This document shows positions 1 through 32,000 of a DNA stretch of 32,000 bases, piece by piece. The stretch spans positions 1,710,001 to 1,742,000 of the forward strand of contig NZ_CP013011.1 of the NCBI RefSeq assembly GCF_001412615.1, read 5' to 3'. Below the pieces are notes generated by a model, which saw only the letters and a program-made list of their open reading frames with translations, did no database searches and was not told the origin of the DNA. The position numbers were made by a program, and so were the translations under genes. Position 1 is the stretch's first letter. Each line of letters begins with the position of its first letter. This DNA is from Pyrodictium delaneyi (GTDB taxonomy: Archaea > Thermoproteota > Thermoprotei_A > Sulfolobales > Pyrodictiaceae).

Positions 1-108
1 AGTCGTGGAAACAAGAGGATAGCGAGAATAGTAGATGCACCGCACCTGCCGGAAGGTGAAGCAGTATTCATGATAACAGACTACGGTATAGCTGACCCCG
101 AGGACTAA
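1..108 (+). CDS. 3' end of an unidentified CDS (partial, start lies outside the window)
   Basis: Frame 1 is open from base 1 to TAA at 106-108 (..[33 protein letters not shown]). I recognised no family. Confidence 0.3.
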
Positions 109-159
109 TCCGATCATTAGGTAAACTAACACAAGTATTTTGAAAATATTTGTAAAGCA

Positions 160-588
160 CTATAGGACGACACGTTGACAACGTCTGCAAGACCTGACAG
201 ACGCAGGAGTTAGTACGAAACGTGACTTACTCCATTCAAGCTCAATCATGCAATCATCAATTATTATTGCTGGTACTTTTACTCTAAGTCTTAGTCCGCT
301 AAGTACATCATTTACAGTTGCCCACTTTGTAGATACATTTACCTTAGAGCCTATGCAAACATAATAGCGCTTACTTATGCTGGATTCATCTACAAAGAGG
401 AGTAATTCTAAATTATTGTTGCCTATTCTTACGCGAAACAAGTTATCTGCTATAATTTGCTTAAATATGTCGATGTTTCTAGTCTCGTATGGTATTTTTA
501 TTATATTACCCTTCCTGGTTAACACCACTGGCTTATCAATACTAATTGCCTCTAAAAGCTTATCTATATCTGGGTGCACGATGCTCAC
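160..588 (-). CDS. hypothetical protein (AT-rich ORF)
   Basis: 142-aa ORF with a GTG start at 588 and no recognisable motif. It is clearly more AT-rich than its neighbours. The competing + strand ORF 377..643 looks like low-complexity shadow. Confidence 0.4.
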   Translation of the reverse strand: MSIVHPDIDKLLEAISIDKPVVLTRKGNIIKIPYETRNIDIFKQIIADNLFRVRIGNNNLELLLFVDESSISKRYYVCIGSKVNVSTKWATVNDVLSGLRLRVKVPAIIIDDCMIELEWSKSRFVLTPASVRSCRRCQRVVL

Positions 589-627
589 CAGGCCAAACGG
601 TGAAAGGCCTACGAGGGCTTTTCAACA

Positions 628-1368
628 TTGTACGCGGAGATAGTAGCAATATTAGTCCTCACGGCTCTTTCGATATACGATGTAAAGACGCGAGAGCTCC
701 CGGATAAGCTAGTATATGCTTCTCTGGCTATCGTAGTCCTTCTCAGAATCGCAGAATACAGGGTCATAGGTTTCAACACTATCTTGCCATTGTGGTTTTA
801 CATTGTAGTGGATATAGTGCTTCTTGGTATGATAGCTGTAATAGCTTGGCTAGGTTACTTTGGATGGGGCGATGTCGCGGTACTAGCCTTGATAACAGTT
901 GCATCACCACTCGCTGAAGGACAATGTATCATTATGCCCCCCTTGCTGATGGTGATTATTTACTATGTTTTGTTGACGATGATCCTTATGGTTACTAATA
1001 TGCTTGTAAATATCACAGCTCATAGGCGCGACTTGGCGCGACTGCCCGCTAAGTATAGGCTAATATATGCATTCATAGCGCGTCCAATTAGAGCGAGAAA
1101 ACTCTCTCAAAACCCTGGATGGTGGTATCCTCTAAACCTATGTGGTAAATATAGCGTAAGGTTCAACATATATATGGATCCGCCAGATATAGCGAAGGAA
1201 GTTAGCCTAGCCATGCAAAGAGGCTGCGTCAAGCCTAATGACAAAGTATGGGCTACATATGGGGTGCCTGGTATACCGCTCTTTACCGTAGCATACATAT
1301 TAACATTAATTCTAGGAGATGGTCTGCTGCTCAGTGTACTAGGCCTCAGTATTCCAATGGTAGGCTAG
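628..1368 (+). CDS. pibD: class III signal (prepilin/preflagellin) peptidase, A24 aspartic protease family, PibD/FlaK-like
   Basis: 246-aa polytopic membrane ORF with a TTG start. D18 in SIYDVKTRELPD (codon 679-681) and D82 in GWGDVAVLA match the two catalytic Asp residues and the GxGD signature of archaeal A24 peptidases. Their spacing is close to FlaK D18/D79 and PibD D23/D80 as I remember them. Confidence 0.72.
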   Translation: MYAEIVAILVLTALSIYDVKTRELPDKLVYASLAIVVLLRIAEYRVIGFNTILPLWFYIVVDIVLLGMIAVIAWLGYFGWGDVAVLALITVASPLAEGQCIIMPPLLMVIIYYVLLTMILMVTNMLVNITAHRRDLARLPAKYRLIYAFIARPIRARKLSQNPGWWYPLNLCGKYSVRFNIYMDPPDIAKEVSLAMQRGCVKPNDKVWATYGVPGIPLFTVAYILTLILGDGLLLSVLGLSIPMVG

Positions 1369-1418
1369 AAAACTCATAGTTTAGGCAGGAAGATGTAGCT
1401 AGAGGGAGGGACGGTAGA

Positions 1419-1937
1419 ATGGCACACCAGATGGACGTGCTTTATGCACCTTGGCGGTATACATATATAAAGTCTACAGTTGAGAAAGAGCCACAAGAAT
1501 GTATATTCTGTATAGCTCCTAAGAAGCCTGAGGACGAGTCATTAGTGTTATACAAGGGTCGCTATAGCTACATAATCATGAATCTATACCCTTATAATAC
1601 TGGTCATGTAATGGTGGTTCCTTATAGGCATATAGCTGATATAGCTGATCTAACTATTGATGAGCTAACAGAGATGATGGAGTTAGTAAAGCTGTCAATG
1701 ATTGTAATACGAAAAGTGTTAAAGCCGCATGGTTTCAACATAGGCATCAATATTGGTCGTGTTGCAGGTGCCGGTATAGACAAGCACGTACATATCCATG
1801 TAGTGCCGCGATGGAATGGTGACACTAACTTCATGCCAGTAATAGCAGGAGTAAAAGTCATATCACAAGATGTTAGGGAGACGTACAAAGCGCTACGGGA
1901 GGCTCTTAAAGAAGTCATACATGTAACTAAAGACTAA
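1419..1937 (+). CDS. HIT (histidine triad) family nucleotide hydrolase/transferase
   Basis: 172 aa. The histidine triad HVHIHVVPR sits near the C-terminus, and the N-terminal YAPWRYTYIK is typical of the HIT/Ap4A-phosphorylase-like branch. Confidence 0.9.
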   Translation: MAHQMDVLYAPWRYTYIKSTVEKEPQECIFCIAPKKPEDESLVLYKGRYSYIIMNLYPYNTGHVMVVPYRHIADIADLTIDELTEMMELVKLSMIVIRKVLKPHGFNIGINIGRVAGAGIDKHVHIHVVPRWNGDTNFMPVIAGVKVISQDVRETYKALREALKEVIHVTKD

Positions 1938-2320
1938 CCAATAAAGTATATCTTTAGTCTGTTCACGAAAGCTCTAATGTCTGCTATATGTGAAGCCACA
2001 TCGTCTCTTACATCGCTAAGCCTCCTTAACGTGTGTAACTGTTCAGCCCTCATTCTATACGCTCTGACATATCTTAAAAGAAGCCTCGCCTTTTCCGCGT
2101 AGATATACGCGTCTGTAATTCCAATACGGCCTATATTATCTAAATGCTTGGCTAGACTAGATAATGTATCCTCAAGGCTTCCATTGAATAGACTCGTCTT
2201 GAAGTAAAGAAGTTGACGAGAAATATCATCAACTAATGATAGAATTGATTCAATCTCTCTACTTAGCTCCTGTACGTCAACACTTCTTTGCAATCCTAAA
2301 AACCATCTTCTTTCTCTCAT
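1934..2320 (-). CDS. hypothetical helical protein with a C-terminal Rx5H (HEPN-like?) motif
   Basis: 128-aa ORF rich in L/R/E/D heptad-like helices. It overlaps the upstream wHTH ORF by 44 nt, or by 17 nt if the TTG at 2293 is the start. RDDVASH lies near the C-terminus. Its stop overlaps the HIT stop convergently. Confidence 0.5.
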   Translation of the reverse strand: MRERRWFLGLQRSVDVQELSREIESILSLVDDISRQLLYFKTSLFNGSLEDTLSSLAKHLDNIGRIGITDAYIYAEKARLLLRYVRAYRMRAEQLHTLRRLSDVRDDVASHIADIRAFVNRLKIYFIG

Positions 2321-2498
2321 AGTCGGGCTCCCGTATAATTATACCTCTTCTAACCAGCCCCGCTAATGTCTCACGTATGGTCTCCTTCTTAACATTGCTA
2401 TCATGCTCCAATAACGCGTTATATATTTCATCAAATGTTAATCCATTTTTGCTCTTAGAGAGAATCTCTAGTATAGCTTTCTCAAGATTCTCCGACAT
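2277..2498 (-). CDS. small winged-helix DNA-binding protein
   Basis: 73 aa. LTFDEIYNAL followed by ETIRETLAGLVRRGIIIRE fits the helix-turn-helix plus wing pattern of small archaeal MarR/ArsR-like wHTH proteins. Confidence 0.6.
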   Translation of the reverse strand: MSENLEKAILEILSKSKNGLTFDEIYNALLEHDSNVKKETIRETLAGLVRRGIIIREPDYERKKMVFRIAKKC

Positions 2499-2611
2499 AA
2501 TTCTCAGCCTCGCTACTAACTAGCCATGGAAGGGGGACCAGTGACTTCGCTATAAAAACGAGGCTCTATAGCCGCTTAAGCTAGGAGTGTTCCCAGCGGG
2601 GTGCACTAATC

Positions 2612-2803
2612 TTGAACGAAATAGAGCTTGAGCTTGTCGAAGAATACGAACTTCTCGGAGAAAAGCGCTATCGGTTCCGGATAAAAGGTACATCAATATA
2701 CCTTAACGTGACAGCCAAAGACGTGGAAGATGCTAGGCAAAAAGCAATAACTATGGTAAAGGAGATACGGCTAGACGCCATACTGTCAAAACTAACAGGT
2801 TAG
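2612..2803 (+). CDS. small hypothetical protein
   Basis: 63-aa ORF with a TTG start and a charged composition. It is the only ORF in an otherwise empty gap, and I recognised no family. Confidence 0.35.
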   Translation: MNEIELELVEEYELLGEKRYRFRIKGTSIYLNVTAKDVEDARQKAITMVKEIRLDAILSKLTG

Positions 2804-2831
2804 CGATATACTAACGTATTCATATTTACTG

Positions 2832-3068
2832 TCATATTCGTTTTACTGCTTGTTTTGCCTTCCTTAGCTCCTCAAACTCTTTTATAGCTTCACGTGCAGC
2901 CTTCTTGAACTCTCCTTCATCGATACGTTCAATAAATAGTTTGAAGAACTTTGTGAGACATGATTTGCTATGAAATACTAGTTCTATACCAGCCCTCTTC
3001 AATACTATTCCCTGGCCCTGGGGGAATACCCGGCCGCATACTATGCATGTATAGCGCTTCACCTTCAT
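2832..3068 (-). CDS. L24e-fold / TRASH-like zinc-ribbon protein with a Lys/Glu-rich helical tail
   Basis: 78 aa. C-IV-C-GRVFPQGQG-IVLKRAG-IELVF-HSKSC reproduces the CxxCGxx[IF]PxGxG...G....F[CH]SxxC spacing of ribosomal protein L24e/TRASH domains. The C-terminal half is an unrelated charged helix. An AT-rich TATA-like element (reverse complement of 3101-3112, tttaatataatt) lies about 38 nt upstream of the ATG. Confidence 0.55.
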   Translation of the reverse strand: MKVKRYTCIVCGRVFPQGQGIVLKRAGIELVFHSKSCLTKFFKLFIERIDEGEFKKAAREAIKEFEELRKAKQAVKRI

Positions 3069-3248
3069 AACACTACTACCGTCATGGATGACTGTGCCAC
3101 AATTATATTAAACCCTATTGCGTTTCCCGGTTGTCTGCTAGGGTTCACTCTCCGGGCTCAAGTGGTGAATTAGTGTACACACGAGGCCAGAAATGCCACC
3201 GTGAGAGAGGTCTACATGGTAGAGTTGTAGATGGTGAGATAGGAGAGG

Positions 3249-6119
3249 TTGATGGAAATGACGCTCAAGACGACAGGTATCAGCAGTTCGCTAGAACTGC
3301 TCCACGAGAAGGTACGTGAGCTTATACGCCAGAAGGGTTGGGAGACGCTAACTGAGATACAAGAAAAAGCAATAAAGCCTATACTAGAGGGTCATAACGT
3401 AGTCATAGTAGCTCCTACCGGCTACGGAAAGACTGAGGCTGCCCTTCTACCGGTTCTCTCTATGATGCTTCAGGAGGACGTAGAGCCGGTCACAGTACTG
3501 TATATAACACCGCTGAGAGCGCTCATCAACGACATATATGAAAGGATAAACTGGTGGGCTTCGCAGCTAGGATTTATAGTAGCCAGGAAGCACGGCGATG
3601 TACCGCACTCTGAACGAGCAAGAAGGCTACGGAGAGCACCGCATATTCTAGTAACTACTCCAGAGAGTCTTGAGATAGACCTGGACTGGGCGTCTAAATT
3701 CCGTAACTTCTACCGTAACCTACGCTGGGTTATAGTAGACGAGGTTCACGAGATCATTTCGACAAAGCGTGGAGTCCAATTAGCAATACTGCTAGAGAGG
3801 TTCCGAAAACTAGCAGGAGACTTCCAGCTGATAATGATCTCAGCCACAGTAGGCGAGCCAAGTCTAACTGGTAGAACTTTCATTGGCAGCTCAAAGCGCC
3901 CATTATCTATAGTCACAGTTGAGAAGAGGAAAGAGCTAGAAATAGTAGTAGATTATGTTGACGCACCTAGTACTGAGTTCTGGAAACAAGCTGCACAGAA
4001 ACTACTAAAATACATGGAGCCCTTGACGCTGGTCTTTGTCAACTCGAAACATGTAGCTGAGAGACTACACAGTGAGATAGAGAAGATGGGTATTGAAGGC
4101 GTAGTCGTGCATCATGCTTCGGTATTTGGCGAGGAAAGGCGACGCATAGAGCGCATGGCTAAGGAAGGAAAACTAAAGATGATAATTGCTACGAAGACAT
4201 TAGAACTCGGCATTGATATAGGCTCGGTTAAACGTGTAATACTGTTCCGTCCTGCAGGAAAAGTCGCTTCTCTCATACAGAGGCTTGGAAGGAGCGGGCA
4301 TACTATAGGTGGAAGGATAAATGGGATAATAATAGCTACAGATGAGCTAGAACTACTCGAAGCTATAGCAGAGGCTAGGCTAGCGATTAAGGGTAAAGTT
4401 GAGGTCCCTGAACTCCCATTAAAGCCGCTGGACATGGCTGCGAGAGCAGTTATAGGTATGGCATTGTCAGGGATGTACACAGTAGACGACGCCTATGAAG
4501 TTCTTAGCAACGTCTATTATTTCCGCGGACTCACTCGCGAAGAATTTGATGAACTCGTAAAATATTTGCTAGACAATAAGATGATAAAGATCAATGAAGA
4601 AGGCAAACTCTCCGGTGGAGCCCAGTTCTATCGCATATGGAGGTTTGATGCTGGCGATAGTCGCTTCAGCTGGTGGGTGCATAACTTCTCAGAGTTCTTC
4701 ACAACTATGGGTGAAAAGAAGACATATGTGGTGAAGACTGCTGACGGGAAGACTATAGGTGAGCTAGATTCAGAATATGTTATACGCATGCTACGAATAG
4801 GCCATGTGATAAGACTAGCCGGTAAAAACTGGCAGGTAATAAACATCGATGAACATACTAACAAAGTCGTGGTGACCGAGACACAGAGCGAAACAACAGC
4901 AGTACCCTTCTGGAAAGGACAAGGCCCAATAGCATCGAGGCTAGTCCTTTCCGAGCTAGAACAAGTCATATACGAAGTTCACCAGGGCTCGCTAGATCTC
5001 CCGGAGGGTCTCGTACTAGCAGACGATGCGCGTAAAGCTCTCAAGAAGCTCATAGGCGAGATTAAGAAATACGGCTATCCAGCACCGAACAGAGGTAACA
5101 TAATCATTGAAAGGCTGTCTGACGAGATAGCATTCATAACACTAGCACCAGAGAAGGTTCTAAGAACTTTGGCTTACATTGTAATGCTTGAGGCATATCG
5201 CAACAATTCTGACGTATATACAAGGATATCACACTATGGTTTCAGCCTCCCTGCGAACTCACTAGACTTTGACCCCTTCGAATTCCTAACCAGCATGGAT
5301 AGAGAAGAATTCATGGAAAAAGCATGGGAAGCAGCTAGTAGGTCGCCATTCTTTGTAGAAGTAGCTCACAACATACAGCTAGTATTTGGCATAACAAGAA
5401 AACTGCGTAAGAGCGACACCTTAGTCTACCAGGAAGCAATCCGGCAAACTCTCCAGGAGTACTTTGACCCGGAGTCAGCCTGGGCTTTACTAGAAGGTCT
5501 ACGCAAGGGAAGAGTAAAACTGAAGGTAAACCATGGCCGTACGAGCATCTATGCGCGCATAGTATCCAAGGAACTACCTGAACGTCCGTGGATAAGCGAT
5601 GTAGATGAACTCATAGCCGAGACTCTTAAGGGTATGGCATTCACAGCTGAAGAACTAGCAGAAGCGCTAGGACTTCCACTAAACCTTATAGAGGCTAAGC
5701 TTCGCGACATGCGTAAAGCATCCTCGCTATACAGAGTGTTCAACTTCATAGACGTGGATACTGGCGAGCAACGCTGGGCACTAGTAGAGGATGCTGCAGA
5801 GATAGTACGCTCAGAAGAATTCTCATCCTCATTTGATCCGCCAATCAAGGATAGCTTGTACATGTTACTAGTAAAGAATGAAACAGGAAGCCTAATACAT
5901 GCTATCGTTAGGCTAGGTGATGTGATAGAAAAACCGGACCAAGTGGTAAAGCAGATACCGTTTAATGAGATTTACGAGTTAAAGGTAGTTCCGCTAACTG
6001 GCTATTATGAAGGACAACCGCCAAAATACCAGTACGTCCCACGTGAAATTGTGCCATACTTAGTGCTTAATGCTGCAACGCTGATACAGAAGATACAAAT
6101 GAACAATCCCATATTCTAA
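3249..6119 (+). CDS. lhr: Lhr-like superfamily 2 DEAD/DEAH-box helicase
   Basis: 956 aa. Motifs seen are Walker A APTGYGKTEAA, DEVH box VIVDEVHE, SAT, and motif VI QRLGRSGH. It has a roughly 500-aa C-terminal extension, as in Lhr/Hel112-type helicases. TTG 3249 is followed by ATG at 3252 and 3258, and GGAGAGG at 3242-3248 fits best with the ATG at 3258. Confidence 0.9.
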   Translation: MMEMTLKTTGISSSLELLHEKVRELIRQKGWETLTEIQEKAIKPILEGHNVVIVAPTGYGKTEAALLPVLSMMLQEDVEPVTVLYITPLRALINDIYERINWWASQLGFIVARKHGDVPHSERARRLRRAPHILVTTPESLEIDLDWASKFRNFYRNLRWVIVDEVHEIISTKRGVQLAILLERFRKLAGDFQLIMISATVGEPSLTGRTFIGSSKRPLSIVTVEKRKELEIVVDYVDAPSTEFWKQAAQKLLKYMEPLTLVFVNSKHVAERLHSEIEKMGIEGVVVHHASVFGEERRRIERMAKEGKLKMIIATKTLELGIDIGSVKRVILFRPAGKVASLIQRLGRSGHTIGGRINGIIIATDELELLEAIAEARLAIKGKVEVPELPLKPLDMAARAVIGMALSGMYTVDDAYEVLSNVYYFRGLTREEFDELVKYLLDNKMIKINEEGKLSGGAQFYRIWRFDAGDSRFSWWVHNFSEFFTTMGEKKTYVVKTADGKTIGELDSEYVIRMLRIGHVIRLAGKNWQVINIDEHTNKVVVTETQSETTAVPFWKGQGPIASRLVLSELEQVIYEVHQGSLDLPEGLVLADDARKALKKLIGEIKKYGYPAPNRGNIIIERLSDEIAFITLAPEKVLRTLAYIVMLEAYRNNSDVYTRISHYGFSLPANSLDFDPFEFLTSMDREEFMEKAWEAASRSPFFVEVAHNIQLVFGITRKLRKSDTLVYQEAIRQTLQEYFDPESAWALLEGLRKGRVKLKVNHGRTSIYARIVSKELPERPWISDVDELIAETLKGMAFTAEELAEALGLPLNLIEAKLRDMRKASSLYRVFNFIDVDTGEQRWALVEDAAEIVRSEEFSSSFDPPIKDSLYMLLVKNETGSLIHAIVRLGDVIEKPDQVVKQIPFNEIYELKVVPLTGYYEGQPPKYQYVPREIVPYLVLNAATLIQKIQMNNPIF

Positions 6120-6131
6120 CGTATACTATAG

Positions 6132-6136
6132 TTTTT
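6132..6136 (+). terminator. T5 tract directly after the helicase stop
   Basis: A TTTTT run lies 13 nt after the TAA at 6117-6119. Archaeal terminators are typically oligo-T tracts. Confidence 0.4.
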
Positions 6137-6157
6137 GTCACCACCGTTAATAGTCGA

Positions 6158-6214
6158 TAAGATGTTCTAGATCTGACTTTTAGCATGAAAACTCTTAGCA
6201 ACATCTTACCTTTT
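6158..6214 (+). terminator. perfect 9-bp inverted repeat plus T4 tract
   Basis: taagatgtt (6158-6166) pairs with aacatctta (6200-6208) around a 33-nt loop, followed by ccTTTTg (6211-6214). It could be a second terminator or a small RNA hairpin. Confidence 0.3.
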
Positions 6215-6264
6215 GCCGTATAGTATTAGACACGCCCAGATAATGAAGCATACTTGAGAGTACC

Positions 6265-6341
6265 GGCTGCGATGAAGACCGCCACGAGTTACTGAAAATC
6301 AACAAGCGTCCAATGATGAGGGTCCGTGTTGCAGAGCAGCC
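6265..6341 (+). ncRNA. candidate C/D box sRNA A
   Basis: Layout: terminal stem ggcugc (6265-6270) / gcagcc (6336-6341); C-like AUGAAGA 6272-6278; 13-nt spacer; D' CUGA 6292-6295; 17 nt; C' AUGAUGA 6313-6319; 12-nt spacer; D-like CAGA 6332-6335. Confidence 0.4.
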
Positions 6342-6393
6342 AGGTACGGTGAAGCTTATGCGATATAACTATGTAATGTGTTAACATCATTGG

Positions 6394-6468
6394 ATGATGA
6401 AGAGCGTTCGGCTTACCCTCCTCACGGCCATAAAGTGTAGGAGGGATGAAGATGTTATCCCCGGCTGA
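6394..6468 (+). ncRNA. candidate C/D box sRNA B with an internal hairpin
   Basis: Layout: C box AUGAUGA 6394-6400; 11-nt spacer; degenerate D' CUUA 6412-6415; 7-bp hairpin ccctcct (6416-6422) / aggaggg (6439-6445); C'-like AUGAAGA 6446-6452; 12-nt spacer; D box CUGA 6465-6468. There is no clear terminal stem. Confidence 0.35.
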
Positions 6469-6515
6469 GTAAGCTTTGTTCGCGGCTGTAAAGACGTGAG
6501 GAGGCTATAGCTGGC

Positions 6516-7022
6516 ATGGTGCGCTACTATGTATTCATAACGTTGATAATGCATGTAAAGCTAGAAGCGTCTATTGCAAGTCTTCTGGCAAACATTAAGG
6601 AAAATAGTAATGTAGCGATAATAGATCATGATGAAGTAGCGAGGAGGCTTATACTACGTGCGCCCGTAAGGGAAGCGGCTTACCTTCAGATGCTTGTGGA
6701 CCATTACGCTGATACTGCTACTTTCGAAGTAAAAGCTTCCATGAAGAAAAGAATTGATGTGAAAAAGCTGCGTAGTATGAATACTATATACCGTAGTATT
6801 GGAAATAGGCTTCTCTTCTATAAGACGTGTAGTAGTGGTGCAGTCTTCGGAGAAGCACGGGGCAGAGACCTATTACTGAAGTACTGTAAGAAGGCGATGA
6901 TGGTTGATCCAGCAGCTCTTCCGCCAGTACTCTGTAGCTTTGATGCGTTGACGGAGGGTATTGCTGAAGTCGCTGATAGAGCTAGAGGATGTTTTGATGA
7001 AATTATTAATAAACTTAGCTAG
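6516..7022 (+). CDS. hypothetical protein
   Basis: 168-aa ORF with an alternative ATG at 6549 (MHVKLE..). It is AT-rich, and I recognised no family or motif. Confidence 0.45.
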   Translation: MVRYYVFITLIMHVKLEASIASLLANIKENSNVAIIDHDEVARRLILRAPVREAAYLQMLVDHYADTATFEVKASMKKRIDVKKLRSMNTIYRSIGNRLLFYKTCSSGAVFGEARGRDLLLKYCKKAMMVDPAALPPVLCSFDALTEGIAEVADRARGCFDEIINKLS

Positions 7023-7130
7023 ACTATTAAATAGTTATGTCGTAGACATAGTTAATGAAGCTAGTAAAATGTGACGCTTAGTGCCATGATTTAGTGTATT
7101 TTCTGTGCTTATCGGGGAACGAAGCGAGTA

Positions 7131-7138
7131 GTTTAAAG
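7131..7138 (+). promoter_or_regulatory. TATA-like box for the alba gene, with a downstream SD
   Basis: gtttaaag lies 50-57 nt upstream of the ATG at 7188. GGAGGTG at 7172-7178 sits 9 nt before the ATG. Confidence 0.4.
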
Positions 7139-7187
7139 AGTCTTGATGAATAGCTTGCAGTGGCGTGGAAGGGAGGTGTAGACTGTC

Positions 7188-7457
7188 ATGGCGGCCGAGG
7201 AGAATGTCGTTATTGTTGGTAAGAAGTCGGTCACCGATTATGTTCTAGCAACGATACTTCTATTCAATGAGGGGTACGATGAAGTTACTATACGTGGCCA
7301 GGGTCCTAATGTAAGCAAAGCTGTTGATGTATACAATGCGTTAGTCAATAGACTTCAGGACGGAGTAGAACTGGTAGGAGTAAGCATAGACAGTATACAG
7401 CGTGGCAGAAGGCTTGTACCGATCATAGAGATTAGGGTACGTAGAAAGATAGTCTAA
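7188..7457 (+). CDS. albA: Alba chromatin/RNA-binding protein (closer to the Alba2 paralogue by my recollection)
   Basis: 89 aa. VVIVGKKSVTDYVLATILLFNEGYDEVTIRGQGPNVSKAVDVYNALVNRL matches the Alba fold consensus, and the LFN.G.DEV and SKAVDVYN strings resemble Sulfolobus Alba2. Confidence 0.92.
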   Translation: MAAEENVVIVGKKSVTDYVLATILLFNEGYDEVTIRGQGPNVSKAVDVYNALVNRLQDGVELVGVSIDSIQRGRRLVPIIEIRVRRKIV

Positions 7458-7772
7458 AGAAGTCAAGTTACAAGAATTGTATGTATTAGTAAAATGTTAC
7501 GCAATCTGTGATTGTACTCTCTGCTATGCATCCTCTCTGAATACGAGATTATACTTCCAGGCCGGGTAACTCTCGTGGCAGTAAAGTGAAAGTTGCAGCA
7601 AATAGATGGTATACCATATTGTAATTAAGATATAAAATGATGATGTTATCATTTAGGCATCATAAATTTAACTTTTCAGTAGGTATTTCGTTTATTGTAG
7701 AAATCGTGATCCAGGTTCCCGGTACATGGTAAGGATGATAAAGGAGATGTCCATATTACGGTGGGCTGACTG

Positions 7773-9101
7773 ATGGCGTCTGAGGCAGTCATCTCAGGAT
7801 TTGAAGTGGGACTGCTTGGTAGAATTATTGTTGCTTTGCTCTCCGGTATGCTTATAGGAATTGAACGTGAAAAAGCTAGGGCAGCGCTTGCAAGAAGGAA
7901 ACAGAAACGAATAGGTATAGAAGAATTTGTAGTCAAAGAGTTTCCGGGGCTCCGAACATTTAGCCTTGTAGCCGTATATGCAGCGGTCATCGGCATAATG
8001 TGGAACCGTAACCTCATAGATAGTATGCATGTATCTACTCTTCTTGCAGTATTCGGTTTGGTAGTAACATTATTCTCCGCTTATCGGCTTCTTGTCGCGA
8101 GAATGGCTGGTATAACTACTATAGTCGTCTTGTTAATGGACTTCGTTATAGGACTCCTGGCTGGTCTCGGAGAAGTGTTGTTGGCTGCAAGCATTGCTGT
8201 ATTAACCACTTTCATATTGGCCATAAAACTGCCTGCTGAAAGAATGGTCGGCAAGATACGGTACGAGGAACTTTTATGGGCACTAGAGCTTGGCGTAATA
8301 CTAGTAGTCATAGGACCATTCTTTCTCGAAGCAGAATACGAGTTCTATGGAGTCAGTCTCCGGAGCTTGTACTTATTCTTCGCACTTGTATTGGCGACAT
8401 CCTACATAGGCTACATTATGGCTAGGCTCAAGGGCGGGGAGGGTCTAGCCTATGCAGCCCTATTCGGTGGATTAGCTAACAGTGAGGCTACATTAATGGC
8501 CCTTCTTGCACTTGTTCCTGCCGAGCTGCGAAGAGTCCTCGCCTTTGATATAACAGTGCTCACTAATTCGGCTATGATACTGCGTAACGTTGTCATAGCA
8601 GTAGCAGCCGCCTACTTCGTTAGCTCAAAACCACTTCAGCTTAGTGACCTTGCACCGATCTTGATGGCTATGGTTCTATCCATAATGCCAGCTTTATTCT
8701 CATGGACTCGCTCGCTTCGTGGAGGTGCTCCCATAACCACTGTACGCATAGAAAATCCGTTACGTTTCAGCACAGCAGCAAAGAGTACCGCGTTGTATCT
8801 TATCATAACCTTCGTCTCGTATCTAGTCCAGCATAGTGGTCTAGCGAGTCTTGCAGTTGTCGTCATAGCAGGTGGATTTGTTTCAAGCAGTGCTACGATA
8901 CTTGTTCTATTTTCGCTTGGCAGCCTAGCACAAATCGATGTTGCCCGTCTTGCAGTTGTAGCAACGATAGCAGGCGTTCTGAACAAGACCATTTATGCAT
9001 ACCTAGTCGACAGTGACCCAGGTACACTAAAACGCGTAGGTATAGCGTGCGTACTTCAAGCACTGTTAATGACGCCTGGTCTTGTTCTGGAAGCTCTCTA
9101 G
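7773..9101 (+). CDS. MgtC/SapB-family membrane protein with an extended polytopic C-terminal domain (MgtC + DUF4010-like architecture)
   Basis: 442 aa and highly hydrophobic. The N-terminal LLSGMLIGIEREKA is the MgtC G..ERE signature. Confidence 0.75.
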   Translation: MASEAVISGFEVGLLGRIIVALLSGMLIGIEREKARAALARRKQKRIGIEEFVVKEFPGLRTFSLVAVYAAVIGIMWNRNLIDSMHVSTLLAVFGLVVTLFSAYRLLVARMAGITTIVVLLMDFVIGLLAGLGEVLLAASIAVLTTFILAIKLPAERMVGKIRYEELLWALELGVILVVIGPFFLEAEYEFYGVSLRSLYLFFALVLATSYIGYIMARLKGGEGLAYAALFGGLANSEATLMALLALVPAELRRVLAFDITVLTNSAMILRNVVIAVAAAYFVSSKPLQLSDLAPILMAMVLSIMPALFSWTRSLRGGAPITTVRIENPLRFSTAAKSTALYLIITFVSYLVQHSGLASLAVVVIAGGFVSSSATILVLFSLGSLAQIDVARLAVVATIAGVLNKTIYAYLVDSDPGTLKRVGIACVLQALLMTPGLVLEAL

Positions 9102-9631
9102 GAAAAACCAAATCTCTGGAACACGGCAACATAACCAAGATGTACGAGTACTGTTAATGACCTCACACCGCCTGCATAGAGTCCAGCAACAGCGTATGGC
9201 GGCGCGTCAGTAACGTCAACTATTTTCGCTGAAATACCCTTGGCAAGGCGTGCAACACGTCTAACGATGTCGCGTGCTGTAGGCTTGGAGGAAGCCTTTA
9301 GAGGCATACGGTAGACTTCGATGAATCCCTTCTCTTCAAGGATAGTAATAATCTTGTTAAGTGGTCTCCATCCAGGGAGAGGCTCACTAGATGTTATGAC
9401 ACGAACACGCCTCCCTTCCTGCCAGGCATAGGCTACAGCAGCTACTACGGGTTCTAGAGCAGTCATAACAATAACGGTATCTGGTTTGGCTTCTCCACCG
9501 ACACGCCTAGCTATAGATTCGAGCCCATGTTCAATGTCCTCAACAAGACGCTCGGCTAGTTTCTCTCGTGCTTCTTCACTACTCTCCATTAGAGCTAACC
9601 TAAACAACTCTCCAGCGCTTAGACTAGCCAT
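9098..9631 (-). CDS. hypothetical protein (alpha/beta, Rossmann-like pattern)
   Basis: I prefer the ATG at 9631 (MASLSAGELF..). GGGGTG (reverse complement of 9639-9644) lies 7 nt upstream, and the upstream gene ends at 9654. This gives 177 aa. The stop overlaps the MgtC-like gene's stop convergently. Confidence 0.5.
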   Translation of the reverse strand: MASLSAGELFRLALMESSEEAREKLAERLVEDIEHGLESIARRVGGEAKPDTVIVMTALEPVVAAVAYAWQEGRRVRVITSSEPLPGWRPLNKIITILEEKGFIEVYRMPLKASSKPTARDIVRRVARLAKGISAKIVDVTDAPPYAVAGLYAGGVRSLTVLVHLGYVAVFQRFGFS

Positions 9632-9653
9632 TGTTATACACCCCTGTCCTCGC

Positions 9654-10247
9654 CTATATTGGCTCCCTGATCCGAGTCGTGTTACAAGATACCTCTGCGT
9701 AGAACTTATCGCCACTATATGTTACACTAGCAACACATGCAGGAAGGGGGACGCACACGTATAGTACATTATCGACTCTAGCTACTCCTGGATCAGAACA
9801 AGTACCCATAATTACTAGACTCGGCTTCCACGATTCTATAGCGTCTCTTACCTCAAAGAGACCGTGCCGAACACCTATCTGTGAGTAATCAAATATACCA
9901 TGTGGTGGATACTCGCTCACAAGAATTAGCTTGTTGGGGCTTAGCTCACTAACTTCACGATTTATGGATTTAATGTTAGCTAATGGTTCTCTACCACCTA
10001 TGCCAGCTATATAGAGTCCGGAGCCATGGTATATAATATGGCCTTCGATGTTTATGGAATGGCTAGAGAATAGCCGTGCAACGTAATGGTCGTCACCTCT
10101 ACCTGGTAGAGTATAGACACGACGCCCTAGCTTCTCAAGTCTTACTATATCTCGTGCTTCTGGCGGCGAGCCTATTACAATAAGGATGTCAGCGTCGTTG
10201 TCGGTATTAGGAAGACTTCTCCTATAAGCCGCCAGTCTTAGTGACAC
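9654..10247 (-). CDS. metallophosphoesterase-fold-like protein with degenerate metal-binding motifs
   Basis: 197 aa with a GTG start. The order of strands and motifs (ILIVIGSPPE .. LPGRGDDHY .. IAGIGG .. LILVSEYPPHG .. VIMGTC) resembles calcineurin-like phosphoesterases, but the canonical D-x-H / GD / GNH[DE] residues are mostly replaced. Confidence 0.4.
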   Translation of the reverse strand: MSLRLAAYRRSLPNTDNDADILIVIGSPPEARDIVRLEKLGRRVYTLPGRGDDHYVARLFSSHSINIEGHIIYHGSGLYIAGIGGREPLANIKSINREVSELSPNKLILVSEYPPHGIFDYSQIGVRHGLFEVRDAIESWKPSLVIMGTCSDPGVARVDNVLYVCVPLPACVASVTYSGDKFYAEVSCNTTRIREPI

Positions 10248-10442
10248 AAAGCACCCCCGAGATATATGGGAAGTGCCTCGGCGCTACAATGTATCCTCAT
10301 CCCCGAGGATGTTTGTTGGAAACCTCGGGATCTGGCCGCCCATCGTTCCTCACTGGCTACAGTTGTGCATTAGGGGTGGATATGGGAGTTCTCACGACTA
10401 GTCTGTCCCCTACTGACAGTCTTTTCGCTGTTTCTCTGGCAA

Positions 10443-11018
10443 CTATTTCAAGTCTTCCTTGTCACAGTCAACTCGCTTTATAGGTATGTCAAGGCTACTG
10501 TTTATAGCATGCTGGAGCGCATATGCGAGGTCACTCAAACGATTAAGGATGCGAGCTGCTAGCCTGTGCTCTCTTTGTGGTTCTTTATCCAGAGCTTCTA
10601 TACATCGCCATAGGGAGCGCTCCGCCCTACGTATAACAGCTCTAGCATAAGATGTAGCGGCAGCCGCTGGATGACCACCGTTGAGTGTAAAGAATGGTTC
10701 GATGAACTTTGATAAATTGTCTATAATTTCTTCGAGTTGCTTTACATCATCTTCGCTTATGCATACTTTCCCATTTACAGTGAAACCCGTACGGAAGAGC
10801 AGTAGCTGCATGTATTCAAGGATCCTGGAGTACTCATCTACGGCCTCGTTTTTTCGGGAAGTAAGCGTTTCTAACAGACTCTGGGCCAGCCCTAGTGCAG
10901 CCTCAGCTTCGTCAAGGGCGCCAACAAACTCTATGCATGGGTGAGTCTTAGGAACACGACTTTTAGCTGCTAGGCATGTTGTATACCCGTCGTCCCCAGA
11001 CCTAGTGTACAGCTTCAT
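10443..11018 (-). CDS. pduO: PduO-type ATP:cob(I)alamin adenosyltransferase
   Basis: From the ATG at 11018, MKLYTRSGDDGYTTCLAAKSRVPKTHPCIEFVGALDEAEAALGLA matches the conserved PduO-type N-terminus (YT+.GD.G.T.L .. G..DE.n..lG). Confidence 0.85.
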   Translation of the reverse strand: MKLYTRSGDDGYTTCLAAKSRVPKTHPCIEFVGALDEAEAALGLAQSLLETLTSRKNEAVDEYSRILEYMQLLLFRTGFTVNGKVCISEDDVKQLEEIIDNLSKFIEPFFTLNGGHPAAAATSYARAVIRRAERSLWRCIEALDKEPQREHRLAARILNRLSDLAYALQHAINSSLDIPIKRVDCDKEDLK

Positions 11019-11080
11019 GCGCTTGACGTGTTGTTGCAGAGCAGCTCCCCCCGGAGGCACCTATTCTGGTGATAATGATT

Positions 11081-11114
11081 CTTGGTTTAAAAGACGTAGG
11101 CATGCTAAACCAAG
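11081..11114. promoter_or_regulatory. perfect 9-bp inverted repeat in a divergent intergenic region
   Basis: cttggttta (11081-11089) and taaaccaag (11106-11114) are separated by 16 nt. The repeat lies between the divergently transcribed adenosyltransferase and OFOR genes. Confidence 0.3.
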
Positions 11115-11294
11115 TAATTGTTTTGCTTGGAGGAAATTGAGTCAAGGCCTTCCTAGTGGTTTAGAAAGTAGTGCGCGAGTGTAGAGTATTGTTTAACCCG
11201 CGTAAACTAGTTTAACCTCTAAAGGTATCGTCCTAACATAGTATAGCAGAGTCTTTTAGTCATTTATGTGATATAAGCTAAGGTGTAGAGAGAT

Positions 11295-14160
<2,866 letters not shown>

Positions 14161-14188
14161 GCTTCTGTCCTCAAGGAGATCTTTGGCG

Positions 14189-14194
14189 TTTTTT
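14189..14194 (+). terminator. T6 tract after the OFOR operon
   Basis: gcgTTTTTTga lies 29 nt after the TGA at 14158-14160. Confidence 0.45.
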
Positions 14195-14313
14195 GATAAC
14201 GAGCTAGACTACTCTCCTGAACCCTCTATAGATACCGGGTATTGTTTCTTAGCCCCTTCTGTTCGAGAGCTTCCCTAGGGCTAAGTCAGTAGTACTCATG
14301 GGGGCGACTAGAA

Positions 14314-14832
14314 GTGGAACACATTGCCGGTACACGGGGGCCTCATAGTGTCAAGGGTAAGAGTTTCGTAGTGAGAAGGGCAACACTAGAGGATATACCA
14401 AAGGTAATTGTGATCAATAGAGTTACATTGCCCGAGAACTACCCCGAATGGTTTTGGCGTGAACACCTTGAGAAATGGGGTGATGCGTTCTTCGTAGCCG
14501 AGGTCGATGGCAAAGTCGTGGGCTACGTTATGTCAAGAGTAGAGTATGGCGCGCCCAATATAGCTAAAGGAACGCTCATCAAGAAGGGCCATATAGTCTC
14601 AATAGCAGTACTAGAGGGTTACCGCCGCCGTGGCATAGGAGCAGCTCTAATGAAAGCAGCTATTGAGGCTCTTCGCGACAAGTATGGCTGCAAGGAAGTA
14701 TATCTCGAGGTTCGTGTCTCTAATGAGCCTGCAATAAGGCTTTACGAGAAGCTAGGCTTCCAGAAAGTCCGAGTACTCCCAATGTACTACCTCGATGGCG
14801 AAGACGCGTACCTCATGGCTATGGAGCTCTAA
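14314..14832 (+). CDS. ard1: N-alpha-acetyltransferase, Ard1/NatA-like (GNAT)
   Basis: 172 aa with a GTG start. INRVTLPENYPEWFW, KGHIVSIAVLEGYRRRGIG and YLEVRVSNEPAIRLYEKLGF..YYLDGEDAYLMA closely parallel the Sulfolobus Ard1 sequence as I remember it. Confidence 0.88.
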   Translation: MEHIAGTRGPHSVKGKSFVVRRATLEDIPKVIVINRVTLPENYPEWFWREHLEKWGDAFFVAEVDGKVVGYVMSRVEYGAPNIAKGTLIKKGHIVSIAVLEGYRRRGIGAALMKAAIEALRDKYGCKEVYLEVRVSNEPAIRLYEKLGFQKVRVLPMYYLDGEDAYLMAMEL

Positions 14833-14906
14833 CTCAGCTAGACGAGACTAGTATAGCTACATGTAATAGGGTCTGAGTTTACAACTTCCCAAACGGTTAT
14901 GAATCT

Positions 14907-16307
14907 ATGACGGGTTATGTGAACACTAAAATAATAGCTACAGTTGGCCCGTCCTCATCATCATTCGAGGTCATAGAACAACTTGCTAGCCTTGGAGTAT
15001 CAGGATTTAGGATAAACTTTGCACACGGAGAACCAAGCCTCTGGAAGAGCTGGATAGAAATCATACGCGAGACCGAAAAGAGTATAGGACGCCCACTAGC
15101 CATTATAGGAGATTTAGTTGGTCCATCGATAAGGATAGGTGTTCTCGAAGAACCAATAACGCTTAGCCCAGGTGATGTAGCAGAGATAGTCTATGGGGAG
15201 AAGGCTAAGGGAGGCTCGGAGCGCATCATACCACTGCCGTTGCGTCGTGTATTCGAGGTGGTTGAGGAAGGCGATATACTAGTAATGAATGACGGAAGGG
15301 TGAAGCTCCGAGTAATAGATGTAAGGGGTTTGAGAATCCGTGTCGAAGCGTTAACTCCGGCTCGGATAACATCTCGTAAAGCCATAGTCATATTGAACCG
15401 TGACCCAGGACTCCCGGCTCTAACAGAGCGGGACATGCAATGTCTACGTTTTGCGTTGGACAATGAACTAGACTATGTAGCTTTGAGCTATGTACGCGGC
15501 GGAGAAGATATAGCTGTATTGAAAACACTTATAGCTAACGAAGGAGGAGATGTAGGAGTTGCGGCAAAGATTGAAACCCGAAGCGCTGTAGAGAACCTTT
15601 CATCAATAATAGAGGAATCGGATATAGTGATCGTAGCGCGTGGAGATCTTGGTATGAACTATGGCCTAGAGGAAATACCCCTACTACAAGAGCATATAGT
15701 CTACGAGACTAGGAGGCGCGGTAAACCAGTCATAGTTGCTACTCAGATACTTGAAAGCATGATAGATAATCCCGTGCCCACGCGAGCCGAGGTCATGGAC
15801 GTAGCTACTGCTGTGAAACAAGGTGTGGATGCTCTAATGCTGACAGGCGAGACGGCTATAGGAAAATATCCTGTGGAGGCCGTAAAATGGCTGCGTAAGA
15901 TAATAAGGCGTATTGAGGAAAGATATCCTCCACAGAAATTCCCTCCTTCGGATCATCAATGGGCTTATGCTAGCAGTATTGTGGAGACCGCTGAGAGGCT
16001 TAACGCCAGTCACATACTCGTCTACAGCATCGGCGGTACACTTCCACCCAAAATAGCAGCCTCAAGGCCTCTCGTTAAAACTATCATAGGTGTAGGTGAC
16101 GTTGCTAGGGCTCGTAGACTCGTAATAGTCTGGGGCCTCCACCTAAGGCATGTAGTGGCAGAGGGGTACGAGGATGGGCTTCATAAGCTTATCAAGGAGT
16201 TATGTCGGGACGGTGAAATACACCCAGGAGAGCTGATCATAAAGGCGTATCGGGAGGCACACAACAAGCATGTGATAATAGTTGAGAAGATGTATGGTTG
16301 TAATTAG
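14907..16307 (+). CDS. pyk: pyruvate kinase
   Basis: 466 aa. It carries TKIIATVGPSS, FRINFAHG, IAKIETR, VARGDLG and MLTGETA motifs. Confidence 0.93.
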   Translation: MTGYVNTKIIATVGPSSSSFEVIEQLASLGVSGFRINFAHGEPSLWKSWIEIIRETEKSIGRPLAIIGDLVGPSIRIGVLEEPITLSPGDVAEIVYGEKAKGGSERIIPLPLRRVFEVVEEGDILVMNDGRVKLRVIDVRGLRIRVEALTPARITSRKAIVILNRDPGLPALTERDMQCLRFALDNELDYVALSYVRGGEDIAVLKTLIANEGGDVGVAAKIETRSAVENLSSIIEESDIVIVARGDLGMNYGLEEIPLLQEHIVYETRRRGKPVIVATQILESMIDNPVPTRAEVMDVATAVKQGVDALMLTGETAIGKYPVEAVKWLRKIIRRIEERYPPQKFPPSDHQWAYASSIVETAERLNASHILVYSIGGTLPPKIAASRPLVKTIIGVGDVARARRLVIVWGLHLRHVVAEGYEDGLHKLIKELCRDGEIHPGELIIKAYREAHNKHVIIVEKMYGCN

Positions 16308-16308
16308 C

Positions 16309-16620
16309 CTATTTTAGCCCGAGCCTTTTGAGGGCATAGTATATAGTGGACTCTGGTCGGTCGAGCCTTTTTGCTATCTCGTAGACCGAGGCGCCGCTGA
16401 GGTATAACTCCCGTATTTGCGCTAACTCTTCGTCGCTTAGACGTCGGTGTCGGCGGTATCGCCCCTTTCTTCTTCGTATCCGGCCCATAGCCTCGAGTCT
16501 GTCAAGCGCCTTATAGACGGTGCTCATACTATTGCCACAATGTTTTGCTATCTCCTTTACTGGGATGCCCTGGCTGTAAAGCTTCTCGACAATCTCGAGA
16601 CACTCTTCAACAGAGGGCAA
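16309..16620 (-). CDS. tandem helix-turn-helix protein (paired HTH, like a transposase N-terminal domain)
   Basis: 103 aa with an internal duplication: IVEKLYSQGIPVKEIAKHCGNSMSTVYKALDRL versus IRELYLSGASVYEIAKRLDRPESTIYYALKRL. The two copies are joined by the Arg-rich linker GRIRRRKGRYRRHRR. Confidence 0.65.
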   Translation of the reverse strand: MPSVEECLEIVEKLYSQGIPVKEIAKHCGNSMSTVYKALDRLEAMGRIRRRKGRYRRHRRLSDEELAQIRELYLSGASVYEIAKRLDRPESTIYYALKRLGLK

Positions 16621-16635
16621 GACTCTATACTCCCC

Positions 16636-16647
16636 CCGCGTACGCGG
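16636..16647. promoter_or_regulatory. perfect 12-bp palindrome CCGCGTACGCGG, candidate operator
   Basis: It lies 16-27 nt upstream of the HTH gene start (16620). That places it between an A-rich TATA-like element (reverse complement of about 16653-16665, aaaaataagtaag) and the start codon. Confidence 0.35.
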
Positions 16648-16950
16648 TGCCGCTTACTTATTTTTCAGCATTCGGTTCCACTAGCCTCACGGGTATTAAT
16701 CCGTGCTGAAGGCTCCACCTATAGGTTAAATGTAGTCTGACTAGTACTGGTGCATAGTTACCTTTATGGCTATGATGCTGCTGCGCTGCCTAGATGTAGT
16801 TCTAATGAAGTATCGGTATAACTAGTGCTAGGATTATGGAGAGGTTTACTTATAGAGTTTGATGTTTAGCGGATGTTATAGTATGCTCCGTGAAGATATT
16901 ATTCTACATTTTCTATACTGCTGGACTGTTTAGGAACTATAAGAACTAGT

Positions 16951-16958
16951 TTTAAATA
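16951..16958 (+). promoter_or_regulatory. TATA box of the symporter operon
   Basis: tttaaata lies 28-35 nt upstream of the GTG at 16986, which implies a leaderless or near-leaderless transcript. Confidence 0.45.
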
Positions 16959-16985
16959 CTTCTACCAAAACCGCGTCAGTAGCCG

Positions 16986-17270
16986 GTGTACAGTACGTTG
17001 TCAGCATCGACTCCTGTAGACCGAGAAGGCTACAAGAGAGCCTTTACAGCAGCGACAATAGTATTCTTCATCGCCTGGGCGATAATAGCAATAGGCTTCC
17101 ACCTACCCGCCAAGAGTCTTTACGCACCACCAGGGAGTCCAGAGCGCATCAATGGCGCGCCACTCAACTGGTGGATGATACAGATCAGCATAGCTCTTGG
17201 TGTTGTACTGGCTTTTATCTATGCATACGTGATAAACAAGCTTGATGAGAAGTTTGGAATAGAAGCCTAA
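16986..17270 (+). CDS. small membrane subunit of a sodium:solute symporter (DUF4212-like)
   Basis: 94 aa with two TM segments. The C-terminal YAYVINKLDEKFGIEA resembles the conserved ..MNRLDREYG.. end of DUF4212 proteins. It lies directly upstream of the symporter with a 13-nt gap. Confidence 0.7.
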   Translation: MYSTLSASTPVDREGYKRAFTAATIVFFIAWAIIAIGFHLPAKSLYAPPGSPERINGAPLNWWMIQISIALGVVLAFIYAYVINKLDEKFGIEA

Positions 17271-17283
17271 GGGGTGAGACCGC

Positions 17284-18978
17284 ATGGATGTAATAGCGGT
17301 CTCATTCCTCATATCAACCATAATAGCTTATATGCTAATAGCATACAAGTCTAGAGCCTTCACAGCCGAAGAATTCTATGTTGCTGCACGCAGGGTCTCA
17401 CCAATACGTAATGGTATGGCTACTGCAGCAGACTGGATGAGTGGTGCAAGCTTCATATCAATGGCCGGTGCTGTAGCTGCGCTAGGCTATGATGCAAGCG
17501 TCTTCCTAATAGGATGGAGCCTCAGCTACGTGCTACTGGCAATGCTCGTTGCCCCGTTCCTACGCAGCTACGGCAAGTACACTATACCGGACTTCTTCGA
17601 GGACCGCTACTATAGCAAGAAGGCCCGCCTCTTTGCCGTGATAATGCTCTACGTCGTGTCACTGACATATCTGACAGGTCAGCTGCTAGGCGTAGGTATA
17701 GTAATGGCTCGAGCATTCGGAATAGATGCGACTATAATGACTCTAATAGCGCCATTGCTGGTACTGCTCTACAGCAGCTTCGGTGGTATGAAGAGCATCA
17801 CCTGGACACAGGTGGCACAGTATATAGTACTAATATCCGCGTACTGGCTGCCAATAGTACTGATGGGGCACTTATGGAACCCGATACCGCACATAGCCTA
17901 TGGCGAGCACGTTGCTAAGGTTGACGAGACTGTACTAGAGCTCAAAGGCCATGCATGGACGGAGCCATTCTGGCGCCCCTACGCTAGCGGTACAGGTCAG
18001 CTAAACTGGCTACTCAGCACACTAGCACTAATGCTCGGCACAATGGGTCTACCGCACGTACTAATGAGATTCTACACAGTGCCAAGCGTCCGTGACGCAC
18101 GTAAGAGCGTGGCCTGGAGCCTATTCTTCATAAGCCTGCTATACTTGACGGCCCCAGTATACGCTGCACTAGCCGGCGAGAAGGAATACATGCTCCATGC
18201 AATGGTGAAGGAGCTCAGCGGTCAGCCTATAGACGTTGTGAAGGAGGAGCTAATGAAGGAGGCATGGGTAAAGAAGTGGATGGAAGCAGGACTCATAAAG
18301 ATAGCTGACAAGAATGGCGATGGTATATTCGAGTATGGTGTAGACACGTTTAGCATACACAAGGACATCGCTGTACTAGGCTTACCTGACATGTACGGTC
18401 TAGGACCAATAGTGGCATCAATAATACTCGTAGGCGGTATATCGGCAGCACTATCAACAGCTGATGGTCTAATACTAGCAATGACCACAGCAGCTACACG
18501 TGACATCTACAAGTCCATAATTAACCCGCGTGCTACAGAGAAGAAAGAGCTAATGGTCGCCAGGATATCGATGGTGATAATAGCATTCGTATCTGGTACG
18601 CTAGCATATCTGATGGCTGCTAACCCTGTGATAAAGGCATACATAGCTAAGACAGTAGCCTGGGCCTTCGCGTTTGCAGCGTCGACACTAACGCCGGCGA
18701 TGGTGCTTGGACTCCACTGGAAGAGAGCTACCAAGGAGGGTGCCATAGCAGGTATGATAGCAGGCCTAGCGGTAGCGGTGCCATATGTAGTTGGTGTATC
18801 ACTAGGGTATATGGAGCCTGTAAGCATTGCAGGCCAGAAGATAGGCACAATAGCTTGGGGCGTAATAGGCTTCTTAGTAAACATAATAGTCAATGTAGTA
18901 GTGTCGCTAATGACTAGTGAGCCGCCAAAGAGGGTACAAGAGCTAGTCGAGCAGATAAAGGTGCCAGTGAAGAAATAA
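17284..18978 (+). CDS. sodium:solute symporter family transporter (ActP/monocarboxylate-permease-like)
   Basis: 564 aa and polytopic. The N-terminal region AARRVSPIRNGMATAADWMSGASFISMAG is typical of SSS carriers of the ActP type. I cannot determine the substrate from sequence alone. Confidence 0.88.
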   Translation: MDVIAVSFLISTIIAYMLIAYKSRAFTAEEFYVAARRVSPIRNGMATAADWMSGASFISMAGAVAALGYDASVFLIGWSLSYVLLAMLVAPFLRSYGKYTIPDFFEDRYYSKKARLFAVIMLYVVSLTYLTGQLLGVGIVMARAFGIDATIMTLIAPLLVLLYSSFGGMKSITWTQVAQYIVLISAYWLPIVLMGHLWNPIPHIAYGEHVAKVDETVLELKGHAWTEPFWRPYASGTGQLNWLLSTLALMLGTMGLPHVLMRFYTVPSVRDARKSVAWSLFFISLLYLTAPVYAALAGEKEYMLHAMVKELSGQPIDVVKEELMKEAWVKKWMEAGLIKIADKNGDGIFEYGVDTFSIHKDIAVLGLPDMYGLGPIVASIILVGGISAALSTADGLILAMTTAATRDIYKSIINPRATEKKELMVARISMVIIAFVSGTLAYLMAANPVIKAYIAKTVAWAFAFAASTLTPAMVLGLHWKRATKEGAIAGMIAGLAVAVPYVVGVSLGYMEPVSIAGQKIGTIAWGVIGFLVNIIVNVVVSLMTSEPPKRVQELVEQIKVPVKK

Positions 18979-19025
18979 ACGGGGAAACCTCATGAACCAA
19001 AATACTGTTCCACGTGACATATTGA

Positions 19026-19031
19026 TTTTTT
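19026..19031 (+). terminator. T6 tract after the symporter gene (may double as part of a TATA-like element for the next gene)
   Basis: gaTTTTTTacaa lies 48 nt after the TAA at 18976-18978 and 68 nt before the ATG at 19099. Confidence 0.35.
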
Positions 19032-19098
19032 ACAATCACACGTATTTCCCCACACACCGTCTAAGCTTCTCGAACATCTACTCCTATGTAGCAAGATT

Positions 19099-20643
19099 AT
19101 GTTGCTTCATGAAAATGAAGAGACACGAAAGCCTGGCCTCTACATAGTCTATAGTGGTCTCGTCAATGCTGATTCCCAGCTTCTATCTTCCGGAGACTAC
19201 GTGGTATCCGAACACGGCGTCAAAGCAGTGGAAGAATCGATCATTATCTACGCTGATAACGATTGTGCGCGTATAGTTCTAACCTTTGGAGAAGAAGAAA
19301 CATGTACGGTGGGAGATCTTGTTTACCGCGATCCTGTTGTAGTTGAACCCCATACACCCGTTATTGAAGCAGTCAGAGTAATGCATCGTGAGGGTGTATC
19401 TTCGATAATCGTTGTCGACCAGCAAAGACGCCCTATAGGTATTTTTACTGATACTGATCTCCGCCGCCTCGTTGCACTCGGTAAAGATTTGTCCAAGCCT
19501 ATATCCGTGTTTATGACCCCTAGACCGTTAACTATAGGGCCTAATGCATCATGTATGGAAGCAGCCTTCATGATGATGAATAGATACGTCAAACACCTAG
19601 TAGTAGTGGATGATGTAGGTAAGGTTGCTGGAGTTATTACTGTACGTGATATAGCCTATGCTGAAGCTCTTGGTCCCCTTTACATGCTTCGGCGCATACG
19701 TAGCGCCTCCACTGTAGAGGAACTTGGAGCACGTTACCGTGAACTAGTCAAGCTTCTCCGAAAGGAGGCGCGTCGGTTACATCCTAGTGGTGGGGGTCGC
19801 GAGGCTGTTCACCTTATTCGTATGGCGAGTTTGGCTCTACGAGGTGTTATGTCGAAGGCTGTTGAATTAGCTGTAAAAGAGCTCGACATCAAGGAGAGCG
19901 GGTTTGCTTATCTGGCACTTGGTAGTAATGGTAGGCTTGAGCAGTTTCTGGCAAGCGATAGAGACACCATGATGGTGTATTGGGAGATAAGTGGGCAGAA
20001 AGCGCAGAGACTAGCTGAAGCTATTGAAGACATACTTGATAGAGTTGGATTCCCGGGATGCCGACATGGATATACTGCGCGCAGACTCCTTTATAGTAGA
20101 GAGGAATTGGCTGAACAATTACGTTCCATGTCATCTAATCTCGTAAACGAGAGCATAATCTTAATGAGCCTGATGTTTGATGCTGTTACCGTCTACGGTG
20201 ATTCGAATACTGCGCGTTGGCTGCGGAGAAGTATAGCGGAGTCGCTATCTAGTTCGAAGAGTTACATTCTGAGCACCATGACTATGTATAGGCCTAAACT
20301 AGGTTTAGCGGGTAGATTGCCCCATGAAATCGACTTGAAGGCCCATGGTCTTGCACCTATAGTATACACTATCAAGGCATTTTCAATAGCAGAGTCCATC
20401 TGGGAGCCTGTAAACACGCTGGATAGACTAACAGCCCTTGTAGCCAGAAACATAATTCCTAGCGACTTGGCTGCAGAAGTTGTTGAAGCTTATCGTACCC
20501 TTTCCGCATTTACTGTATGGGCTCAAGCACTACATGGCAGCACTAGAATAGATACTGGCGAGTTAAGCGGCTTCGAGAGATCTGTTCTGCGTTCTGCCCT
20601 ACGTTCTGTGCAACGCCTCGTAGATTATGCTAGAAGGAGGTGA
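19099..20643 (+). CDS. CBS-pair plus Pol-beta-superfamily nucleotidyltransferase (DUF294-like) signal-transduction protein
   Basis: 514 aa. Two CBS motifs span roughly residues 76-190. The NTase signature ALGSNGRLEQFLASDRDTMMV (G[SG]-x10-DxD) is encoded at 19921-19965. A helical C-terminal domain follows, as in the DUF294 substrate-binding domain. The first 70 or so residues look like a remnant of a cNMP-binding beta-barrel. Confidence 0.78.
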   Translation: MLLHENEETRKPGLYIVYSGLVNADSQLLSSGDYVVSEHGVKAVEESIIIYADNDCARIVLTFGEEETCTVGDLVYRDPVVVEPHTPVIEAVRVMHREGVSSIIVVDQQRRPIGIFTDTDLRRLVALGKDLSKPISVFMTPRPLTIGPNASCMEAAFMMMNRYVKHLVVVDDVGKVAGVITVRDIAYAEALGPLYMLRRIRSASTVEELGARYRELVKLLRKEARRLHPSGGGREAVHLIRMASLALRGVMSKAVELAVKELDIKESGFAYLALGSNGRLEQFLASDRDTMMVYWEISGQKAQRLAEAIEDILDRVGFPGCRHGYTARRLLYSREELAEQLRSMSSNLVNESIILMSLMFDAVTVYGDSNTARWLRRSIAESLSSSKSYILSTMTMYRPKLGLAGRLPHEIDLKAHGLAPIVYTIKAFSIAESIWEPVNTLDRLTALVARNIIPSDLAAEVVEAYRTLSAFTVWAQALHGSTRIDTGELSGFERSVLRSALRSVQRLVDYARRR

Positions 20644-21268
20644 AACTACTATAGTAGTACGTAGAGGTTATGTGGCGCTCGACATAGAAGCTACATGTCT
20701 TAACGCTAGAAAGTGTCAGCTAGTATCAGCGGTTGCGTTGCCGTTCTCGGATAAAGGCATAGACCTTTCTAGGGCGGTCTACTTTGTTGAGCCTCCTAGA
20801 GGTAATGCAGGGACATCGGCACTTATACATGGAATTGTCCGTTCAACTATAGGTATTGGTTCATTTTACGACATTATTGAGGCCATTAAGAAGCGCATAC
20901 TTATAGTCTATGGTAGGCATGATGTAGAGTTTATCGTAGAGGAGGCTAAACGAAGGGATATCAGTATCGGAGAGATGTGTTACGTTGACGTACTCTCGTG
21001 GATTCTAAGTATACCTTGCTGGCAAGAAGAAGCTAGAAAACGTGGGCGTTTTACGCTTGAGGATGCTCTTGAAGTAATTCTCGGGATTGTTTTGCCACGG
21101 CGGAGATTTCACGATCCTCTCAGTGATGCAGTTCACGTAGCATTGTTGTTTGTCCATCTGACAAATAGGCTGGGGAAACCTCCAGTAAAATGTGCTAAAA
21201 GTAATAGATCTAGTATCATTCATGCATTCAGACACTTTACTAAAAAGATAATTATGAAGCCTTTTTAG
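20627..21268 (+). CDS. DEDDh-type 3'-5' exonuclease (DnaQ/epsilon-like)
   Basis: 213 aa. Exo I is YVALDIEAT, an Exo II-like segment is VYGRHDVEFIV, and Exo III is FHDPLSDAVHVA (H-x4-D). The start overlaps the NTase gene by 17 nt. Confidence 0.78.
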   Translation: MLEGGETTIVVRRGYVALDIEATCLNARKCQLVSAVALPFSDKGIDLSRAVYFVEPPRGNAGTSALIHGIVRSTIGIGSFYDIIEAIKKRILIVYGRHDVEFIVEEAKRRDISIGEMCYVDVLSWILSIPCWQEEARKRGRFTLEDALEVILGIVLPRRRFHDPLSDAVHVALLFVHLTNRLGKPPVKCAKSNRSSIIHAFRHFTKKIIMKPF

Positions 21269-21337
21269 CTATACATTGGAGAGGCTGTAGTAGTTAACTG
21301 TTTAAGTAGGCTAGTGGGTACCATTACTATATTCTAC

Positions 21338-21471
21338 GGGTGGAGCCCCGGGGGCAAATGAGGCAGAACACCGGCCCCATGAGGGGCTGTGACATGCGGG
21401 CTATATGCTGAGGATTCTGCGATGAGGAGGTGCCGCGGCTCGGGCTATCTTGGGATAGAGCTTCGGCTCCA
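21338..21471. other. GC-rich structured island, a candidate ncRNA or structured leader
   Basis: About 60% GC inside an AT-richer spacer. There is a 7-bp stem 21372-21378/21383-21389 with an AUGA loop, a hairpin ctatc-ttgg-gatag at 21445-21458, and gagc-UUCG-gctc at 21458-21469. Long-range pairing joins 21341-21347 (tggagcc) with 21465-21471 (ggctcca). The palindromes gccgcggc (21432-21439) and gcccc-g-ggggc (21345-21355) are also present. Confidence 0.3.
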
Positions 21472-21500
21472 GAATATGAAAATGGCGAGGTGTGTGGTTA

Positions 21501-21752
21501 ATGGCAGATGAGAGGGTTGTAGCTTTTGTACTAGCTGTTACTGAAATAGGTAAAGAATATGATGTAGCTGAGAAAATACGAGAAGTAGCTAAGCAAGCTG
21601 GTGTAGATGTAGAAGCGTATGTAGTCTATGGGGAATATGATGTAGCTGCAAAGATAGTGGCCGATGGTCTACGTAAAATAGATAGAGCTGTAACTATGAT
21701 ACGAACCCTTCCAGGTGTTCTACGTACAGTTACACTGATAGCTGCAGAGTGA
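21501..21752 (+). CDS. stand-alone RAM (Lrp/AsnC ligand-binding) domain protein
   Basis: 83 aa from the ATG at 21501, with GAGGTG at 21487-21492 lying 8 nt upstream. VVAFVLAV..G.EYDVAEKIREV..V.EAYVVYGEYDVAAKIVA....KIDRAVT.IRTLPGVLRTVTLI fits the AsnC_trans_reg/RAM beta-alpha-beta-beta-alpha-beta pattern. There is no HTH domain. Confidence 0.72.
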   Translation: MADERVVAFVLAVTEIGKEYDVAEKIREVAKQAGVDVEAYVVYGEYDVAAKIVADGLRKIDRAVTMIRTLPGVLRTVTLIAAE

Positions 21753-22029
21753 AGACACAGATTATAGCCAGGTTATAGCGAGTCAATGTAGCCCCCAGAA
21801 ATAATCAAAATCGTTGATGTACCACATGCTTCTTCCGTAATTTTTGGCTTGACCAGACCATGGTGCAAGCTGATGGGTGATTTAGGGTGTCACTAATCAA
21901 TTGTCTAATGAATTCTCGGACCACCTCGGCAGCTAAGGGGGTATCGGATTCTGTATAGTAGTTCCTTGATTGGTTTCGCTGAAGTAGTTGTAATGGCAAC
22001 TAGTAGCTACGGCTTGGGGCGCTAGAAGT

Positions 22030-22737
22030 ATGATGTTTGGACACCTAGCTATAGGAGAGCTGCGTAGGGTATGTGGGAATACATTATCAGTATCGGTGCT
22101 AGAAGATAACAGATGTAGGTATAAAAGAGGTAACACAACAGTCATAGTTCCATGTGATAGTGTTTCTATCTATCCTGCGCCACCTATTTTCTATCCAGAA
22201 CATATAACCAATTATATAATGATACGTTTCAAAGAACCTATCGTAGTTAAACCAGGCTCTTCCGAGAAGTTCTGGACCCTCGTAGACTTTGATGTAGTAG
22301 CCGTTGTAGGTTCCGGGTCCACTAGCTATGAAATCGTAGACGCCTTTCCGTCCACAGGTATGTGTAAATATGCTCTCTACGGTTCGCCCAGTCGTGGAAT
22401 ACTATCTAGGTATATAGTGACTAGGGTCTATGGAGAGTCTAAGAGTGAAGAATGTAGAGCCACTATAGCTATAAATATAGTAAACAAATCTATGAAGCCA
22501 GTCAAGATTTCGCGTATTGTCTTTCCAGGACACTCTTTTTCGCTGTTCTATAGCCAAGATAGCGTAATAGGGTCTAGCTTGTATGTCACTGTAACGAGCC
22601 CCTTTACAGCAGTTGTATCACTTCGTGAGCCAAGTATTAGCAATATGCACAGGGCACCTAGGCTAATCGAGCAACGTGTTGTGGCTAGTGTACAACCTAG
22701 ATGGAGTCAAAGTTTTGTGATGAGCTATGGACTTTAA
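22030..22737 (+). CDS. hypothetical beta-rich protein
   Basis: 235-aa ORF with an ATG start and no TM segment or signal peptide. I could not securely recall a family for it. Its stop overlaps the stop of the next gene convergently (ttaa at 22734-22737). Confidence 0.5.
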   Translation: MMFGHLAIGELRRVCGNTLSVSVLEDNRCRYKRGNTTVIVPCDSVSIYPAPPIFYPEHITNYIMIRFKEPIVVKPGSSEKFWTLVDFDVVAVVGSGSTSYEIVDAFPSTGMCKYALYGSPSRGILSRYIVTRVYGESKSEECRATIAINIVNKSMKPVKISRIVFPGHSFSLFYSQDSVIGSSLYVTVTSPFTAVVSLREPSISNMHRAPRLIEQRVVASVQPRWSQSFVMSYGL

Positions 22738-23261
22738 CGTTTAAGCTTTACTATAGTTATGCCTGCATCTTCTTTGGTCACTTCTGCGCCATAACTTTCT
22801 GCAATACCCTCTACAATATTCTTTACAGCTTCTTCGCTAGGTCTAGTTGATGGCAGTATGACTATCTTGTCGCGCTCTCTTATTGCTATCCTGGAATCCT
22901 CTAGAATAATGTCAAGTGCCTCCTCTAGCCCAACACCTAGGCTCTTGAGGAGAGCGCCTAGCTTCTTTCCCTCAAGTCGTGCTTGCTCACTGAGGGAGGA
23001 GTTATTGCAACTATCAAGCAGGGATATCGGTAAGAAGGTTACACCAGCACGATGAAGCTTACTATATATAAGCGCTTTCCTCAATACTATTGGTGCAAAT
23101 AGGTTGTTGGTCTCTGCTTCAATAGCGCCAGTCAGAAGAGCACGCATATAGGCTGATATAGTCATTCCGTGTCTAGCAGCTATGTCCTTTATAGTGTCGG
23201 CTAACTCAGAGTCTATCATTAACGGCCTACGTTTCCTGGTGGTGCCTCCTGTGGAGGTCAT
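22734..23261 (-). CDS. ribbon-helix-helix (CopG-like) domain protein with a C-terminal extension, paralogue 1
   Basis: 175 aa. LMIDSELADTIKDIAARHGMTISAYMRALL fits the RHH beta-strand/helix/helix pattern. Its architecture is similar to the adjacent 199-aa protein. Confidence 0.6.
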   Translation of the reverse strand: MTSTGGTTRKRRPLMIDSELADTIKDIAARHGMTISAYMRALLTGAIEAETNNLFAPIVLRKALIYSKLHRAGVTFLPISLLDSCNNSSLSEQARLEGKKLGALLKSLGVGLEEALDIILEDSRIAIRERDKIVILPSTRPSEEAVKNIVEGIAESYGAEVTKEDAGITIVKLKR

Positions 23262-23288
23262 GGTTATTCAACCCTCAAAGCCCGAGAG

Positions 23289-23888
23289 CTAATGCTTCTT
23301 TCCTTGCTCTTTAGTGGGCTTGGTATACTCTACTACAAGTATAGAGCTATAACTTTCCACGTTGTTAACCCGCAGTCCCCACGCTTCTAGTATCTTTGTT
23401 GAAATTGCTTTCAGAAGCTCTATCATGTTCTCTGATACTGGCTCGGCTAGTGTGATAACTATCTTCCCGTTATAATCGTCGTCTATCTCGTCAATGGAAG
23501 CATTGGGTATGAATAAGTATATGATGTCCTTGGGTGTAACGTTGTCCATGTTCCGCAGCTTCACAGAAACGGCTATGGATGCTGCTAATGACTGTATTTC
23601 TGCTATAAACTTGTCACGAGTAGTAGGATCAGCAGAATCTATGAGCTGTGATAGGCCACGTTGGGGTACCATAACTCCTCCAAGCCGATGCATGTCGGTA
23701 AGTAGAATCGCTTCAGTAAATATAGAGGATATATTATCCTTGCCGTGGAAAGCACGGGCAGCAAAAGACAAGATAAGAGTAACAAGTTCAGACACTGTAA
23801 GTCCAGAACGTTTCGCTATAGAAGCTAGATCGTTGAGGATATTCTCTGGAACCGCTATAAGCTTCTTCGAGCCCTTCGAGCCCGGCAT
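23289..23888 (-). CDS. ribbon-helix-helix (CopG-like) domain protein with a C-terminal extension, paralogue 2
   Basis: 199 aa. LIAVPENILNDLASIAKRSGLTVSELVTLIL is the RHH segment. It shares ..HR.GG/AGV..P.. and ..KIVI(T/L).. segments with paralogue 1. A TATA-like atatgtatatc (reverse complement of about 23905-23918) lies about 20-30 nt upstream of the ATG. Confidence 0.6.
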   Translation of the reverse strand: MPGSKGSKKLIAVPENILNDLASIAKRSGLTVSELVTLILSFAARAFHGKDNISSIFTEAILLTDMHRLGGVMVPQRGLSQLIDSADPTTRDKFIAEIQSLAASIAVSVKLRNMDNVTPKDIIYLFIPNASIDEIDDDYNGKIVITLAEPVSENMIELLKAISTKILEAWGLRVNNVESYSSILVVEYTKPTKEQGKKH

Positions 23889-24190
23889 GTAGGCCCCTCA
23901 CTCCATTAGATATACATATTGCGTGAAAGGTCAACCGAGAGCGAGGAACGGAACCCTCGAATAGAGTAATATCTGATTCCTAATGTGAGGGCGCTGTGAA
24001 ACCAGCTTGACCACTACCCCTCTACCGGATGATCTACCTCATATCAGCCTATTATTTGCTTCCTCTACTCCTAGTGGTGAGAACGTATGCTTTCCCTGTC
24101 TTAACCTCTGAGACAGTAGCTAAGGTACTAGGTCTAGCTCAACAGAGCCCAATATAGGCTTGATAGGACGGAATGCTGTAAGCGGGAAGA

Positions 24191-24206
24191 AAACATTAGA
24201 ATGTTT
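24191..24206 (-). terminator. hairpin plus T-rich run downstream of the 663-aa gene
   Basis: On the minus strand this reads aaacat-tcta-atgttt followed by tcttcc, giving GTTTTCTT. It lies about 50 nt after the stop at 24258. Confidence 0.25.
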
Positions 24207-24257
24207 GTTGATATATGACCTCCCTGGTTACCGCTATCCCCGGCTAATCGTTATACT

Positions 24258-26249
24258 TCACGTAATTATTAGAGCTTTTGAGCCGTCTCTTAGCACCTCT
24301 TGTATAATACTGAGCGGAAACGGAGCCTCATTGTACCCGGTGTAGTTTATTGACGTAGTCTTCGCAAGTGCTGGCTGTGCGCGGGTGCTATAGCGTATCT
24401 CTACCTGTGAGCCAGGGACTACTTCGTAGACTATCATGCCGGGGTCCTGTAGCGTGGTAGTCCTCTCTACCACTAGTGCGCCATTGCATCCTGCGAATGT
24501 GGTCGTATCGTTTAGCACTGTTATTGTAGCAACTAGTTTAGCCAAGCTAGAGGGCTCTACATGCATATTGAAAGGTACAGCTATGCTACTAGTCCTAGCG
24601 GTCTCGTTGTGGCTGTGACCTAGATATAATAGGAATTCGGCGCCAACTGGCGCTACGTAGCCTAGGTGCTCATCCATAGTGACGACGTCTACGGGGTCTA
24701 CAAGGTATGGCACCCAGCTTCCTATCCCGGCAGCGTATACTATCTCCAGGACTACTACCCCAGCAGCCGCGGTATAACCCAAGTACTTAAGCATCATAGG
24801 CGATATAGTTATAGCCTTAACTATCGTGCTGCTGAGCGCTACTGGTCTCAGCACAGTCACCGTGTACACGGGCTTCTGTACAAGAGGAAGCCATGCTGGG
24901 TCAAGACTGCTCGTTGGGGACACTATTAGCTTGCCTGGATCGTATGTATTTACGGGGAATACATGGAGTTTTATCGACACGTATACCGGTGGGTAGCTGA
25001 TCTTCGCTGTACCCACGTAGTTGTTGTCGCGGATTATCTGTGAAGTAATGTAGCAGCGGTAAGGATCCTTAATGAAGTACTCGTGAACCTTGGCCCCTTG
25101 TAGCCTGGGCACTAGTGTTACCACTATGGTCTCCGGGTTAGCATCCTTTGTCACTAGGAATGGTATTGTGAGAGAGCCAGCAACCCCGACAGCCTCGTAG
25201 CCTACCTTTACACCACCAGTAAGCGGTATGTAGCCAGGCACCTTGTACTCGGTAAAATGCTGCCAATAGCCAGTGCACGAGCCCCGGCTATACCGTTTCC
25301 TCCATACATCCCCCGTGTGTAGAAACCCGGCAGCATCTATCGATAATCCTGGCAGTCTAGAGCCGTAGCTATAGGGGTTTCCTAGTCGCCAGCAATAGCC
25401 GCTATTGGCTGGGACACTAACCCAGACAGCAGCCTCCCGGTGGCGCAGCAGGAGAAGACCACCAGCTAGCGGCTCCAGTATGCGCTCGTAGACGTACATC
25501 GTCTTCCTCTGGCCAGGCCTCAGCTCTATACTACTGCTTCTCTGCACATCACTAACCGGCAGCCCTGTGATAGCCGTGACGAGAGTACGCTCCGGGTCAA
25601 CATTCACGCCGGGAAGCAGTCCACTAGCGGCTACAGAGACCGGATTAACACCCAGCAGAAGAGGAGCCGTAGCCCACACAGGCTGCAGCAATGGACCATA
25701 GCTTATCTCTAAAACCTTCTCGATAACAGCATCTGCTGTAGCCTCCGCAATAGATGCAGTATCCAGGCCGGGTGCAGCGCATGACGTCGCATTATACAGC
25801 AGCTCCAAGCCATTTACCCGAGACCCCTCCAGGCACGGCTTACTAGGGTCAAGCTCGTAGCGGTAAAGCCATGCACCACCACTACGCCCTACAACAACAA
25901 GCTCAACATACCCACTACAAGGTATATCAACGACAACAGTGTTGTTCCTGTCGAACTGCCTGGTATACAGCAGCTTGCCACTAGACGCGTCAAAAACCTC
26001 GACAAGCCCCGGCTCAAACCCCTTCACTATGGGCTCAACCCTCAGCTGAGCACTAAGCCATCCCGAACTATTGCAGCTGCCGAGTGGCTCAAGCGTCATC
26101 CGCGGAGGCACCGACAAAGCCGCAGCATGTTCCGCAGCACTCCGAACCCCGGCAACACCCTGCGAGACAACAGCAGCCAAGACAGCAAGAGCAACTACAG
26201 TCATAGAAGCCAAGAGTACACCGTCAAAGAGACTACCATACCCCCTCAA
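24258..26249 (-). CDS. large exported/membrane-anchored protein with a class III (type IV pilin-like) N-terminus, function unknown
   Basis: 663 aa with a TTG start. The N-terminus MRG-YGSLFDGVLLASMTVVALAVLAAVVSQGV has a short charged tip, then R-G, then a stretch of about 25 hydrophobic residues, and the remainder is beta-rich with several Cys. Three hand-counted 60-nt lines inside the gene gave 58-62% GC, against about 47% in one line of the adjacent S-layer-like gene. Confidence 0.7.
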   Translation of the reverse strand: MRGYGSLFDGVLLASMTVVALAVLAAVVSQGVAGVRSAAEHAAALSVPPRMTLEPLGSCNSSGWLSAQLRVEPIVKGFEPGLVEVFDASSGKLLYTRQFDRNNTVVVDIPCSGYVELVVVGRSGGAWLYRYELDPSKPCLEGSRVNGLELLYNATSCAAPGLDTASIAEATADAVIEKVLEISYGPLLQPVWATAPLLLGVNPVSVAASGLLPGVNVDPERTLVTAITGLPVSDVQRSSSIELRPGQRKTMYVYERILEPLAGGLLLLRHREAAVWVSVPANSGYCWRLGNPYSYGSRLPGLSIDAAGFLHTGDVWRKRYSRGSCTGYWQHFTEYKVPGYIPLTGGVKVGYEAVGVAGSLTIPFLVTKDANPETIVVTLVPRLQGAKVHEYFIKDPYRCYITSQIIRDNNYVGTAKISYPPVYVSIKLHVFPVNTYDPGKLIVSPTSSLDPAWLPLVQKPVYTVTVLRPVALSSTIVKAITISPMMLKYLGYTAAAGVVVLEIVYAAGIGSWVPYLVDPVDVVTMDEHLGYVAPVGAEFLLYLGHSHNETARTSSIAVPFNMHVEPSSLAKLVATITVLNDTTTFAGCNGALVVERTTTLQDPGMIVYEVVPGSQVEIRYSTRAQPALAKTTSINYTGYNEAPFPLSIIQEVLRDGSKALIIT

Positions 26250-26381
26250 GGCCCACTCCAGAGACTACCCCAAGTTCACAACCAGTCCATGGAGGAGGGG
26301 CGAGCCGAAACTAAGAGCGGAAGGGGGAGGCATAGCAGGGATGAGGATCCTTCTTAAGGCATCCGGGGACATGAGTACACC

Positions 26382-26400
26382 AGTGTATACTAGTGTATAC
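26382..26400. promoter_or_regulatory. tandem AGTGTATAC repeats (two GTATAC palindromes one helical turn apart)
   Basis: agtgtatac occurs at 26382-26390 and again at 26392-26400, inside the 242-bp divergent spacer. It lies 92-110 nt upstream of the ATG at 26492. It is the only AT-rich, TATA-like sequence in an otherwise C/A-rich spacer. Confidence 0.35.
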
Positions 26401-26491
26401 ACCTGCAGCCATACACCCCAAAAACCCCACCAACCCTACCACACAATCCGGCCCAAAAGGTACAACCTACAAGGCAAAGGGTGCGTAAACC

Positions 26492-29400
26492 ATGAACACG
26501 CGCGTACTAGCCTCGATATTCACACTAGCCCTCCTACTAGCCCCGATAGTAGCACCGCTAGTAAAGCCGGCAGCAGCCGCAAGCTTCACACTAGAAGTAT
26601 CGGCACAGCAAATAGACTACAACGTCATACTCCTCGAGATTAAGGGTCTTCCAAGTGACACCCCGCCAGCAGTGCTACTAACACTCTACGATGACCTAGG
26701 TAACGTAATAGCTGGTACAGACGTCAACCCATACATGGCCATAGCAGGCTACATAGGTGGTGGTATCTGGCATGTATATATAGCACTTAACAAGACATTC
26801 GAGGCCGGTATATTCAGCTACGCTCATGCTAACACATCATCGACGAAGATAGGTCTAACAGATGGTACAGAGTACAAGGCCAGCGATCTCGGCGACATCA
26901 CATTCTATACCGAGGTAGGACTAGCATCTCCAACACCACTCTCTAGGACAACACCAGAGCTAGCAGTAAACGGCAAACTAGTAGCCAATATAACACAGCT
27001 AACTGGCAATGCTAACTACACAAGCGGTAACCTAACACAAGCATGGCCAATAGTGAACGCTATAAACACAAACATACCAGATGGTGGTAGTGTAAAGATA
27101 ACTGTCGACGCAGGCGACCTAGGCACAGCCAGCGTAACAATAACAGTAGGTCCTGCCGGCATACAAGCAATAACAACTGACTATCTAAACATGGCTCCTG
27201 AGAAGACAGTGACAGCAACACTAGAGGCTACAACAATAGCTGCTGACCCCACAGCAGTTAACAGCCTAACATTCGTAAACACAACATCCATGACACTCAC
27301 AACAAACAGCACTGGTCCAAACATAACGACCGTCTTTGACAGTTCTGCAGCAGACGCAGCTGTTAAGGCAGCAATTGCGGAGGTAGGCGGTACAAGCAAT
27401 ATAGTGATCAAGGCAAACGTCAGTAGTGGTTCAAACTGGACAGCTCTAAACCTAACTGCATCAAACATACCAAATGGCCTAGCTGTGTTCGTCAAGATAC
27501 AGTTCGAGGCATACTATAACGGCACAGATCAGTGGTTTAACAAGACAGCCTACATAGTCCTCACAAGCGATATGATGAACAGGCTAGTATTCAACTGGAC
27601 CGGTATCAACCTAACAGCAGGCTTCGCAAACATAAACATAGCTTCTGTAAAGGTTACAGTGGTGCCAGCTAGCATAGTAACCAACATAAACGGCTGGACT
27701 GGCGATACTGGCAAGAAGACAATAACACTTGACGACGGTTCGGTAGTAGAGGTCATAGGTGATGCTAAGGACTATGCCTTCATAGAGGAAGTAACAGCAG
27801 AGACAACTGGTAGCGGTACCTTCGCAGCCAGCATATACATGCCTGGCCGCGATGACATACCAAGCTATGACTTCATCAAGGAGAGCTATGGCGTCAATGA
27901 TGCACCGGTGGTAGTAACACTAACAGACGTGAATGGCGTCTCCAGCGACATAACTGGCTTCATAAAGCTACAGACTGGCGTGCTTACAGTAACCTCCGCT
28001 GTCAAGCCTGGCGAAACTCTAAGCATAAGCGTAGAAGACATTGACGCACCAGCAGTAAGTGTAGAAATAACACTCTACAAGACCGATGGCATTCAGGCGG
28101 CAAGCGGCACTCTCGACCTTGAGCAGACTGCTGAGGGCCAGTTCCAGGGCAGCCTAAAGATACTCCTAGGCTCACCAGCAGTAGATGCTGCTAACGGCGT
28201 AATATACGTCGATAGCAGTATCGCAAGCATCGAGGTCAAGTATGTAGACAAGTACGGAGCAGGCGGTAGCGAGGTAACAAGGCTAGCCAGCAGCAGCGTA
28301 GCATTCTGGCCAGTAGACATAAGCACACCAGCAGAGACCTACGCTGACGCGCGCCTAGATGTGACACTAACATCCCAGAACTTCAACCTAGACCCCAATG
28401 CTCGCGAGGTACTCTATGTAGAGCCAGTAAGCAGTACCAACTATGCTGAGGTCAAGTACAACGGTGTACTAGTAGGCAAGATCTATGTAGACGTATACGA
28501 CAGCGAGAACCTAGACTGGAGACAGGCAAGCGACATAGCACCATACATAAGTGACCTATTCATAGTGCACAGCTTCTTCGAGAGCGCAGCAGACAGCGGC
28601 CAGTACACGATATACGTATACATAAGGAACCTACCAAGCCTCAATGACGGTGACGTCATAAAGATAACATATGTGGACCTACTCAATGGCGTAGAAATAG
28701 TCAAGGAGATACCAGTCAAGGTAATCGAGGGCAAGATGACATTCCTCTACAACGGCGAGGAGGTAGACATAACAGAGCTACCAATAGCAGTAGCAAGCGG
28801 CGGTGACGTAGTAAGAACATTCACTATAAAGATAGACGACGCTGACGCTAACAAGAACATATCCGGATACGACCTAGCAACTGTATACATAGACTTCGTA
28901 AAGCAGGATGGCAGCATCATAGAAAAGAAGGTATACTTCAACGAGACTGACGTAGACACTGGCGTATTCGAGGGCATATTCAACATAACCTTCTACGCCA
29001 ACGGCACAGTAGTATTCGAGGTCACAAACGGCACAACAATGCTACCGATAAAGCTAGACAAGGCCGACCTACCATTCGGCAAGCTATTAATCAAGTACTA
29101 CGATGCGAGCGTGGGCACCAACATAACCAAGGAGATAAAGATAAGGACACCTGATACAGCAAGCCTCACAATAACACCAGTAGTAGCAGAGAAGCTAGAC
29201 GACAACATAACGATAACACTCAAGGACAACGACCTCAACGTAATACCCGGCGCTGGCAATGATGTACTACCTGCTGGCCTAGAGTTTACAGTAACTGCTG
29301 AAGGCGCAACCAAGGCAACACTAACAGTAGGCGACATAGAGGCTGCCGGCTACACCTTCGAAGAAGTAGAGCCCGGCGTCTTCCAGGTAACTATACCCGC

Positions 29401-30607
29401 TAAGGACCTACTAGACATACTATACCCAGACCCAGTAGACGGTCTAGGCAAGACAGTACAGCTAACCTACACCGACCCAGTAGTAACTGGTAGCGTCCAG
29501 GGCGCCATAGTAAGCCAGGCAGCCAGTGCAAGCTTCAAGGTACTAAGTCACACAGCAGAGGTAACAGTAACACCAGAGAAGGTAAGCCCCTATGGCGTAA
29601 TAACAGTAAAGATCTATGACCCAGACCTAGCAGGCAAGACAGCCAGCTACATAACCAGCAACGAGCTACTAAAGGCCTCCAGCAACAAGGCTGACGCAAC
29701 AGCCTTCGCTGCTGTAATAACACCAGTCTATCCGGCAGGCAACCTGCCAAGCGATAACGGCACATTCATATTCCAGATACCGCTAAGCGATGCTCTAGTA
29801 AACCCAGTAGACACAGTAGCAATAGTCTATAAGGACCCAGTAGACGCTAACGGCGGTACAAGCGTGACTGTGAAGAGTGTCGAAGTGTACACTGAGACTG
29901 GCCAGCTAGAGCTACCAAAGGAGGCAGCCCCAGGTACAACAGTAGAGATAGTCGTCAAGGACTTCGACGCCAACACCAAGGCCGATGAGGTAGAGTACGT
30001 AAACGTGACCATATGGAGTAGCGCTCTACCGATCAAGACAACAGTCAAACTAATAGAGACCGGCGAGAACACCGGCGTATTCAGCAACGTGATACGCATA
30101 ACCGACAACCCCGAAGAGATAGGCCAGCCCAACACAGTCTACGCGCCAGCTGGCAGCACAGTCTATGTACAGTACGTAGACAAGCTAGCCGCTAACGGCG
30201 AGACCGATGTACCAGTAGAGGGCAGCTTCAAGGTAGTAGAGAGCGCTGTAGCAGGCAGGCCTGCAGTACCACAGCCAGAGAAGAGCGAGCTACTAGACCC
30301 GGCAACACTACAGCCAGTAACAACAGCTAAGGCTGGCAAGCAGGTACTAGTAGTAGTGCCCGTAGAGAACAAGGCCAGCACCGACGTGCAGGTCTACGCC
30401 GTAGTGACAATATACAAGGACGGTGTACCAGTAAAGTTCAGCTTCAGCGTCAACGTGCTAAAGGCCAACAGCGTAACAGACCTACCAGTAACACTACCAG
30501 CTCTAGAACCTGGCACCTACACAGTAAAGATAGTGCTAGTAGACAGCCTCAAGGACCTCAACCCTGTAAGCGAGGAGCCAATAGAGCTAACAATAACCGT
30601 CGAGTAA
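26492..30607 (+). CDS. large secreted glycoprotein, candidate S-layer lattice subunit (SlaA-like role)
   Basis: 1371 aa. It has a Sec-type signal peptide (MNTRVLASIFTLALLLAPIVAPLVKPAAAA) and no Cys that I could find. I counted about 24 N-x-S/T sequons by hand. It is rich in T, V, A, N and I. Beta-sandwich-like modules repeat, each ending in [VIL]-x-Y-x-D. The last 100 or so residues look CARDB-like. There is no C-terminal TM anchor. GGGTG lies 8-12 nt upstream of the ATG. Confidence 0.75.
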   Translation: MNTRVLASIFTLALLLAPIVAPLVKPAAAASFTLEVSAQQIDYNVILLEIKGLPSDTPPAVLLTLYDDLGNVIAGTDVNPYMAIAGYIGGGIWHVYIALNKTFEAGIFSYAHANTSSTKIGLTDGTEYKASDLGDITFYTEVGLASPTPLSRTTPELAVNGKLVANITQLTGNANYTSGNLTQAWPIVNAINTNIPDGGSVKITVDAGDLGTASVTITVGPAGIQAITTDYLNMAPEKTVTATLEATTIAADPTAVNSLTFVNTTSMTLTTNSTGPNITTVFDSSAADAAVKAAIAEVGGTSNIVIKANVSSGSNWTALNLTASNIPNGLAVFVKIQFEAYYNGTDQWFNKTAYIVLTSDMMNRLVFNWTGINLTAGFANINIASVKVTVVPASIVTNINGWTGDTGKKTITLDDGSVVEVIGDAKDYAFIEEVTAETTGSGTFAASIYMPGRDDIPSYDFIKESYGVNDAPVVVTLTDVNGVSSDITGFIKLQTGVLTVTSAVKPGETLSISVEDIDAPAVSVEITLYKTDGIQAASGTLDLEQTAEGQFQGSLKILLGSPAVDAANGVIYVDSSIASIEVKYVDKYGAGGSEVTRLASSSVAFWPVDISTPAETYADARLDVTLTSQNFNLDPNAREVLYVEPVSSTNYAEVKYNGVLVGKIYVDVYDSENLDWRQASDIAPYISDLFIVHSFFESAADSGQYTIYVYIRNLPSLNDGDVIKITYVDLLNGVEIVKEIPVKVIEGKMTFLYNGEEVDITELPIAVASGGDVVRTFTIKIDDADANKNISGYDLATVYIDFVKQDGSIIEKKVYFNETDVDTGVFEGIFNITFYANGTVVFEVTNGTTMLPIKLDKADLPFGKLLIKYYDASVGTNITKEIKIRTPDTASLTITPVVAEKLDDNITITLKDNDLNVIPGAGNDVLPAGLEFTVTAEGATKATLTVGDIEAAGYTFEEVEPGVFQVTIPAKDLLDILYPDPVDGLGKTVQLTYTDPVVTGSVQGAIVSQAASASFKVLSHTAEVTVTPEKVSPYGVITVKIYDPDLAGKTASYITSNELLKASSNKADATAFAAVITPVYPAGNLPSDNGTFIFQIPLSDALVNPVDTVAIVYKDPVDANGGTSVTVKSVEVYTETGQLELPKEAAPGTTVEIVVKDFDANTKADEVEYVNVTIWSSALPIKTTVKLIETGENTGVFSNVIRITDNPEEIGQPNTVYAPAGSTVYVQYVDKLAANGETDVPVEGSFKVVESAVAGRPAVPQPEKSELLDPATLQPVTTAKAGKQVLVVVPVENKASTDVQVYAVVTIYKDGVPVKFSFSVNVLKANSVTDLPVTLPALEPGTYTVKIVLVDSLKDLNPVSEEPIELTITVE

Positions 30608-30629
30608 CCAGTATAGCTTGATATACTCC

Positions 30630-30665
30630 GGGGCTGAGAGGGCTTTGACCCCCACACCCCTTTTT
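30630..30665 (+). terminator. GC hairpin plus T5 tract after the S-layer-like gene
   Basis: GGGG (30630-30633) can pair with CCCC (within 30649-30653), followed by cacccc and then TTTTT at 30661-30665. This lies 23-58 nt after the TAA at 30605-30607. Confidence 0.4.
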
Positions 30666-30795
30666 ATTATGATGACCATACCTGATTTTTGCCATGTACA
30701 CTGCTGTTGTGTTTCGCTCACAGCCCTAAACCTCTTATAAGCCCTATATAATGAGGGCAATATATGGTTGAGAAGGAGAAAATGGGTGGCATAAA

Positions 30796-32000
30796 ATGAG
30801 GCGGTTTGCAAGCCTCGTAGCTGGGATACTGATACTAATAGTAGCTGCACAGGCAATGGTAGCATTTGCTGCACTTACAGCCTCGACGAATAAGAGCATC
30901 TATGTACCTGGTGACGAACTCATAGTGAGCGGTTCTGCTGATCCAGGCGCAGTAATAGTGATAAAGCTAGAGAACCCGAACGGCGAGACAGTGGTCATTG
31001 ATCAACTAAAGGCCAGCAACGATGGCAGCTTCACCTGGAGTATCCGGTTCCCCAGCCAGCCCACCGACACGTTCCCTGCTGGCACCTACACTATACTCGT
31101 AAAGAACGCTGACACTGGCGAGACACAGCTGCTTCAGGTCGAGCTACAGGCTGGCGGTGAGATTGCTGGTAAGGTTGTAGATGAAAATGGCAACCCAGTA
31201 GCTGGTGCTGAGGTGTATGTATGCAGCGACGGTGAAGTAGTAGCTACAGCTACAACTGGCAGTGACGGTACTTTCGCTGTATACGTGGCACCGGGCACCT
31301 ATAACGTACGTGTAGAGAAGCCCAACTACCTCAAGACAGTGAAGCCTGATGTCACTGTTGAGCTTGGTCAGCGTGTAGACCTAGGTGAGATACAGATAGT
31401 AAGCATAGATGCTAAGTTCGCTGAACTAGAACAGGCTATAAGCGGTCTACAGGAAGCTGTTACTCAGATAGCTGACTTAGCCTCCCAGGTACAGCAGCTA
31501 CAGGAGGAACTAGGCAATAAGGCTGACCAGGCTGCTGTAGACCAGCTAGCTGACCAGGTAAGCCAGATAAACAAGGCAATAACGCAGCTAGCTGACCAGA
31601 TAAAGGCCATAGCAGAGCAACTTGACACCAAAGCTGACAAGACAGCAGTAGACCAGCTAGCGGAGCAGCTCAACGGCCTCAAGAGCCAGCTAGACGAGCT
31701 CCAGGCTCAGGTAAGCAGTATACAGAACCAGCTAGCTGATAAGGCTGACCAGGCTGCTGTAGACCAGCTAGCTGCTCAGATAAACCAGGTAGCCGGCAAG
31801 GTTGACCAGCTAGCAGCCAAGATGAGTGAACTAGAGACCGGGCTCAAGCAGCTCCAGGATAAGCTCAGCACGCTAGAGAGCCGTGTCAACACGCTAGAGG
31901 CAGCTACCCAGAGTATAGGCCAGCTCCAGGATGCCATAAACAAGCTGCAGCAGAGCGTCAACACGTTCCAGGAGACTGCGAGCCAGCTACAGACTCAGGT
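30796..32000 (+). CDS. secreted beta-sandwich plus long coiled-coil protein, candidate S-layer stalk/anchor (SlaB-like); 3' end lies outside the window
   Basis: This ORF is missing from the supplied track because it has no stop in the window. I translated frame 1 by hand from the ATG at 30796. It begins with the signal peptide MRRFASLVAGILILIVAAQAMVAFA, followed by an Ig-like segment. A carboxypeptidase-regulatory-like segment follows (GKVVDENGNPVAGAEVYV..TTGSDGTFAV..PGTYNVRVEKPNY). From about 31400 it is an uninterrupted heptad coiled coil that runs to base 32000. GGGTGG at 30784-30789 lies 6 nt upstream, and TATA-like tatataa lies about 45 nt upstream. Confidence 0.75.
   Translation, partial: MRRFASLVAGILILIVAAQAMVAFAALTASTNKSIYVPGDELIVSGSADPGAVIVIKLENPNGETVVIDQLKASNDGSFTWSIRFPSQPTDTFPAGTYTILVKNADTGETQLLQVELQAGGEIAGKVVDENGNPVAGAEVYVCSDGEVVATATTGSDGTFAVYVAPGTYNVRVEKPNYLKTVKPDVTVELGQRVDLGEIQIVSIDAKFAELEQAISGLQEAVTQIADLASQVQQLQEELGNKADQAAVDQLADQVSQINKAITQLADQIKAIAEQLDTKADKTAVDQLAEQLNGLKSQLDELQAQVSSIQNQLADKADQAAVDQLAAQINQVAGKVDQLAAKMSELETGLKQLQDKLSTLESRVNTLEAATQSIGQLQDAINKLQQSVNTFQETASQLQTQ
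31519..31851 (+). repeat. three tandem 111-bp (37-codon) repeat units inside the coiled-coil region
   Basis: Units begin at 31519, 31630 and 31741. Each opens with KAD(Q/K)(A/T)AVDQLA(D/E/A)Q. A perfect 36-bp repeat, ataaggctgaccaggctgctgtagaccagctagctg, occurs at 31517-31552 and again at 31739-31774. Confidence 0.85.

What the first reader, a model, noticed from the sequence alone, without database searches (positions are those of the whole stretch)
16986..21268. Symporter module coupled to a CBS-nucleotidyltransferase and a DEDDh exonuclease in an archaeal genome
The sequence shows four co-directional genes with 13-nt, 120-nt and minus 17-nt junctions. They are a DUF4212-like small subunit, an SSS transporter, a CBS-pair plus Pol-beta NTase (GS-x10-DxD intact), and a DnaQ-like exonuclease with DxE and H-x4-D motifs intact. 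From memory, cNMP/CBS/DUF294 proteins and an epsilon-like exonuclease recur next to actP/acs-type acetate utilisation genes in many bacteria. To my knowledge the biochemical role of that sensor-NTase/exonuclease pair has never been established. My inference is that a complete, apparently catalytically competent copy in a hyperthermophilic archaeon argues for a portable functional unit. It may work as a ligand-gated nucleotidylylation or nucleotide-signal writer/eraser pair controlling monocarboxylate uptake. The alternative is that it was acquired horizontally.
Basis: partly seen in the sequence, partly recalled or inferred. Interest (0 to 1): 0.7.

Follow-up and report, generated by a model that had tools for sequence, protein, structure and literature searches.

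The report
Archaeal monocarboxylate symporter–nucleotidyltransferase–exonuclease operon
This is the archaeal copy of a four-gene cluster already known from bacteria (a two-subunit organic-acid symporter, a CBS-gated GlnE-like nucleotidyltransferase and a DEDDh exonuclease) whose biochemistry is still unsolved; the archaeal copies move as a unit and offer heat-stable proteins for solving it.

Summary
The four ORFs, their junctions and their motifs are in the sequence as described (Pyrodictium delaneyi, Pyrde_1718-1721). Three families pass curated HMM cut-offs. The exonuclease fails Pfam RNase_T, but profile, catalytic residues and predicted fold show it is a DEDDh enzyme.

One correction: the "120-nt junction" is not intergenic. 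A one-base loss in a T-run (19026-19031) cuts 36 codons from the NTase. Adding one T gives a 550-aa protein identical to that of a second P. delaneyi genome, and the true gap is 13 nt. The restored N-terminus is a cNMP-type domain that has lost its phosphate-binding cassette.

The module recurs in every archaeal locus with enough flank (Pyrodictiaceae, Thermoproteales, Caldarchaeales). Its gene trees agree with each other, its genomic contexts differ, and it often sits next to acetyl-CoA synthetase. The bacterial counterpart (PP_0354/PP_0353, PA3232-3235) is a published MxtR/ErdR target of unknown biochemistry.

The NTase half folds like the protein AMPylators GlnE and DrrA. In P. putida the exonuclease deletion mimics transporter loss on pyruvate, while the NTase deletion does not. 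I favour a nucleotidylylation writer/eraser switch on monocarboxylate uptake or activation (about 0.35); this is inferred, not shown. It is a new member of a known kind, of moderate interest.

The parts
16945..16958 (+). Putative BRE/TATA promoter element ACTAGTTTTAAATA, ending about 27 nt upstream of the GTG start. This implies a leaderless operon transcript.
   Evidence: Sequence read. The element ACTAGTTTTAWAT (or a close variant), followed about 30 nt later by a CGGTG start, is conserved upstream of the DUF4212 gene in L041, L001, L008 and L011. Its function as a promoter is inferred from the archaeal TATA consensus, not shown.
16986..17270 (+). Small hydrophobic symporter subunit (DUF4212 / TIGR03647), 94 aa, Pyrde_1718.
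   Evidence: PF13937 scores 50.5 bits (cut-off 30) and TIGR03647 36.1 bits (cut-off 26.05). It lies 13 nt upstream of the large subunit.
17284..18978 (+). Large subunit of a VC_2705-family sodium:solute symporter, 564 aa, Pyrde_1719. It is not an ActP equivalog.
   Evidence: TIGR03648 scores 588.5 bits (cut-off 320.75). The ActP models score 163-193 bits against cut-offs of 750-1099. PF00474 gives E 1.6e-58.
18151..18405 (+). Extramembrane insert of about 85 aa that splits the SSF match. It contains a conserved D-x-N-G-D-G loop at 18307-18324.
   Evidence: The Pfam SSF match is split in two, with the first stretch at residues 31-290. The insert and the DxNxDG loop are conserved in archaeal and bacterial VC_2705-type transporters and absent from the ActP-like SSFs of L003, L013 and L039.
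18992..19098 (+). True 5' end of the NTase gene (the ATG at 18992 and the first 36 codons), out of frame in this window because of a T6 run where relatives have T7.
   Evidence: Translation of the three frames and a reconstruction are. A DNA alignment to the 97%-identical relative L041 shows T7 against T6. The reconstructed 550-aa product is 100% identical to WP_088171888.1 from a second P. delaneyi genome.
19026..19031 (+). Homopolymer T6, the site of the single-base deletion (either an assembly error or a strain-specific frameshift).
19099..20643 (+). NTase ORF as encoded here (514 aa, Pyrde_1720). In order: the remainder of a degenerate cNMP-like beta-barrel, a CBS pair (about 19309-19662), the DUF294 NTase domain (about 19795-20100) and the DUF294_C helical domain (about 20287-20637).
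   Evidence: Pfam hits are. The AlphaFold model of the full-length orthologue has pLDDT 88.4. The closest solved folds to the NTase half are GlnE AT (3k7d, E 1.8e-9), DrrA (6yx5, TMt 0.69) and GlnE AR (1v4a). The N-terminal domain compared with the bacterial cNMP domain gives hhalign probability 93.6% and E 2e-7, with 5- and 4-residue deletions in the phosphate-binding cassette. There is no PF00027 hit even at E<=1.
19921..19965 (+). NTase catalytic signature G275-S276-x10-D287-x-D289. The third invariant acid, D361, lies at 20179-20181.
   Evidence: These positions are invariant in alignments A3 and A5.
20627..21268 (+). DEDDh 3'-5' exonuclease-fold protein, 213 aa, Pyrde_1721. It overlaps the NTase stop by 17 nt. 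Catalytic codons: D19 20681-20683, E21 20687-20689, D99 20921-20923, H162 21110-21112, D167 21125-21127.
   Evidence: A profile of the family hits DnaQ, PolC-exo and RNase T structures. Orthologues in L012 and L014 pass the Pfam RNase_T cut-off. The PADLOC DEDDh model gives E 1.9e-7.
16309..16620 (-). Divergently transcribed double-HTH protein (Pyrde_1717), a candidate local regulator.
   Evidence: HTH_38, HTH_23 and TrmB hits. It holds the same position in L001 and L041 but is absent upstream of the module in P. occultum. A regulatory role is an inference only.

Best explanation
Shown. Positions 16986-21268 form one four-gene operon. It is the archaeal orthologue of the bacterial cluster 'DUF4212 small subunit + VC_2705-type Na+/solute symporter + CBS/DUF294 nucleotidyltransferase + DEDDh exonuclease', which in bacteria belongs to acetate, pyruvate, propionate and lactate utilisation.

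Inferred mechanism. The two membrane proteins import a small monocarboxylate. The NTase is a GlnE/DrrA-type protein nucleotidylyltransferase whose activity is set by adenine-nucleotide binding to its CBS pair; the cNMP input of the bacterial enzymes has been lost. It covalently nucleotidylylates a protein of the uptake or activation pathway, either the symporter complex or an acyl-CoA synthetase, and thereby holds that protein down. The DEDDh enzyme is the antagonist. It hydrolyses the protein-O-P(nucleotide) phosphodiester and releases a 5'-NMP, which is the same chemistry as removing a 3'-terminal nucleotide, and so restores activity.

In this particular genome sequence the NTase is N-terminally truncated by a 1-nt homopolymer deletion. 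Its catalytic core is intact.
For: Identity of the module:
- HMM scores above curated cut-offs.
- DEDDh assignment by profile, catalytic residues and fold.

Linkage is not random:
- All 5 archaeal loci with at least 2.5 kb on both flanks carry SSS, NTase and exonuclease, and every shorter archaeal locus is consistent with this.
- In bacteria, 11 of 15 NTase loci have an RNase_T gene within 8 kb and 4 of 15 have an SSS gene. My own rough estimate of the chance expectation is a few percent.
- NTase and exonuclease ORFs overlap or nearly abut in 9 of the 10 archaeal loci.
- NTase, exonuclease and SSS trees are congruent.
- The cassette sits in different contexts in P. delaneyi and P. occultum.

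Metabolic theme:
- Acs genes flank the module in Caldarchaeales and Thermoproteales.
- A 2-oxoacid:ferredoxin oxidoreductase and pyruvate kinase flank it here.
- In bacteria it lies next to actP/yjcH or glcB and is under MxtR/ErdR control.

Protein-modifying NTase:
- The best solved-structure matches are GlnE AT, GlnE AR and DrrA, all of which AMPylate or de-AMPylate proteins.
- DUF294_C is grouped with the GlnD/GlnE C-terminal domains in PMC3710099.

Antagonism:
- In P. putida, deletion of PP_0353 (exonuclease) impairs growth on pyruvate, as do deletions of actP-I and yjcH. Deletion of PP_0354 (NTase) does not.
- In Shewanella and P. stutzeri the 'RNase T domain protein' is cofit with the DUF4212/SSS pair.
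- This is the pattern expected if the mark is inhibitory and the exonuclease removes it.
Against: - No nucleotidylylated protein, no target and no enzyme activity has been shown for any member of either family.
- On propionate both P. putida deletions reduce growth while the transporter deletions do not. A simple model of 'writer off = no phenotype, target = transporter' does not explain this.
- No DEDDh enzyme is known to act on a protein-nucleotide adduct (my own knowledge). The exonuclease's nearest structural neighbours all act on nucleic acids.
- Many bacterial NTase/exonuclease pairs lack an adjacent transporter, so the target is uncertain.
- Fold similarity to GlnE and DrrA covers the generic Pol-beta core plus a helical domain and does not prove a protein substrate.
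- The cofitness statement labels the cofit gene both 'COG2905' and 'RNase T domain', so which gene was meant is my reading.
Confidence: 0.35

Rival explanations
1. RNA-level control. The DEDDh enzyme trims or degrades the 3' end of an RNA (the transporter mRNA, an sRNA or a tRNA), the NTase adds untemplated 3' nucleotides to the same RNA, and together they set expression of the symporter or of pathway enzymes.
For: The exonuclease's closest structures are RNase T, DnaQ and DinG-exo. [quoted passage not shown] Henriquez et al. speculated on mRNA degradation. Bacterial DUF4212 genes carry a conserved 5' RNA motif, the TIGR03647 riboswitch candidate, so RNA-level regulation of this transporter exists.
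Against: The NTase half resembles GlnE and DrrA rather than CCA-adding enzymes or poly(A)/poly(U) polymerases among the top solved-structure matches. Neither protein shows an RNA-binding domain. The archaeal operon appears leaderless, with a TATA element about 27-36 nt from the start codon, and has no Rfam match, so there is no obvious 5' RNA target here. A tailing-and-trimming pair does not readily explain why NTase loss is silent on pyruvate while exonuclease loss is not.
Confidence: 0.25
2. Nucleotide-signal pair. The NTase synthesises a small signalling nucleotide or oligonucleotide in response to CBS ligands, and the DEDDh enzyme degrades it (as Orn degrades pGpG). The signal acts on the transporter or on a regulator.
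For: Pol-beta NTases include second-messenger synthases, and DEDDh oligoribonucleases degrade dinucleotides (my own knowledge). Oligoribonuclease structures are among the profile hits. The writer/eraser genetics would also fit an inhibitory messenger.
Against: The top fold matches are GlnE and DrrA, not cGAS/CD-NTase-type enzymes. The NTase has no PADLOC/CBASS-type hit. No receptor domain for such a signal is evident in the module, and the cNMP-like domain has lost its phosphate-binding cassette.
Confidence: 0.08
3. No functional coupling. The exonuclease is a housekeeping DNA or RNA 3'-5' exonuclease, the CBS-NTase is an unrelated sensor, and both merely sit beside a transporter.
For: Single deletions give weak phenotypes in Pseudomonas. 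Many bacterial NTase loci lack an SSS gene.
Against: The genes are retained together in three archaeal orders and in bacteria, with overlapping ORFs, congruent trees and cassette-like relocation. The pair is co-regulated with actP and acs by MxtR/ErdR. Cofitness with the transporter has been reported.
Confidence: 0.04
4. In this strain the regulatory half is decaying. The T6 frameshift is real, and the NTase is made only as an N-terminally truncated form or not at all. This is not exclusive of the explanations above.
For: T6 here against T7 in a 97%-identical relative. The GenBank record annotates a 514-aa product.
Against: The reconstructed protein is 100% identical to that of a second P. delaneyi genome, with no other lesion. 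Homopolymer indels are a common assembly error (my own knowledge). The full-length ORF is intact in P. occultum and in all the metagenomic relatives found.
Confidence: 0.3

Closest known systems
Bacterial PA3232-PA3235 / PP_0353-PP_0354 type cluster (cNMP-CBS-DUF294 NTase + RNase_T exonuclease, with actP/yjcH or DUF4212/VC_2705 symporter genes; MxtR/ErdR = CrbS/R regulon)
   Same: It has the same four protein families and the same NTase-then-exonuclease order, often with overlapping ORFs. It is also linked to acs and to monocarboxylate metabolism. Both the archaeal and the bacterial partner exonucleases score best against PRK09145 or PRK09146.
   Different: The archaeal NTases are about 90 aa shorter. 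Their N-terminal domain has no PF00027 match and lacks the phosphate-binding cassette. The Pyrodictiaceae exonucleases are too divergent for Pfam RNase_T, lack the bacterial N-terminal extension of about 40 aa, and carry a conserved PPVKC motif plus a basic C-terminal tail. Neighbouring HTH and AsnC-type genes stand where the bacterial clusters are controlled by an SSS-type sensor kinase and response regulator, and a regulatory role for them is only an inference. The operon appears leaderless, so no TIGR03647-type 5' RNA is possible.
GlnE (glutamine synthetase adenylyltransferase) and GlnD (PII uridylyltransferase); Legionella DrrA/SidM with the de-AMPylase SidD
   Same: It has a Pol-beta NTase core with a G-[SG]-x(9-12)-D-x-D signature followed by a helical KNTase_C-clan domain. 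The closest solved folds are 3k7d, 1v4a and 6yx5. Reversible protein nucleotidylylation provides a working model.
   Different: There is no sequence-level membership; the only hit is a GlnD model at E 0.011. The protein has a single NTase domain, with no second NTase, HD or PP2C-type removal domain. The proposed eraser would be a DEDDh fold, which is unprecedented. The target protein is unknown.
ActP/YjcH acetate permease system
   Same: It is an SSF-family symporter preceded by a small membrane-protein gene. It is co-regulated or co-located with acs. The strain Hulk genome paper lists an 'ActP acetate permease' whose locus-tag spacing to a nearby acetyl-CoA synthetase suggests it is this gene.
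   Different: The ActP equivalog models score far below their cut-offs (163-193 bits against 750-1099), while VC_2705 family TIGR03648 passes. The small subunit is DUF4212, not DUF485/YjcH. In bacteria, substrates shown genetically for DUF4212/VC_2705 systems are D,L-lactate and D-alanine, so the substrate here is uncertain.
AcuABC control of acetyl-CoA synthetase (AcuB is a CBS-domain protein that binds AMP, ADP and ATP)
   Same: A CBS-domain adenylate sensor is tied to post-translational control of acetate activation. AcuB structures appear among the CBS fold matches.
   Different: That system uses a different chemistry (lysine acetylation) and has no NTase or exonuclease. The resemblance is only at the CBS-pair level.

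Membership tests
DUF4212 / TIGR03647 symporter small subunit | HMM score above the curated cut-off | tested here: met
   PF13937 scores 50.5 bits (cut-off 30) and TIGR03647 36.1 bits (cut-off 26.05).
DUF4212 / TIGR03647 symporter small subunit | Encoded immediately upstream of a TIGR03648 large subunit | tested here: met
   There is a 13-nt gap to the TIGR03648-positive ORF. The same arrangement is found in L001, L008, L009, L011, L014, L015 and L042.
VC_2705-family sodium:solute symporter (TIGR03648) | HMM score above the curated cut-off, full-length match | tested here: met
   588.5 bits against a cut-off of 320.75, with residues 6-561 matching model positions 2-547 of 547.
ActP cation/acetate symporter (TIGR02711, NF006903, NF009135) | HMM score above the equivalog cut-off | tested here: not met
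   163.1, 193.4 and 162.6 bits against cut-offs of 1099, 750 and 850.
COG2905-type cNMP-CBS-DUF294 nucleotidyltransferase | DUF294 (PF03445) and DUF294_C (PF10335) domains above cut-off | tested here: met
   63.7 bits (cut-off 21) and 65.9 bits (cut-off 22.5).
COG2905-type cNMP-CBS-DUF294 nucleotidyltransferase | Pol-beta catalytic signature G-S-x10-D-x-D plus a downstream acidic residue | tested here: met
   G275, S276, D287, D289 and D361 are invariant in 17 and in 26 homologues.
COG2905-type cNMP-CBS-DUF294 nucleotidyltransferase | Tandem CBS pair | tested here: met
   PF00571 with 2 stretches, 87.3 bits. The G-h-h-T-x-x-D motifs are present in both CBS repeats (GIFTDTD and GVITVRD). Ligand binding itself was not tested.
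COG2905-type cNMP-CBS-DUF294 nucleotidyltransferase | N-terminal cyclic-nucleotide-binding domain (PF00027) | tested here: not met
   The restored N-terminus has no PF00027 hit even at E<=1. It is homologous to the bacterial domain (hhalign 93.6%, E 2e-7) but has deletions in the phosphate-binding cassette.
GlnE/GlnD/DrrA-type protein nucleotidylyltransferases | Fold of the NTase core plus the C-terminal helical domain | tested here: met
   Foldseek: 3k7d E 1.8e-9 over 385 columns; 6yx5 TMt 0.69; 1v4a E 2e-8. The query model has pLDDT 88.4.
GlnE/GlnD/DrrA-type protein nucleotidylyltransferases | Transfers NMP to a protein side chain | not testable with these tools
   This requires biochemistry.
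DEDDh (DnaQ-like, Pfam RNase_T PF00929) exonucleases | Pfam or NCBIfam score above the curated cut-off | tested here: not met
   The window protein has no PF00929 hit, and PRK09145 scores 40.3 bits against a cut-off of 189. Orthologues in L012 (46.8 bits) and L014 (26.7 bits) pass the PF00929 cut-off of 24.
DEDDh (DnaQ-like, Pfam RNase_T PF00929) exonucleases | Five catalytic residues: D-x-E (Exo I), D (Exo II) and H-x4-D (Exo III) | tested here: met
   D19, E21, D99, H162 and D167. The alignment columns are 40/40 D, 40/40 E, 30 D + 10 E, 40/40 H and 39/40 D.
DEDDh (DnaQ-like, Pfam RNase_T PF00929) exonucleases | RNase H-like DnaQ fold | tested here: met
   The model has pLDDT 88.8. Foldseek gives probability 1.0 to DnaQ (8h2f, TMt 0.79), RNase T, DinG-exo, epsilon and TREX. 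A profile search against PDB gives 2p1j at E 2e-36, and the PADLOC DEDDh model gives E 1.9e-7.
DEDDh (DnaQ-like, Pfam RNase_T PF00929) exonucleases | 3'-5' exonuclease activity on nucleic acid | not testable with these tools
   This requires an enzyme assay.
Anti-phage defence systems (PADLOC) | Match of the NTase or the transporter to a defence-system model, or a nearby CRISPR array | tested here: not met
   The NTase, SSS and DUF4212 proteins have no hit, and the exonuclease hits only the generic DEDDh model. The window has no tandem repeats.

The most novel reading that the evidence does not exclude
A DnaQ-fold 'exonuclease' acts as a protein de-nucleotidylylase. It removes AMP or UMP that a CBS-gated, GlnE-like NTase has placed on a sodium:solute symporter complex or on an acyl-CoA synthetase. 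This would form a conserved bacterial and archaeal writer/eraser switch that tunes monocarboxylate uptake or activation to cellular adenylate status.
Probability: 0.2. Interest if true: 0.8.

Novelty: new member of a known kind. Interest (0 to 1): 0.45.

Why it matters
The DUF294 NTase/exonuclease pair is widespread. It is strongly induced with acetate, propionate and pyruvate genes in Pseudomonas, and it has gone without a biochemical function for more than 25 years, counting from the 1999 prediction of Aravind and Koonin cited.

The archaeal copies add three things:
- **A minimal core.** The invariant core is CBS pair + NTase + DEDDh enzyme + symporter. The cNMP input is dispensable.
- **Evidence of a functional unit.** The four genes are inherited and relocated together across three archaeal orders, which argues for direct functional coupling.
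- **Material for experiments.** The proteins are hyperthermostable and compact, which suits structural work and in-vitro reconstitution.

If the eraser idea holds, it would add a new enzyme class to reversible protein AMPylation or UMPylation, and a new way of regulating secondary transporters or acyl-CoA synthetases. If it does not hold, the locus is an ordinary orthologue of an already catalogued cluster.

Tried and rejected
- **PDB sequence search, exonuclease alone.** It gave only a spurious ApcE hit. A family profile was needed.
- **PDB sequence search, NTase.** It found only CBS-domain structures; no DUF294 structure has been solved.
- **First genome scan.** The scan with a mixed archaeal and bacterial alignment failed for lack of a conserved stretch, so I repeated it with the archaeal alignment. 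The bacterial loci recovered are therefore biased towards sequences that share two archaeal peptide motifs (mostly Desulfobacterota), though they are not biased in their neighbours.
- **Exact look-ups.** The look-ups of P0097 and P0094 found nothing. I reached P. occultum through its exonuclease instead.
- **Defence-system reading.** Rejected.
- **cNMP sensor reading of the N-terminus.** Rejected at the family level, although homology to the bacterial domain is retained.
- **TIGR03647 riboswitch candidate.** Rfam gave no match in the window, in five archaeal loci or in four bacterial loci with DUF4212 genes. Without a positive control this says nothing about the bacterial motif.
- **ACTAGT palindromes.** The three copies upstream of the operon looked like operators, but only the copy fused to the TATA box is conserved in other genera. 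I read that copy as part of the BRE/TATA element.
- **SidD_C hit.** A weak hit in one bacterial partner exonuclease (22.6 bits, cut-off 27) is below threshold and lies outside SidD's catalytic domain. I treat it as chance.
- **Trees.** The NJ trees have no bootstrap support and thin bacterial sampling, so they cannot give the direction of inter-domain transfer.

Full report
**Source and observation.** The window comes from Pyrodictium delaneyi. ORF4 is 100% identical to Pyrde_1721 on a 2,023,836-bp contig, and ORF3 is Pyrde_1720.

**Family checks.**
- ORF1 passes DUF4212 (50.5 bits, cut-off 30) and TIGR03647 (36.1 bits, cut-off 26.05).
- ORF2 passes SSF and, decisively, TIGR03648 'VC_2705 family sodium/solute symporter' (588.5 bits, cut-off 320.75). 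It falls far short of the ActP equivalogs.
- ORF3 passes CBS (two repeats), DUF294 and DUF294_C.
- ORF4 is the weak point. It has no Pfam hit, no PDB sequence hit and only sub-threshold PRK09145 and PRK09146 matches.

I settled ORF4 in four ways:
1. A profile of ORF4 and its three close relatives, run against 1.84 billion representative proteins, found 7 tight relatives. It then found a tail of proteins of about 220 aa, most of which are Pfam RNase_T and PRK09145/6-like.
2. In the joint 40-sequence alignment D19, E21 and H162 are invariant, D167 is present in 39 of 40, and position 99 is always D or E.
3. The family profile hits PolC-exo, epsilon, DinG-exo, Cas2-DEDDh and RNase T structures.
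4. An AlphaFold model (pLDDT 88.8) matches DnaQ, RNase T, DinG-exo and TREX with probability 1.0.

In addition, orthologues from Thermoproteales and Caldarchaeales pass Pfam's RNase_T cut-off. The NTase signature G275-S276-x10-D287-x-D289 and D361 are invariant in archaeal and bacterial homologues.

**A correction: the 120-nt junction.**
- All close NTase homologues are 548-560 aa, against 514 aa here.
- An ATG at 18992, 13 nt after the symporter stop, opens a frame encoding MNQNTVPRDILIF, which matches the homologues' N-termini. The frame is then lost at a T6 run (19026-19031).
- A 97%-identical metagenomic relative has T7 at this site.
- Inserting one T yields a 550-aa protein with zero differences from WP_088171888.1, the protein of a second P. 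delaneyi genome.

So the gene is tightly packed like the others (13, 13 and -17 nt). The copy in this assembly carries either a homopolymer sequencing error or a very recent frameshift.

**The restored N-terminus.** It folds as two helices plus a beta-barrel. It is homologous to the cNMP-binding domain of the bacterial enzymes (hhalign 93.6%, E 2e-7), with 5- and 4-residue deletions inside the phosphate-binding cassette. It gives no PF00027 hit even at E<=1. The archaeal enzymes therefore keep the domain but have most likely lost cyclic-nucleotide binding.

**Operon boundaries.** An ACTAGTTTTAAATA element ends about 27 nt upstream of the GTG start. This element, and a CGGTG start about 30 nt downstream of it, recur in four other Pyrodictiaceae loci. 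That fits a BRE/TATA promoter and a leaderless transcript; this is an inference from the archaeal consensus. A T5 run overlaps the exonuclease stop codon. No Rfam family, tRNA or tandem repeat lies in the window.

**Distribution.**

| Group | Loci | Finding |
|---|---|---|
| Archaea, at least 2.5 kb on both flanks | 5 | all 5 carry SSS + NTase + exonuclease, with the exonuclease directly downstream of the NTase |
| Archaea, shorter loci | 6 | all consistent with the same arrangement |
| Bacteria, at least 2.5 kb on both flanks | 15 | 11 have an RNase_T gene within 8 kb; 4 have an SSS gene |

- The scan of one genome per GTDB species used the archaeal NTase alignment and returned 34 loci. I scored them with my own HMMs.
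- The archaeal lineages are Pyrodictiaceae, Thermoproteales and Caldarchaeales. Gene order is co-directional in Pyrodictiaceae and Caldarchaeales; in Thermoproteales the transporter is divergent.
- Additional bacterial look-ups show the pair beside a convergent SSF gene or beside malate synthase G.
- NJ trees of NTase, exonuclease and VC_2705-type SSS each place the archaeal sequences in one clade with the same internal grouping. The trees have no bootstrap support and bacterial sampling is thin.
- The cassette's surroundings differ between lineages:

| Lineage | Genes around the cassette |
|---|---|
| P. delaneyi and two relatives | 2-oxoacid:ferredoxin oxidoreductase, GNAT, pyruvate kinase, HTH / module / AsnC, DUF432 |
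| P. occultum | ribosomal protein genes / module / a DUF87 ATPase |
| Caldarchaeales | Acs on both sides |
| Thermoproteales | Acs and aldehyde:ferredoxin oxidoreductase downstream |

The four genes thus behave as a portable, co-inherited unit tied to C2/C3 acid metabolism. One ancient inter-domain transfer followed by descent is the simplest reading, but the direction is unresolved.

**What is already known.**
- Price et al. confirmed that DUF4212 is needed for its SSS partner (D,L-lactate in Shewanella, D-alanine in P. stutzeri). They noted cofitness with a nearby 'RNase T domain protein' and speculated that it is needed for expression of the symporter.
- In Pseudomonas, PP_0354 (cNMP-CBS-NTase) and PP_0353 (exonuclease) form an operon that is a direct MxtR/ErdR (CrbS/R) target. 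In P. aeruginosa the homologues sit next to actP/yjcH (PA3232-3235) and are induced about 16-fold on propionate.
- Deletion phenotypes in P. putida:

| Carbon source | Exonuclease deletion (PP_0353) | NTase deletion (PP_0354) | Transporter deletions (actP-I, yjcH) |
|---|---|---|---|
| Pyruvate | impaired | little or no effect | impaired |
| Propionate | reduced growth | reduced growth | no significant effect |

- A September 2026 preprint still calls the function unclear and suggests protein modification.
- The strain Hulk genome paper lists an 'ActP acetate permease'. Its locus-tag spacing to a nearby acetyl-CoA synthetase suggests that it is this symporter; that is my inference. AMP-forming Acs activity has been measured in P. 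delaneyi.
- I found no paper that mentions the archaeal NTase/exonuclease pair.

**Mechanism.**
- Shown: an intact Pol-beta active site, a CBS pair with both G-h-h-T-x-x-D motifs, an intact DEDDh active site, and tight gene coupling.
- New here: the NTase half of the full-length model (pLDDT 88.4) is closest to E. coli GlnE (both the adenylylation and the deadenylylation domains) and to the Legionella AMPylator DrrA. This agrees with the published grouping of DUF294_C with the GlnD/GlnE C-terminal domains. It points to a protein substrate rather than to RNA tailing or messenger synthesis.
- Chemistry: a DEDDh enzyme cleaves X-O-P(5'-nucleotide) bonds and releases 5'-NMP. Replacing the penultimate ribose 3'-O with a Tyr, Ser or Thr oxygen would make it a de-nucleotidylylase.
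- Fit to the genetics: if the mark is inhibitory, the published pyruvate phenotypes follow. Loss of the eraser mimics transporter loss, and loss of the writer is silent.
- What does not fit: the propionate data, where both mutants are impaired and the transporter mutants are not. No DEDDh enzyme is known to act on proteins.
- I therefore hold this model at about 0.35. The rivals are RNA-level control at about 0.25, a small-nucleotide signal at about 0.08, and no coupling at about 0.04. The remainder is left for something not yet imagined.

**Verdict.** The locus is a new (archaeal) member of a known but biochemically unsolved kind of module, with lineage-specific trimming of the cNMP input and a highly divergent exonuclease. 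Interest is moderate. It does not answer the open question, but it narrows the conserved core and supplies good material and a sharp epistasis test.

Noticed in passing
window 18151-18405 (DxNxDG loop at 18307-18324): The VC_2705-type symporter carries an extramembrane insert of about 85 aa with conserved W-x-K/R-x-W, a D-x-N-G-D-G-I/K loop resembling a Ca2+-binding DxDxDG motif, and H/D-K/R-D-I-x-V-L-G-x-P-D. The insert is shared by archaeal and bacterial family members and is absent from ActP-like SSFs. Its topology and role are unknown. It is a candidate regulatory surface.
   Followed up: partly
window 16309-16620 (-) and 21492-21752 (+): A divergent double-HTH protein lies upstream of the module and a small protein consisting only of the AsnC/Lrp ligand-binding domain lies downstream. 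Both are syntenic in L001, and the HTH protein is also syntenic in L041. They are absent around the P. occultum cassette. They are possible local regulators.
   Followed up: partly
window 24258-26249 (-) and 26492-30607 (+): Two large ORFs (663 and 1371 aa) have no Pfam match at E<=1e-4. They lie in a stretch with unusually strong positive AT skew (0.23-0.36 from about 26 kb to 32 kb) and higher GC. They may be surface or secreted proteins of this cannulae-forming genus, but I did not examine this.
   Followed up: no
L042 4346-6004 (P. occultum): The public P. occultum record for the NTase (CF15_00635) is 383 aa, but the locus holds an intact 552-aa ORF that overlaps the symporter stop and the exonuclease start. 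The database entry is an under-called start, not a truncation.
   Followed up: yes
L019 4907-7075, L027 9682-11844, L033 1143-3314, L029 2-1735: In several Desulfobacterales loci the exonuclease near the NTase is a protein of about 720 aa. Its RNase_T domain is C-terminal, and about 530 N-terminal residues have no Pfam match. The neighbouring NTases are about 780 aa with two cNMP-binding stretches. These are possible informative fusions.
   Followed up: partly
L006 7001-8800: A long-form cNMP-CBS-DUF294 NTase lies in a locus with haloarchaeal-type neighbours (HVO_A0261-like IclR). It sits after an amino-acid permease and a Usp gene, with no exonuclease within 7 kb. The NTase can therefore pair with other transporter types without the DEDDh partner.
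   Followed up: no
L028 9409-10113: One bacterial partner exonuclease gives a sub-threshold hit to SidD_C (22.6 bits, cut-off 27), the C-terminal domain of the Legionella de-AMPylase that opposes DrrA. It is probably chance, but it is curious given the DrrA-like fold of the NTase.
   Followed up: no
window 3249-6119, 7773-9101, 1419-1937, 10443-11060: The remaining neighbours are ordinary: an Lhr-type large helicase, an MgtC/DUF4010 membrane protein, a HIT-family hydrolase and a cobalamin adenosyltransferase-like protein.
   Followed up: no

What the first reader, a model, noticed from the sequence alone, without database searches (positions are those of the whole stretch)
22030..32000. Working hypothesis: one envelope/appendage locus combining RHH regulators, a pilin-like giant protein, a lattice protein and a stalk
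Taken together, the last 10 kb encodes only surface-exposed or DNA-binding proteins of unassigned families. These are two paralogous RHH proteins, a class III-signal 663-aa protein, a glycosylated lattice candidate and a coiled-coil stalk. They are arranged around a divergent control region with a distinctive repeat, and the matching class III peptidase lies in the same window. A pilin-type protein genetically coupled to S-layer genes has not, to my knowledge, been described. It could be an S-layer-integrated appendage base, an assembly factor, or an adhesin threaded through the lattice. This is an inference from gene order only.
Basis: inference. Interest (0 to 1): 0.65.

Follow-up and report, generated by a model that had tools for sequence, protein, structure and literature searches.

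The report
S-layer genes with conserved accessory trio
In this Pyrodictium genome the two cell-coat (S-layer) genes sit beside an uncharacterised membrane-anchored, pilin-like surface protein and a pair of small probable DNA-binding proteins, and this grouping recurs in several distant relatives, so these are probably undescribed partners or regulators of the archaeal cell coat.

Summary
The window is Pyrodictium delaneyi. The stalk gene is a true SlaB homologue (PDB 8QOX_B, E=1.5e-13). The 1371-aa gene upstream of it is SlaA-like by position and composition only.

The 663-aa protein belongs to a very small family: 18 representative clusters among 1.84 billion proteins. Nearly all members start M-R-G-[L/Y/F] followed by about 25 hydrophobic residues, a class III (PibD-type) motif. 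The rest is a string of beta-sandwich domains with no structural relative. The two "RHH" genes are full-length paralogues (hhalign 97%), but their RHH assignment is below threshold.

The linkage test gives a split result. The 663 gene and the RHH pair stay together in almost every locus. slaA-slaB is adjacent in five divergent lineages, once in a rearranged order. In the P. abyssi/P. occultum clade it is about 175 kb away or on another contig.

The "distinctive repeat" is a conserved slaA upstream element that stays with slaA when unlinked. The 663 gene has its own conserved motif (TAGTTTCG, about -60). PibD lies 23 kb away and is not evidence of linkage.

Verdict: a probable envelope module and a new variant of the SlaA/SlaB system. 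Function is inferred, not shown.

The parts
22734..23261 (-). RHH-175: cytoplasmic protein of 175 aa with an N-terminal ribbon-helix-helix-like motif (RRPLMIDSELADTIKDIAARHGMTISAYMRALL) and a C-terminal domain of about 120 aa. It is a paralogue of RHH-199.
   Evidence: ORF. Sub-threshold RHH family hits on residues 16-51 (NikA-like 0.0018, DUF6290, FitA-like, RelB). Orthologues lie beside the 663-family gene in L001, L006, L008, L009 and L011. Paralogy by hhalign 97.3%. No TM segment.
23289..23888 (-). RHH-199: cytoplasmic protein of 199 aa with the same architecture (KKLIAVPENILNDLASIAKRSGLTVSELVTLILS...). It lies 27 nt upstream of RHH-175, so the two probably form one operon.
   Evidence: ORF. 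RHH_5 E=0.0027. Profile against PDB: DinJ 0.01, CopG 0.13, Arc 0.73. Residues 66-199 are 100% identical to P. delaneyi Pdsh_04785. Orthologues in L001, L006, L008, L009, L011 and L012.
24258..26249 (-). 663-aa envelope protein, founder of a small orphan family. It has an M-R-G leader, a hydrophobic helix (residues 5-37), then about 5 beta-rich domains. It has 8 Cys, 4 of them invariant among its five closest relatives, and 6 sequons. The start codon is TTG.
   Evidence: ORF. No Pfam or NCBIfam hit. 18 representative clusters in 1.84e9 proteins. Conserved [KR]-G-[LIVFY] N-terminus. AF2 pLDDT 77: helix 5-46, then beta domains. No fold match. Hydropathy.
26306..26313 (-). TAGTTTCG motif 64 nt upstream of the 663 start codon. 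It is a conserved promoter-proximal element specific to 663-family genes.
   Evidence: The exact 8-mer is found once per locus in nine loci (window, L001-L005, L008, L009, L012). It lies at -58 to -64 from annotated M-R-G starts; at L008, L009 and L012, whose annotated starts differ, it falls at about -57 to -66 after I re-derived the start by hand. P. occultum (L006) carries TAGTTCCG and L010 TAGTTACG at the same position. Found in no other gene's upstream region.
26375..26402 (+). Tandem palindromic boxes with a 10-bp period (GTACAC-N4-GTATAC-N4-GTATAC; inverted repeat 26383-26390 / 26395-26402), 90-117 nt upstream of the slaA ATG. Candidate operator or 5'-UTR hairpin.
   Evidence: Conserved upstream of slaA in the window and six other loci, including P. 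abyssi where slaA is unlinked. In L011 it is replaced by TGCATGCA-N2-TGCATGCA with the same period. 8-bp consensus hairpin with 4 compensatory pairs.
26413..26461 (+). Conserved slaA leader elements ACACCCCAAAAACCCC (26413-26428) and CCGGCCCAAAAGGT (26448-26461), followed by an SD-like GGGTG (26479-26483).
   Evidence: Alignment of seven slaA upstream regions; sequence.
26492..30607 (+). SlaA-like S-layer lattice candidate, 1371 aa. Sec signal peptide, 24 sequons, no Cys, pI 4.3.
   Evidence: Orthologues always lie immediately upstream of the SlaB homologue (L009, L008, L011, L013). No sequence match to Pfam, NCBIfam or PDB, including S. acidocaldarius SlaA.
30630..30669 (+). Terminator-like element after slaA: a GC-rich imperfect inverted repeat, then CACACCCC-TTTTT.
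   Evidence: Sequence. A CCACAC..TTTTT element sits at the same place in P. abyssi, L009, L008 and L011. Function is inferred.
30734..30753 (+). TATA-like boxes (CTTATAAG, CTATATAATG) 43-62 nt upstream of the slaB ATG. Probable separate slaB promoter.
   Evidence: Sequence. AT-rich boxes at the same place in the other slaA-slaB spacers. Inferred.
30796..32000 (+). slaB homologue, truncated by the window end. Signal peptide, beta-sandwich domains, long coiled coil.
   Evidence: PDB 8QOX_B (S. acidocaldarius SlaB) E=1.5e-13. NCBIfam SlaB model 3.6e-24 but below its cutoff, and CarboxypepD_reg 4.8e-17. Complete orthologues end in a TM helix ...VYRKIA.

Best explanation
The interval holds a SlaA/SlaB-type S-layer operon of Pyrodictium delaneyi. 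Next to it lies a conserved three-gene accessory unit that probably works with the cell envelope.

Shown: slaB is a homologue of the Sulfolobus stalk protein. The 1371-aa gene upstream is the conserved partner of slaB. The 663-aa protein is exported, with its only hydrophobic anchor at the N-terminus. That N-terminus carries a conserved [K/R]-G|hydrophobic motif. The two small proteins are paralogues with no membrane segment. The unit of 663 plus the RHH pair is almost always intact, and it is adjacent to slaA-slaB in five divergent lineages.

Inferred mechanism:
- SlaA forms the glycosylated lattice. It is held above the membrane by the trimeric coiled-coil stalk SlaB.
- The 663-aa protein is inserted N-in/C-out. 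The genome's single PibD-type peptidase probably removes its three-residue leader (M-R-G). The protein stays in the membrane by its hydrophobic helix.
- Its roughly 620-residue chain of beta-sandwich domains projects into the pseudo-periplasm towards the lattice. It would be a low-copy accessory component: a second anchor or spacer, an assembly factor, or a site where other structures pass the lattice. The TTG start codon fits low abundance.
- The two RHH paralogues probably form a hetero-oligomeric DNA-binding regulator of the unit. The best candidate target is either the TAGTTTCG element of the 663 promoter or the tandem 10-bp-spaced palindromes in front of slaA.
- slaA, slaB and the 663 gene each have their own promoter-like region, so any coordination would be through regulation, not co-transcription.
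For: SlaB: PDB 8QOX_B E=1.5e-13. The complete orthologue gives E=2.6e-15. Orthologues have a signal peptide and a C-terminal TM anchor.

SlaA candidate: signal peptide, 24 sequons, acidic, no Cys. It always lies directly upstream of slaB.

663 family: conserved M-R-G-[LYFI] followed by a hydrophobic stretch in 14 of the 15 members examined whose N-terminus is present, at 20-45% identity, including the paralogue P0005 with a different first domain. An SD-like GGGAG about 10 nt before the TTG/ATG fixes the start. PibD cleaves leaders as short as 3-4 residues (PMC4187195). A PibD-type gene is present in the genome. The AF2 model (pLDDT 77) shows helix 5-46 and then beta-sandwich domains.

Linkage. 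The flanking genes differ between L008, L011, L012 and the window. Order and orientation differ in L011. The five genes nevertheless stay within about 9 kb.

RHH: recurrent sub-threshold hits to six RHH families on the same N-terminal 35 residues. Invariant G-x-T turn. Full-length paralogy.

Cis elements: tandem palindromes conserved in the window and six other loci, with a symmetric change GTATAC to GCATGC in L011 at the same 10-bp period. TAGTTTCG at a fixed distance from all 663-family starts.

Precedent for additional S-layer anchors: Saci_1846/M164_1049 (PMC12207459).
Against: - No experiment or expression data is available. Everything about function is inferred from sequence and gene order.
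- The linkage to slaA-slaB is broken in the P. abyssi/P. occultum clade, and neither partner is lost there. This shows that physical linkage is dispensable.
- The 663 gene and slaA are divergent and have separate conserved promoter elements.
- The lattice candidate has no detectable similarity to any characterised S-layer protein.
- No pilus ATPase or platform gene is nearby in the window, and none appears in the precomputed Pfam listings of the fetched loci. There is no pilin family hit and no fold match. One family member (P0015) lacks the R-G motif.
- All RHH hits are below the curated thresholds.
- No tandem GTATAC boxes occur upstream of the RHH genes themselves.
- The palindromes could equally be an RNA hairpin.
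Confidence: 0.5

Rival explanations
1. The adjacency to slaA-slaB is inherited gene order with no functional meaning. The 663 gene and the RHH pair form an independent unit, for example an adhesin or a substrate-capturing surface protein with its own regulators, that happens to sit near the S-layer operon in some lineages.
For: In P. abyssi, P. occultum and two related metagenomic contigs the unit is intact, but slaA-slaB is about 175 kb away or on another contig, and an AglH-like GT4 gene is the neighbour instead. The 663 gene and slaA have separate, differently conserved upstream motifs. L009 shares long-range synteny with the window, so that case is not independent.
Against: In L008, L011/L015 and L012 every other neighbour differs from the window, and the proteins are only 21-29% identical. 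Yet a slaA homologue is still next to the 663-family gene, and in L011 after an internal rearrangement. Retention of this kind is unusual for unrelated genes in archaea.
Confidence: 0.3
2. The 663-aa protein is an ordinary type II (signal-anchor) membrane protein that PibD does not process. The M-R-G start only reflects the positive-inside rule, so 'pilin-like' is a superficial resemblance.
For: No pilin Pfam or NCBIfam hit. No structural match to pilins. No assembly ATPase or TadC gene in the window, and none in the precomputed Pfam listings of the fetched loci. The N-terminal helix is modelled with low confidence. P0015 lacks R-G.
Against: Gly (or Ala) directly after the basic residue, followed by a hydrophobic residue, is kept in 14 of the 15 members examined whose N-terminus is present. 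It is also kept in a paralogue whose next 100 residues are unrelated. The positive-inside rule does not require Gly. In L011 and L015 a 145-aa ORF with a textbook class III start (MRGVRG|ISEIVSSVMLL...) overlaps the start of the family gene.
Confidence: 0.4
3. The tandem palindromes in front of slaA are not a protein-binding operator. They are a transcribed stem-loop in a long slaA 5' leader that stabilises this very abundant mRNA. The RHH proteins regulate something else, or only themselves and the 663 gene.
For: The boxes can pair as an 8-bp hairpin kept in all seven sequences, with 4 compensatory pairs. Conserved downstream leader elements and an SD suggest a leader of about 70-110 nt. TATA-like sequences lie about 22-25 nt upstream of the boxes in the window, P. 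abyssi and L011 (my reading).
Against: The folding energy of the window leader is no better than that of shuffled sequence (z=-0.36). Tandem palindromes at one helical turn are typical binding sites for dimer-of-dimer regulators. A site at the transcription start can be both operator and leader.
Confidence: 0.35
4. The two small proteins are not transcription factors. They are cytoplasmic factors of another kind, such as antitoxin-like proteins or chaperone or targeting factors for the exported proteins.
For: Every RHH hit is below the family cutoffs, and several are to antitoxin families (RelB, DinJ, FitA). About 130 residues of each protein have no assignment.
Against: No toxin gene is adjacent in the window. 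The proteins are two to three times longer than antitoxins and always occur as a paralogous pair next to the same surface-protein gene. The N-terminal pattern (beta-strand, helix, G-x-T turn, helix) is invariant.
Confidence: 0.2

Closest known systems
SlaA/SlaB two-component S-layer of Sulfolobales (S. acidocaldarius Saci_2355/Saci_2354; PDB 7ZCX, 8QOX)
   Same: A large glycosylated secreted protein is encoded directly upstream of a stalk protein. The stalk protein has a signal peptide, N-terminal beta-sandwich domains, a long coiled coil and a C-terminal TM anchor. SlaB homology is detectable (E=1.5e-13). A terminator-like element and a separate promoter-like region lie between the two genes. 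This fits the higher slaA than slaB transcript levels reported for Sulfolobales (PMC5744192).
   Different: The lattice candidate has no detectable sequence similarity to Sulfolobales SlaA. NCBIfam's SlaB model scores far below its cutoff (85 against 700 bits). Pyrodictium lattices are reported as hexagonal, not p3 (PMC5744192). I found no report of a conserved class III-signal neighbour or paired RHH genes at the Sulfolobales locus.
Accessory S-layer anchors Saci_1846 / M164_1049 (thermopsin-like SlaB paralogues)
   Same: A third membrane-anchored, Ig-domain-rich protein acts with SlaB to hold SlaA (PMC12207459). This is the role proposed here for the 663-aa protein.
   Different: Those proteins have a Sec signal peptide and a C-terminal TM helix, are SlaB paralogues, and are not encoded next to slaAB. 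The 663 family is anchored by its N-terminus, has no similarity to SlaB (profile against PDB gave no hit), and is usually encoded next to slaA.
Archaeal class III signal peptide proteins that are not filament subunits (Sulfolobus bindosome sugar-binding proteins), and S-layer-like Ig proteins in archaeal type IV filament loci
   Same: Large extracellular proteins with a short basic leader, Gly at -1 and a hydrophobic N-terminal helix, processed by PibD. The bindosome was reported as a structural component of the cell envelope (PMC3047682, title and abstract as listed). Type IV pilus loci often contain S-layer-like multi-Ig proteins (PMC4858521; bioRxiv 10.64898/2026.04.22.720090).
   Different: Here no solute-binding domain, ABC transporter, assembly ATPase or TadC platform is linked. 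The association runs the other way round: a class III-type protein sits in the S-layer locus rather than an S-layer-like protein in a pilus locus.
Ribbon-helix-helix regulators (CopG, Arc, MetJ, DinJ; archaeal aCcr1)
   Same: An N-terminal beta-strand/helix/turn/helix pattern with weak matches to several RHH families. RHH dimers typically bind tandem or palindromic repeats spaced by one helical turn, like the boxes before slaA. aCcr1 shows that small RHH proteins control envelope and division genes in Sulfolobales, and Saci_1846 is listed among genes with an aCcr1 motif (PMC9976892).
   Different: These proteins are 175-199 aa with an unassigned C-terminal domain of about 130 residues. They occur as an obligate paralogous pair, and no hit reaches a curated threshold. 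DNA binding is untested.

Membership tests
SlaB (S-layer stalk protein) | Sequence homology of the N-terminal beta-sandwich region to characterised SlaB | tested here: met
   Window fragment against PDB 8QOX_B: E=1.5e-13, residues 28-174. L009 orthologue: 2.6e-15. NCBIfam NF040788 gives E=3.6e-24, but 85 bits against a 700-bit cutoff, so it is not an equivalog.
SlaB (S-layer stalk protein) | N-terminal Sec signal peptide, long coiled coil, C-terminal transmembrane anchor | tested here: inconclusive
   The signal peptide and coiled coil are present in the window. The C-terminus lies beyond the window end. Complete orthologues in L009, L008, L011 and P. abyssi end in a TM helix ...VYRKIA.
SlaA (S-layer lattice protein, Sulfolobales type) | Sequence or profile similarity to characterised SlaA | tested here: not met
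   No hit in PDB, which includes 7ZCX, at E<=10. No Pfam or NCBIfam family.
SlaA (S-layer lattice protein, Sulfolobales type) | Large secreted, heavily N-glycosylatable protein encoded immediately upstream of slaB | tested here: met
   1371 aa, signal peptide, 24 sequons (1.8 per 100 residues), pI 4.3. The order slaA then slaB is conserved in the window, L009, L008, L011 and L013.
SlaA (S-layer lattice protein, Sulfolobales type) | Forms the 2-D lattice on the cell | not testable with these tools
   Needs envelope proteomics or cryo-EM.
Type IV pilin-like proteins (class III signal peptide) | Short basic leader ending in [K/R]-[G/A], followed by a hydrophobic residue and a hydrophobic stretch of about 20 residues at the extreme N-terminus | tested here: met
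   MRG|YGSLFDGVLLASMTVVALAVLAAVV. The motif is conserved in 14 of the 15 members examined whose N-terminus is present. The start is fixed by a conserved SD and upstream motif. Hydropathy peak at residues 5-37.
Type IV pilin-like proteins (class III signal peptide) | Cleavage by a prepilin peptidase (PibD/FlaK/EppA) | not testable with these tools
   A PibD-type gene exists at 628-1368. PibD accepts 3-4-residue leaders (PMC4187195). No cleavage data.
Type IV pilin-like proteins (class III signal peptide) | Genetic association with an assembly ATPase and a TadC/FlaJ platform protein | tested here: not met
   None is encoded in the 32-kb window. None appears among the precomputed Pfam listings of the genes within +/-10 kb in the related loci.
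Type IV pilin-like proteins (class III signal peptide) | Match to a pilin or archaellin family, or to a pilin fold | tested here: not met
   No Pfam or NCBIfam hit. Profile against PDB gave no hit. Foldseek gave only generic Ig-like hits with whole-chain TM <=0.13. The model does show a long N-terminal helix followed by a beta-sandwich.
Ribbon-helix-helix (CopG/Arc/MetJ) DNA-binding superfamily | Significant match to an RHH family model | tested here: inconclusive
   Six RHH families hit the same N-terminal 35 residues in several orthologues, all below the gathering cutoffs (best 18.8 bits against 27). PDB profile hits: DinJ 0.01, CopG 0.13, Arc 0.73.
Ribbon-helix-helix (CopG/Arc/MetJ) DNA-binding superfamily | Dimeric beta-ribbon inserted in the major groove; sequence-specific DNA binding | not testable with these tools
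Peptidase A24 (PibD) - context gene | Peptidase_A24 and archaeal C-terminal domain above the Pfam cutoffs, with a GxGD motif | tested here: met
   PF01478 scores 31.4 bits (cutoff 26.5) and PF06847 scores 36.3 bits (cutoff 29.9). GWGD is in the sequence.

The most novel reading that the evidence does not exclude
The 663-aa family would be a PibD-processed, pilin-like third structural component of the Pyrodictium-type S-layer. It could be a membrane-anchored multi-Ig spacer, or a portal that shapes or opens the SlaA/SlaB lattice, possibly where cannulae or pili cross it. The paired RHH proteins would be the first dedicated transcriptional regulators of archaeal S-layer genes, binding the tandem 10-bp-spaced palindromes at the slaA promoter and/or the TAGTTTCG element of the 663 promoter.
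Probability: 0.2. Interest if true: 0.75.

Novelty: new variant of a known kind. Interest (0 to 1): 0.55.

Why it matters
S-layers are the only cell wall of most Thermoproteota. Little is known about how their genes are regulated, or about which extra proteins help anchor, assemble or locally open the lattice. Only recently was a third anchor (Saci_1846) found in Sulfolobus.

The S-layer genes of Pyrodictium have not, to my knowledge, been characterised experimentally. One review states that no SlaA homologue is known outside Sulfolobales (PMC5744192).

This locus gives three things:
1. A SlaB-anchored candidate S-layer operon for Pyrodictiaceae.
2. An orphan, class III-signal, multi-beta-sandwich protein family whose gene stays next to slaA across deep divergence.
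3. A conserved pair of putative regulators, together with two sharply conserved cis elements that can be tested directly by EMSA and TSS mapping.

If confirmed, it would add a new component class and the first regulators to the archaeal S-layer system. If not, it remains a useful annotation of three uncharacterised families.

Tried and rejected
- A first AlphaFold run on the 663-aa protein used only five close homologues and was unusable (pLDDT 43). Enlarging the alignment to 23 sequences gave pLDDT 77.
- Foldseek of that model against PDB and BFVD gave only generic Ig-like or tail-fibre noise, with whole-chain TM <=0.13. No fold assignment was taken from it.
- A profile search of the family against PDB sequences gave no hits. 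SlaA against PDB gave no hits.
- The genome-contig scan returned a single 3-kb contig.
- The metagenome scan with the 663 family found nothing. The scan with the RHH-175 profile found two contigs that only duplicate the L008 and L011 arrangements. Two alignments were too divergent to scan.
- PibD proximity as evidence for the hypothesis was rejected. The gene is 23 kb away behind Lhr helicase, Alba, MgtC, 2-oxoacid:ferredoxin oxidoreductase (POR family), pyruvate kinase and an SSF transporter.
- The 1432-aa and 310-aa genes downstream in L012 looked like a second slaA/slaB pair by size. They are a STAND NTPase and a NurA nuclease. The real slaA homologue there is the truncated divergent gene.
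- I asked whether the TAGTTTCG-like motif also precedes slaB or DUF432, which would indicate a shared regulon. Similar strings occur in the window (30711-30718; 21975-21982) but are not conserved in the orthologous regions, so the idea was rejected.
- No GTATAC tandem boxes occur upstream of the RHH genes.
- An RNA reading of the slaA leader was tested. The folding energy is not better than shuffles. No Rfam family matches in 21000-32000.
- Saci_1846 as a possible homologue of the 663-aa protein was rejected. It is a SlaB paralogue with the opposite membrane topology.

Full report
**Origin and gene content.** The window comes from Pyrodictium delaneyi. Residues 66-199 of the 199-aa ORF are 100% identical to protein Pdsh_04785 of that species. 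The 663-aa ORF is 93% identical to a Pyrodictium sp. MAG protein and 43% identical to a P. abyssi protein.

The interval 22030-32000 holds six genes:
- a DUF432 protein, 22030-22737(+), Pfam E=1.5e-32;
- two small proteins on the minus strand, 22734-23261 and 23289-23888;
- the 663-aa ORF, 24258-26249(-);
- a 1371-aa ORF, 26492-30607(+);
- a gene starting at ATG 30796 that runs off the window.

The rest of the window encodes housekeeping genes: Lhr helicase, Alba, MgtC, a 2-oxoacid:ferredoxin oxidoreductase of the POR family, pyruvate kinase, an SSF transporter and a CBS/DUF294 protein. A PibD-type peptidase lies at 628-1368.

**The S-layer pair.** The last gene encodes a signal peptide, a CarboxypepD_reg beta-sandwich and a long coiled coil. 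It matches the solved S. acidocaldarius SlaB, PDB 8QOX_B, at E=1.5e-13. It also matches NCBIfam's Metallosphaera SlaB model at 3.6e-24, although far below the equivalog cutoff. Complete orthologues from related contigs end in a C-terminal TM helix ...VYRKIA. It is therefore a SlaB homologue.

The 1371-aa protein has a Sec-type signal peptide, 24 sequons, no cysteine and pI 4.3. It lies directly upstream of the SlaB homologue in every related locus. It has no detectable similarity to any Pfam, NCBIfam or PDB entry, including Sulfolobus SlaA. Calling it the lattice protein is an inference from position and composition.

Between the two genes there is a conserved CCACAC..TTTTT terminator-like element, followed by TATA-like boxes. 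This suggests partial termination after slaA and a separate slaB promoter. Both points are inferred.

**The 663-aa protein.** No curated family matches it. A profile search of 1.84 billion representative proteins found only 18 clusters at E<=0.001. All come from Pyrodictium, Hyperthermus or unnamed Thermoprotei/Thermoproteota MAGs, and most are 600-700 aa.

The family is divergent, at 20-45% identity to the window protein. Yet the extreme N-terminus is M-R-G-[L/Y/F/I], or K-G / R-A, followed by about 25 hydrophobic residues in 14 of the 15 members examined whose N-terminus is present. The same start (MLRG|IGTVYAGLIMLL...) is kept in a second P. abyssi paralogue whose next roughly 100 residues are unrelated. 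A conserved SD-like GGGAG about 10 nt upstream, and a conserved upstream motif, fix the start codon. For L009 this correction restores an M-R-G-L start.

This is the class III signal peptide pattern. Sulfolobus PibD cleaves leaders as short as three or four residues (PMC4187195 citing Ng et al. 2009).

With a 23-sequence alignment AlphaFold gives pLDDT 77 and pTM 0.69. The model has a helix at residues 5-46, a confident beta-sandwich at 50-132, a helical linker and then four more beta-rich domains. Foldseek finds no relative beyond generic Ig-like domains.

The protein is therefore an N-terminally anchored, extracytoplasmic multi-beta-sandwich protein with a pilin-type N-terminus. Nothing shows that it polymerises. 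No assembly ATPase or platform gene is encoded in the window, and none appears in the precomputed Pfam listings of the fetched loci.

**The two small proteins.** Pairwise BLASTP between them is not significant. Profiles built from their orthologues align end to end (hhalign 97.3%, E=2e-11). They share an invariant A..G.T...G....P skeleton.

Residues about 10-45 of both give recurrent but sub-threshold hits to RHH families: NikA-like, RHH_5, DUF6290, FitA-like, RHH_1 and RelB in Pfam, and DinJ, CopG and Arc in PDB. They have no membrane segment. I treat them as probable RHH DNA-binding proteins with an unassigned C-terminal domain, at about 60% confidence.

I fetched the surroundings of family members and compared all neighbours by phmmer.

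1. The 663-family gene is followed by orthologues of both small proteins in P. abyssi, P. occultum, three related contigs, L008 and L009. In L011/L015 both are present on the opposite strand. L012 has one. Only L010 lacks them.
2. A slaA homologue lies divergently next to the 663-family gene in the window, in its close MAG (L004), and in L009, L008 and L012, where it is truncated by the contig end. slaB follows it in the window, L009 and L008; the L004 and L012 contigs end within slaA.
3. In L011 the order is 145-aa pilin-like ORF, 627-aa gene, RHH pair (opposite strand), slaA, slaB. L015 shows the same order as far as its 4.3-kb contig extends, up to the RHH pair.
4. Outside this block, L008, L011 and L012 share no neighbours with the window.
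5. In P. abyssi slaA-slaB lies about 175 kb from the 656-aa gene, among glycosylation genes. In P. occultum it is on another contig. In that clade an AglH-like GT4 gene occupies the slaA position.

The linkage is thus retained across deep divergence and through a rearrangement, but it was lost once without loss of either partner.

**Cis elements.** The same arrangement precedes slaA in the close MAG, in P. abyssi where slaA is unlinked from the 663 family, and in L009 and L008. In L011 it is replaced at the same position and period by TGCATGCA-AA-TGCATGCA, a symmetric change of the palindrome. The boxes are followed by conserved ACACCCCAAAAACCCC and CCGGCCCAAAAGGT elements and an SD.

RNAalifold finds an 8-bp hairpin with compensatory changes in four pairs. 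The window leader does not fold better than shuffled sequence. The element therefore belongs to slaA. It may be an operator for a dimer-of-dimers regulator or a leader hairpin, and a transcription start map is needed to decide.

Independently, nine 663-family genes carry the exact 8-mer TAGTTTCG. It lies at -58 to -64 from annotated M-R-G starts, and at about -57 to -66 at L008, L009 and L012 after I re-derived their starts by hand. P. occultum and L010 carry one-mismatch variants at the same position. It occurs in front of no other gene in the roughly 240 kb examined. The exception is L011, where the gene sits behind the pilin-like ORF. Similar strings before slaB and DUF432 in the window are not conserved in the orthologous regions.

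**Interpretation.** The most economical reading is an envelope module:
- a SlaA/SlaB S-layer;
- a low-copy, N-terminally anchored, probably PibD-processed multi-Ig protein that works in the pseudo-periplasm with or under the lattice;
- a paralogous pair of RHH-type regulators.

There are precedents. Additional Ig-rich S-layer anchors exist in Sulfolobus (Saci_1846/M164_1049; PMC12207459). Class III-signal proteins act as envelope components (the bindosome, PMC3047682, title and abstract as listed). S-layer-like Ig proteins occur in type IV filament loci (PMC4858521 and bioRxiv 10.64898/2026.04.22.720090). I found no description of this family or of this neighbourhood in the searchable literature.

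The main rivals are that the adjacency is historical, that the N-terminus is only a signal anchor, and that the palindromes are RNA structure. None of these is excluded.

**Verdict.** Functional coupling of the five genes is plausible and now has comparative support. The arguments from PibD proximity and from a shared control region do not hold. 'Appendage' or 'pilus' is not supported beyond the N-terminal motif.

The locus is a new variant of the known SlaA/SlaB system, with two undescribed accessory families. Interest is moderate, and all functional statements await experiment.

Noticed in passing
L011:9573-10010 (+), also L015:3207-3731 (-): A 145-aa ORF with a textbook class III start (MRGVRG|ISEIVSSVMLLMISLGLLAV...) overlaps the start of the 627-aa family gene by 10 nt in a distant Thermoprotei MAG and in an independent metagenome. 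It looks like a small pilin-like partner that is absent from the window. No ORF of 50 aa or more, and no pilin-like ORF, lies in the gaps flanking the 663 gene.
   Followed up: partly
P0005 (P. abyssi PABY_21250) and P0013 (Hyperthermus butylicus, 439 aa): P. abyssi has a second family paralogue with the same R-G N-terminus and C-terminal 500 residues but an unrelated first domain. H. butylicus has a short homologue that shares only the N-terminal 150 residues. [quoted passage not shown]
   Followed up: partly
L001:8648-9685, L006:8838-9899; L013:173-6749: In the P. abyssi/P. occultum clade an AglH-like Glycos_transf_4 gene sits where slaA is in the window. P. abyssi slaA-slaB is instead embedded among sugar-nucleotide and glycosyltransferase genes.
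   Followed up: no
window 23889-24257: A 369-nt gap lies between the 663 stop codon and the RHH-199 start. It has no ORF of 50 aa or more and no Rfam match. Comparable gaps (47-241 nt) occur in the other loci, so the RHH pair probably has its own promoter (ATATGTATATCT lies about 20-32 nt before the ATG).
   Followed up: partly
window 2806, 6111, 7539, 12760, 30611 and others: Sites matching GTATAC-N4-GTATAC with up to 2 mismatches are more frequent than in shuffles (9 against 2.3 +/- 1.4; none of 100 shuffles reached 9). One lies just after the slaA stop codon (30611-30626). Whether this reflects a regulon or sequence composition is unknown.
   Followed up: no
window 21492-21752 and 22030-22737: A stand-alone AsnC/Lrp ligand-binding (RAM) domain protein of 86 aa and the DUF432 protein form a conserved pair next to the RHH genes in Pyrodictiaceae (L001, L006, L009, L010). 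They are absent from the more distant loci, so they are neighbours and not part of the core unit.
   Followed up: partly
L012:4674-9909: A 1432-aa STAND/AAA NTPase and a 310-aa NurA-domain protein lie directly downstream of the 638-aa/RHH genes. By size they mimic an S-layer pair but are unrelated, and could be a defence or DNA-processing system.
   Followed up: partly
L008:1757-3763 (-): A 668-aa, very basic (pI 10.2) polytopic membrane protein with no Pfam family follows slaB in this lineage. Its function is unknown.
   Followed up: no
window 628-1368: The PibD-type prepilin peptidase (Peptidase_A24 plus the archaeal type II C-terminal domain, with a GWGD motif) starts with TTG and sits next to a HIT-family gene. 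It is the only prepilin-type peptidase encoded in the window.
   Followed up: partly
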